Shown one piece after another: positions 1-64,000 of a stretch of 64,000 nucleotides of DNA. This stretch comes from Tubiluchus corallicola (lineage: Eukaryota; Animalia; Priapulida): positions 1 to 64,000 of the forward strand of contig JAQGDQ010000810.1 in assembly GCA_030141605.1 (NCBI GenBank). The letters run 5' to 3'. Position 1 is the stretch's first letter. Each line of letters begins with the position of its first letter. The notes below the pieces were generated by a model. That model ran no database searches, was not told the origin of the DNA, and worked only from the letters and a program-made list of their open reading frames with translations. Position numbers and translations under genes: made by a program.

Positions 1-654
1 TCTTGCGGTTTTAGCGTTAATTGAGCGGAATCTACGACCAGAGGGGGGCATTTCAAAATATTTATTACGTGGATGGAATATTGCGCTCTCTTTGCTACCC
101 TAGTTTCGTACAAATTTGCCAGAGATTGTTGTTCAACTCCTATAATTTTCAAGGCGGATTTAACAACTTGATCAAAAGCATTGTGATCTCCGTGAGTGGT
201 AGCGCCATCGTACCAAACAGTGAGGGATGTTATTAAGACGCTCTCAGTTACTGCATTAAAAACTTTCCACCCCATGGTCCAGCAGGAGAAATGTTAAGTG
301 ATTTCAGTCTACAACTTAGAAACTTGTATTGATGCGTCTCTTAAAAAGTACAGACGCTGGCGTGCCTTTTTTACTCAATAAAGCTTCCCATTTAAGATAC
401 AGATTAAAACATACTTATTTAAAATAGCATGCAATCTTTGAACTGACCAAATGATTTGTCGTTATTATGCTTGTATTTTGTAAATCTGTGTGTTTTTATG
501 TATTTACTTACTGTAATTTTGTGAAAATTTAGTAGGATTTCTGTTTAATCTTATAAACCTTTTTTGTAAGCTGATGATTTTAGAAATCTTTGTGAAGCGT
601 CTTTGAATATTGTCAGTTGTGTTGTCTATAGAGTTAGATGCTATACAAAATAAA

Positions 655-690
<36 letters not shown>

Positions 691-870
691 GTTATTGTTA
701 TTGTTATTTTTATTATTATTATTGTTATTATTATTATTATGTTATTGTTGTTTTTGTTATTATTATTATTATTAATATTATTATTATTATTTTATTATCT
801 ATTATTATTATTATTATTATTATATTATTATTATTATTAATATTATTATTATTATTAATATTATTATTAT
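1..870. repeat. Left arm of long inverted repeat (runs off window start)
   Basis: Reverse complement of ~7074-7942. Differs by a few substitutions, a 1-bp indel and microsatellite length. Confidence 0.97.
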
Positions 871-1010
871 TGTTATTATTACTATCATTATTATTATTAT
901 TATGTTATTATCATTATCATTATTATTATTATTATGTTATTGTTGTTTTTGTTATTATTATTGTTATTGTTATTATTATTATTATTATTATTAATATTAT
1001 TATTATTATT

Positions 1011-1047
<37 letters not shown>

Positions 1048-1049
1048 TA

Positions 1050-1080
<31 letters not shown>

Positions 1081-1143
1081 TATTATTATTATCATCATTA
1101 TCATTATTATTAATTATTATTATTATTATGTTATTGTTATTGT
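652..1143. repeat. Imperfect (TAT)n microsatellite
   Basis: Direct reading. Mirror (ATA)n at 7074-7295. Confidence 0.97.
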
Positions 1144-1238
1144 AAAACTCTCCATCTCAGCAGGGTGATGCCTTCATTGCTTTACCTTCCTCTTACGTCA
1201 TTTTATCGGTTTTCATCAGTGTTACGTTTCTTTCATAG

Positions 1239-1345
1239 ATCCCAGCAAAGTCGTTCACACGGAAGTGGCTCTCGTGCCGGACGAGTTTGACAGTTATCAA
1301 GTGGGAGTTGATGCGGACGTCACGTTCTGTTTGAAAGAGTTAAGG
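1239..1345 (+). CDS. RAD9: RAD9 exon 7, opposite strand to exons 1-6 ([36 protein letters not shown])
   Basis: TTTCATAG acceptor, GTGGGT donor, 107 nt, phase 1 to 0. Contains the RAD9 hallmark TFCLKE(F/L)R. Confidence 0.95.
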
Positions 1346-1490
1346 GTGGGTGGTGCTCATTTTACACGGAAATAGCGAATTTGCAAAACTGGTCGAATAA
1401 GTTTTGCGCTTTGCGTTCGAACAAAATTGACCGTACGTCACTGCTTTGCTAGGTTTCATCATATGTTGATTGAGGAGGTGCGTTTAGCCG

Positions 1491-1642
1491 TGTTACTTGA
1501 ATTCAAGGTTGTTTGCTGTGTTACTTGAATTCAAGGTTGTTTGCTGTGTTACTTGAATTCAAGGTTGTTTGCTGTGTTACTTGAATTCAAGGTTGTTTGC
1601 TGTGTTACTTGAATTCAAGGTTGTTTGCTGTGTTACTTGAAT
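1491..1642. repeat. 28-bp minisatellite, ~5.4 copies (TGTTACTTGAATTCAAGGTTGTTTGCTG)
   Basis: Perfect tandem units. Confidence 0.95.
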
Positions 1643-1805
1643 CTCAGAGTCCACTCTGTCCTTCAGGTTGGCTCCAAAGCGTTTGCTGGGTTGAGGTCTG
1701 GTGAATTTCTAGGCAATCCAATGATACCTATTGTTCTGTACTATTTATTCATACTATCAGTTACATGTTGTTTCTGTACCTCCTAGCAAAAGGGTGTGTT
1801 CCATC

Positions 1806-2902
1806 CAGAGGCGTAGCTAGGTCAAGGCGCCGGGGGGCAATCGGCCCGGGTGCAAGGATGAGAGCGCAAAATTCTTCTAGAGTTCAGCGACTTAATTGTT
1901 AATTACTAATCCGACATTAGCAAAACAATTAACAAAAATTTTCAAACTACGTAGACATCGCATAGTCAGAGATCATCGCAATTGATTTAATTACTATTTA
2001 AAGCCTAGGAAAAGGCTATTGTTGTTTCTTAATGGCGTGGGGGGGGGGGTCGTGTGGTTTAGTTTATCCATAATTTTGGAGAAACAGTGACGTTTCTCTA
2101 AATGCCGATTGCAGGGATGAGAATTTTCCGCGGATACGCGGAATTCCGAGTTTCTGGAAGACCAGTAGTGTCATTTTTGTAAATCGCGTAAATTCGTTGA
2201 GAAAATTTTTACGGACCCAGTACATTATTTCACGAGCTGACCGCTAGTTGGCAGGCCGTCACTTTGTTTACATCACGTACATCAGTGTAACCATGTGTAT
2301 ATCACTATGTATAAAAATATAGAATCAATTGTGTGGAGTTATTTGAGTCAATTACAGACAGTTTTTATTTACTTTTGCATAGGAGCGGCCAGTACTTAGG
2401 CATTTTTGAGACAATTAGGTATCATGTATCCTTGATAGTTGGGTATTTTAAATTATGCATGAAACAAGGTAATTGATATTTTAAGTCCACTTAGAGGCTG
2501 TCTGTGTTCACAAAATTGCAATTTGTTGCTGCTTATGGCCTGTTTCAGAGTTTTTTACTATTTATCATTCTCATCCCTGCAATTGTATTGTGAAAATCTG
2601 TAGTGTTCTGTATCTTTCATAATCTTTACATGTTTTAATGCTGGAGCTGAATGTTTAAGGACTGTTGAGTTACGAGCAACTTATGCATAGAAAAGAGTTA
2701 TTCTGCTGCAGTACCGCAAGTCACACTTATGGTGATTCTTAGAAAAAATCGTTTATCTTTATCCCATCTTGTCGAAAAAGAAATACAAAAAACTTGCACA
2801 ATTTGTGGTTTCACCAATGAAAACAAAAGATCAAGACATTAAAGGGGTAGGGCGCCAAACGTTTTTTACCCTCGGATGCCACAAGTACTTGCTACGTCAC
2901 TG
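1806..2902. mobile_element. hAT-type MITE with a nested second MITE
   Basis: TIRs CAGAGGCGTAGCTAG / CTTGCTACGTCACTG. 8-bp TSD GTTCCATC / GTTCCATA. Confidence 0.75.
2112..2579 (+). mobile_element. CAGGGATGAGAAT-TIR MITE, copy 1
   Basis: 13-bp TIRs, flanks CGATTG / CAATTG. Highly similar to 5 other copies in the window. Confidence 0.9.
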
Positions 2903-2968
2903 GTTCCATACTGTATTTACTTTTTTGATGAGATTTTAATCCGCGGTTTTTTCATTTTTCATTTTCAG

Positions 2969-3033
2969 GCGATTCTCTCATTTACGGAATTCGTCAGCCT
3001 CCCTTTAACTGCGCATTTTGAAACAGCCGGCAA
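2969..3033 (+). CDS. RAD9: RAD9 exon 8 (AILSFTEFVSLPLTAHFETAGK)
   Basis: TTTTCAG acceptor, GTGAGT donor, 65 nt, phase 0 to 2. Matches RAD9 GLLSFAES..L.LSIHFDAPGRP. Confidence 0.93.
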
Positions 3034-3984
3034 GTGAGTAGCTTTGCAATGTCTTTTGCTGTGTATTGTATGCGAATAAACCAGATGTTTCTAAAGTGAT
3101 AAAGATTGGCCTTTTTGTTTCGCACGGAAATATCAAGTTTTTCCATTTTGCGTTACTTGAAGGCAGTTAAAGCTTTAAAGCTGCAAGATCTAGGGTTTAA
3201 ATTTTTTGTGAATTTGTAATTTCCGGGAATTTTTAGAATCTGCCTAACAATAGGAAAAAATGGGAGTAAAAGTGGTAAATGCCACATTTTAACAATGAGA
3301 TTTGTCTATCCACAAAAATAACAGATCTATTACTAGATTTAAAAAAATGCTAAAAAATCAAATTTTAAGCAAGTATGAGTGAGTAATCAAAATTTCTATC
3401 AGTATCCATCCTCACAGTGGTGTTATCTTAATCAAGTTATCTTAATTTTACATACTATTAACAAATAATAGTCTTTCTATCTTTTATATCATCTCATATA
3501 TGAGCTTCATTCATTACATCATTCCATTTTAAGCACTAATGTTTTTTTATCACGATTCACTTTAAATTTTCAGATTATTTCCATTACTTTTTTCTATCAC
3601 TGTGTGGGACAATCTAACAAGCCCTGCTTTTTGATTGCCCGCAACACATTTACCTTCGTGTATAAGTGAACAGTGTTTGAGGCTTTTCCTGTGCAGTATT
3701 TCTTATTTGTATTACGTTCATTGTAGGCCCTTTCACTAGATATTGTATAAGTAACCATTGTAAATGTGTAATGTGAAATAAATGACTTTCGACTTATGAC
3801 AATGGCAAATTTACACACGGCATCATGGGATTATTATCAGGAGTTACATATTTTTTCACCTGCCATGTAATGACTCAGACCAGAAGTAGTTTTTTTGACA
3901 CCCAATTATCCAGTTACTAACCAAGCTCATTAGTGTTTAACTTTGTAACTAAGTCAACAGACTGCGTTTTTTACCTGCTTTCAG

Positions 3985-4143
3985 ACCCATCGTGTTTTCG
4001 ATCAGTAGCGATCCCAGTTTCGAAGCCAACTTTGTACTGGCGACACTAGCAGACAGAGTCGGTGATACATCAGAGCCATCTACGTCGAAGCCAGATGAAC
4101 AGAGAGCAACATCAGTGTCACATAAGCAGAAACAAGTGTCAAA
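3985..4143 (+). CDS. RAD9: RAD9 exon 9 (PIVFSISSDPSFEANFVLATLAD...QKQVS, ends phase 2; further exons not found in window)
   Basis: TTTCAG acceptor, GTAAGT donor, 159 nt. FVLATL marks the end of the PCNA-like fold. No stop codon. Confidence 0.93.
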
Positions 4144-4193
4144 GTAAGTGTATTTTTTCCAATTGCTAGGGCATATGGTTTTGGTTTATGGTC

Positions 4194-4682
4194 CAGGGAT
4201 GAGAATTTTCCGCGGGTACGCGGAATTCCGAGTTTTTGGAAGACCAGTAGTGCCATTTTTGTAAATCGCGTAAATTCGTTGAGAAAATTTTTACGGACCG
4301 AGTACATTATTTCACAAGCTGACCGCTAGTTGGCAGGCCGTCACTTTGTTTACGTCACGTACATCAGTGTAACCACGTGTATATCTCTATGTATAAAAAT
4401 ATAGAATCAATTGTGCAGAGTTATTTGAGTCAATTGCAGACAGTTTTTATATACTTTTGCATAGGAGCGGCCAGTACTTAGGCGTTTTTGAGACAATTAG
4501 GTATCATGTATCCTTGATAGTTGGGTATTTTAAATTATGCATGAAACAAGGTAACTGATATTTTAAGTCCACTTAGAGGCTCTTTATGGTTACAAAATTG
4601 CAATTTGTTGCTTTGCTCCCTTGAACCCCAATGGGGGCCTACGCGGCCCCAAAACCCCGGGCCTGTTTCAGAGTTTTTTGCA
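4194..4682 (+). mobile_element. CAGGGATGAGAAT-TIR MITE, copy 2 (right TIR lost)
   Basis: Same internal sequence as 38682-39200. Confidence 0.88.
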
Positions 4683-5212
4683 AAAAATTCATATGACTGT
4701 GTTTCATCCATCCACAAATCATTCAGGCGAAGTGCTAAGTAATTTCATGTCAGTTTTGCCAGTTTTTTGCAAATTGCGGCCAGAATGTTGCACGAAATTC
4801 GCATGACACGTATGCGCATTTTTTGCAACTTCTGCGACAAGGCGAATGTTGCACAAGGATAGTGTGATCATTTTACGACCGTTTAACAAAATTTTCGCAA
4901 ATTTTCGAAAAATGGTTGCAGCAGTCTCAAAATCTTCTCAAAATTTTCGCATATTCTGATATTGTTGGCATGGCGATGTGGCGAGTTTTCCAACTCCGGT
5001 TACAAAGCCTTAAAATTTTTTGCCGAAGCCATCGGGCTTTTGACAACAGTGGCAAATACCTGCGCATATTTGGGGGAACTTTGGAGCATATTTGGTGGTT
5101 TTTGGACTTCGTCGAAGTCATGAGCGCGAGCTTTATGTTGGAAGTTGTTAAATGCAATGCATGTGGTTGTAACTTGAGGTGATGAAAAAAGGTTTAATTC
5201 TAATGTTTAGAA

Positions 5213-7074
5213 TTAACGAACGATAGCAAAAGTTGGAATGATAACAAGCGATAGCAAAGGTCGGAATGATAACAAGCGATAGCAAAAGTCGGAATGATAA
5301 CAAGCGATAGCAAAGGTCGGAATGATAACAAGCGATAGCAAAAGTCGGAATGATAACAAGCGATAGCAAAAGTCAGAATGATAACAAGCGATAGCAAAGG
5401 TCGGAATGATAACAAGCGATAGCAAAGGTCGGAATGATAACGAGCGATAGCAAAAGTCAGAATGATAACGAACGATAGCAAAAGTCAGAATGATAACGAG
5501 CGATAGCAAAAGTCGGAATGATAACAAGCGATAGCAAAAGTCGGAATGATAACAAGCGATAGCAAAAGTCGGAATGATAACAAGCGATAGCAAAAGTCGG
5601 AATGATAACAAGCGATAGCAAAAGTCGGAATGATAACAAGCGATAGCAAAACTCGGAATGATAACAAGCGATAGCAAAGGTCGGAATGATAACAAGCGAT
5701 AGCAAAAGTCGGAATGATAACGAACGATAGCAAAAGTCGGAATGATAACAAGCGATAGCAAAAGTCGGAATGATAACAAGCGATAGCAAAAGTCGGAATG
5801 ATAACAAGCGATAGCAAAAGTCAGAATGATAACAAGCGATAGCAAAAGTCAGAATGATAACGAGCGATAGCAAAGGACGGAATGATAACAAGCGATAGCA
5901 AAAGTCAGAATGATAACGAACGATAGCAAAAGTCAGAATGATAACAAGCGATAGCAAAAGTCAGAATGATAACAAGCGATAGCAAAGGTCGGAATGATAA
6001 CAAGCGATAGCAAAGGTCGGAATGATAACAAGCGATAGCAAAAGTCAGAATGATAACAAGCGATAGCAAAAGTCAGAATGATAACGAACGATAGCAAAAG
6101 TCAGAATGATAACAAGCGATAGCAAAAGTCAGAATGATAACAAGCGATAGCAAAAGTCAGAATGATAACAAGCGATAGCAAAGGTCAGAATGATAACAAG
6201 CGATAGCAAAAGTCAGAATGATAACAAGCGATAGCAAAGGTCGGAATGATAACAAGCGATAGCAAAGGTCGGAATGATAACAAGCGATAGCAAAGGTCGG
6301 AATGATAACAAGCGATAGCAAAAGTCCGAATGATAACGAGCGATAGCAAAAGTCAGAATGATAACAAGCGATAGCAAAAGTCCGAATGATAACAAGCGAT
6401 AGCAAAAGTCGGAATGATAACAAGCGATAGCAAAAGTCCGAATGATGACAAGCGATAGCAAAAGTCCGAATGATAACGAACGATAGCAAAAGTCGGAATG
6501 ATAACGAACGATAGCAAAAGTCGGAATGATAACAAACGATAGCAAAAGTCGGAATGATAACAAGCGATAGCAAAAGTCGGAATGATAACAAGCGATAGCA
6601 AAAGTCCGAATGATAACAAGCGATAGCAAAAGTCAGAATGATAACGAACGATAGCAAAAGTCAGAATGATAACAAGCGATAGCAAAAGTCGGAATGATAA
6701 CAAGCGATAGCAAAGGTCGGAATGATAACAAGCGATAGCAAAAGTCAGAATGATAACAAGCGATAGCAAAGGTCGGAATGATAACAAGCGATAGCAAAGG
6801 TCGGAATGATAACAAGCGATAGCAAAGGTCGGAATGATAACAAGCGATAGCAAAAGTCCGAATGATAACGAGCGATAGCAAAAGTCAGAATGATAACGAA
6901 CGATAGCAAAAGTCAGAATGATAACGAGCGATAGCAAAAGTCGGAATGATAACAAGCGATAGCAAAAGTCGGAATGATAACAAGCGATAGCAAAAGTCCG
7001 AATGATAACGAACGATAGCAAAAGTCGGAATGATAACGAACGATAGCAAAAGTCGGAATGATAACAAACGATAG
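5213..7074. repeat. 28-bp satellite, ~66 copies (CGATAGCAAAAGTCGGAATGATAACAAG)
   Basis: Contiguous tandem units without spacers. Abuts the right inverted-repeat arm. Confidence 0.98.
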
Positions 7075-7942
7075 TAATAATAATAATAATAGATAATAAA
7101 ATAATAATAATAATATTAATAATAATAATAATATAATAATAATAATAATAATAATAGATAATAAAATAATAACAATAATATTAATAATAATAATAATAAC
7201 AAAAACAACAATAACATAATAATAATAATAACAATAATAATAATAAAAATAACAATAACAATAACATAATAATAATAATAATAATAATATTTATTTTGTA
7301 TAGCATCTAACTCTATAGACAACACAACTGACAATATTCAAAGACGCTTCACAAAGATTTCTAAAATCATCAGCTTACAAAAAAGGTTTATAAGATTAAA
7401 CAGAAATCCTACTAAATTTCACAAAATTACAGTAAGTAAATACATAAAAACACACAGATTTACAAAATACAAGCATAATAACGACAAATCATTTGGTCAG
7501 TTCAAAGATTGCATGCTATTTGAAATAAGTATGTTTTAGTCTGTATCTTAAATGGGAAGCTTTATTGAGTAAAAAAGGCACGCCAGCGTCTGTACTTTTT
7601 AAGAGACGCATCAATACAAGTTTCTAAGTTGTAGACTGAAATCACTTAACATTTCTCCTGCTGGACCATGGGGTGGAAAGTTTTTAATGCAGTAACTGAG
7701 AGCGTCTTAATAACATCCCTCACTGTTTGGTACGATGGCGCTACCACTCACGGAGATCACAATGCTTTTGATCAAGTTGTTAAATCCGCCTCGAAAATTA
7801 TAGGAGTTGAACAACAATCTCTGGCAAATTTGTACGAAACTAGGGTAGCAAAGAGAGCGCAATATTCCATCCACGTAATAAATATTTTGAAATGCCCCCC
7901 TCTGGTCGTAGATTCCGCTCAATTAACGCTAAAACCGCAAGA
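7074..7942. repeat. Right arm of long inverted repeat
   Basis: Ends ...GCTAAAACCGCAAGA, the reverse complement of window bases 1-15. ORF-track twins 21..236/7707..7922 and 610..840/7116..7334. Confidence 0.97.
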
Positions 7943-7985
7943 ACTTTAAATTCTTTCTATCCCGTTGCAAATAAGAGATTAAAAA
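7570..7985 (+). mobile_element. Degenerate Rex1/Babar-type LINE 3' fragment (DUF1891-like); mirror copy at 1-375 (-)
   Basis: KKARQRLYFL...VFNAVTESVLITSLTVWYDGATT..D...DQVVKSASKIIG resembles the Rex1 RT C-terminus. Frameshifted. Confidence 0.75.
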
Positions 7986-8404
7986 CTTAATTAAAGCCTG
8001 GCAAACTATTGACGACATCAGAACATAATTTTCAAACGCACAAAGGTTTCACGAACGTGTTGCGCGTGTTTGCGAAAGCGAAAATTGATGTACAGCGCCA
8101 CACCCACTAGTCTACACCCATCCCCCACCCCAGAAAAACTGTGGCAGGTATACATCTGCCCAAGAAGCTGTGAACCAGTTGCGCAACTCAGTCTAAGTCT
8201 TATCTCGTGCAGCCATCTTGTGGCGGAAATAGTAATTAGTAAGCATAAAAAGAAGTATGGGTAAATCTTTCAGGCCGATAATAATTTTATTAATTCTAAT
8301 TTGAAATCGTAATTAAAAAGCACTAAGATGGAAAGATGGCTACGATGAAGTCTAACGTGGCCTTATGTAAATTAAGCGTTCAATTGTAAGAAATCATTCA
8401 TTCG

Positions 8405-8560
8405 ACCAGACGGTTTAGTCTTGTGGTAATGCGTCTGCTTTCCGTCTGGGAGGTCATGAGTTCGAACCAGCGGCTGGGGCATACCAAAGACTAAAAATGG
8501 TACCTGCTGTTGCCCTGCCTAACGCGTGGTATTTAGGGTAAAAGTGGGGTAATAATAGTC
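8405..8560 (+). mobile_element. tRNA-derived SINE; related fragment at ~10655-10740
   Basis: A box TAGTCTTGTGG, B box GAGTTCGAACC, then a CATACCAAAGACTAAAAATGGTACC core resembling conserved metazoan SINE cores. Confidence 0.7.
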
Positions 8561-8840
8561 TCTGTTATGTAGTTGTAGGTTGTTATTTACAGTCTGCGAT
8601 AACAGCTCTTTGAGCTAATGTTAATTGTTGACCCAAAAGCCAACTTTAAACATATTATTATTGTTAATATTATTATTATTATCATTATTCATTTCTCAGA
8701 ATTAATAAACATATTAAACATACTTGATTCACTCTGAAAACAGCTGTATGTTCACTATTAGTGATTTACGTTTTTAGCATAGCTACTTTACTTCTACATA
8801 ACTGCCATGCAGTAGAATGTCTACTAAACAGTAAGCTTAC

Positions 8841-8947
8841 CCGGTTCATCCTCCGTATAATTCTTCAAGCGCAAGGATTCCGGGTCGACTATCAATGAAA
8901 TTTCTTCTTGTGTGTTTTGAAAATTCAAAATGGCGTCGCTTAGCAAC
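8841..8947 (-). CDS. RAD9: RAD9 exon 6 (LLSDAILNFQNTQEEISLIVDPESLRLKNYTEDEP, ends phase 1)
   Basis: TGCAG acceptor, GTAAGC donor, 107 nt, phase 2 to 1. In frame with exon 5 and colinear with RAD9. Confidence 0.9.
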
Positions 8948-9804
8948 CTGCAAACAAACAAATTTATTATAGTAATGAGATCAGATATATTAGGTACGTT
9001 AAATGCAATTAAGACTGAGCAAGACTCATCGAATTCGGCTGATATCCAAAACACAAACACACAACATCATAATTTCGCAGGGTTCACGGCCGAGTGGACA
9101 TGATCATATAGCTCAAGACATCTTGGGTTTCACACTCGATCTATGCAATTTTATTCGCCATACTGATTCAGGCAGTTTACCTCACGGACCGAGGATGCAG
9201 TCACAGGGAAACATGGCAGAGACACCTCTGCCAGTCCAGTGGCTCATCCTAGAGTGATATCCTTGATGAGCCAGGCTCCGGTCACTCCACAAACATCGCG
9301 TTTAGTAGACCGCCCAGCAAATGCTTGACAGTGTGATATGTCAGAAATCCTTATGTCTCTCTGAACGTCGCTTAAAGCGGAACAAAACTCTCCACTTACA
9401 TAGAGCTTAAAAAATTCGTCTTGAAAATTTATATCACTTACTTACTGCCTCTTTGTATAAAGGGCTTGTGTCGGCAGTAACGCTGTATAAAACATAAAAA
9501 TTTAAACTCCCACGATGACCGTTAGACGACGCCATTTTGACGACGGGTCATCTGAAACAACTTTAGATAAGATGCAAAAGGTAGAAATTTAGCATGTTGA
9601 TGAGGAATACATGAATGACAGATGTTGTACGATGATGTTACGACGATGATTGCGCCATGATAATATTTCCAAAGCACGAATACAGCCAAAATAAGAATAA
9701 ATAAAAAGAGGCACAATTGCTTGCCAATTATATTATTCAGTTTTATACGGATAACTACAGTCATACAAGAATACGATAACTCTAAAGGAAAGTTTAATTT
9801 CAAC

Positions 9805-9904
9805 CTCGATTGTGCGGCGAGCTGATTCGGACAGAGAGTTTTGCTGAAAACTGCCTGTAGTGTTTCGCATTCGATGTACGCCAAGTTGTACGTCTTCACG
9901 ATAC
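9805..9904 (-). CDS. RAD9: RAD9 exon 5 (GIVKTYNLAYIECETLQAVFSKTLCPNQLAAQSR)
   Basis: TTCAG acceptor, GTTGAA donor, 100 nt, phase 1 to 2. Matches RAD9 [20 protein letters not shown]. Confidence 0.93.
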
Positions 9905-10061
9905 CTGAATAGAAAAAACTCTGATGAGTTTAACAGTCAGTTTTGATCAATTCACATTCCTGGAGACTGAAAACAACTCCTAAGAGTGGATGACGTTTAC
10001 AATTCCCCACACACAAGAAAATATTTCGTGAAGTGAATTAGGTTAGAGTTAAAGTTAGGGT

Positions 10062-10181
10062 GACTACGGCCAAATCACGTTGAAAACACTGGTTCTCGTC
10101 TGACCACCGAAGTTAAGCAACGTAGAGCTTGGTTAGTACTTGGATGGGTGACGGCCTGGGAATACCAGGTGCTGTAGGCTT
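10062..10181 (+). pseudogene. Full-length 5S rRNA-derived sequence (head of a SINE3-like element)
   Basis: GACTACGGCC...CGAAGTTAAGC...GGTTAGTACTTGGATGGGTGAC.GCCTGGGAATACCAGGTGCTGTAGGCTT. Carries substitutions and has no oligo-T terminator. Confidence 0.9.
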
Positions 10182-10565
10182 GCAAGATGCCCACACTGTA
10201 TCTCGACTCTAGGCAGAGAAGAGCTGCACAAGCAGCCAACGGCTAGAGGGCAGAGGAGGTCAAGTGACCCAACGGCCATGTGTAGAGGAGTAAACCTTCC
10301 AAATCAGGAGTGGAGCCCCGAAGGCGGACCAGTGCAGCATGTTCAGTGACTCCGGCAGCTCCTGCAGCCAACCTGGTACCAAACGTATCGCTCCGCTTTC
10401 CTTTGGACTACACCAGGGAGGAAGAGAGGGGGTTCCTGTTGCCTGGGCAACCCAGGATCTCCATACACCTTGCCCAGGCGTGCACCCTGGTTCAAGGATC
10501 GGATTGCTCAGCCACAGTCGACGCTGCAGCTCCATTGTCTTCCGAGACAGAAGGATGACAACAAA
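10062..10565 (+). mobile_element. 5S rRNA-derived SINE (SINE3-like) in RAD9 intron 4
   Basis: 5S head runs straight into a ~380-bp GC-rich body ending GATGACAACAA. Both flanks are degenerate GGTTAG repeats. Confidence 0.7.
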
Positions 10566-11051
10566 CCAAGGTTAGAGTTAGGGTCAAGGTTAAGGTTAGG
10601 GTAATTAAATTGTAAGCTCCTTCCGAGCCAGTTTGTTTGTAAGCACATATACCAGGTGGTCATGTGTTCGATACCGCATCAAGGTAATACCAGACTTTAA
10701 AAATTGAACGCGATGTTTCCCTGCCTGGCGGTATTTTTACAGTAAGAGGCTCATGTTGTCAACTTTAAAGACAACTTTAAAAAAGGTTATTTTTATTATT
10801 ATTATTACTATTATTATTATTATTTTTACCATTACCATTACTATAATTATTATTATTATTACACGAAGAGTATAAATTAACAGAAAACCAAAATTTAAAT
10901 GTCCCAAAAAAAACATTTACTAGATTTTTTGTGACTGCATTAGGTTGATTTTTATTTCGTGCTATACACTATTTCAGTAGTTAATAGTATGGTACAAATA
11001 TGTTCAAATAATAATATGCTAATAATAATAGTACTAACAGTGGTGGCGATG

Positions 11052-11328
11052 GTAATTGCAGTAGTAGCAATAGTAGTAGTAACAGCAGCAGTAACAGCAG
11101 CAACAGCAGCAGTAACAGCAGCAACAGCAGCAGTAACAGCAGCAGCAGCAGTAGTACCAGCAGTAACAGCAGCAGCAGTTGCAGTAGCAGCAGCAACAGC
11201 AGCAGTAGTAGCAGCAGCAGCAGCAGTAGCAGTAGCAGCAGCAGTAGTAGCAGCAGTAACAGCAGCAGCAGTAGCAGTACCAGCAGCAGTAGTAGCAGTA
11301 GCAGCAGCAGCATCAGCAGCAGCAATAT

Positions 11329-11364
<36 letters not shown>

Positions 11365-11502
11365 CAACAGCAGTAGCGGCAGCAGTAGCAGCAGCAGTAG
11401 CAGTAGCAGTAGTAACAGCAGCAGTAACCGCAGCAACAGCAGCAGCAGCAGTAGTATCAGCAGTAACAGCAGCAGCAGTAGCAGTACCAGCAGCAGTAGT
11501 AG

Positions 11503-11537
<35 letters not shown>

Positions 11538-11632
11538 ACAGCAGCCGCTGTAGCAGTAGCAGCATCAGCAGCAACAGCAGCAACAGCAGCAGCAACAGCA
11601 GCAGCAGCAAAAGCAGCAGTAGCTGTAGCAGT
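11052..11632. repeat. (GCA/GTA)n compound microsatellite starting just inside RAD9 intron 4
   Basis: Direct reading. Source of the poly-Ala and poly-Leu ORFs. Confidence 0.97.
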
Positions 11633-11645
11633 ATTAACATCATAC

Positions 11646-11760
11646 CATGTTTGCAGTGAAGTTGAAACACAAGTCTGGCTTCTTTCACATCAAGTTTCAA
11701 TTTACATTTATCTACGGTTTTCTCCAGGCTGCTCAGAGACTTGAAAACTGGGAGGCAGCA
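11646..11760 (-). CDS. RAD9: RAD9 exon 4 (CCLPVFKSLSSLEKTVDKCKL...RLVFQLHCKHG)
   Basis: TTTCAG acceptor, GTATG donor, 115 nt, phase 0 to 1. Matches RAD9 VFRSLAMLEKTVEKC...RLVVQLHCKFG. Confidence 0.95.
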
Positions 11761-11828
11761 CTGAAAATCAAAAACACGACTTCACATTAACTTGAAAATA
11801 AGAGAGTGATCTTCTGAGACTCGCCACG

Positions 11829-12885
11829 GTCATCATCATAAAGGAGACAAAATGCTCTTTAAAATCTCAAAAAGTTTTTTTCGGGAGGTTTTATTCTTCA
11901 CCGACTTCATCAGCTGAAACGGCTTGTGAAGCCTAGATCTTGAAACATCTTTCTATATTCTTCAAGATCCAGCTGAAACTTCATCAGCTGAATCTGCTTG
12001 TGAGGCCTAGATCTTGAAACATCTTTCAAGATCCTTCAAGATCCAGCTGAAACTTCATCAGCTGAAACTGCCTGTAAGGCCTAGATCTTGAAATGTCTTT
12101 CAAGATCCAGCTGAAACTGCTTGTGAGGCCTAGATGTTGAAACATCTTTCAAGATCCTTCAAGATCCAGCTGAAAGTTCATCAGCTGAATCTGCTTGTGA
12201 GGCCTAGATCTTGAAACATCTTTCAAGATCCTTCAAGATCCAGCTGAAACTTCATCAGCTGAAACTGCCTGTAAGGCCTAGATCTTGAAACGTCTTTCAA
12301 GATCTAGCTGAAACTGCTTGTGAGGCCTAGATGTTGAAACATCTTTCAAGATCCTTCAAGATCCAGCTGAAACTTCATCAGCTGAATCTGTTTGTGAGGC
12401 CTAGATCTTGAAACATCTTTCAAGATCCTTCAAGATCCAGCTGAAACTTCATCAGCTGAAACTGCCTGTAAGGCCTAGATCTTGAAACGTCTTTCAAGAT
12501 CCAGCTGAAACTGCTTGTGAGGCCTAGATGTTGAAACATCTTTCAAGATCCTTCAAGATCCAGCTGAAAGTTCATCAGCTGAAACTGCTTGTGAGGCCTA
12601 GATCTTGAAACTATCTTTCAAGATCTTTCAAAATCCAGCTGAAACTTCATCAGCTGAAACTGCCTGTAAGGCCTAGATCTTGAAACATCTTTCAAGATCT
12701 TTCAAGATCCAGCTGAAACTTCATCAGCTGAAACTGCCTGTAAGGCCTAGATCTTGAAACATCTTTCAAGATCCTTCAAGATCCAGGCCATACGAGTAGT
12801 TTCAGTTGACGAAGTCCATGGAGGATGACAGCTCTTGGAAAAAGTTGAGATTCAAAGGGACTTTTGTCTTCTTTATGATAATAAC
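11829..12885. mobile_element. Fold-back element with ~90-bp imperfect inverted termini enclosing a 74/74/49-bp tandem array
   Basis: TCATAAAGGAGACAAAA...GACTTCATCAGCTGAAAC versus GTTTCAGTTGACGAAGTC...TTTTGTCTTCTTTATGA. Array 11903-12786 has 13 units marked by A(A/G)GCCTAGAT. Confidence 0.8.
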
Positions 12886-13083
12886 TTCACAATCTAACCA
12901 GTTAGAATTTAGAATTAAACGCATCGGCTATAAAACTAGTTAACTTTCTTTATAAATTCTGTAACTATCTGTTTATTGTTTACTAACAATGTTTATTGAT
13001 TGCGCAGTGTATTATAGTGTACTTTTGGATACATGTAATTATTTTAGTACGAGCAAACATAACAAACACGTATGAATATAGCA

Positions 13084-13502
13084 CAGGGGTGTGCAAACTG
13101 CGGCCCGCCGAGAGATCTTGTGCGGCCCGCGAAGAGCTTTGTCAACGTAATGAAAGTGCGGCCCACGCGATCCAGCTGAAGTCTCCGCCAATATCGCGAA
13201 GATAGCGCGGGTAGTTTTTTCCTCTAGATCGGATGGCATTAACCCTTACAAGACCCTTGTCACTTAATGTCACTGTCGGACATGACGAAATATATGGTTT
13301 TTAATATAAATTTTAATAACTTCTAAAATAGTTTTTTGAGTGTAGTAGTGTAGTAGTAGTGATGATGTGCGCAAATCGGATGCAAAAAAAATCGTTACTA
13401 GGTCCTACTGTACTTGGCTCCTTGACCAAACTGCATGTGGCCCACAGGAATTGCGGGAATGTTTAATGTGGCCCGGCTAGTCAGATAATTTGCACACCTC
13501 TG
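13084..13502 (+). mobile_element. hAT (Charlie-like) MITE, copy 1
   Basis: TIR CAGGGGTGTGCAAA, perfect 8-bp TSD ATATAGCA. Confidence 0.93.
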
Positions 13503-14789
13503 ATATAGCACAACATTCAACTTCAACCAGAACAGGAATGGGTACATGCAACAGTAGATGCTAAGCAAACTGGAGATATCATTACAAAACTCCCAATCAC
13601 AGGATAGTATCACAGTTTTCAATTACACCAGTACGGATGTTAAACTATACAAATTTGGCGAGACGATAGCAATACGATACTTTTTTCCAACAATACGGTA
13701 GCGATAATCTATTTTATTAGCTGGTGCCGGCCATGGATAGATAGTCCGTTCAGCGGTGGGTGTGGTAGGCATATTTAGATTTCACGAGAGGGTCACGCCA
13801 TCCCGTAACGGGCGTTTCCTCGGACACAACTCATGATTTTTTCGAAATTTTGGAAACCAAGCAGCCTGCAGGAAAAACGTTCTAGCGGGGCCTGGTGGGA
13901 CTCTCAAAAGGAGATATATAGCTCTTTAGAAAGAGGAAGAACGGGGCTACACGATGATGTGGGCTATATTTTAGGACACGTCCACCAAAAGGAGTACCGA
14001 CGAGTTAATTACATGTTCTATTTCTGGCAATTTTCGCTTGGAAAACTGCTGGTGCAAAGCCATTGTTCTGACGTCATCCATTATACTCTGTCTGTAACCT
14101 TATAACTTTAATTCAGTAAAAGCTGCTGCTGGCTTTGCATTACGAGTGATGAATATGTAGGATGTTCGCACATTATTGATTATATATAAGTGTATTTATA
14201 CGCAAAATTTTTTGCGAGGCCTTTGCTAGTTAATAATTAAAATTATTAAGTGCTTCAGTGCATTCAGTACTCTATACTTAAATGGCTGTTAGTTGTGAAA
14301 CACAAGTTTGTTTACGATAATGATTCATACACAAGTAAACAGATAAACATACTACTAGGGCAAAAATATTTATCTATGTTACCTGCATACGACTGGGAAA
14401 GTGACACTAAGGATACGGTACAAAATACTTGACATTAGCCTGTCAGTGTCGAAGTACATAAAGGGGCCTCTATGCTTTGTCAGTATGATTCAGAATGAAG
14501 ATAGCCCTTATTGCCAGGCAAATGTACAAGAAAATGATTCGACTTGTGACAAGTTTATAATTTAAATAATTCTTTTTATTCACTAATTTGCATAATTACT
14601 GTAAATAAATGTAAAAGAAAAGTGAAGAGATTTTATAAAAGTAAGCGATTAGTAACGATGCGTGCCAATAATCGATAATTATCGATAGGTATCATTAGCG
14701 TCGACATCCCTAAGGCTTTAGTACCTATGATGAACGTTAAAATAACTTCGCCATCAACAAGATTTGAACTGGCAACTTTGAGCCTCAGT

Positions 14790-15372
14790 CAAGTTTTTTT
14801 ACTTTTTTTTATTTTATTATTATCACATTCAGTACAATATAATGACATTAAGCACACAGTGACATCAAAATTATTACTTCATACTGTATCAAATTGTTAT
14901 GTTTCATTCACTATCGTTATCATAAAAGAATAGTTGTACTGCAGTGGGCTAGAGAAGCAAAGGCTTGTATAAGCCCACTGCCATGTGAACCCGATAAAAA
15001 AAGAATGGATTAGTGAACAAAAAAAAAGAACTGGGAGAAAGGTTAGATCACACAGGAAGGGTAGAAGGATGTGTTAGTGGAAATGGTAGGAAGAAAGATA
15101 GTAGATTGTGCGATGTTGACATCAGCTCTAAAGATTTATCAATGATGCCTTGTTTTGCATAATCTGTACCAGGATTGTGGTATGACTGCTGCAGTAGGTG
15201 TGGGAAATTAGGAAGTGTTGTACTTGTTGAGAATTATTGCTCTGTATTTCTTTTTAAATTTTTGAATTGGCTGAACAGTTTTTAATTCATCATTTATGTC
15301 ATTGCAAAGCGTTGGACCAACATTTGCAATGAATTGCCGTGCCACGTCTGTTCTACAGAAATTTACAAATTA
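14790..15372 (-). mobile_element. L2/CR1-group LINE 3' end
   Basis: Minus-strand FCRTDVARQFIANVGPTLCNDI-like RT tail, 3' UTR and A-rich tail. A near-identical UTR copy lies at 28960-29260 (+). Confidence 0.7.
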
Positions 15373-15423
15373 ATAAAGCACTTTATAAACCTGCTAACCT
15401 AAAACACAAGTGATTAAACTTAC

Positions 15424-15561
15424 CTTCATGGCAATTTTGCATCTGACTGAATCTTCCTCGATATCAACAGCATCGCTAACGACAAATGACGCGAAAAATG
15501 TTCTTCTGAACAAAAAACACGCGTAGGCCGATCTGGATGAATTCACGGTTCTCAAGGCGAG
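15424..15561 (-). CDS. RAD9: RAD9 exon 3 ([18 protein letters not shown]...VRCKIAMK)
   Basis: TTTAG acceptor, GTAAG donor, 138 nt, phase 0 to 0. Contains the RAD9 signature [16 protein letters not shown]. Confidence 0.97.
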
Positions 15562-16138
15562 CTAAACATGGAAATAAAAAGCTTGTGAAGTATTTAGTAA
15601 ACGAGCAGCGTTATTACAAAAAAAGAAATTGAAAACTATACCAAAATCGAATTTTTCATGAGCTGAACTGAAATTAAAATCAAAACTGAAATTCCTTTGA
15701 AAACTAATCAATTATGACACGAATATAAGTGTATATATACTGAACACTCCGTACAAGTTTGATTTTAAGAGATGAATTGGTTACTGTGCGTGATTAGCGA
15801 CAGCAGTTATGCAGCGCTGAGCCTGATTAGTGAATGAATAGGTGACCAACGGTTCAATATTCATTCCGGGTGGTTCCACATTGCATGCGTGTGTTTGTCT
15901 CATGAGGGAAGATGCATATGAATCTCATCTTGGTAGCCCACACATAATAACAAAAAAGTTCCAGTACCACCACCAGCTACATAGATCTACTAAGCTGTAT
16001 AGGTGAGTGCTGGATTCAAGTTTGCTCAGTGAAAACTGTAAAATTTACTATTGCAGGCAGTAAACGTGTTTTAACCACTGCTGGAAATTGAACTCAGGAC
16101 TTTGTTTTACCGTTACTACACGATTGCTAGATGCTTAC

Positions 16139-16209
16139 ACTTTCCTCCAGCGGTTCAAAGTACAACTCATCGCCGATCTTTGAGAGCGAATGAATGGCAC
16201 GAGCAAAAA
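16139..16209 (-). CDS. RAD9: RAD9 exon 2 (IFARAIHSLSKIGDELYFEPLEES)
   Basis: TTTTAG acceptor, GTAAGC donor, 71 nt, phase 1 to 0. Matches the RAD9 motif HSLSRIGDELYLEP. Confidence 0.95.
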
Positions 16210-16393
16210 CTAAAATTAAAAGAAAAAAGGTAAAGAACTAATAAACTGAACATAGAACGTAACCACCTATTAATAAGCACAAAAAAAATCTATGGTGTGA
16301 CTGTCTGGCTAGAGATACAATTTACATTGCAGTTAAAGATAAAATAATTACTTACCGTACATAAATTAATTTAGTCTACCAGTTACTAATTAT

Positions 16394-16873
16394 CTGAAAC
16401 AGGCCGGGGGGTTTTGGGGTTCGCATAGGCCCCCATGGGGGTTCAAGGGGGCGAAGCAACAAATTGCAATTTTGTGACTATAGAGAGCCTCTAAGTGGAC
16501 TTAAAATATCAGTTACCTTGTTTCATGCATAATTTAAAATACCCGACTATCAAGGATACATGATACCTAATTGTCTCAAAAACGCCAAAGTACTGGCCGC
16601 TCCTATGCAAAAGTATATAAAAACCGTCTGCAATTGACTCACATAACTCCACACAATTGATTCTATATTTTTATACATAGAGATATACACGTGGTTACAC
16701 TGATGTATGTGATATAAACAAAGTGACGGCCTGCCACCTAGCGGTCAGTTTGTGAAATAATGCACTGGGTCCGTAAAAATTTTCTCAACGATTTTTTGCG
16801 ATTTATAAAAATGGCACTACTGGTCTTCCAAAAACTCGGAATCCCGCGTACCTGCGGAAAATTCTCATCCCTG
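16394..16873 (-). mobile_element. CAGGGATGAGAAT-TIR MITE, copy 3 (inverted, one TIR lost)
   Basis: Reverse complement of the family sequence. Confidence 0.88.
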
Positions 16874-18169
16874 ATTGTTTACTAACAACTCCTGCACAAG
16901 TAAAGTGACAGGTGGGGAAGACACTGGTTGATATTAGGACTGACGTACGACCTGCTATGATCACAAGGGACCCACACTGAATAGTCTAGTGGTCACGGAA
17001 CTGCAACTATAATCCAAAAGTACCCAGTTCAAACCCAGACTCGGTCTCAACTCTCACACATTTTTTATTTCGGCTCAAGTTTGGTTTCAGAAATTTTAAT
17101 AAATTCCACCATTCTTAATCTTACCATTATTAAGCTTACAGATAATTGGTTTATTAGTTTTGATTGTTTCATGCCTGAAAAATTGCTTTGCATTATTATT
17201 ATTATTATTATGAGTTTATTTCGTATAAAAATATACAGTTTACAAAGATAAAGATGTTAGTAAAACAGGTAATGCGATGTTAGTAAAGTAACATATCTAC
17301 AGACGTTCAACTTTATAATAACCACACATTGTAGTTCCCTTGTAATTATATTACAGTATACAGTCTTGTAAGGAGCTATAATAGGTATCTTAAAACATAA
17401 TCTTTAAATGAGTTCTTAACCTTTAATTTTAAATTTTCGTTTAGATCTACAGTACAACCATATTTAAATCTTAAATTTACTTTACTGTTATTTACGTTGT
17501 GATTTAAACTTTCAAATAACAAAAGTCAACATGATAAGATGCGTAATTGGTATCAATTTAGCATGGCAAAATAAACAATGGTAAATACATTAAGGGAAGA
17601 GAAAATAATTGAACGAAAAACTAAAACTATAGTATAGTAAACGAATACTGTACTAATATTATTATAGTGAAAAGAGCTAATCAAACATTAGCAATGATAA
17701 AGGAACAGTTTGTATCTAGAGACATCACCCAAATTCGACCCAGTATAGATTTTCATTCAATAGCTGCGTTTATAAATTGACTGCATTGCTTGTTTTTTGT
17801 GTGAATTTGTCACATTGATTACTGATTGCTTTTGTTCATTTACTCCATTTAAGACTTACTGCACAAATTTTCTTCCTTTTGTTTTTGTTTTGTTGTGCAT
17901 TCATTATTTAACTACATTTTCGTTCACTCGCTGCATTTTAGTTCACTCGCTGCATTTATGATTTAACCAGATTGCTTGCTTTTTTGTTGTTGCATTCATG
18001 ACTTGTTCAGTTGTTGTTTTAATATTTAACTGCATTATTTGCTTGCTTTTTTTCCATTGGTATAATTATAATATAACTGCTTTGCATTTTGTTTATTTGC
18101 TACACTTAAGACCTAACCACGTATTTATTCACTTAGCCATGTAGTCTGCCGTGCTTTATAATATTTCTA

Positions 18170-18304
18170 AGTTATGTAGGGGTGGCTGACTCGATGACCT
18201 CCTGGTCTTTCGCCACCCCATCTCTACATACTTTGTATAATTTGTTGTATTTGCGCTATAAATATTATATTAGAGATAAATAAACCTTTGAATTGAATTG
18301 AATT
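18170..18304 (+). mobile_element. LINE (L2/Crack-like) 3' tail with stem-loop and (TTGAA)n; related tail at ~54990-55100 (-)
   Basis: GGGGTGGC...GCCACCCC stem, AATAAA, TTGAATTGAATTGAATT. Confidence 0.55.
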
Positions 18305-18770
18305 TAGTAAGACCCAAATCAGAGTATTGTGTACAAGCATGGAATCCACACTATAGAAAATACATACAGCTTCTAGAGGGTGTGCAGGGTAGGGTGATCA
18401 ACATGATTGAAGGTATGGAAGAAATATCAATACAAGAGAGGCTTAGGAAATGATCACTTACAACCTTACAGCTGAGAAGACGTACAGGAGACTTGATACA
18501 AACGTATAAAATTATGCATTGGTTAGGTGGCAATGAAACAGAAAAAACGTTTACACTGGCAAATAATGGCACAACCAGAGAGCATTCGCTGAAAATTTAA
18601 AAATAAAATATAGAGCTAAATCGGATTTTGGAAAATAATTTTTCACAGAAAGGGTTGTTAGAGAGTGGAATTTACTCCCATCTGAAATCGCTAAAGCTTC
18701 TTCGGTAAACAATTTCAAGAACAAGCTGGATAGATATTTAGATACGAAATATGGGTTGCAATTAGCTTGC
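18305..18770 (+). mobile_element. CR1 LINE RT C-terminal fragment, degenerate
   Basis: YCVQAWNPH..K.I..LEGVQ...ERLRK..LTTLQLRR..GDLIQTYKIM...FFTERVVREWNLLP, with stops and frameshifts. Confidence 0.88.
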
Positions 18771-18864
18771 TCAATCAACTTCTACCACTCTTATATTTTA
18801 AGAGTGGCGATATGGCAACTGTAAAATATGTAATTTGAGAACGAAAATGATCAGGAAGTTTTAC

Positions 18865-18898
18865 TCTTAACATTGATTCCTGGTATGATGCACTTCAT
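18865..18898 (-). CDS. RAD9: RAD9 coding exon 1 (MKCIIPGINVK, ends phase 1)
   Basis: ATG at 18898, GTAA donor after 18865. Matches the N-terminus of human RAD9A (MKCLVTGGNVK) as I recall it. Confidence 0.9.
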
Positions 18899-19253
18899 TG
18901 AGCACATAATGAGTCTCTTTTACTAACATCAACGCTTAAATTGGTATGATTTCCTACACCAGAATAGCACGCGCGGCTTCCAAACAATTTTGTTTTGCTA
19001 GGAAACACGTGAGTGACATGTGCGACTTTTGTGCCCTCGAGTGATAAGATAACAAACTAAACGTTTTTGGTAATAAAAGTTTCTATTATAAGAAACATAC
19101 AATCTTTACGCCAATAAATAAGTGTTTAAGTAATTTACCAACAAAAGTCTACTGTTAATCGTTTTTATAAATCATACAGACCTAAGAATTTGCCTTAGAA
19201 TAAATCGCATTTTGTTGACAACATTTGCCGGGCAAGGCAATTCCAGTTTTAAA
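18899..19253. promoter_or_regulatory. Putative bidirectional promoter and 5' UTRs of RAD9 and the divergent gene
   Basis: 355 bp between two divergent ATGs. Contains ATTGG (CCAAT box, ~18940), a CACGTG E-box (19006), GCACGCGCGG, and YY1-like AAAATGGCCG overlapping the plus-strand ATG. Motif function is inferred. Confidence 0.6.
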
Positions 19254-19412
19254 ATGGCCGACAAAAGTGATAATTTTGGTAATTTTGGTGGCAATAAATT
19301 TTCTAATTCCGCTCTTTATGTACAGTTAGCTAAACCTTTACGAGAAGACGATGGAGAAACTTTCACTCAGCTTTATGACAAAGAAATTCCAAAAGACATA
19401 TCTAACGAGCAG
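19254..19412 (+). CDS. Exon 1 of uncharacterised ~1,500-aa protein (MADKSDNFGNFGG...DISNEQ)
   Basis: AAAATGGCCG start context, 53 codons, strong CAG|GTAAGT phase-0 donor. Linkage to the exons 12 kb downstream is inferred from strand and phase. Confidence 0.7.
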
Positions 19413-21170
19413 GTAAGTTTCAATTGCTATTTGTTCATTTACTTGACCCGAATTTGCTGCTTTTGGCAACAGCTTAGTAAAGGAATCGGCGTGAGTCATG
19501 GTGAATTTACTGAATCACGCCAAAACGAAGTAAGTAATTACTTACTTCCTGAGTTCGTATTACTTTTCTAAAAGTTCTCAATTGTATTTGTGATGTACTA
19601 AGTGGAGAATTGAAATCTTGAATGTTGAAGTAAATATCTGATTGAAAGGGTAAGGTCAACTTGCTTTCACCAACACTGAGAACACGTTGCTCATTTAGCA
19701 GTGGTATGATTGCAGCTTCACATATAAAACTGAGCCAACGTCAATACAGAGAAACATCGTGAAAGAATGTTCAATATTAAATTTCTTGTTGAAGATGTTA
19801 ACAAAGTATTTGTTGACTAACTGTATTCAAAAGTGACTTCTAATCCATCGCCTATGTCGAGCGCTGTTTTGGAATTTATTAATCATCTAGACTCGTAAAT
19901 TTTGTCATTGTTCAAGTGGCGATAGGGTTAGGATGAAGTTCTAATTTTCCAAAATGAGCCACAACCAAGCCTTTCATTTTAGAATTAAATCGAACGAGAT
20001 TAAACGTAGCAAAACAAAATTTACTGGCCAAACCATGTTTAACTAGATGCAGTGCCATACCGATTTGAGCCAAACATTGTTTGCTTACAAGTTATACTAG
20101 AAAAAATATACGTTATTTGAGGGGGAATTTTGGTCTTAGCCATATATACAGCTTCTAAATTTCCGCGATAGCGGAAAACAAACGGAATTCACAGACATGG
20201 GCAACTGAAATGGAAATAGCTATGAAAAATGGAATTGGCCTGATTTTCAATTTTTCTGCAAGTTTAATGCATACTAGAGACGAAATTTTACTTACCGGCA
20301 AAACTAAGCAGTTTTTTTCAGCCTTCCGTGACTTTGATAGAAGTTCCTTTCCCAAGTTTTATTTTTTATGCAACTAGCATTCCTGCTTTCCCTTTGTTTT
20401 TGTGTTTGCCACGAGAAAATTCTGGGAAAACACTGGGAAATTCTTTAGCGCGTAGCGTGAACTTGTGGCGAATAGCAGAGCATTTGAGAAAAGGTTTCAC
20501 CTGTTCACACAAAGACGATCTGACAATGTTATGCATGTGACATCTAGCCAGGGAATTTGTACGAATATGGTAGGATATTGTTTTGTAACTTTTGTGTGCG
20601 AATTAAATACTGGCGTTCTTATTTTATCTTAGCCAAATGCAAAGTATTATACCTGATAGATTACATACTTAATTCATATAAAAATTTACTTTTTTAATTA
20701 AAGTCTATCGCACATCACATAATTTAATGATAAATATTAGTTACAGGGCCATGTAGCTTCTAATTTCTGTGAATTGAGCCTTTCTTTGAAACAGAATTTG
20801 GTCAAATTTGAAACTGAAAATCGGAGACCCTACATATAACTAAGAAAATTACTGCCAGCATGAGGTGAACTATTTTTAAGCAAATGCAGGGATTATTAAC
20901 CTACCAAGCATTGCAGAACTTGAAAGTTTTCAGCAGAATTGCTCTGTGTGATGCTCTGTACTTAGCAAAACAAATGTAACACATATTTGAAGGGCAAAAG
21001 TTGAGTGTAGTGATGTTATATAGCTGTACTGTGTGCAAGTGGCAAATCTCTTTCAACGTTGCACTTTTACAACTGCATGTGTTGTCATATCTACTGTAGG
21101 TTATTGCTGCTGCAAGAAATTTAAAAATATGCTCAGTAAGATTGAGTAAGATTTTTCTTTGAGTTTAGCT

Positions 21171-21630
21171 CAGGGGTGTGCAAATTGCGGCCCGCAAAGA
21201 GATTTATCAACCTAATGAAAGTGCGGCCTGGGCGATTAATTGAGTGTATCCAGCTGAAGTCCGTGCCACGATCCCAAAGATAGTGCGGGTAGTTTTTTCT
21301 ACAAGATCGGATGCCATTAACCCTTACAAGACGGTTGTAGCTTAATGTCACTGTACTACACAGACTGTGTGATACTCATTACTATAATGCATTGTAATGA
21401 AATTACCACTATCTGTCCTGAAAGTAGAAATATATGGTTTGTAATATAAATTTTAATAACTTCTAAAATAGTTTCTTGAGTGTAGCAGTAATGATGTACG
21501 CAGGTCGGATGCAAAAAAATCGTTATTAGGCCTTTCTGTACTTGATTCCTTGATCAAACTGCCTGTGGCCCGCAGGAATTGCGGGAAAGTTTAATGTGGC
21601 CCGGCTAGTCAGATAATTTGCACACCCCTG
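21171..21630 (+). mobile_element. hAT (Charlie-like) MITE, copy 2
   Basis: TIR CAGGGGTGTGCAAA / TTTGCACACCCCTG, perfect 8-bp TSD GTTTAGCT. Homologous to 13084-13502. Confidence 0.95.
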
Positions 21631-23808
21631 GTTTAGCTCATTTTAAAGGAAAGGCCAAGCCTTCTGGTAACTTAGGCTTGTTTCAATGTTTGCAATTAAA
21701 ACGTTAGGAGGATTTAGTATAAAAGTACGATAAGCGCCTCGCGTAATTAGTAAAATCACTGTAGTGCTTCAGCATCCCCGTTTTGAATGTCCATTTTTCC
21801 AGCATTTCTGTTGTTTCTACCTGGACTGAAGAATAGCAGTGCACCTAAGAGCTGCGGCAAGTCCGAGTCGCGCTAAAATATCATTGCTGGGGCAAATCAA
21901 ACCAAACTAGTCGAAGTTTGACTCATCTCTCCATCCAGCAATTCAGATGTTTTGCCTGGTCACTAAGGGAAGTTTTATTGCTATACTGTGTCAAAAACTG
22001 CTGGTACCTGTTACTCACGTTTGTAATCCGGGGGCAGGTGAATCAGATTACTTAAGTTTATTTACTTTCCTTCACTTACACACTCATGTATAAAACCGAT
22101 ATCTTAAACTTCATGATGTCTTGTTAATTGGACCTTTGCCTAATGCTAACATTACTGTAGTGTACTAATTTTTTCTAGAAACAGGCGAAAATTTAATAAA
22201 TTGGCAATTGTAGTTAGTATATATGCCAAGTACCAAAAACTATGAAATTCCCGCCTGGGTGCGAGATAAAAAAATATTACCCGGGCGATTAGATGAAAAT
22301 AGAAATATTTTTATTGTTGGCCTTGGCTACAGTTAACTTCATACAGTTGTGATTTTCATCGATTTTTCTAGTTTTTTTTTATTACACAAGCAATTGTAAT
22401 CGGTTCAAACGTGCGAACTGTAAACAATTTTCCAAGCTTTGATAATTAATCAACAATAATCCATGATGATGTTAAAAGATGATGTAAATTTTGCAGTCAT
22501 TTTTGAAATTAGGCACTATTTGACTGCAAACAGTCACAGAGAAAGCAGCCAAAAATTGTAGTTAAATTTTAAAAAACTTCTATTCTTATTTTGGGCTAAA
22601 AATATCGTGAATTTTTTCGAGTTTTCTTGGAAGAAAAATAATAATTAGAAACACTATTTATTCTCTAGGTCATATTAAATGTGGCGTGCGGATTGTTGTT
22701 GCAATTTCAGTTTTCCAAGGTTTCCCATATTGCCAGATCTGACTTCTTTTAGTTGTGATGCTGACAAGCCACTGGCGTTGCAGTGTTTAATCGTTTTTTC
22801 TTGTTAGATTTCTTTTGCCTTCCCAGTGTTTAAAATAGACATAATAATGATGATGATAATGATGATAATGATACAGCTTATAAGCACATTTTCATAATAC
22901 TGACTCATTTTTTGTTAGTAATTTCGATTTTTGCCTGCAATTCTTTTATTAGCGTAAGTCTATTAATGACTTGGAAGTAGTCTATTAAGTAGTCTTTTAA
23001 TGACTTGGAACGTTGCCAAGTCAGGCGAAGTTCATTGCAGTGTATTTTTCTTCACTGTGTCTGATCTCTTTCATAATTCATCCAGTCTATGCAACAGGAA
23101 CGATACCTAAACACTACAGCTTCGAGCGTTATGCGATTATTGAGCATGGCATTTTGCAGTCGTCCAACGTTTTTAATGAAACTTTTCCCGTTCGATATTT
23201 ACGTTATCTTAAAGTGGAAATTATCTAGGATTAAGGTTTTACTTTGATTTGCACCCCGGTAGCAGCCAGTCCTGTACGAGTTTCGAACTGTTTGCATTTC
23301 TTTGAAATCATCTTTTCAAGGTCTCCGTCTCAATATTGTATTTGTAAAGGTCTTAGATGAGAGTTTGCTTAATAAAACGTAGTCCTTGATTTAACTCTTT
23401 ACCTTTACCACTTTAAAATTTTTGCCAAGCCCCAAGTTTTGAAATTTAATGCTTTTTTTGAACACTTCGTATTTTATTAAATTCATTGGAAAGTTGGTGA
23501 TGTGCATTTCAATGTGCTAATGATTTCCAGGCTGGGGGAACACAGTAATCTAGCATTTATGGCATCAGCCAGGTAAGAGGAAGGTCCTCGGTTCAAATCC
23601 CAATATGATACAATTTTTCACATTTCCTATTTTTTAGGTTTGTTTCAGAATTCAATTAATTGTGGGTTTGTACCATCATTAATAATTGTCTCGATATTAA
23701 CTTTGAGTTCATTATTAAATATTCAATTTGGCATTAAGTTCACTGAGGTCAAGCAGCCTGAAAACTAGGTGAATACCAACAGGTGGCAACGGTCACTTAC
23801 TGCTGCTA

Positions 23809-23839
<31 letters not shown>

Positions 23840-25589
23840 CAGGGCCACTGCAATCACACCCGAACCGATGCCTCAATATGTCAGCTGAAGTCAGATTGTA
23901 AAAAACTACATTCATTCTGCTTGGGTCTGATTTTTGGTCAACCCTGCTATGGTTCCTAAATTCCACCTTTGTGAGCTTTCTTGTCAAAAATCATTTAGTA
24001 GACTTGTCAAAAGTCGTTAAAGCTTTTTTTGCTACTTCTACATGGAATTTGTTCTCAGAACCTTTACTAAATGGCTTCAAGATGGCAATGGCAATACTCA
24101 CTTTCCCTCTGTTATTTATAAATGTTTATTCAAAGATGTAGAACTGCTACTTACACAATAATAAATTCAGATTTCTCGTAGAGCATCTGTGAAATTGTCT
24201 ACCAAAGAACTGTTTCCATGAAAACTAAAACCTCACTCCATTGTAGAAGAGTATCAGCACATATCTTCTGTCACTAGCAAATTGGTTATATGAATTCTGT
24301 TTCTCTGGACATTTGCTCATATCTTCACTTTCTTATTGTGGCCTCTTGCCTGAGTGACCTTTGACCTTGTTCGAGATGATCTGTATAAAAATACTGGTGC
24401 CTCTCTAGTGCACTCCAAATCACTTTATCACGTTCCCCCCCCCTGCATCCTTACCTACCCTGCAGGGACGCCACGGCATCTAGAATATGTGCTGAAAATG
24501 GTTGTAATCATTTTAACTGAAAGTCTTTTAGCCTTCATCAGAGAGTTTCAAAGCAATGAAGTTATATGCAGTTTTATTCTTAATGTTCACGTCATTTTAA
24601 CTTGAAAATTTTTGCCCTTTGGGAATGTGCACTACTAAGTCTTTTCTACATATTTATCTTACTAATCCTCTGTTCTTTGTGTAAATATTTATTTTATTTG
24701 TCTTGTAGTAGTAATTGCACTTTGTTTATCTTTCTATAGTACTTATAGTACTTATTATGTACTCTAATAAACATAAAATAAATATAAAAGTGCACATGAA
24801 ATCAACGTGTACAGTCGCATACTCTAAACACATGTGTTATGAAAACTGTGGCATGGATAAAACATGCATATTCAAGATGGAACGGTTCCTTAGGGGCTAG
24901 GAGAATTGTCAGTTAAGTACAGTGATGAAATTCATAGTGTGAATTTTTTTTGGAAATAATTTCATGCCAAAAACGTAAATTTAGCAAAAGAATGTTGTGG
25001 TAATGTCTATATATTTGTCTGGTGATTGAATTTATTCATGTATTGAAATATTACATTGTTTATTAGCATTTTATTATGATGTTTTGTGTCCTGTAGAAAG
25101 TGATTGATTCTGAATTCTAATTTGGAAATAATTTTATCTAAGAATAAACCGGTTGAAATAGCCTTTGGCTAATGTTTTCAACACTGAGAATGTATAGAAA
25201 GTGTACGTACATATGTGTGTGTATGATTAGCAGAAAAGATCTTGAAACTATATATGCAAAACTAATCATTCCAGAATTTGAAATGATTGCCACTTTTGCC
25301 TGGGCATTGGTTGCGTGTATATCGGTTCGTCGTGTCTGGCAGGAGTGGGCTTGCCTTGTTTTGCTGTGCTGTACCTGTATGATGCAGCTATACCTGAAAA
25401 CGTGTACTAGTTGTGATCACGTATTTGACGTGTGTCCCTGCTTTTTTTATAAACTTGCTTCTGTTCACTGATGTGTGTTTAATGAATATTCATTATATTA
25501 ATACAACCCGTGCGCGTAGCGAGATGTTAATTTATTCAGCTGGGAATTTTTCAGTTCGTCTAACTGTAAACCGTTATTTTTCCTGCACG

Positions 25590-25850
25590 TGTTGTTGTAT
25601 CCGACATCTTGTATTTCTTCGCTAACTACAAAAGAGAATGACTAAGAGCCGATACAGTACACGTGGTTGACTATCGTTTAAACATACTTGTTGATGTTAG
25701 TTGTCGAATAAGTTTTTGCTGTTGTTGTATCCGACATCTTGTATTTCTTCTCTAACTACAAATGAGAATGACTAAGAGACGATACAGTACACGTGGTTGA
25801 CTGTCGTTTAAACATACATACTTGTTGATGTTAGTTGTCGAATAAGTATT
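25590..25850. repeat. ~130-bp tandem duplication
   Basis: TGTTGTTGTATCCGACATCTTGTATTTCTTC at 25590 and 25720. Confidence 0.85.
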
Positions 25851-25962
25851 TACGAGTTTATCGCGCGACGTAGCAAAATAAATCACAAGGTGAAGAATAT
25901 TTGCATAGTACGTAGCTTTTATTGTAACATGTTTATGTTGCATTACGCAATATTTGCATGGT

Positions 25963-26160
25963 TCTCTCTCTCTCTCCCTATCTCTCTCCCCCTCTCTCTC
26001 TCGCTCTCTCTCTCTGTCTCTCTCTCTCTTTTCTCGCGCCACTCTGTATGTGTCAGTTGTATGTTTTCCTTTGTGTAACTTTCCCTCTCACCTCTCTCGC
26101 TTTCTGCCTCTCTCTCTCTTTCTCGCTCTCTTTCTCTTCTGCCTCTTTCACTATCTTCCC

Positions 26161-26216
<56 letters not shown>

Positions 26217-26371
26217 TCTCTCTCCCTCTCCCGCTTTCTCTCTGTCTCTTTCCCTCTTTCTCGTCATAAGTTTTCCTTTGTCTAACTTTCTTCCTATCCA
26301 TATTTCCTCTTTCCCTCTCATCTCTCTCTCTCTTTCTTTCTCTCTCTCTCCCTCCCTTCTCGCACCACTCT
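25963..26371 (+). repeat. CT-rich dispersed repeat
   Basis: Shares CCACTCTGTATGTGTCAGTTGTATGTTTTCCTTTG with 30750-31603 in the opposite orientation. Confidence 0.8.
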
Positions 26372-26689
26372 TTGACAAAGGACATTTTTGTAAATATATT
26401 ACTTCTTTGAACAGTTATAATAATAATAATAGTAATTTTCCTGCCTTGGGTTTACTGCTATCTAGCAATAATATTGCCGGGGTTTTCTATTGCTTTCCTG
26501 TAAACCTCAAACTTATACGCGTGTGTTCTGAGTGTTTACGCATTAGTGCTTGCTCAGTGGGGGAGAGGGGATATGCATGATTTCACCCTACCACAGACAA
26601 GCTTTCCAAAATGAATGCTGGATAAGAAATTTGGCCTTCATTTTTTTGTTATTTTTTGTATTCATTAATGGGAGCCCCGAAAAACCAAA

Positions 26690-27565
26690 GTTACGATATT
26701 ATTGAGTGGTCTTAGCTATCTAGCCAAGGGTTACGGCAATATTGAGTGGTCTTAGCTATCTAGCCAAGGGTTACAACAATATTGAGTGGTCTTAGCTATC
26801 TAGCCAAGGGTTACAACAATATTGAGTGGTCTTAGCTATCTAGCCAAGGGTTACAACAATATTGAGTGGTCTTAGCTGTCTAGCCAAGGGTTACGACAAT
26901 ATTGAGTGGTCTTAGCTGTCTAGCCAAGGGTTACGACAATATTGAGTGGTCTTAGCTATCTAGCCAAGGGTTACGACAATATTGAGTGGTCTTAGCTATC
27001 TAGCCAAGGGTTACGACAATATTGAGTGGTCTTAGCTATCTAGCCAAGGTTACAACAATATTGAGTGGTCTTAGCTATCTAGCCAAGGGTTACGACAATA
27101 TTGAGTGGTCTTAGCTGTCTAGCCAAGGGTTACGACAATATTGAGTGGTCTTAGCTGTCTAGCCAAGGGTTACGACAATATTGAGTGGTCTTAGCTATCT
27201 AGCCAAGGGTTACGACAATATTGAGTGGTCTTAGCTATCTAGCCAAGGGTTACGACAATATTGAGTGGTCTTAGCTATCTAGCCAAGGGTTATGACAATA
27301 TTGAGTGGTCTTAGCTATCTAGCCAAGGATTACGACAATATTGAGTGGTGTTAGCTGTCTAGCCAAGGGTTACGACAATATTGAGTGGTCTTGGCTGTCT
27401 AGCCAAATGTTACGACAATATTGAGTGGTCTTAGCTATCTAGCCAAGGGTTACGACAATATTGAGTAGTCTTAGCTGTCTAGCCAAGGGTGACAATATTG
27501 AGTAGTCTTAGCTATCTAACCAAGGGTTACGCAATATTGAGTAGTCTTAGCTGTCTAGCCCAGGG
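26690..27565. repeat. 40-bp minisatellite, ~21 copies (ATTGAGTGGTCTTAGCTATCTAGCCAAGGGTTACGACAAT)
   Basis: Contiguous tandem units. Confidence 0.98.
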
Positions 27566-28165
27566 ACTGCTACGAGCAAAGGTAATTATGGCAATATTGT
27601 TCCTGCTTTGAACATAGCTGTGGGTACCATCATACTTTGTCATGCTTTGCTGATGTTACTTAATGTCTGGTATAGCTGATGCCCCCCTCGAGTTGTGCAT
27701 AAACTTAATATTATTATGTGGCAAATGTATGCATCTTTTATGCTTACCGTAGTTTGAATGTATATAAGAGTAATGAATTTGATGGCAGGAAACTGTTCTT
27801 CTTTCACAGAAACTCTGCTCTTCTCTCAGCTAGACTGTCACGCACATCATATTGAACAGCAAATTCAACGCATCATATGTTTTCTAGTAAGAGAAGTGAA
27901 TTTTATGGCAGAAAAGTTCTTTTTTAAATGTTCTTCTCTCTCAGAAACTTCATTCTTTTCTCTGTTAGACTGCTAGATGTGTAAGCTTGAACAGCAATTC
28001 ACCATTTTATAACATATTTTCTCTAGTGAAAAAAATGTAATTTTAACAGAAATGCTAACTGCATAAAGTGAAAAACTAACGAGATGTGATTTTTGTATTT
28101 TATTTCTGACAAGATTTCCTTAAGATATAAGAACAACTTATTTCATGCATTCAAATCAAATCATG

Positions 28166-28634
28166 CAAGGATGAGAATTTTTCCACGGATACGCGAAATT
28201 CCGAGTTTTTGGAAGACCAGTAGTGCCATTTTTGTAAATCGCGTAAATTCGTTGAGAAAATTTTTACGGACCCAGTACATTATTTCACAAGCTGACCGCT
28301 AGTTGGCAGGCCGTCACTTTGTTTACATCACGTACATCAGTGTAACCACGTGTATATCTCTATGTATAAAAATATAGAATCAATTGTGTGGAGTTATTCG
28401 AGTCAATTGCAGACAATTTTTATATACTTTTGCATAGGAGCGGCCAGTACTTAGGCGTTTTTGAGACAATTAGGTATCATGTATCCTTGATAGTTGGGTA
28501 TTTTTAATTATGCATGAAACAAGGTAATTGATATTTTAAGTCCACTTAGAGGTTCTTTATAGTCCAAAATTGCAATTTGTTGCTGCTTACGGCCTGTTTC
28601 AGAGTTTTTTTGCAATTTGTAATTCTCATCCCTG
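28166..28634 (+). mobile_element. CAGGGATGAGAAT-TIR MITE, copy 4
   Basis: Both TIRs present (left has 1 mismatch). No clear TSD. Confidence 0.9.
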
Positions 28635-28959
28635 GTGAGGGTAGCTTCATGACTATAGGTAATATTGAGTAAGCTACCATTCTCTAAAGTGCATGAATTA
28701 TAATAGTGGAGCTTGATGTGTCTCACAAAATTACAATTATTCTCAATATTTACATAGCATATACTAATTAAGCATAAAATTGAATGTAATGGAATTGAAG
28801 AAACAGAATGAAAGAAAGTTAAATTATCATTAATGTTGTACATGTTAATAAATGTGCCATCTAATACAAAGAAAATACAAAGAAAGGAAGCATTACACTT
28901 ACCTGTTTGAAAGGCTTATGTACATGTACTTTGAAAACATATGTCAACATAGCGCAATC

Positions 28960-29260
28960 TATTATCTTTCTTCCTACCATTTCCACTAACACATCCTTCT
29001 ACCCTTCCTGTGTGATCTAACCTTTCTCCCAGTTCTTTTTTTGTTCACTCATCCATTCTTTCTTTATCAGGTTCACATGACAGTGGGCTTATACAAGCCT
29101 TTGCTTCTCTAGTCCACTGCAGTACAATTATTATTTTATGATAACGATAGTGTATGAAACATAACAATTTAATACAGTATGACGTAATAATTTTGATGTC
29201 ACTGTGTGCTTAATGTCATTATATTTTACTGAATGTGATAATAATAAACTAAAAAACAAA
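28960..29260 (+). mobile_element. 5'-truncated LINE 3' UTR copy
   Basis: Reverse complement of ~14800-15105. Confidence 0.8.
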
Positions 29261-29764
29261 ATTTTTAATAATTTAAACTGTTATCACGGCAACTGGCAAA
29301 ATATCATTGCATCACAATCCCTGCATAGATTCAAAGAAAAGCATGTTGATCTTATTGACAATATGAAGCTATTTTCACTTTTGCTTAGTTTGCAAAGAGT
29401 GTGCACTGATTTTCAAACTTTACACAATGTTGTTTAAACTATGCAAAATTTCGAGACGAAATTTTTAAGCTTTATTTATGCAAAAATGTGTTCTTGTCCT
29501 TTAATGTAAATTACTGCTTGGCACCTAGATGTTTCTACTGTACAGTAGTTGCTTAAATACGTAGTGCCAGTTCAAATAAGCCGGATGGCTCATTGCTCAA
29601 GTGTGCATGTATTAAATAAAGGTCACCTCTCTTCTGTAGACATTTCGTACCTGAGGTGTATCGTAGCTACCTGTTTGTGCCAGAAGTGTAAGCTGATAGG
29701 CTGTTATCGTTTTGCGTTGTGTCCCTTTCTAGATGTTTACTTGACCCCATCCTAATTTTTTTCA

Positions 29765-30376
29765 CTATGTTCGCTATGTTTGGATATGTTCATGTTCGCT
29801 ATGTTTGGATATGTTCATGTTCGTTATGTTTGGATATGTTCATGTTCGTTATGTTTGGATATGTTCATGTTCGTTATGTTTGGATATGTTCATGTTCGTT
29901 ATGTTTGGATATGTTCATGTTCGTTATGTTTGGATATGTTCACGTTCGTTATGTTTGGATATGTTCACGTTCGTTATGTTTGGATATGTTCATATTCGCT
30001 ATGTTTGGATATGTTCATATTCGTTATGTTTGGATATGTTCATATTCGCTATGTTTGGATATGTTCATGTTTGTTATGTTTGGATATGTTCATGTTCGTT
30101 ATGTTTGGATATGTTCATATTCGCTATGTTTGGATATGTTCATGTTCGTTATGTTTGGATATGTTCATGTTCGTTATGTTTGGATATGTTCATGTTCGTT
30201 ATGTTTGGATATGCTCATGTTCGTTATGTTTGGATATGTTCATATTCGCTATGTTTGGATATGTTCATGTTCGTTATGTTTGGATATGTTCCTGTTCGTT
30301 ATGTTTGGATATGTTCATATTCGCTATGTTTGGATATGTTCATGTTCATTATGTTTGGATATGTTCATATTCGCTA
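29765..30376. repeat. 25-bp minisatellite, ~24 copies (TATGTTTGGATATGTTCATGTTCGT)
   Basis: Contiguous tandem units. Confidence 0.98.
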
Positions 30377-30749
30377 GTGCTGTAAATAGTTGGAGGCCGT
30401 GTGTTATACAGTACAAAACACCTTGGAGATGCAGTTTGCCTTGCAGTCAGTCACCCATCCATTTCATGACATAAACATACTGAGCAGTGCTTAACTATGC
30501 TGGCTAAACATACACTACGACCATTCAACTATTCTACTTTTTTTACACGTATTCAGCAGACATACACGAGTGCTGAGGAATTAGCACAGAGCGTTTTATA
30601 CGCAAGTTTAAAAATACCATATTTTATAGTTGAATGCCTTAACTTAATGCATAAGAAGTAAATATTAAAGATATGTAAAGATATTTTATAGTTGTTGCTG
30701 TATGCTTAAGAAATTACTTGCGAAAGTGCATCTGTAGCGTGTGTGCGAA

Positions 30750-31603
30750 AGAGACGAGAGAGAGAGAGGGAAAGAGGAAATATGGATAGAAAGAAGAGAA
30801 AGTTAGGCAAAGGAAAACATACGACTGACGCATACAGAGTGGAGCGAGAAAGGAGGGAGAGAGAGGTGAGAGGGAAAGAGGAAATATGGATGAGAAGAGA
30901 GAAAGTTAGGCAAAGGAAAACATACGACTGACACATACAGAGTGGCGGGAGAAAAAGAGAGAAAGCTGGAGAGGGAGAAAGAGGTGAGAGGGAGAGAGAG
31001 AGAGAAAGCGGGAGAGAGAGAGGTGAGAGGGAAATAGGAAATATGGATAGGAAGAGAGAAAGTTAGACAAAGGAAAACATACGACTGACACATACAGAGT
31101 GGCGGGAGAAAAAGAGAGAAAGTCGGAGAGGGAGAGAGAGAGAGAGAGAGAGAGAAAGCGGGAAAGAGAGAGAGGTGAGAGGGAAATAGGAAATATGGAT
31201 AGCAAGAGAGAAAGTTAGACAAAGGAAAACATACAACTGACACATACAGAGTGGCGGGAGAAAAAGAGAGAAAGCCGGAGAGGGAGAAAGAGGTGAGAGG
31301 GAGAGAGAGAATGAGAAAGCGGGAGAGAGAGAGAGAGAGGTGAGAGGGAAATAGGAAATATGGATAGGAAGAGAGAAAGTTAGACAAAAGAAAACATACA
31401 ACTGACACATACAGAGTGGCGCGAGAAAGGAGGGAGAAAAAGAGAGAAAGCTAGAGAGTGAGAAAGAGGTGAGAGGGAAAGAGGAAATATGGATAGGAAG
31501 AGAGAAAGTTAGACAAAGGAAAACAAACGACTGACACATACAGAGTGGCACGAGAAATTGAGGGAGGGAGAGAGAGAGGGAGAATGAAGGAGAGAGAGAG
31601 ATA
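30750..31603 (-). repeat. GA-rich tandem repeat, ~6 units of roughly 120-170 bp; fragment at ~35255-35340
   Basis: Recurrent GGAAATATGGAT...AAAGTTAG.CAAAGGAAAACATAC.ACTGACACATACAGAGTGG. Confidence 0.88.
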
Positions 31604-31732
31604 GTGGAGAGACAAACAAGTCACTCACCCTTTATACATGATGTTGATTCATACGTGATAACTATGATTTACGATGCGTTTCATTGTGTGACATTATTTA
31701 ACTTAGGCTTGAGATGTGTGTACTTTTTGCAG

Positions 31733-31866
31733 GAAGTTATGCGAGTACTGTACAACGCTGTTAGTGCCGCTTGTAAAAAAAATTTCAATTTTTGAAATTT
31801 CAGTTAAACGAATTGAAAGAGAAAATTCGATTGACCGCTGAAATGCCGGAGGAAGAATTCTGCAAA
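31733..31866 (+). CDS. Exon 2 of uncharacterised protein (apparent frameshift in A8 run, or a shorter exon starting at 31804)
   Basis: TTTTGCAG acceptor gives EVMRVLYNAVSAACKK. The 3' part FQFLKFQLNELKEKIRLTAEMPEEEFCK ends at a GTATGT phase-0 donor. Length is 134 nt, 1 short of frame. An alternative TTTCAG acceptor at 31803 gives a clean 63-nt exon. Confidence 0.6.
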
Positions 31867-32886
31867 GTATGTGAATAGTTCCTCCTCGAGAGAGTCAATG
31901 CTGGTTTTCTTGGCTTCCCTTTTTTTATTAATGGTCTCCCATTTCTAACTTTAAATGTTTTTTTATTATGGTTCGCTAATTCCATATGCAACTTTATTGT
32001 CACAAAAATGGAGAAGAATTTAGAAAAATGATCCGATCAATGATTGAGTGAGTGATTGGTACGGAAAGTATTCGAAAATCGATTATTGTAATCAATCGCC
32101 TCACATGAAAACTTCAATAAGTCTTTAGAACTTCTGCCACCGTTAAAGGGGAAGTGTGTTCCAAAAAACTTTCCGCACAAAGTGATATTATTTAGCATTA
32201 CGCTTACCTGTTTGAAAAACTTAGGTAAGTGGAAAAGAAAATTCTTAATAATTTAAAATAATCACGCCACCTGATAAAACATCGCTGTACCGCCATCCCA
32301 GTGTGCACCACTGGCTTATCAAAAGAATACATTATTGCGCTTATTAAATATTAAGTCAAATTTTTATATTTTTGCTTAAGTCAACAAAGTGTGTGCTACA
32401 AATGGTCTGATCATATTTACTTTATCCAATGTTATGTAAACTTGTTTTAAATGAATCGCTGTACCTAACGATCATCATGACAGTTTAAAATTACAAGTTT
32501 CATACAGCGTTACTGCTAACGCAAGCCCTGTATGCAGTAAGAGAACTTGCAAGCGGTAGGATTTCCAAGACGAAATTTTTAAGTCTTATTTGCGAAGAGT
32601 GTTTTCTTTTGATCTTTAATGAAAAGATCGACTTTTACAGCAATCATTCTATGAGAACAAAACAATAACTGAATATGTTCATATTCGGATTTCGTTTTAT
32701 ATTCCAGGATTCCGAAATTGAATCTTGGATTAAGTAGAAATTGAAACTTTATCCAGAAAAGAATTTTAGTGTTTTAGTGACCCGAGTGCCATTTGCTCTA
32801 AGTGGAATGAATATATTTGTTTGTTTTTTATCACAACTACCGTAGAGTTTATCAGATAAACTAACAAATATTTATGTATTTTGCAG

Positions 32887-34251
32887 CTGGCGTCTGAACA
32901 ACGAGGAGCTCGGCGCGAAAAAGCCAAGTACTTTGCTCAGAACTTTGAAAGCAAAGGACTTCCCGATGAAGACCTTCACGAGTTCTTGGCCTTGTGCATG
33001 GACAAAGACCCGTCGGTCATGCAAACTGTGGCCAAAGAGCTGAACGTTAATCTGGACGAAGACCAGGACATCCCGTCGCTAGACCTGCGCAGCGGTAACA
33101 AGCGCAGAAATGTGAAAGACAATTTTGTGGACAACAAAATGGACATTGTGTCAGATACAGCTTACCAGTGCGTAGGTAAGACTGAGGCCAGGTTTAAACA
33201 GGAAGACAAGCCTGCATCTGAAAATCGTGATAAGTCTGACCGGTGGTCAGCGAAAAATGACTGCAATACCGGTAGCTTGCACTCCGAAAACGCCGAGCCA
33301 TCTAAACCGGTGCTGAATGGCACTTTGTCGGGAACCTCCGATGACGATGACTCGACTGATTTAAAATGTGTAATCGTGGATTCATCAATGAAGCCAGACA
33401 TATCTAATGAGCAACGTGTAGATAAGACGTGGAACTCTTCCCAGAAAAAACTGCTTCATGGACTCGCGCCAAAGAGTGCATTTTCTAGTAGTCTGAAAAA
33501 TCCAGATCCAGAAAAACTTATAGACTGGAAAAAAGCGGAGTCCACTTCCGTGCGTCACAGATTTAAAGGCAGTTCGTCTGGCTGTGAAAATGTGAGACTA
33601 ATATCGGCAAAGCCTTTACCTGAGGCAGACAGTATACCATCTAGTCAATTTAAGCGGCCGGTTAATTACCCGGTGTCTGACGAAGTGACCATGATAAAAC
33701 TCAGAGGCGTAGACCTCGATACGCGTTACGCCTACAGACCGCTTAATTACGCTTCAGACAGTTCGGACGGTATTCCGTTCGCAGACGATACCTCAGGAGA
33801 AGATACGACGGAAACGGAAGCAAATAGGACTAGTCACGAGGAGACTGAATCCACGGAACAGTCTTCCCCGAGTGAAGCATTACTTTGTAAAGTTGGCAAA
33901 CCTTCGTACGGGACCGTTCAAAAATCTAGCGGGCTATATCCGTCTATTTACCCGTCATTGGACGGCGTGCGCGCCGAGGAGAAGGCGCAGCAGTACGCTA
34001 GCTTGTTAGCCAATCGCGACACGACCGATGGCTGCGAAAGGGAAATAGAGATGAAGACGCTAGAACGCGGAGACGAAAGATCGCGTGACGTCGACGACGG
34101 CGTGGATTTCCCGCTGCAGACGGGCAGCAACCGCAGCAGCGTCGAACGAGTCGTGGTCATAGACCAAGCTCAGAATGTCGCGGCAATTACTCAACCAGCC
34201 AATGAGTTCAAGTCGAGAAATTCCATCCGGAGACAACAATCGGGATCGCCG
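32887..34251 (+). CDS. Exon 3 of uncharacterised protein (455 codons, S/D/E-rich, mostly disordered)
   Basis: 467-aa open frame with raised GC, TTTTGCAG acceptor, GTAATT donor, phase 0 to 0. Confidence 0.88.
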
Positions 34252-35406
34252 GTAATTTATAACATTGGTCTTCTGCGTCTTTGATGACTAGTAACTAGTA
34301 TCATGATTGTGTAACATCAATAGAATTGCTCAAGTTTATTGGCACCAGTTAATGTTCTTGCTAACCGACCCTTGTACTCTTTAATAGAGCGTTATGCCGC
34401 ACCAGTGCTGCTTGACCTTTAATCTTGTTTGAGTTTGCAACTTAATGTTTGGGGTTATTAACTTGCCAAGTATCTCAGATGGCCTTCCTTTTAATGGAGA
34501 GTTACGAAAGTTTTCGTAATTTATTGTCGAAACTATGTCTTTGTTAGAAATAATCTTATTCGGAAGTAATCGTAGATAAATTGACAGCACTTGTAGCAAT
34601 AGGTCGGAAATGCCGTTGCGAAAAAGTTGTGATATGCCCTGCTTATTTATACAATTTAAACAGTTACTTGATCATGGCTTAGAGGAAAGGCCAAACTTTC
34701 TGGAAATTCAGTTTATTCAAATTCATTTTAAACTTATTTCAATCTTTGCAAAAAATGTTAGAAAGATTTAGTAGTAAAAGCATAAGCGCCTCGTGTAATT
34801 AGTAAAATATCTTTATAGTTGCGATCATTTCACACTTGGGTGCTCTTATTTTGAACGCCTATTCTTCCGCCGATGAGGTCATACATCAAGTAAAGAAACC
34901 GGTGCACTGTCAATTTTTGTCAAGCTTGATAAGCTTAATAATATAGCTAATTTCGCGAGGTTTTTGCGTAAACATTAATTAAGCTACAGAAGTGTGAATC
35001 AGTTTAAGCACTTACAAAAAGTAACGATGCGCTTACGAAAAGTCACAATTTTCAAGTGAATGGTGGCTGCCCGAAAATTTCCGTGCAGCTGTAGTCTAAA
35101 TTAACTCTGTGCTTTTTAAACAGTTGTGCGCATTTCTTCTTAAATGCTAATAGTCATAAAATAAACCCAGCATCCTAACAAGGCAAGAAGTGACTTGGCC
35201 TTTTCTGTAAGATTTTTAAGGGGTCTACTCCTTAATAACTTCATAACTTCATGTGAGAGAGAGAGAGAGAGAGGGGGGGGGAAATATGGATGGGAAGAGA
35301 GAAAGTTGCACAAAGGAAAACATACGATGACACATACATACTTTGTTAATTATATGATGAACTATCATTTTTACTTTCTTCACACGCTAACTTTCCATAT
35401 TTGTAG

Positions 35407-35563
35407 GTGTCAAGTGACACGGTTGCAGCTGAAAAGAATCCGCCGTTTTGTTATCCTCCGCACCCGGATTTGATGTTGAAGCCAGTGGAGAGCATCCTCG
35501 ATAACATCGCTGCAAACGACAAGGCAGCTACAAAGATTCATTTGAAAAGTAACAGAATTGAAG
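35407..35563 (+). CDS. Exon 4 of uncharacterised protein (VSSDTVAAEKNPPFCYPPHPDLMLKPVE...)
   Basis: TTTGTAG acceptor, GTAAAC donor, 157 nt, phase 0 to 1. Confidence 0.8.
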
Positions 35564-35786
35564 GTAAACGATGCCGTACTTGTAACAGAATTGTACGTTT
35601 GACAAAATGAGCAATGGCGGTTTTATATACCCTACGCTTCGGCACGCGGTAAACTGGAAGCTGGCATTCCGTAGCTACGCATACTCGGTGTTAATAGTTG
35701 TGGCGTGAATGAAACTTGGTCATTGTCGAGGCTAACCCTCGCACGTGCGACTGAAAATGAGCCACTAAACTGGCCAGAGATGTCCT

Positions 35787-36128
35787 GATTTCATTAACTA
35801 GATGATGACTGTGAATTCCAGAATGTTCATAAACCGCTGCAATTTATTTTGTAACATCTATTACCCATTGCGGTGCTCTCGGATTAGGTGCTACAAGGAG
35901 GAAATGTCGTGTGCTCTGTCACGTTGGATTGGTAGTTCAGCTAGAGGCACATGGATGTACTAATCCCAGGTCTCCGGTTCTAATCCCGACTAGTCGACAA
36001 TTTTTCAGCATCTCCTTTCTTCATATCATTACCCACAATAGGTAATAACTGGTAAAATAAACCACGTAAAAATAAAGTGGCTTATGAACATTCTGAGCAT
36101 TCACATTCATAATCTAGTTAATGAAATC
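35787..36128. mobile_element. Inverted-repeat element (~50-bp TIRs) with an internal tRNA-like segment
   Basis: GATTTCATTAACTAGATGATGACTGTGAAT / ATTCACATTCATAATCTAGTTAATGAAATC. Internal TGGTAGTTCAGCTAGAG...GGTTCTAATCCCG. Confidence 0.7.
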
Positions 36129-36189
36129 GTTAAGTGCCAATTAATCTGAAGAATAAAAGTTGGTTCCCTGATATTTTGACCACATTCGA

Positions 36190-36501
36190 GTGTGAATGCG
36201 TCCTCTCTTAACGAGGTGAACAGCCAGAATCAGCAAGGCGAGCGAAACTATTGAACCAAGCCTGCCACAAACCATTTACTGACTAAATTTGGTGTGGCGT
36301 AATTTCGATTGCAATGCTTACGTTGCTCTGTTTCTAGCATTCTCTGTTTCTGTGAATGCGTCCTCTCTTAACGAGGTGAACAGCCGGAATCAGCAAGGCG
36401 AGCGAAACTATTGAACCGGGCCTGCCACAAACCGTTTACTAACTAAATTTAGCGTGGCGTAATTTCGATTGCAATGCTTACGTTGCTCTGTTTCTAGCAT
36501 T
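36190..36501. repeat. ~160-bp tandem duplication
   Basis: TGTGAATGCGTCCTCTCTTAACGAGGTGAACAGCC at ~36191 and ~36351. Confidence 0.9.
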
Positions 36502-36743
36502 TGCGCTTATGTGCACAGTAGCAAGTTCGTGCATGTTGCATTGTCTAGATTTAAAACAATGCAGTCATCACATTGTGACAAAGTTCTTGTATTGCAAATA
36601 TTAATCAACTGCATTGCAACTCGTACAGAAATCACCTATTACGTGACTTATAAAAACTACAAAGTCAGTTTATTTGTTAAAGCAAATCAAGACGAGAACA
36701 CTTCATATGTCAAAAACCTTCTATTTGTTCGTTTTTTTAATAG

Positions 36744-36907
36744 GGGGCAGCAGGTTCGACATTAACGGCAACCCCATTCCGTACGGTTCCGAAACGGGCG
36801 CTCGCCCTAAAGATTTCCCTCAGCGGCAGTCGCTGCTGGAGTCCGGTTACGGGAACGACCGATTCCAGCAGAAGAAACAAAAAAAGCAAATGAAAGAAGC
36901 CAACAAG
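36744..36907 (+). CDS. Exon 5 of uncharacterised protein (GSRFDINGNPIPYGSETGARPK...LLESGYGNDRFQQKKQKKQMKEANK)
   Basis: TTTAATAG acceptor, AAG|GTAAAA donor, 164 nt, phase 1 to 0. Confidence 0.85.
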
Positions 36908-37039
36908 GTAAAAGATTCATCTGCAGCTAATGATATTTTTCTGTGAGATTCAACTTGGTAAGATTGCTTGCCACTAAAAATTACCGATGCTGGTAACATT
37001 AATGCCTTTAAGTTGTTGTTAATCAACTGTTTACTAGGA

Positions 37040-37440
37040 GGACTTAAAGTGCAAGAAAACCCTTCATAAACATAAAGCTTGAAAAATTCGTTTTGAAATT
37101 TTATATCGCTTACATATACTGCGTTTTTTGCATGCAGGACTTCAATCGGCAGTCACGCTGTATAAAACATGTAAATTTAAATTCCCGCGATGACCGTTAG
37201 ACGCGGCCATTTTCACGGCAGGTCATTTGAAACAAATTTAGATAACATTTTGTAAAGTTTGAAAAAATAATCAGAGCATTCGTAGCGCACAAGTCACTAA
37301 CTAAATAAACTTTAAAATTTCTGTATCTTGTCAATAAGATTAAAAATACATTTTTTGGGTTGTGAGTGGTGCACCCTGGAGGGTGAGTCAGCGACATTTT
37401 GCCAATTGGTGAAAACATTTTAAATAATTAATAATTTCCT
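37040..37440 (+). mobile_element. Old dispersed repeat family; relatives at ~9400-9570, ~55570-55905 and inverted ~32195-32640, ~28890-29520
   Basis: Shared AAATTCGT(C/T)TTGAAA.TTTATATC.CTTAC, CGATGACCGTTAGACG..GCCATTTT, CGTAGCGCAC and TGGTGCAC.CTGG. Class unknown. Confidence 0.65.
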
Positions 37441-38681
37441 TTTCTAGTTACATAAGTCTTTCTAGCAAGTAAGCATCTAAGTAATATAGATTTACACGGA
37501 AAGTCCTTTGAGACATAATTTGACATTGCCTTTTCTTCCCTTCATTTACGTTTGGTGCATGACTTCATGTAATGGCGACTTCGGAACAGTATTGCGGGAG
37601 ATTTAAAATGAAAACAAACTAAAATTCCTTTCAGTGCGAGTAAGATATACGCATAAAATTGCTATAAAGTCATATAATTTTTTAAGTCCATTTTTCTGAA
37701 ACCTACTTCAGGTGCCCCTTTTCTTGTACTTTAAGTTACGACTCCAGGAGGACTTAAGTAGCTTGAAAACTAGTAGAACAGAATAGAACAGAAATTTGTT
37801 TTTTCCTTTTCATACATAAAAAACGTGATACATACAGGAGAGTTCCCATGGTCAGTTAAAATCCTGGAAAATCCTTGAAAATACAGGAAAAGTCAAAAAA
37901 AATGATGAAAATGGGGCGAAAAGTCAGGGAAATTGGAAAGGGTTGCAAATCACCGAGAACGGATATCTTTCCAAACATATTTTTCAGTGATTCGTGTTAA
38001 AATAAAACTGCTATGACAGGCTCCCAGTTTTGATTCCTCTTCCAAAAATAATGACTGGCCGACACATTATATATCAGTGTACGTATGCATGTGGTGTGCA
38101 GTAAAAAAATTATCCAGGGAATTAGACGGAAACAGAAGTATTTTTATTAATTCGACCCTGTGACGATGGCTGTGCCTTACGGTTATGATCTATTATGATG
38201 GTAAATGGTTTTCTCAAAGATTTAGTGTAATTTGAAGTGAAAATTACGTTTCATGTCAATGCAGAATATCCATTTTCATAAAAGTGTTTTCCACATTAGA
38301 GAAAGATGTCCTAATAATAGTACTAACAGGCCAACCTTCTGGGTATGATATTAAACCTTTTTGACTTTAACCTGGAATCACTTACGGGTGGTGATTTTAT
38401 TGATTTTTTTCCGACTGTTTGTCCGTCTGTTTAACTCTTTCATTTCTTCTTATTTATTATCAGACTATGTAAATGAATGCTTACATATGAATTTCAAGTG
38501 AAGAATTTCGTAACTTTATTCCTCGAAACTTTCATGTGTTGTTTGAATATTGTTATAACTGAATACTAAAAGTCAGGAAAACTCCTGAAAATGTGTTGTT
38601 TTGTGTTTGTTAGACTGCTGAGAGGAATTTCCGTTCAGCTGGTGGAAGGGGGTGGGGGGCATTAATCACATCAGTAAACTA

Positions 38682-39200
38682 CAGGGATGAGAATTTTCCC
38701 TGGATACGCGGAATTCCGAGTTTTTGGAAGACCAGTAGTGCCATTTTTGTAAATCGCGTAAATTCGTTGAGAAAATTTTTACGAACCCAGTACATTATTT
38801 CACAAGCTGACCGCTAGGTGGTAGGCCGTCACTTTGTTTACATCACGTACATCAGTTTAACCACGTGTTCTATGTATAAAAATACAGAATCAATTGTGCG
38901 GAGTTATTTGAGTCAATTGCAGACAGTTTTTATATACTTTTGCATAGGAGCGACCAGTACTTAGGCATTTTCTGAGACAATTAGGTATCATGTATCCTTG
39001 ATAGTTGGGTATTTTAAATTATGCACGAAACAAGGTAATTGATATTTTAAGTCCACTTAGAGGCTTTCTATGCTCACAAAATTGCAATTTGTTGCTGGCT
39101 CCAAGGGGGTTTTGCCCCCTTGAACCCCATGGGGGCCTACGCGGCCCCCAAATCTCCGACCTGTTTCAAAGTTTTTTGCAATTTGTCATTCTCATCCCTG
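38682..39200 (+). mobile_element. CAGGGATGAGAAT-TIR MITE, copy 5
   Basis: Both TIRs, perfect 6-bp TSD AAACTA. Confidence 0.95.
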
Positions 39201-39362
39201 AAACTAGCTAATCAATGCCAATTAATTCCATGTATTTTAATGAAAGGAAGGTAATGCATATGTTTTTCTGTTACCTGCAGTACTTAACATTACACTAGAG
39301 CTGTAATAAAATGGCAGTTGTATGTTGGAGTTTCAATAGATTATCTTTTTTACATGCCGCAG

Positions 39363-41546
39363 GGCTACAAGACTGCTGGCGAACTACACGGTAACCGCGG
39401 CAACATGGAAATTGACGAACTCATCGAGTTTATCGACGGGCCGCAGCCAAAGAGCAAGGAGGTCGACAAAGACAAACGACGAAAGAACAAGAAGAAAGAG
39501 AATCCGATTGTCAGTCCGCCGCTGAAAAAAGCAAAAGAGAACTCGATCGTGACGAGTAACAGCGGCTCCGTGGTGATCGACATTTACAGCAATAGCAGCA
39601 GTGACGTTTCACAAGATGGGAAAGAACTTTCAGCTCCGATCCCGGACGACATCCCTAAGTTTGACCATTCCATTTTTGACAGAGGAGTTGATGCGGACTC
39701 TTCGGACGAAAAATTCTGCGTCGTGAAGAAAAAGCAGAAAACGGGTTCGAAACACCGCGGGACTCACAATTCCGGAGAAAGTTACGCGTCGCGGAAGATT
39801 TCTCATTCCACCGCAGACGGTCGCAGAAACTCGACCGGAAACGCTCCCGTAGATTGTCTCTCTCCCGAATACGCTAGCGACGTGGAATCAATTAGGTCGC
39901 TTCCGGTAACCAGTAGAAAACTTTCCGTTGACCACGACGGAAACTCGACCGTAAGCTCGCCTACGTCTCCCGTGGAGAAAGTGACCAAGTCGTCGTACGC
40001 CGATGCGATTAAAGCACACAAAGACGTGCACAAGGACGATACGAGGCAAAAAATTTGCAGTGACTCTAATCCTGGACACCCACCTGTTGCTAACAGTGCA
40101 CGACCGAGTTCTTCATGTGGTAGTAAAACAGATGAACTTGACCAAGATGTTCGGGATGCGAATGATACTCAGTCGAGTCCCAGTGCTTCACAGAGCTGTG
40201 CTCTTGAACCGCCGTCTTCGCTCGTAGAAAGTAAAGTCTGTGATACCCAAACAATTTTACCGAAAAACCCTAATAGTGTTCATGTACATGAAAAAGAAGA
40301 AGAAGAAGAAACTAATTGTGAAGCGCCGGTGCAAAGAAATGACGGAAAGAATGCAAGGGAAACCACTACTGCTGTAGAAGTAAGTAATCCGAAAAGCAGC
40401 GGTAATAGCGAAACTAATAAGGCAGTCGTCGCGTACGTCCCGCAAGCTGCAATTTTACCGGCTTGGAAGGGCGTTGACAATAATCAGCTCGGTAACAGCG
40501 AAACTGCAGGCGCTGCATCTTGTGACAATCAAGCTTTATCGGCTGCCTTAGTGTTGCCACCACAAACTGAAAAAAGTTGGCCAAAAGTCACCGTTTCGAC
40601 GTCGGCAGCGGCGGGAACGGGTGGTGTTTACGCCACAAAATCAACAAGTTCAGAAGTTTGTTCGGGTAAAAGCAGCTGTGCAAAAACTAGTGCCGAAAAC
40701 GGAGTTGTCATTTCTAGTGAGAGCATCGAGTCTAAAAATGAAAATGTTCTGGACAAATTTGCTCAGCGTAATGTGAATGTTAAAATGTTGAACAATGTTA
40801 TGGTCTCGCCTCAAGCAAACGAAACAAACTCTGACTTGATAAACTCAAGAAAATGTACTGGTGAACTAGACCAGTCTAAGTGTGTAGATAATAGTTCTAG
40901 TAAGTTGTCTAATAGCGCTAAACCTGTTGTAAATAACCAATCGAATGGCTTCGCTCAACAGCTATTAATTAACGTAAACGAAGAAGACAGTTTTCCTAGT
41001 CTACCGTGTAAACCCGCAATCGTCACAAACGTGCCTGTAGAACAGAAACAGCCCCCCGCGCGTAGCTACGCGGCAGTGTGTCAAAAGACGAACCCCCGAT
41101 GGTTCGACTTCTCGATAGATCCGGGTCAGTACGACGTCGGCCGTATTCCTCCGTGCTGCTTTGACGGCAACGATAACGGCTTAGTGAAAGCTAAAGACGC
41201 CGCCGAGTTTGCTCAAGTTTATAATGTGGTGCGCAATAACGGTAATATAGTTAGCTCAGTGAACGTAATGAATGAATGTGTGCCATTGACTAACAACGTC
41301 GCTTGCACCAAGGATACTGTTTTGTTCACGTCTAGTAGCGGTGCGGGAAGCGACTCCGTACTCGTGGAACCTGCCGGACGTGCCGACCAGAAACGACCGA
41401 AAGCAACTGACCCGCAGCGGTGTCGCGGCAGGGTGATCTTTGACATTGGTGGCAAGAAGAAGTCATCGGTTAGAAACGTCGCCGACGACCATGGCTTATC
41501 TTTCGGCTTTGAACCGGTCTTCACTGGAACAGAATGCAGTGGTCAG
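39363..41546 (+). CDS. Exon 6 of uncharacterised protein (728 codons; GYKTAGELHGNRGNMEIDELIEFIDG...)
   Basis: 748-aa open frame, GCAG acceptor, CAG|GTTAGT donor, phase 0 to 0. Confidence 0.9.
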
Positions 41547-41591
41547 GTTAGTAATAACATCTGATTTCTTAAATTTTTCCCGACAGAACCT

Positions 41592-42140
41592 AATTGAGTA
41601 AAGTCCACGTAAAACAAGTGAAGTTACTAAAAGGATACAGCAGACGGCTTTGCTTTACCGAAGTCACGTGACTATTGTATTTAAGATGCATTGTCACATG
41701 ACTATTGTAGTTAAGATGCAAAGTACTTAACGTTTGACCTACAGCATCTGCACGTGCGCACAACCTTTACCGCCCCAAATTCCCGTCTTTCAAATGCTGG
41801 CAAACTCAAACATTTTGTTGTCAATGTGCAAGTGTTTGACAGTGAAAACAATTCTCAAGAGTTTTTATGCTTGTATTGTTTACAAATTTCAGTCAGTTTT
41901 CTATATTTTCTACAACAGCCTGCTAACAATTGAATGCAGTTACACTAATAAGTCTTCACGATTTCGTTGTGCGCACGCGCAGTTGCTGTAGGTCAAAGGT
42001 TAAGTGCTATGCATATTAACTACAACAGTCACGTGACAATGCATCTTAAATACAATAGTCACGTGACTTGTTGGTAAAGCAAAGCTGTCTGCTGTATCCT
42101 TTTAGAAACTTCACTTGTTTTACGTGGATTTTACTTAATT
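41592..42140. mobile_element. Fold-back MITE with ~170-bp inverted arms
   Basis: AATTGAGTAAAGTCCACGTAAAACAAGTGAAGTT...TGCGCA mirrored at ~41970-42140. Confidence 0.9.
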
Positions 42141-43284
42141 GTGCATTAGACTGTGATTTTCTAGCAGGATCTTGCTTGGGAACAAGAAAAAATGGACTGC
42201 GTAAGATTCTAGCTAGCTGTTAAAATATGTTAAAACTGCTACTATTACAGTAGCTTTGGCTGTGAGGTATTGTCAAGTGTACTCAAATGGTTTCACGATC
42301 ATCATCAATCGCTTCAAAAAGGCTTTCTGAATGCACGCACTAATTACCATCAGTTCATACATAGAACGTTTTCACGGAATGTAACAGCTGCTGATATGTT
42401 TACTCTGTTTTTCTTTACCGGAAAGTTTATAAATAAGTTGATATTTGAACAGCTACAAAACTTGGAATATTTCAAAAAATTCTTTTGGCTATTTTCTCGG
42501 AAAAGAGTTATTCAACTTTTACACATGTAGACGACTTTTCAGGGAGAACTGCAGTAGTCTGTGTTGGGTATCAGAAGGGCTAAAAGTTATTCTGATAAAA
42601 TTTGTCACAAAGTTTTCATAATTATATAATACTAATTTGCTCTCCAAATCAAAAAATTGAAAAACAAAATTTTTGCACATCAGAGACAAATTTCATTTAC
42701 GTTCAGTGTATGTGTGCTTTTATCGTAGGAAGCTGATGAAACTGCTTAAATGTTCATGGTCAGGAAGAAGTTACGTCCTAGGAACATACATGATAAAAAT
42801 TTATGTACAGTCAACTTTGGATATAAATCTCGGGACCGGAAAAAACCGTCCCTTATAGCCGAAGTTGAGTCAGAGCGAGGGTGTATCTAGACCTGTACTT
42901 TTACTCATATTTTTATGGATTATTGCTACACATTCAGTGCAAACGGTATGTAGGAAGCTCCTTCAATGATGCAAGATGTATGTGAGTGCGGAAACCGAGC
43001 TGTTCGAAGGCCGAGTTTGCGAAAAATTGAGGTTAAAAATCGATAATTTTGCTTTGATGATAGGGTCCTTTATATGTGAAGTAATTTACCTGGGTTTCTA
43101 TTACATGAGACTGTTACATAATACTGCAAGTCTCTATTACTGCAAGTCACTAATAGTGTAGAACATTTAAGGGTAAAATTCAATAATTCTTTGATTATTT
43201 TTGCATAAAACTATAGAGCAATTTTTACTGAGAATTTCTGAAAGTGTTAATTTCACTTGTCTGATGAGTTTAATTTACAAACAG

Positions 43285-43606
43285 GTCACTAGTCAAGCAA
43301 TTACCATCAGTTCTGCAGCCGTATCTTGCGTCACCTCACACACGTCGTCGGCGGTCAGCTTTCCGGCTACTTTCTCTGCAGACATATCAACTCAGGGACT
43401 TGTGTTTATGGACATCGGTCAGAACGTGCCGGATTTCATTCAGTCTGGCGTGAAAGTTGACGGAGTGTCGCAGGCGCAGCCTACCACGGAGTCTCCGGCA
43501 TTACCTCCTGCGCGTGCGGTTGCGCTGCCGACCTATCGAGAACCGGCGTCCGAGCCCAAAGCAATAACCTTCCATGTCCAGCAGCTGGTCAACTACATTG
43601 GACAAA
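43285..43606 (+). CDS. Exon 7 of uncharacterised protein (...ITFHVQQLVNYIGQ)
   Basis: ACAG acceptor, GTAAGT donor, 322 nt, phase 0 to 1, GC-rich open frame. Confidence 0.83.
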
Positions 43607-43783
43607 GTAAGTTGGGCGAAGGTTTTTAACTGTCTTCCGTTCTGCTTAGCGCACAGACCTTTGGTATTAATATGGATAATATTTGTAGGAAAATATTGAT
43701 TTTAAAAGTAACATTATTTTAGGCTTTACTTGGGTTTCCTTAGCACTTCTAGTTAGCAAAGCCCTACGTGTTTTGAGCTTTTA

Positions 43784-45890
43784 TGGCGCATTTAGCCTAG
43801 CGAAAAGATTTCTGTCTGACAGTACACTCGCATGTGTGAGCTGATTTGGGAGTTACTGTGAGCAAGTTGATTTCCCGTGAGTTACTGTCTCGTGTGAACA
43901 CCTCGACCAGTTACTCTCTACACTTCTCGCAGTGAATAGAGAAGCTCGCGTTTACTGTGAGAGAGTAACTCACGGGGAGTTTTGACTATAGTCTGAACGT
44001 GCTTGCTAGTTACTTGATGAGTTTATCTGACGAGAAAGTTTGCTAGTCTGAACGTCTTGCTAGTTACTTGATGAGTTTATTTGGCAAGAATGCTTGCTAG
44101 TCTGAACGTGTTTGCTAGTTACTTGACGAGTTTATTTGGCAAGAATTGCTTGCTAGTCTGAACGTGTTTGCTAGTTACTTGACGAGTTTATTTGGCAAGA
44201 ATTGCTTGCTAGTCTGAACGTGCTTGCTACTTTCTTGACAAGTTTATTTGGCAAGAATGCTTGCTAGTCTGAACGTGTTTGCTAGTTACTTGACGAGTTT
44301 ATTTGGCAAGAATTGCTTGCTAGTCTGAACGTGTTTGCTAGTTACTTGACGAGTTTATTTGGCAAGAATTGCTTGCTAGTCTGAACGTGCTTGCTACTTT
44401 CTTGACAAGTTTATTTGGCAAGAATGCTTGCTAGTCTGAACGTGTTTGCTAGTTACTTGACGAGTTTATTTGGCAAGAATTGCTTGCTAGTCTGAACGTG
44501 TTTGCTAGTTACTTGACGAGTTTATTTGGCAAGAATTGCTTGCTAGTCTGAACGTGCTTGCTACTTTCTTGACAAGTTTATTTGGCAAGAATGCTTGCTA
44601 GTCTGAACGTGTTTGCTAGTTACTTGACGAGTTTATTTGGCAAGAATTGCTTGCTAGTCTGAACGTGTTTGCTAGTTACTTGACGAGTTTATTTGGCAAG
44701 AATTGCTTGCTAGTCTGAACGTGCTTGCTACTTTCTTGACAAGTTTATTTGGCAAGAATGCTTGCTAGTCTGAACGTGTTTGCTAGTTACTTGACGAGTT
44801 TATTTGGCAAGAATTGCTTGCTAGTCTGAACGTGTTTGCTAGTTACTTGACGAGTTTATTTGGCAAGAATTGCTTGCTAGTCTGAACGTGCTTGCTACTT
44901 TCTTGACAAGTTTATTTGGCAAGAATGCTTGCTAGTCTGAACGTGTTTGCTAGTTACTTGACGAGTTTATTTGGCAAGAATTGCTTGCTAGTCTGAACGT
45001 GTTTGCTAGTTACTTGACGAGTTTATTTGGCAAGAATTGCTTGCTAGTCTGAACGTGCTTGCTACTTTCTTGACAAGTTTATTTGGCAAGAATGCTTGCT
45101 AGTCTGAACGTGTTTGCTAGTTACTTGACGAGTTTATTTGGCAAGAATTGCTTGCTAGTCTGAACGTGTTTGCTAGTTACTTGACGAGTTTATTTGGCAA
45201 GAATGCTTGCTAGTCTGAACGTGCTTGCTAGTTACTTGACGCGTTTATTTGGCAAGAATTGCTTGCTAGTCTGAACGTGTTTGCTAGTTACTTGACGAGT
45301 TTATTTGGCAAGAATGCTTGCTAGTCTGAACGTGTTTGCTAGTTACTTGACGAGTTTATTTGGCAAGAATGCTTGCTAGTCTGAACGTGCTTGCTACTTT
45401 CTTGACAAGTTTATTTGGCAAGAAAGCTTGCTAGTCTGAACGTGCTTGCTAGTTACTTGACGAGTTTATTTGGCGAGAAAGCTTGCTAGTCTGAACGTGT
45501 TTGCTAGTTACTTGACGAATTTATTTGGCAAGAATTGCTTGCTAGTCTGAACGTGTTTGCTAGTTACTTGACGAGTTTATTTGGCAAGAATGCTTGCTAG
45601 TCTGAACGTGTTTGCTAGTTACTTGACGAGTTTATTTGGCAAGAATGCTTGCTAGTCTGAACGTGCTTGCTACTTTCTTGACAAGTTTATTTGGCAAGAA
45701 AGCTTGCTAGTCTGAACGTGCTTGCTAGTTACTTGACGAGTTTATTTGGCGAGAAAGCTTGCTAGTCTGAACGTGTTTGCTAGTTACTTGACGAATTTAT
45801 TTGGCAAGAATTGCTTGCTAGTCTGAACGTGTTTGCTAGTTACTTGACGAGTTTATTTGGCAAGAGTTGCTTGCTAGTCTGAATGTGCCG
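43784..45890 (+). mobile_element. PIF/Harbinger-type MITE expanded by an internal 55/56-bp array (~34 copies, ~43990-45885)
   Basis: TIRs GGCGCATTTAGCCTAGC / GCTAGTCTGAATGTGCC, TTA on both sides. Homologous to 58990-59279. Confidence 0.8.
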
Positions 45891-46093
45891 TTACTTTGTG
45901 GTAGCCATTAACTATTCAGTTCAGGAGAGGGATGAATAGAATGGTTTACCCATGGTGACTCAAAACAAGACGCTTGTCTGCAATTCGGTGATTACAAATG
46001 AATCGCTTGAAACAAAAATTTCACTCATTTTGTACTTGAGACTAAAGTTCCTCTTTTCTAGCTCTTGTAAATGCTTTATTATTTCTGTTTCAG

Positions 46094-46126
46094 GCTGGTT
46101 AGACATCGAGTCTGAGATGAAAAGAG
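46094..46126 (+). CDS. Exon 8, 33-nt micro-exon (SWLDIESEMKR)
   Basis: TTTCTGTTTCAG acceptor, GAG|GTAAGG donor, phase 1 to 1. Continues the amphipathic helix of exon 7. Confidence 0.75.
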
Positions 46127-46297
46127 GTAAGGAGTTTCATTTTCATCATCAGCAGTCAATGAAAAGTATTCAGTTCGTTTATAATTGTGTATTTACGAAA
46201 CTTACTGTGACTTAAACATGACAGTTTCTGCTTTCTCTGTTTCTTTCTTCCAAAATGTTCTCTCGGCTAATTATGTATGCTAATTAGATGCTAATTA

Positions 46298-48445
46298 GTA
46301 TCGGAGTGAGAGTGGGGGTAGATGGGGCTCCTTAGCCTTGGCCGGCAATCCATCTAGGTGAAGGAAAACACTGATCACAAACCTCCACTGCCTTGTGGCT
46401 ATACCCTCCGTGGGGAAGGCTCCGGGAGTAAACCCCAAGGAAAAATCTGGAGCTGGAGTCCCTATAGGCGCGTCATGTTGCATAGCACCATGATTCCGAC
46501 AACTCCTGAAGTAGCAGATGTACTGGCTCCGCCTTTCCCATGGATCATACTTCTGGCGTGGAGAGACTGAGGCTGGTGACCTGGTGCAATCCCTCCCTCC
46601 CTTTAAACCAAGTCATGATGACAGGTCACCACCTGGCCTGGAGAGAGTGAGGCTGGCGACTTGGTGCAATCCCTCCCTCAGTTTAAACCAAGTCACGCAC
46701 AAGTCATGATGACAGGTCACCACCTGGTGTGGAGAGAGTGAGGCTGGCGACCTGGTGCAATCCCTCCCTCGCTCACTTTAAACCAAGTCACGCACAAGTC
46801 ATGATGACAGGTCACCACCTGGCGTGGAGAGAGTGAGGCTGGCGACCTGGTGCAATCCCTCCCTCACTTTAAACCAAGTTACGCACAAGTCATGATGACA
46901 GGTCACCACCTGGCGTGGAGAGAGTGAGGCTGGCAACCTGGTGCAATCCCTCCCTCACTTTAAACCAAGTCACGCACAAGTCATGATGACAGGTCACCAC
47001 CTGGTGTGGAGAGAGTGAGGCTGGCGACCTGGTGCAATCCCTCCCTCACTTTAAACCAAGTCATGCACAAGTCATGATGACAGGTCACCACCTGGCGTGG
47101 AGAGAGTGAGGCTGGCGACCTGCTGCAATCCCTCTCTCACTTTAAACCAAGTCACGCACAAGTCATGATGACAGGTCACCACCTGGCGTGGAGAGAGTGA
47201 GGCTGGTGACCTGGTGCAATCCCTCCTTCACTTTAAACCAAAGTCACGCACAAGTCATGATGACAGGTCACCACCTGGCGTGGAGAGAGTGAGGCTGGTG
47301 ACCTGGTGCAATCCCTCTCTCACTTTAAACCAAGTCATGCACAAGTCATGATGACAGGTCACCACCTAGCATGGAGAGAGTGAGGCTGGTGACCTGGTGC
47401 AATCCCTCTCTCACTTTAAACCAAGTCACGCACAAGTCATGATGACAGGTCACCACCTAGCATGGAGAGAGTGAGACTGGCGACCTGGTGCAATCCCTCC
47501 CTCACTTTAAACCAAGTCATGCACAAGTCATGATGACAGGTCACCACCTAGCGTGGAGAGAGTGAGGCTGGTGACCTGGTGCAATCCCTCCCTCACTTTA
47601 AACCAAGTCACGCACAAGTCATGATGACAGGTCACCACCTGGCCTGGAGAGAGTGAGGCTGGTGACCTAGTGCAATCCCTCCCTCACTTTAAACCAAGTC
47701 ACGCACAAGTTATGATGACAGGTCACCACCTGGCGAGGAGAGAGTGAGGCTGGCAACCTGGTGCAATCCCTCCCTCCCTCACTTTAAACCAAGTCACGCA
47801 CAAGTTATGATGACAGGTCACCACCTGGCGTGGAGAGAGTGAGGCTAGCGACCTGGTGCAATCCCTCCCTCACTTTAAACCAAGTCACGCACAAGTCATG
47901 ATGACAAGTCACCACCTGGCATGGAGAGAATGAGGCTGGCGACCTGGTGCAATCCCTCCCTCCCTCACTTTAAACCAAGTCACGCACAAGTCATGATGAC
48001 AGGTCACCACCTGGCGTGGAGAGAATGAGGCTGGCGACCTGGTGCAATCCCTTCCTCACTTTAAACCAAGCCACGCACAAGTTATGATGACAGGTCACCA
48101 CCTGGCGTGGAGAGAGTGAGGCTGGCGACCAGGTGCAATCCTTCCCTCTGTTTAAACCAAGTCACACACAAATCATGATGACAGGTCACCACCTGGCGTG
48201 GAGAGAGTGAGGCTGGCGACCTGGTGCAATCCCTCCCTCACTTTAAACCAAGTCACGCACAAGTCATGATGACAGGTCACCACCTGGCGTGGAGAGAGTG
48301 AGGCTGGCGACCTGGTGCAATCCCTCCCTCACTTTAAACCAAGTCATGATGACAGGTCCATCAATGGAATCACAACCCCCCAAACTGACATTTTATCCCT
48401 GTCACTATGGTCATCTTCGATTCGAAGGACGAACATCATCATCAG
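46298..48445 (+). mobile_element. Non-autonomous RTE-like retroelement with an internal 91-bp array (~20 copies, 46555-48358)
   Basis: GGCAATCCATCTAGGTGAAGGAAAACACTGA resembles RTE 5' UTRs. Ends in (CAT)n. The array is seen directly; the RTE assignment is from recall. Confidence 0.65.
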
Positions 48446-49013
48446 TAATGGAGGGAGCAAATATTACGAGATAATCATTGTAATGGCGTTTGATGATCAT
48501 GAATATGTTATTGTTAAGTCAGTGTCTTCATGATTGCAAAGTCATGGTTATATACAATTACTGCTTGCTTTCTTACTATAAAAAATATGTACCAAGTATT
48601 TGGGTAACTAATTCAACTACTTTTCCTTATTGGCGTATTTTTAACAGTCCTGGAGTAATGCATTGTCTGTATAAATTACTTGTAAATGTATGTGGCAACT
48701 GTCAAAAAATTGATTTAACACGAGATACTCATTAAAAAATGTGGATTTCTCTAACAACTACTGAAAAATGCCCGCTTTTGAAATGTTTGTATATTTTTTT
48801 GGACATGTGGTAAACCATTTCGTAGATCATTTCAAGCTCTGCAAATCCCGCTATTCTTTTGCCTATAATGAAGATTGCTAGCTTTGCGTGGTTGTCTAAA
48901 GTATATGTAAAACATCAAATTTGCGAAAACTAGTGCATACTTAAACAAAATTCGCTGTACCCAGCTTTGAAGTTTCTCTCACCTTTTTACCTTGTCTCAT
49001 TTTTGACCATATT

Positions 49014-49513
49014 CAGGGATGAGAATTTTTTGCGGATACGCGGAATTCCGAGTTTTTGTAAGACCAGTGGTGCCATTTTTGTAAATTGCGTAAATTCGTT
49101 GAGGAAATTTTTACGGACCCAGTACATTATTTCACAAACTGACCGCTAGTTGGCAGGTCGTCACTTTGTTTACATCACGTACATCAGTGTAACCATGTGT
49201 ATATCTCTATGTATAAAAATATAGAATAAATTGTGCGGAGTTATTTGAGTCAATTGCAGACAGTTTTTATATACTTTTGTATAGGAGCGACCAGTACTTA
49301 GACGTTTTTGAGACAATTATGTATCATGTATCCTTGATAGTTGGGTATTTTAAATTATGCATGAAACAAGGTAATTGATATTTTAAGTTCACTTAGAGGC
49401 TCTCTATGGTTACAAAATTGCTATTTGTTGCTGGCTGCAATTGGAGCTTCGCCTTGGACCCTTTGACGCGGCCCCCAAAACCCGTTTCAGAGTTTTTTCC
49501 ATTCTCATCCCTG
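49014..49513 (+). mobile_element. CAGGGATGAGAAT-TIR MITE, copy 6
   Basis: Both TIRs, perfect 6-bp TSD CATATT. Confidence 0.95.
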
Positions 49514-49828
49514 CATATTGCAAAAAACTGCACTGCACTTTCTGCTTGTATTCTTGCAAAACATAAAAGCTTTTCACCTTACTTATGTGTTCAGTGCTCA
49601 GACAAGCTCAAACGTGTGTGATCTTGCAGTGATTCTACAACTGCCCTACGTTACCTATAATCATATATGGAGTCTACAGACTTAATTAGACCCACGTCTG
49701 CATTTGTTTACTTAGAATATCATATGCCATCTGATAGTTTTTAAGTGTTATTTCGATTTCTAAACCTCCTTCATGTTTTGTGATTGTACTTCAAAATTTC
49801 TTATACCAATTCATCAATTTTCTTCCAG

Positions 49829-49869
49829 GTAATCCGCGAATAACCCATCTGGGAAAGTTCCTAAACTGA
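49829..49869 (+). CDS. Terminal coding exon (GNPRITHLGKFLN*)
   Basis: TTTTCTTCCAG acceptor, phase 1, TGA at 49867-49869. Followed by over 1 kb of repeat-free, UTR-like sequence. Confidence 0.65.
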
Positions 49870-52697
49870 CGTGCGATTAGAAACTCCTAGTTGTTGAGAA
49901 CGGGAACTTTCCCTTTCGGTGACGGATTCCTTGGTGATAGTAGTTTATAGTTACCGTAATCTGTGTTAAATTTACGATCGTGACCGTTTGTGGCATTTAC
50001 AATCCTTAGCGATTGTTAGTGACGATTTATAACGAACATCGAATAAACAGTCGCTGAATGTGCTTTGTGTAAGTGAGACTTCGAGAGCAGACTTTAGACT
50101 GCCGTTCCAGCTCAGTTAAATCGTAGCGTGATCGTCGATGCACGCTTCACATCGTTTTGTCGCCGCTCGCCGCTTTCGGTTTTTTCTCCGTGTGATTATG
50201 CAACGACAAAAATCAATACAGCGTGTGCAATGCAAAAAGAACTAGTTGCTGTGTGTTTTTTCTAAGAAGCTTACCTGACTCGGGTTTAAATTGTCAGCGT
50301 GACTCTTGAACGCAAACGTAAGCATGTGTGTAATGTGTTACTGGTATTCTGATCAAACTTGTGTAGCTTGCTGTCCATTTGCTTGGCTACGTCTTGACTT
50401 TGCGGTCCGCATGACTGTTTTATCGGACCTAACGACGGGCCAGACGATGCTTTCGCGTTCCAAAAGGAAGAAACTGTCGTCGAATGAAGAGTTGGTGCTT
50501 TCTCGTCCTGAAAACTCTTTTGATTACGTCTGAGTGACCGTATTCTGTCTCTCTGAGTGACCGTATTCGGTGTGTCGCCTTTTTGTTGTTTGTGCGCTTG
50601 AGTTATTGACGTTATACATGTTATTACGGAGTAATATATTGTACGTAACCACGTAAGGTAGTTGTTTTTCCACAGTTAGAAACCATTGTGCTTTGGCAGG
50701 TTGTTTTTGCCAAGAAGAACGTTTTGTTTTGTAGCAGTAACTCTTGTTTTCCTTCCGTTATTTGCTAATTGTGCCAAATTGATGGTAAGCGTGTCACGAC
50801 CATCAAACTGCGAAAATTTTTATGGCAGTTTTCTTGTCGGTTTGTTTAAGCTTCTCTCGTGATGTCTTGACGTTTCAAACATTACTGATAGGTGGCGCTG
50901 TTGCGTTAAAACTAGGATAAAATTAGCTAAATTGTTCTAAAGCTTGGCGAAGCATTGTCTGTCAATTCTAATCAGTGCTCTAATGTGCAACCACAAGTAT
51001 TTATGTTTGTAATGTTATGTAAAATGCATGAAAAAAATAAATTTTTGTTCGCATGGCACACGTTTGTGGTACAAACTAAGTTCCAAAAGAATTCCCACCT
51101 GCCGATGCCTTCATCGCCGGCACATCTTAGTTATTTTTTGTTCATTAAATAACAGCCTGTTAAGTAAGAACTAATGTACGACTGCTTGCAATTTTTTTTT
51201 AACAAACATGGGATCTTGTGCTCAAAGTAAGCATTTCTCGGCGTGTTACAGTCGGGGATGTTGCCGGTAATTGCGCTTTCGGTTGAGTTTTGTTTTCGTC
51301 GGAAATTAAGTTTTCTAACCGAGACTTTGGTAATTTTCCGTAGCATTTTCCCGAGATTTTGATACTATCTATCTCACTTACCCGTTTTCTCCTATATCTT
51401 AAAATTTTGGCTAAAATAGTTCAAATAAAGCGTAAATATCATTTATTTAACCTTTTGTACCATTTGTAGCGTGCTTTTTACAGCAATGCGGGATATCTTC
51501 ACTGCTGACAACTGTGAAGCTTTAAGGTGTCCAGACTCGATTAACCGAAATGCCAAAGCGTAATTTGAATAAAATAAACTTTAATTTTATAATTTATGAA
51601 ATATAGGCAACAAAATATTTACAAAATAAAATTTGTCAATTTTTTTGGAACATCGTAGTGTTTAACCGTAAACATTGTTTTACTTTCTTAGTCGGAATTT
51701 TTTGCTTGGCTACTTCATCATTCATTTATTTCAGATTGTTTTTCGGTTTTTATAGTAGTTGGTTTTGCAAAAATGAATTCAGTGCAGTTTTATTTCGGCA
51801 TCAGTCTCCTTTAATTCCAAAATTTTCGTTTCGGTTTGTAATTTCAGTTTCGGTAACGTCCCTGCTCACAACACACATAAACATAAGATTGTTTCTTGGC
51901 TTTTTATGATTGCTTAGTAAAAAAACAGCCATGTTCATAAAAAAATGTGAAACGCCCACTTATAACTGTTGTGATGCTTTGTTCCGGGTAAATGCAAAGT
52001 AAAATGTGTCTTACCTCAGCATTTAGAGGAAAATCTTCCCCTGCTCCTTGCTGTATTTTGCTATCAGAATAGTTAACCAAGAGTTATTAACCGATACTTT
52101 AATACGGCCTTGTGTGAACTTATCATGTGAATGAATTGATTAAGTTGTGATTGGATCCGATTGCATCCCTAGTCTTGTGATGTTCATTGTTCTTGGGGTA
52201 TGGTAGAACTTGTAATCTAATCGGCTATGCATTAGGCAGTTGCTTACACGCAAGCGGGTAATGTGTAGTAATTGACAGATAGCTTTAAAGCAAGCTTTAA
52301 ACGTGCAAGGTTTTTGCTATGCACTTTACATGATGTAAATTATTTTCAGGTACGCAAAAGAACCCGGGTTTAATTCCTAGTTGAAATCGGGTATTGTACG
52401 GTTGCTTTTGAACCACTACGTTAAGTTTTTTGCTGTAGGATTGCGTGTTTCTGATCGTTTTTAATTCTGAGTTGTTGTTGGCACGTGAAAAGGATGAGGT
52501 GTTTTCAAGAAGACCACGTTGCAGCTTACAAGAAACATAAAATCTTCTTGTTTTTTTTAATTTCATTGTTCAGTTTGCTTGCACAGTCTCACTGGCTTTC
52601 CTTTTTTGCAAATGTATCTTGTAATTTTGCTCACAAGTGTGAAGGATTTCAAAAAGTGTTCCATCAATTGTTTTCCACTGTAAGAACTGAATATAAT

Positions 52698-54211
52698 TTA
52701 TCTGATTGTTGAGTTGCATCGTTTGTTGTCTCTGCTGTGCCGTAAACAATGTTTTTCCAACCCTTATCTGATTGTTGGGTTGCATTGTTTGTTGTCTCTG
52801 CTGTGCTGTAAACAATGTTTTCCAACCCTCATCTGATTGTTGGGTTGCATTGTTTGTTGTCTCTGCTGTGCTGTAAACAATGTTTCTCCAACCCTCATCT
52901 GATTGTTGGGTTGCATTGTTTGTTGTCTCTGCTGTGCTGTAAACAATGTTTTCCAACCCTTACCTGATTGTTGAGTTGCATTGTTTGTTGTCTCTGCTGT
53001 GCTGTAAACAATGTTATTCCAACCCTTACCTGATTGTTGGGTTGCATTGTTTGTTGTCTCTGCTGTGCTGTAAACAATGTTTTTCCAACCCTTACCTGAT
53101 TGTTGGGTTGCATTGTTTGTTGTCTCTGCTATGTCGTAAACAATGTTTTTCCACCCCTTATCTGATTGTTGGGTTGCATTGTTTGTTGTCTCTGCTGTGC
53201 TGTAAACAATGTTTTTCCAACCCCTACCTGATTGTTCGGTTGCATTGTTTGTTGTCTCTGCTGTGCTGTAAACAATGTTTTTCCACCCCTTACCTGATTG
53301 TTGGGTTGCATTGTTTGTTGTCTCTGCTGTGCTGTAAACAATGTTTTCCAACCCTTACCTGATTGTTGAGTTGCATTGTTTGTTGTCTCTGCTGTGCTGT
53401 AAACAATGTTTTTCCAACCCTTATCTGATTGTTGGGTTGCATTGTTTGTTGTCTCTGCTGTGCTGTAAACAATGTTTTCCAACCCTTACCCGATTGTTGA
53501 GTTGCATTGTTTGTTGTCTCTGCTGTGCTGTAAACAATGTTTTTCCACCCCTTATCGGATTGTTGAGTTGCATTGTTTGTTGTCTCTGCTATGCCGTAAA
53601 CAATGTTTTTCCACCCCTTATCTGATTGTTGGGTTGCATTGTTTGTTGTCTCTGCTATGCCGTAAACAATGTTTTTCCACCCCTTATCTGATTGTTGGGT
53701 TGCATTGTTTGTTGTCTCTGCTATGCTGTAAACAATTTTTTTCCACCCCTTATCGGATTGTTGGGTTGCATTGTTTGTTGTCTCTGCTATGCTGTAAACA
53801 ATGTTTTTCCACCCCTTATCGGATTGTTGGGTTGCATTGTTTGTTGTCTCTGCTATGCTGTAAACAATGTTTTTCCACCCCTTATCGGATTGTTGGGTTG
53901 CATTGTTTGTTGTCTCTGCTGTGCTGTAAACAATGTTTTCCAACCCTCATCTGATTGTTGGGTTGCATTGTTTGTTGTCTCTGCTGTGCTGTAAACAATG
54001 TTTTCCAACCCTCATCTGATTGTTGGGTTGCATTGTTTGTTGTCTCTGCTGTGCTGTAAACAATGTTTTTCCAACCCTTACCTGATTGTTCGGTTGCATT
54101 GTTTGTTGTCTCTGCTGTGCTGTAAACAATGTTTTTCCAACCCTTACCTGATTGTTGGCTTGCATTGTTAGTTGTCTCTGCTGTGCTGTAAACAATGTTA
54201 TTCCAACCCTT
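52698..54211. repeat. 65/66-bp minisatellite, ~23 copies
   Basis: Unit TCTGATTGTTGGGTTGCATTGTTTGTTGTCTCTGCTGTGCTGTAAACAATGTTTTTCCAACCCTTA. Confidence 0.98.
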
Positions 54212-56276
54212 TGCATATTTGAACAAGGTCTAGCTGATGAATGAACATTTTTTCTTCATCTTGCAGCCGCCATGTTTGTTTTTGTATATAATTTGTTTTT
54301 CTTTCTGCTGTATATTTTATTAGTTCACTCAAGGCACGTCTCTCCTGATTTGTAAACGGTCACCAAATGTGTCTGTGCGTTGTTACGAAATTATTTGCTA
54401 TTTTGTTATTAAATTTGAAATGAAACTAAGAATTGAACACTAGCAGCAGTTTCTAGGCCTGTAATTGCTTGGCATTGATGAAAAACGGCGAATTGTCGAA
54501 ATTGGTCTATTATTTGTACCTTTTTCTGTTAATAGATGGCGCCAACGAAGCAAAAGTGCTCCTATCCCGTATGCATTCAAATCGAGGTTTGTTTTGTTAA
54601 TAATTGAAAAAAATTATGTGTTAAAACCATTCAGGTTTCGGTACATTCATAATAAAGTTTATTTTTGTGTAAATTTGAAAACTGCCCAGTGTGTTATTTA
54701 TTTCGGTTGGGGGGTTTATTACTAGTAGTTTGAAAACGCATTTTTATTCGAGTTTTTCCATTTCGAGTTGACCCGACTGTGCAACCTCGATCTCTAATAA
54801 AATGCTATTGTTACGTTTCCTGTATGCCCGATGATTGAACGTGCTCTAAAATGGTTTATATTATTATTATTATGAAAGAACTGTATTATTATTATTAAAT
54901 AAAAAGTTGAAATAATTTGATTGCTGTGTTAAATTTTGTGTCCAGATTTCTCATTGTAGGAACGCTCGCTGTGGTATTCAAATCAAATAAATTATTTTTC
55001 ATCCCAATAACAATACAAAGAAACATAGATATAAATAAAAAAAAGCCAAACAAATGGGAATAGGTGGCGAGGAACATTAGTTATCGAATCAGCCACCCTA
55101 AAGCGAGTATTAAATTAGTATTATGTAGTGCTGTAATTACATATTAATTGTATATAAACTGAAGTATACACACACACATATAAACCGTAAATATATGTAC
55201 TATAGTAATATTAAAAAAGAAAAAAGTTATATCATTAAATTATGTATTTCATTTGCCTGTGTTTTTCTATACATAAAATTTTCTAATTTTTAACTAAGAA
55301 AACGAAAATAAAATTACCAGAAACTAACAAAATTGCTACTATAATATTGACTTAAATATTAATGTTTCATTTCGAGTTGAAATAAAAATATGAAAATATA
55401 ACTGTTTATGATATCATGCTACAGATCAATGTTAATTAATGACTCAATGAACTTAGGAAAATAATATAACATGTAATAATACAGAAAAGGTAATCAGTAT
55501 CCCAATCTGTGGATACAGTCAGTAACTAAATATATGTATATATATATATACACTACGTATGTGTGCACAAGGCTTAAGAAATTCGTCTTGTAACTTTATA
55601 TGACTTACGTACTATCTTATTGCATGTAGAGTTTGCATTAGCTGCAACACTGTATAATACTAGAAAATTTAAACTCTCACGATGACACTTGTGTAGCCAT
55701 TTTAACGGTAAGTCAATGGAAAAGAGTTTAGATCCCATTGAGTAAAGTTATAAAAGGTATTCAGAGCGTTCGTAGCGCACCCTTCAGTAACTGAGCAAAA
55801 GCATAAAATATTTCGCATTGTCAATATGTTTTTCGTGAAGCAATGGTGCACACTGGGATGGTGAAACAGTGACGTTTTACTACGTGCGCAAACATTTTAA
55901 ATTAAGAATCTTACGATTGCAGGCAACTTGGACCAGCGGTCATTTACAACATAAATTCTTTACGAGTTTTGATAGAAATGTCTGCGAAGGCGAGTTTTAA
56001 AAGTAGTTAAATTAATGGTGTTTAAGAGAAATTACGACTTCACGCGGTAAAGAATTCCGTATCTTGATTTTGTTTCTTAACTCGACAAGCAAATCTGTAC
56101 AGACGCACACTGAGTCGAACCTGAGGCTTTGCTATGTCCAGGAAGCCTTGTAACACTAGACAATACAAAAATACGTTTATATAGTCGACAAAGCTGTGGA
56201 GAAACCAGTAATGGTCATTTCACACTGAGGACGCGAGAAGAATTGCTGACAGAAAATATTTAGAAAATTTCCTATT

Positions 56277-56308
<32 letters not shown>

Positions 56309-57035
56309 TATTTGTCATTAAAATGGTTCACTCATTATAATAAAATTGAGTAAGCCTCAGCGTAATGTTAAGATAACAACAATGTTCAAGACAAATGTGT
56401 CCAGTGCGTACTAAAAAAACTAAAGTGCAAAACTAAGGCTTAATTATATACAATAACCGAACATATTTACAAACACCGTATTAAAATATTTTTACAAAAC
56501 AATATTACAGAAGTACATTAAATTTTACATGACATATTTTACACCATATATACATTTGATATGACACAAATAACAGAAACATGCTTTACATTACATAAAT
56601 TTCACTCATTGCGTTCACACTATTTGTACATGTGACATTACAAAACTAACATAACACGCATTACATTACATAATTTTTTTTAAAAATTACATTCTTAATC
56701 GTTTTTTCTCGAAATCACAGAGTAAGAAAGTTCATTTCTTTCCGTGCGTCCAGCTGCTTTGCGAGTTTTATAATCACGTCTAAAATGAAGTTATACATGC
56801 CGTATTTCATATACAAAGTACAATAATTAATAATTTTAGTCAATGTTATGTCACACCTGTTCGTTTTTTAGTAAAGTTCTTGTTGTGTTTTGTTTCTCTC
56901 GGAAGGTTCGTAGAGAAAACCAGAAAACACTTCGTCAAATTAAACTAGTTTATTAAGCGAGAATTCTACAACACAAAAGTATGAAGGAACACGAAATGTT
57001 TACACTAAACGTGAAAATCTACCGTAATTAAGTTA

Positions 57036-57374
57036 CCGTATTTATTCGAGTATAACGCGCAAAATTTTCTACCTAAAAAAGAACTCAAAGTTTGGGTGCG
57101 CGTTATAAACGAGGGCTGGGGTGAGGCGTAGCTAAGGAAATAATCAATAATATTTGCGTCATCAGAAGATTTTGTAAGACGGTGCCTGGCCCACGGAAAT
57201 CGAGCAGCTAGCCGAGAATTCACTGTACCAGAGACGAACGTTAGAGACTGAAATTGTTCAATAACGTTTGTCACTTACAATTCTTGGTCTGAGCCGAGAA
57301 AAAGTGAAACAAAATTTTATACCGATTTTTAATCGAAAATTAGGGGTGCGCGCGTTATACTCGAATAAATACGG
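57036..57374. mobile_element. Tc1/mariner (pogo-like) MITE
   Basis: TIR CCGTATTTATTCGAGTATAACGCGC mirrored at the right end, with TA on both sides. Confidence 0.9.
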
Positions 57375-58147
57375 TATTTTAATAGTTACATGATAAATTT
57401 GTTTATTGATCTTTTTGCACTAATTTTCCTCTTTGTTAAGTTCTTATCCTGTATAATTGTAACTATTAGTCAATAAATCTAATCTAATCTTGCATTAATA
57501 AAATGTAAAATGGTCAGTCTGTTAAAACAGGGATTAAATCTTATAATTTTATGCTGAAATGTGTTAATTGTTGTGAGTAAGAATAAAGTGTTTCCTTGAC
57601 GCCTAATGTAGAGGCTGACTAGACAACATAAAAAGACATTCATTATAATTAAATGTTATGTTGTCTCATCAGCCTCTCTACATTAGGCGTGAACGTCACA
57701 AACGTACCCTTGTCAGGACTCTACACGTCTTATTCTTGACTATTTGTGTTGATAACAGTTCACTAAAGATAATCATGTACTTGAGTAGATCAGTCGATTT
57801 TCTTTTCTCTTCTTTTCTTTTCTTTTTTTCTTTTCTTTTCTTTTTTCTCTTTTCTTTGCTTTAGCTTTTCTTGTTTTCCTTGACCTCATTCCGTTCTTTT
57901 CTCCCATTTTCTTTCTTTTTTGCCTCTCCTTTCCTGCCATTTTTTCTCTTTATTTTTGTTTTTTCTCTTTTTCCTCCTTTTCATTTTCTTTCTTATCTCC
58001 CCGTGTCGCTTTTCCCCTCTGTTACTGTTTAAATCTTCTCCCTTTCTCTCTTTCTCATCTTTCTGTCGAATTCTGTCAAAAGTAGCGTCTTTAATTTCAT
58101 GAAAAAAGGATTGAAAGCGTTTACGAAAACTGATGAATCTCAGTTTA

Positions 58148-58815
58148 TAATTATGAATTATGAATTATGAATTTATTCCACAGCAACTTAAACATACACA
58201 CAAGTTGATATTACACTGAAAAAGAAATAAACTATGCGAGTTACTGTGAGGAGGAGGAAGGAGCATTGAGCTTTCGAGTCCTCCTCCAGATAAGTGAAAC
58301 AATTGACAATTAACATTACATTTTCATCAGTTATAGCGTACATTAGGACAAAATAAGTTTTGTTAGTAACTTAAGATCAGGATGAGTAAAATTGTGAGTT
58401 AATTATACCGTTGTAGTAAGTAATTCTTTGATGCTTTTTTAAATTGATAAAGATTAAGAGTTTTCATTTCACGCGGAATTGATGACCATATTTTAATAGC
58501 ATCATATTTTGATGACTGTTTCATTATATTTGTTTTTGGAAGAGGGAGTACATAGTTTTCGACTGAATATCTTGTGTAATGATCATGTTGATTTGAAACT
58601 GGACTAAAGTATGACTGAAAAGCTGGTGGAAGTAGTGAATTATGATAGTGATACATGAAATGTAGACAATACATGTCATATATTTCTTTCACTTTAAGAG
58701 TTTTAACAGACAAGTAAATTATATTTGTGGGATGGTCATACCTTACATGGTATTATTAGTTTGAGAATTTTGTTTTGGGTAATTTGTAAAGCTTCCAAAT
58801 AAGTTTCCTTATAAA
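58148..58815 (-). mobile_element. L2/Crack-group LINE 3' fragment
   Basis: LKVKEIY...FMY.YHNSLLPPAF.SYF...H.H.TR...KIWSSIP..K...FKK..KNYLL RT tail, GGAGGAGGA/TCCTCCTC stem-loop, (ATAATTC)n tail. Confidence 0.85.
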
Positions 58816-58989
58816 CCTTTTAATACTTGAAAGGCACGTCTTTATAAACAAAATTGTACGTAAGATCGTCGGTAAATCCGTTCTGAAAAATTCACTTTTT
58901 TTACTTTTAGTCGATGTAAAGTGAATCATATATACGGCCTATACTGATAACGTCTCACACAGTTTTGAATGCATGTGATACAAGACTTA

Positions 58990-59279
58990 CGACGCGTTCA
59001 GACTAGCGAATTTTGTCTGTTACAACAAACTTGCAAGTGTGAACTGCTTTGCGAGTTACTGTCGGCGAGTTACCGCAAACTCTTCCGTGGTTGCAGTCTG
59101 CTGTCTAGATTCACTGTCTAGTGTGTCTGCTGTACTGTCTAACTACGCCTTCGTTACTCTCGACACTTCTCGCAGTGAATAGAGCAGCGAGTGTCAGTAA
59201 CTCGGAGAGTAACTCGCAACAAGTTTTGCTCTCTAGTCTGAACACGCTTGCAAGAAAACTCGCTAGTCTGAACGCGCCG
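58990..59279 (+). mobile_element. PIF/Harbinger-type MITE, unexpanded copy
   Basis: TIRs CGACGCGTTCAGACTAGCGA / TCGCTAGTCTGAACGCGCCG, TTA TSD. Confidence 0.88.
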
Positions 59280-59611
59280 TTACTGATCGAAATTCGTCTT
59301 TGGAACGTGTAAATGGGATTTTAATTGAAAAGGCTTAGAAGCCATTCTTATTCAGGGTTGTGCCTTCCTTATACTATAAATAGGGGCGATTACTCATCTC
59401 AATGTTAACAACATTCAGCGTTACTTGTTCTCCTATATCTTAGACTAAATTAAGCGAATACGCGCAAATATACTTTTTTACTTATAGCAGTGAAAAAATA
59501 CTATGCGATTAAACTTGGTGCCTGTTTTGATGAAACCAATTAATGTGAGAATCACGTGATACATTGTGCTTACTATTCGAAGTCTCTGCAGTCATTAGGC
59601 CTATTTGACAA

Positions 59612-60672
59612 CAGTGGCGGCTCGTAGCTAAAATTAGGGGGGTGCTGATTCAGAAAATTTTTAATACTGTGTAAAACGTAACAAACACCTTTAATTTTAA
59701 CATTGTAGTTATATTTGAAGATCGAGTGTTGAACAACCTCTTTTATTAACTGCATAATTCTCATGGAGAGACAATTGTGAAAAATTAAGCTGTTGTAGTT
59801 CACTTACAATCACAGAACTTATTTCTTGGAGATGCAAGGCGTCCATTATTAAATAATTTATGTTTCAAGCAGGCACGCTAAGTTTATACTTTATCATATC
59901 CAAGTATATGATGGTACACGGTAAGCACGTGGTATCGTTACTGTGATAGAGACAGTACTTTTCTACCTAGCAACAGACGATAGCCTACAGCGTGTTATTT
60001 CAGACATGTGCGCATGGCCGCATGCGCACAACAGCCAAACACCACGTTGCTTGGGCTGTGAAGTAAATCGTACTTCCCTCACATGCTCCGGTTCCGCACA
60101 AGAACTCAAGAAAAACTCTTATTATATTGAATAATATCGATAATAATGAGTGAAGACAGGGGGTGCTGTAGTACCTATACACGAGCCGCCACTGCTTGTA
60201 ACGTACAGGGGGTGCTGTAGTACCTATACACGAGCCGCAACTGCTTGTAACGTACAGGGGGTGCTGTAGTACCTATACACGAGCCGCCACTGCTTGTAAC
60301 GTACAGGGGGTGCTGTAGTACCACAGTATCTATACACGAGCCGCCACTGATTGTAACGTACAGGGGGTGCTGTAGTACCACAGTACCTACCTACACGAGC
60401 CGCCACTGCTTGTAACGTACAGGTGGTGCTGCAGTACCTATACACGAGCCGCCACTGCTTGTAACGTACAGGTGGTGCTGCAGTACCTATACACGAGCCG
60501 CCACTGCTTGTAACGTACAGGGGGTGCTGTAGTACCACAGTACCTACCTACACGAGCCGCCACTGCTTGTAACGTACAGGTGGTGCTGCAGTACCTATAC
60601 ACGAGCCGCCACTGCTTGTAACGTACAGGGGGTGCTGCAGTCCGCAGTACCTATACACGAGCCGCCCCACTG
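59612..60672 (+). mobile_element. hAT MITE whose right end is tandemly repeated 10 times (49-59-bp units, 60156-60672)
   Basis: Left TIR CAGTGGCGGCTCGT. Every unit contains ACGAGCCGCCACTG. TSD TTTGACAA / CTTGACAA. Confidence 0.88.
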
Positions 60673-61089
60673 CTTGACAAACAGTAAAGCTCTCGGAGTA
60701 ATTTTGCGCCAAATATAGATTTTGTAAAACTACAGGCAGGAAATGAAAGAAACGAGTGTTATAATTTCATTAATTTTGCCCTCTCGTTTGTCAATTACAG
60801 TTTGAGCTGATGAAATATATTATGCCGACATTAAGCGCCCATTTCAGAAATTTTTGTTTCCAAATTCTTCACTGATATATACGTCTCCGCCAGCTGAGAG
60901 CCCTCTAGACATTAAGTGAAAATAATTTACTGTGAAAGTTGTTACAAAATATAAGTATATTACTTATAAATAGATTAAAATTCTATTTATCAAAGTCTGT
61001 AATGCTACCATTAAAGAGAAATGTCTCTAGTTACAATATAAATACATAGATTTACAGCAGCTTCAAAGAGTCCGTTGGTGTGTAAAAGT

Positions 61090-61477
61090 TAATTAGTATT
61101 AATAAAAGAAGGACCTTGGACAAGAAAAATAAAAAGACGCCGTTTAAGATGGATTGGGCAAATGCTTAGACTACCTGATGATATTCCAGTGAAGATAGCT
61201 CTTCAACAAGCCGTAGAACCAGCTAAAAAACCTGCAGGAGGACAAATGTTAACATATTTAGATTTTGCACAGAAAGATTTAAACACTTCAGCATTGATCC
61301 TTAGAAATAAATGCACTTGGGGCATTGCGGCAAGCAGGGAGTCCTGGCATAGGGAGGTGAACAGAATCATGTCACTGGACGTATGATTCATTGGATGATG
61401 ATGATGATGATGATGATGATCCTGCTGCTGCTGCTGCCTGCTGCTGCTGCTGATGATGATGATGTTGATGATGATGC

Positions 61478-61546
<69 letters not shown>
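61090..61546 (+). mobile_element. RTE-group LINE 3' fragment with expanded (GAT)n tail
   Basis: WTRKIKRRRLRWIGQMLRLPDDIPVKIAL...W.IAASRESW RT tail followed by (GAT)n/(GCT)n. Confidence 0.85.
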
Positions 61547-61699
61547 GTAGCAGTATATCTTATGATAAACGTTAAAAAACAGTAATTAATTTATTGCAAT
61601 TTGTAGGTGTGGTATTTAATATTTCAAAAACTTATTTTAATTTTGTAAATATCAGAATATCTCTTCTGTCTTTCTTGTGTTTGACTTGCACACATCTAT

Positions 61700-64000
61700 G
61701 TGGGCCTCGTGTTGGCATTATGTTGTAAAAGTTGAATAAACTGATTTGAAGAATCCAACATTCACGTTTTTGCTAATTGTCACTGTGGGCCTATAATGCT
61801 GACATTATGTTGTAAAAGTTGTATAAACTGATTTGAAGAATCCAACATTCACGTTTTTGCTAATTGTCACTGTGGGCCTATAATGCTGACATTATGTTGT
61901 AGAAGTTGTATAAACTGATTTGAAGAATCCAACATCCACGCTTTTGCTAATTGTCACTGTGGGCCTATAATGCTGACATTATGTTGTAAAAGTTGAATAA
62001 ACTGATTTGAAGAATCCAACATTCACGTTTTTGCTAATTGTCACTGTGGGCCTATAATGCTGACATTATGTTGTAGAAGTTGAATAAACTGATTTGAAGA
62101 ATCCAACATCCACGCTTTTGCTAATTGTCACTGTGGGCCTATAATGCTGACATTATGTTGTAAAAGTTGAATAAACTGATTTGAAGAATCCAACATCCAC
62201 GCTTTTGCTAATTGTCGCATGGGCTTATAATGCTGACATTATGTTGTAAAAGTTGAATAAACTGATTTGAAGAATCCAACATTCACGTTTTTGCTAATTG
62301 TCACTGTGGGCTAATGTTGGCATTGTTGTAGAAGTTGAATAAACTGATTTGAAGAATCCAACATTCACGCTTTTGTTAATTGTCACTGTGGGCCTATAAT
62401 GCTGACATTATGTTGTAAAAGTTGAATAAACTGATTTGAAGAATCCAACATCCACGCTTTTGCTAATTGTCACTGTGGGCCTATAATGTTGACATTATGT
62501 TGTAAAAGTTGAATAAACTGATTTGAAGAATCCAACATCCACGCTTTTGCTAATTGCCACTGTGGGCCTATAATGCTGACATTATGTTGTAAAAGTTGAA
62601 TAAACTGATTTGAAGAATCGAACATTCACGTTTTTGCTAATTGTCACTGTGGGCCTATAATGCTGACATTATGTTGTAAAAGTTGAATAAACTGATTTGA
62701 AGAATCGAACATTCACGTTTTTGCTAATTGTCACTGTGGGCCTATAATGCTGACATTATGTTGTAAAAGTTGAATAAACTGATTTGAAGAATCCAACATT
62801 CACGCTTTTGCTAATTGTCACTGTGGGCCTATAATGCTGACATTATGTTGTAAAAGTTGAATAAACTGATTTGAAGAATCCAACATTCACGTTTTTGCTA
62901 ATTGTCACTGTGGGCCTATAATGCTGACATTATGTTGTAGAAGTTGAATAAACTGATTTGAAGAATCGAACATTCACGTTTTTGCTAATTGTCACTGTGG
63001 ACCTATAATGCTGACATTATGTTGTAGAAGTTGAATAAACTGATTTGAAGAATCCAACATCCACGCTTTTGCTAATTGTCACTGTGGGCCTATAATGTTG
63101 ACATTATGTTGTAAAAGTTGAATAAACTGATTTGAAGAATCCAACATCCGCGCTTTTGCTAATTGTCACTGTGGGCCTATAATGTTGACATTATGTTGTA
63201 GAAGTTGAATAAACTGATTTGAAGAATCCAACATCCACGCTTTTGCTAATTGTCGCATGGGCTTATAATGCTGACATTATGTTGTAAAAGTTGAATAAAC
63301 TGATTTGAAGAATCCAACATTCACGTTTTTGCTAATTGTCACTGTGGGCTAATGTTGGCATTGTTGTAGAAGTTGAATAAACTGATTTGAAGAATCCAAC
63401 ATTCACGCTTTTGTTAATTGTCACTGTGGGCCTATAATGCTGACATTATGTTGTAAAAGTTGAATAAACTGATTTGAAGAATCCAACATCCACGCTTTTG
63501 CTAATTGTCACTGTGGGCCTATAATGTTGACATTATGTTGTAGAAGTTGAATAAACTGATTTGAAGAATCCAACATCCACGCTTTTGCTAATTGTCGCAT
63601 GGGCTTATAATGCTGACATTATGTTGTAGAAGTTGAATAAACTGATTTGAAGAATCCAACATCCACGCTTTTGCTAATTGTCACTGTGGGCCTATAATGC
63701 TGACATTATGTTGTAAAAGTTGAATAAACTGATTTGAAGAATCCAACATTCACGTTTTTGCTAATTGTCACTGTGGGCCTATAATGCTGACATTATGTTG
63801 TAGAAGTTGAATAAACTGATTTAAGGAATCCAACATCCACGCTTTTGCTAATTGTCACATGGGCCTATAATGTTGACATTATGTTATAGAAGTTGAATAA
63901 CCTGATTTTGAAGAATCCAACATCCACGCTTTTGCTAATTGTTGCATGGGCCTATAATGTTGACATGTTGTAGAAGTTGAATAAACTGATTTAAAGAATC
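61700..64000. repeat. 87-bp satellite, at least 26 copies, runs off window end
   Basis: Unit CATTATGTTGTAAAAGTTGAATAAACTGATTTGAAGAATCCAACATTCACGTTTTTGCTAATTGTCACTGTGGGCCTATAATGCTGA. Confidence 0.98.

Follow-up and report, generated by a model that had tools for sequence, protein, structure and literature searches.

RAD9 is present as a single copy in the window, the whole 64-kb stretch of DNA analysed, and is likely colinear in the animal; its split between the two strands most likely arose when the assembly folded back on itself. The probable cause is a chimeric join at 7074/7075, made on a 5-nt microhomology, that leads the assembly from one haplotype into the other.

Exon content of RAD9

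Nine intact RAD9 exons, six on the minus strand and three on the plus strand, encode 298 codons with zero stops in the window (Table 1). All inner splice sites are GT-AG and the phases agree across the exons, the phase-1 end of exon 6 matching the phase-1 start of exon 7. These points, the codon count apart, had been made in the earlier note, and they were confirmed when the coordinates were re-derived. The Rad9 profile of Pfam (PF04139) matched six of the eight exon translations scanned, exons 2 to 7, in profile order. Exons 8 and 9, scanned singly, gave no PF04139 match, and exon 1 was left out as too short. Exons 3, 4 and 7 each exceed the curated cut-off of 25 bits on their own, and by this curated profile the exons belong to the Rad9 family. 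In a tblastn comparison with the 43 full-length homologues listed every exon matched one place only, exon 1 weakly (residues 1-10 in 21 of the 43, best E 0.22), which bears out the earlier statement that no exon occurs twice. The closest of the listed homologues is Lingula anatina RAD9A (P0050), which is 68.5% identical to the spliced product across residues 1-269 of the latter.

RAD9 in the window is incomplete, because exon 9 closes with a GT donor and the tail of the homologues is absent from the 64 kb. The 43 listed homologues are 386-565 aa long, all with a conserved acidic C-terminal tail. The tail of Rad9 family homologues measures 90-270 residues, and it is missing from the 298 codons found here. 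A six-frame motif scan of the 64-kb window gave 0 matches to the acidic tail motif, and tblastn with the 43 full-length homologues gave no tail match below E 0.6 in the same window. Since exon 9 ends with a donor, the tail exons may sit outside the window. Nothing suggests a changed RAD9 protein.

Table 1. Features of the RAD9 region in window coordinates
Feature	Position	Strand	Evidence or remark
Left arm: intron 6 LINE fragment, likely allele B	1..654	+	ends at window edge
Full TAT microsatellite (655-1129) and 3′ end of intron 6	655..1238	+	pyrimidine tract, AG
RAD9 exon 7, phase-1 start	1239..1345	+	PF04139 178-210, 31.1 bits; tblastn
RAD9 exon 8	2969..3033	+	tblastn
RAD9 exon 9, GT donor at end	3985..4143	+	tblastn; further exons absent from window
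28-bp satellite, 66 units	5221..7074	.	within intron 9
Putative fold-back junction	7070..7074	.	5-nt microhomology GATAG, satellite unit/microsatellite
Right-arm TAA/TAT microsatellite, shortened, 215 nt	7075..7289	.	189/190 positions match left array
Right arm: LINE-like fragment of intron 6, likely allele A	7290..7942	-	
5′ part of intron 6	7943..8840	-	end of LINE frame at 7943-7990, lacking in left arm
RAD9 exon 6, phase-1 end	8841..8947	-	PF04139 140-173; tblastn
RAD9 exon 5	9805..9904	-	PF04139 107-137; tblastn
RAD9 exon 4	11646..11760	-	PF04139 69-105, 36.5 bits
RAD9 exon 3	15424..15561	-	PF04139 24-67, E 2.5e-10, 40.7 bits
RAD9 exon 2	16139..16209	-	PF04139 positions 1-22; tblastn
RAD9 exon 1 (start codon, 34 coding nt)	18865..18898	-	weak tblastn match

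The two arms as copies of one intron 6 locus

The inverted repeats reported to flank exons 7-9 are real as matching sequences: segments 1-654 and 7942-7290 align at 99.4% identity, with 3 mismatches and 1 gap, and the similarity carries on within the TAT array as far as about 886 / 7070. They are not two equal, complete arms. The left arm is truncated by the window edge at base 1 itself, within the LINE reading frame, its full length lying beyond the window, and in the right arm this frame continues beyond 7942 to about 7990. The TAT arrays differ in size, 475 nt on the left and 215 nt on the right, and the right array adjoins the 28-bp satellite. The left copy of intron 6 runs continuously into the exon 7 acceptor, as a cis intron does.

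In the right arm the LINE is a composite of the end of a reverse-transcriptase ORF on the plus strand and a 3′-UTR-like piece with AATAAA and a tail on the minus strand, a shape that presumably reflects twin-priming. A Pfam match to PF09004 at 7569-7631 (E 6e-5) is a motif that we take to belong to the LINE. Two of the three LINE pieces scanned against Pfam had no match, and five neighbouring ORFs gave nothing above the cut-off. No convincing target-site duplication flanks the LINE, the best candidate being one 8-nt AT-rich match. Words mirrored between 7943-19000 and 1-7074 were transposable element words only.

Because the broken LINE and the microsatellite interruptions are common to both arms, these are best read as copies of one intron 6 locus, likely its two alleles. 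The divergence of the arms (0.61%) compares with 0.50-0.82% between contigs and window nearby (4 contigs among the matches listed); the arm contig differed in two letters. Two independent LINE insertions were rejected as the source of the arms on account of the shared composite structure and interruptions. Two Rad9 paralogues with complementary halves were likewise rejected, as the arms share these features and no exon occurs twice.

Copy number in sequencing runs

Copy number was estimated from per-contig depth in public runs, contig depth being by the tool's own account a poor measure of copies. Among the contigs listed for these runs, none extends across an entire stretch. Summed per-bin depth was left out of the estimates, as it is swamped by repeat families. 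Run X1 is a deep public run, presumably from the assembled individual. Run X4 was compared over 7290-10050 and run X6 over 2585-5210; uncovered parts in runs X2, X3 and X4 were not counted as absence.

In run X1 the contigs over exons 5-6, over exons 8-9 and over the LINE ORF part of the arm each have a depth consistent with two copies in a diploid genome. The two-copy flank depth was 182 (range 140-220), and the arm contig 7529-7823 had a depth of 165.2, equal to 1.98 copies, against expectations of 164 (two copies), 238-252 (three) and 327 (four). The corresponding z values were -3.0 for four copies and -1.8 for three; even the lowest flank estimate would call for a depth of 230 or more with four copies and of 177 or more with three. 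For run X2 the depth of arm contig 7540-7862 was 5.19, versus 5.65, 7.55 and 4.63+2.8 in the flanks. The two-copy depth of the arm makes a real repeat pair or a true duplication unlikely.

The flanks gave a consistent picture. Among the matches listed for run X1, alternative alleles were found near exon 5 (depths 77.7, 79.5 and 86.1) and near exons 8-9 (76.8 and 81), at about 80x each. The similar depth of exons 5-6 and exons 8-9 shows neither of the two blocks to be duplicated or hemizygous. A hemizygous exon 7-9 block was rejected, both alleles being present there in run X1. In the eight longer flank contigs listed for this run depth falls as the share of variant words rises (Spearman -0.81, p 0.015), which agrees with heterozygous sites in the flanks; in this segment heterozygous sites are spaced about 200 nt apart.

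One part of the arm behaved differently. The second arm contig of run X1, 7330-7488, had a depth of 208.2 (corrected 237), which exceeds the flank range and comes close to the value for three copies. The same region reached 14.1 in run X2, and 6.74 and 11.7 versus 4.34 in run X4, about double in both. Summed depth in the bins of 7330-7488 was 3000-4800. We attribute the excess to near-identical copies of the family that would lie elsewhere in the genome. Run X6, which we guess to be RNA, gave three repeat-derived contigs over 2585-5210 and left exons 8 and 9 uncovered, and has no bearing either way.

Overall, the 3-4 copies per diploid genome that go with two real inverted copies on one chromosome were not found, one 3′-UTR contig running higher. 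As in a fold-back, the arms diverge as much as alleles do and total depth shows no increase. The depth of the read contigs favours mis-orientation or a haplotype fold-back, the first of the options in the earlier note. The cassette between two real long inverted repeats that it described is at odds with the two-copy depth of the arm LINE ORF in run X1 and with the allelic divergence.

The strand switch and its possible origin

The strand switch joins segments about 6.0-6.2 kb apart on a 5-nt overlap. Its overlap is short and the segments lie less than 10 kb apart, as in an inverted chimera; an overlap of 5 or more nt arises in 1.6% of random position pairs.

Read from left to right, the assembly goes from intron 6 by way of exons 7-9 into intron 9 and its satellite. 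It then switches strand at the microhomology and returns through intron 6 and exons 6 to 1. Template switching in the library or a single bad read may have supplied the join. Intron 6 would in this way have been doubled, likely once per haplotype, into a false inverted repeat. In the animal we would expect exons 1-6, one intron 6 of about 2.1 kb, exons 7-9, the satellite and then the tail exons. Such a gene is predicted to splice normally in cis and to yield an ordinary subunit of the 9-1-1 checkpoint clamp, which is the function of the Rad9 family. Against the fold-back stand the distance of 6 kb, which sits in the tail of the distance distribution of chimeras, the exclusion of three arm copies at a z of only -1.8, and contig 7330-7488, deeper than the flanks in runs X1, X2 and X4.

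A true heterozygous inversion of about 6 kb, with exons 7-9 reversed in one haplotype and the other intact, predicts two copies throughout and matches every depth result as well as the fold-back does. Its breakpoints would lie in the TAT array and the satellite and be mediated by microhomology, with no repeat pair; the assembler would enter by the inverted junction and leave through the intact intron 6, so that a hybrid carries both arm alleles. Template switching during germ-line replication leaves short microhomology, and the 5 nt at 7070-7074 suit it too. We nevertheless hold this reading to be unlikely: it requires a haplotype switch within a segment so rich in heterozygous sites, it would make the sequenced animal a carrier of a null allele in a conserved checkpoint gene, and the reciprocal junction is absent from the window. 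The polymorphic inversion proposed earlier survives in this form, with microhomology at its breakpoints, and falls as an inversion between repeats.

The assembly may also be correct as one haplotype, with a real inverted duplication of intron 6, either as a short pair flanking an invertible exon 7-9 block or as a long one with exons 1-6 repeated on the plus strand to the left of the window. The sequence as assembled agrees with this, as does the deeper contig 7330-7488 in runs X1, X2 and X4, and three copies lie just 1.8 sd from the flank estimates. It is an improbable reading all the same, since the ORF part common to both arms has two-copy depth (X1, X2), four copies are 3.0 sd off, exons 5-6 are no deeper than exons 8-9, and the arms diverge as alleles do. 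Scarcely credible is a fixed split, with RAD9 mRNA made by trans-splicing of antiparallel pre-mRNAs or with exons 7-9 flipped on and off under regulation: the intact exons and splice sites on both strands that speak for it are expected equally of an intact colinear RAD9, a fixed repeat pair demands four arm copies, which depth rejects, and the cis-like continuity of the left intron 6 with the exon 7 acceptor argues against trans-splicing. The flippable cassette or trans-spliced gene of the earlier note thus finds no support here.

If the fold-back reading is right, the significance of the locus is one of assembly quality only, a RAD9 model that is broken and incomplete; the locus then shows that a haplotype fold-back, with exons intact on either strand, can pass for an invertible cassette. 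A junction that was real and heterozygous would mean that a core checkpoint gene carries a naturally occurring null allele, and with a fixed split RAD9 would be trans-spliced or switchable, the first such case for this gene.

Comparison with known systems

In the assembly RAD9 resembles Drosophila mod(mdg4), its 5′ exons lying on one strand and its 3′ exons on the other. In the available part of PMC4387717, mod(mdg4) offers many alternative 3′ exons, each driven by a promoter of its own, and its last 5′ intron holds a conserved TSA core; its trans-splicing is also treated in the accessible portions of PMC13490949 and PMC12692577. In contrast, the RAD9 exons in the window are constitutive, and the duplicated intron points to a join at the DNA level. 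The TSA core, a motif taken from the same part of PMC4387717 and known from Drosophila only, had 16 matches in the window with up to 3 mismatches (chance mean 21.4), and none of the 16 fell within intron 6. Titles and opening lines of abstracts in the literature searched describe no trans-spliced or inverted RAD9.

Inversion of intron 22 of F8 is a repeat-mediated intragenic inversion, according to the portion of PMC3211038 at hand, and likewise leaves some exons reversed relative to the rest. Inversions of this type need two real inverted copies in one chromosome, whereas the depth at RAD9 indicates one per haplotype.

The commonest amplification chimeras, in the accessible text of PMC9984789, are inverted joins with 5-8 nt of overlap between segments less than 10 kb apart, their distances peaking at 250-300 nt. 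As far as the available parts of the sources go, HiFi assemblies acquire false inversions and loop-back paths from such chimeras (bioRxiv 10.64898/2026.06.11.730069), and inverted chimeras arise in ligation libraries too (PMC13141652). The RAD9 join departs from the typical case in that it spans 6 kb, that the library here may not be amplified, and that the arms seem to be different alleles, so that the two sides of the consensus probably come from different haplotypes. It shares with these long-read chimeras a strand switch over less than 10 kb, a 5-nt overlap, and a false inversion with an apparent inverted repeat.

RAD9 exons and predicted product

The nine RAD9 exons lie where the earlier note had placed them, and their spliced coding sequence runs for 298 codons without a stop. 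As it had also claimed, every inner splice site is GT-AG, and the end of exon 6 (minus strand, 8841) and the start of exon 7 (plus strand, 1239) share phase 1. Six of the eight exon translations scanned matched Pfam Rad9, keeping the order of the profile. With exon 3 as query 63 homologues were obtained, and the 43 with at least 380 residues were kept. In comparison with these, every exon has one place in the window, and the spliced product shows 42-68% identity, highest with Lingula RAD9A. Judged by these matches, the source is an invertebrate and the encoded protein an ordinary Rad9. Completeness of the gene was not borne out: exon 9 closes in a splice donor, and the tail is absent from the window. 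The homologues (386-565 residues) end in a conserved acidic tail, which was found neither by a motif scan of the 64 kb (0 matches) nor by tblastn over the same 64 kb.

Other features of the window

Features of the window and their coordinates
Feature	Coordinates	Strand	Remarks
RAD9 exons 1-6	18898-8841	-	
RAD9 exons 7-9	1239-4143	+	
Left arm of apparent inverted repeat	1-654		
Right arm of apparent inverted repeat	7290-7942		
Likely first coding exon, another gene	19254-19410	+	head to head, ~350 nt upstream of RAD9 start codon; no Pfam match above cut-off
5S rRNA match	10062-10180	+	full length (model 1-120), 100.9 bits; RAD9 intron 4, antisense
Long open frame	32860-34284	+	474 aa
Long open frame	39288-41564	+	758 aa
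Interspersed repeat, six copies	2112-2530, 4194-4683, 16393-16873, 28166-28634, 38682-39200, 49014-49513		420-520 nt
Unrelated minisatellite arrays, at least eight	5221-7074, 11911-12786, 26690-27565, 29767-30373, 43989-45888, 46609-48346, 52698-54211, 61716-64000		0.6-2.3 kb, units 25-197 nt

The 5S rRNA match may be either a gene or a young pseudogene or SINE head. The two long frames, in which a Pfam scan gave no match, are probably large exons of low-complexity proteins. The interspersed-repeat copies are 87-96% alike, and three lie within RAD9 introns; as assembled, those at 2112 and 4194 are inverted relative to the copy at 16455. Because summed depth in sequencing run X1 exceeds 1 million at 4257-4608, this repeat must be very abundant in the genome.

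The arms as parts of one intron

Each arm consists of a LINE-like fragment; on the right side its reading frame extends to ~7990. One piece of it matches PF09004, which we take to be the end of LINE ORF2; the back-to-back ORF and 3' UTR presumably reflect twin priming. The left arm does not truly begin at base 1, as had been supposed: the window itself begins there and cuts it.

The arms are 99.4% identical across 654 nt and share their composite layout; their interrupted TAT microsatellites also agree, at 189 of 190 positions. In the right arm intron 6 keeps its native 5' flank, on the exon 6 side, and in the left arm its native 3' flank (remaining array, pyrimidine tract, AG and exon 7); combined, the arms yield a single intron 6 of 2136 nt. 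On this layout the arms are one locus represented twice. Their difference (0.61%) compares with 0.50-0.82% between four flank contigs and the window, and the simplest reading is that they are two alleles.

Copy number of the flanks

Six public sequencing runs were listed, four of them with matches to the searched stretch; all consist of contigs, and none is annotated as RNA. Depth was taken from these contigs (X1, X2 and X4 being a single sample), as a rough copy measure on eight contigs per run among the matches listed; 7290-10050 was compared with X1, X2, X4 and X3, and 2585-5210 with X1, X2, X3 and X6. Among the matches listed, X1 allele-only contigs near exon 5 had depths of 77.7, 79.5 and 86.1, and those near exons 8-9 had 76.8 and 81. 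In one of these contigs 140 nt are identical to the window, and within that stretch the other allele departs from it at 10 places. In eight longer X1 flank contigs (depth 105.8-210.4; three repeat-derived contigs at 4418-4590 and the short allele contigs left out) depth fell with a growing proportion of variant words (Spearman -0.81, p 0.015). This is consistent with heterozygosity at these sites and points to X1 being from the assembled animal or a close relative. These eight set two-copy depth at 182 (range 140-220). From the allele and flank depths, exons 5-6 and exons 8-9 are each present in two copies per diploid genome; therefore a duplicated 5' block and a hemizygous 3' block were both rejected.

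Around exon 5 (9597-10027) the X1 and X2 alleles are 4-7% apart, against 0.5-0.8% elsewhere; two of the allele differences listed (9818 and 9838) fall inside the exon.

Origin of the strand switch

A chimeric molecule or mis-join probably made the strand switch in RAD9. By flipping the strand it would let the assembly path leave one allele and return along the other; if each haplotype carries one arm, the window would have to be a path through both alleles in opposite directions. A true heterozygous inversion of ~6 kb, with its breakpoints at microhomologies and assembled into a two-haplotype hybrid, fits the same depths but seems rather unlikely. Under both readings an intact colinear allele and normal cis-splicing would account for the intact exons.

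A genuine repeat pair, or else a long inverted duplication, is improbable. The X1 arm contig at 7529-7823 has a depth of 165.2, against expected depths of 164 (two copies), 238-252 (three) and 327 (four); whichever two letters differ there, four copies would require a depth of 230 or more and three copies one of 177 or more. X2 agrees (5.19, against 5.65-7.55 on the flanks), and the arm divergence lies within that of the flank contigs. In its favour, three copies are just 1.8 sd from the flank estimates, and depth is higher over the arm's 3'-UTR part (X1 208.2, 237 corrected; X2 14.1; X4 6.74 and 11.7). This part falls in bins where repeat-family copies total 3000-4800, and the excess putatively comes from words common to these copies. 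Since both parts occur in both arms, the shallower one bounds the copy number.

Trans-splicing or a switch of RAD9 is highly improbable, as it requires a fixed arrangement, which depth rejects, and intron 6 contains no match to the mod(mdg4) TSA core (PMC4387717). Among the titles and abstract openings listed by literature searches, no split RAD9, trans-spliced or inverted, was found.

Most likely, then, the split arrangement is not a feature of the genome. At the putative chimeric join the right-arm TAT array ends after 215 nt and is followed by a 28-bp satellite (5221-7074, 66 units); they meet on five letters (7070-7074) that suit the satellite unit as well as the left array. This is modest evidence of a template switch, because such an overlap is expected in 1.6% of random position pairs and the left array has two sites able to give it. 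Inverted joins with 5-8 nt overlap, <10 kb apart, are the commonest amplification chimeras (PMC9984789), in HiFi assemblies inverted amplification chimeras lead to loop-back paths and false inversions (bioRxiv 10.64898/2026.06.11.730069), and inverted chimeras also arise from unamplified ligation libraries (PMC13141652).
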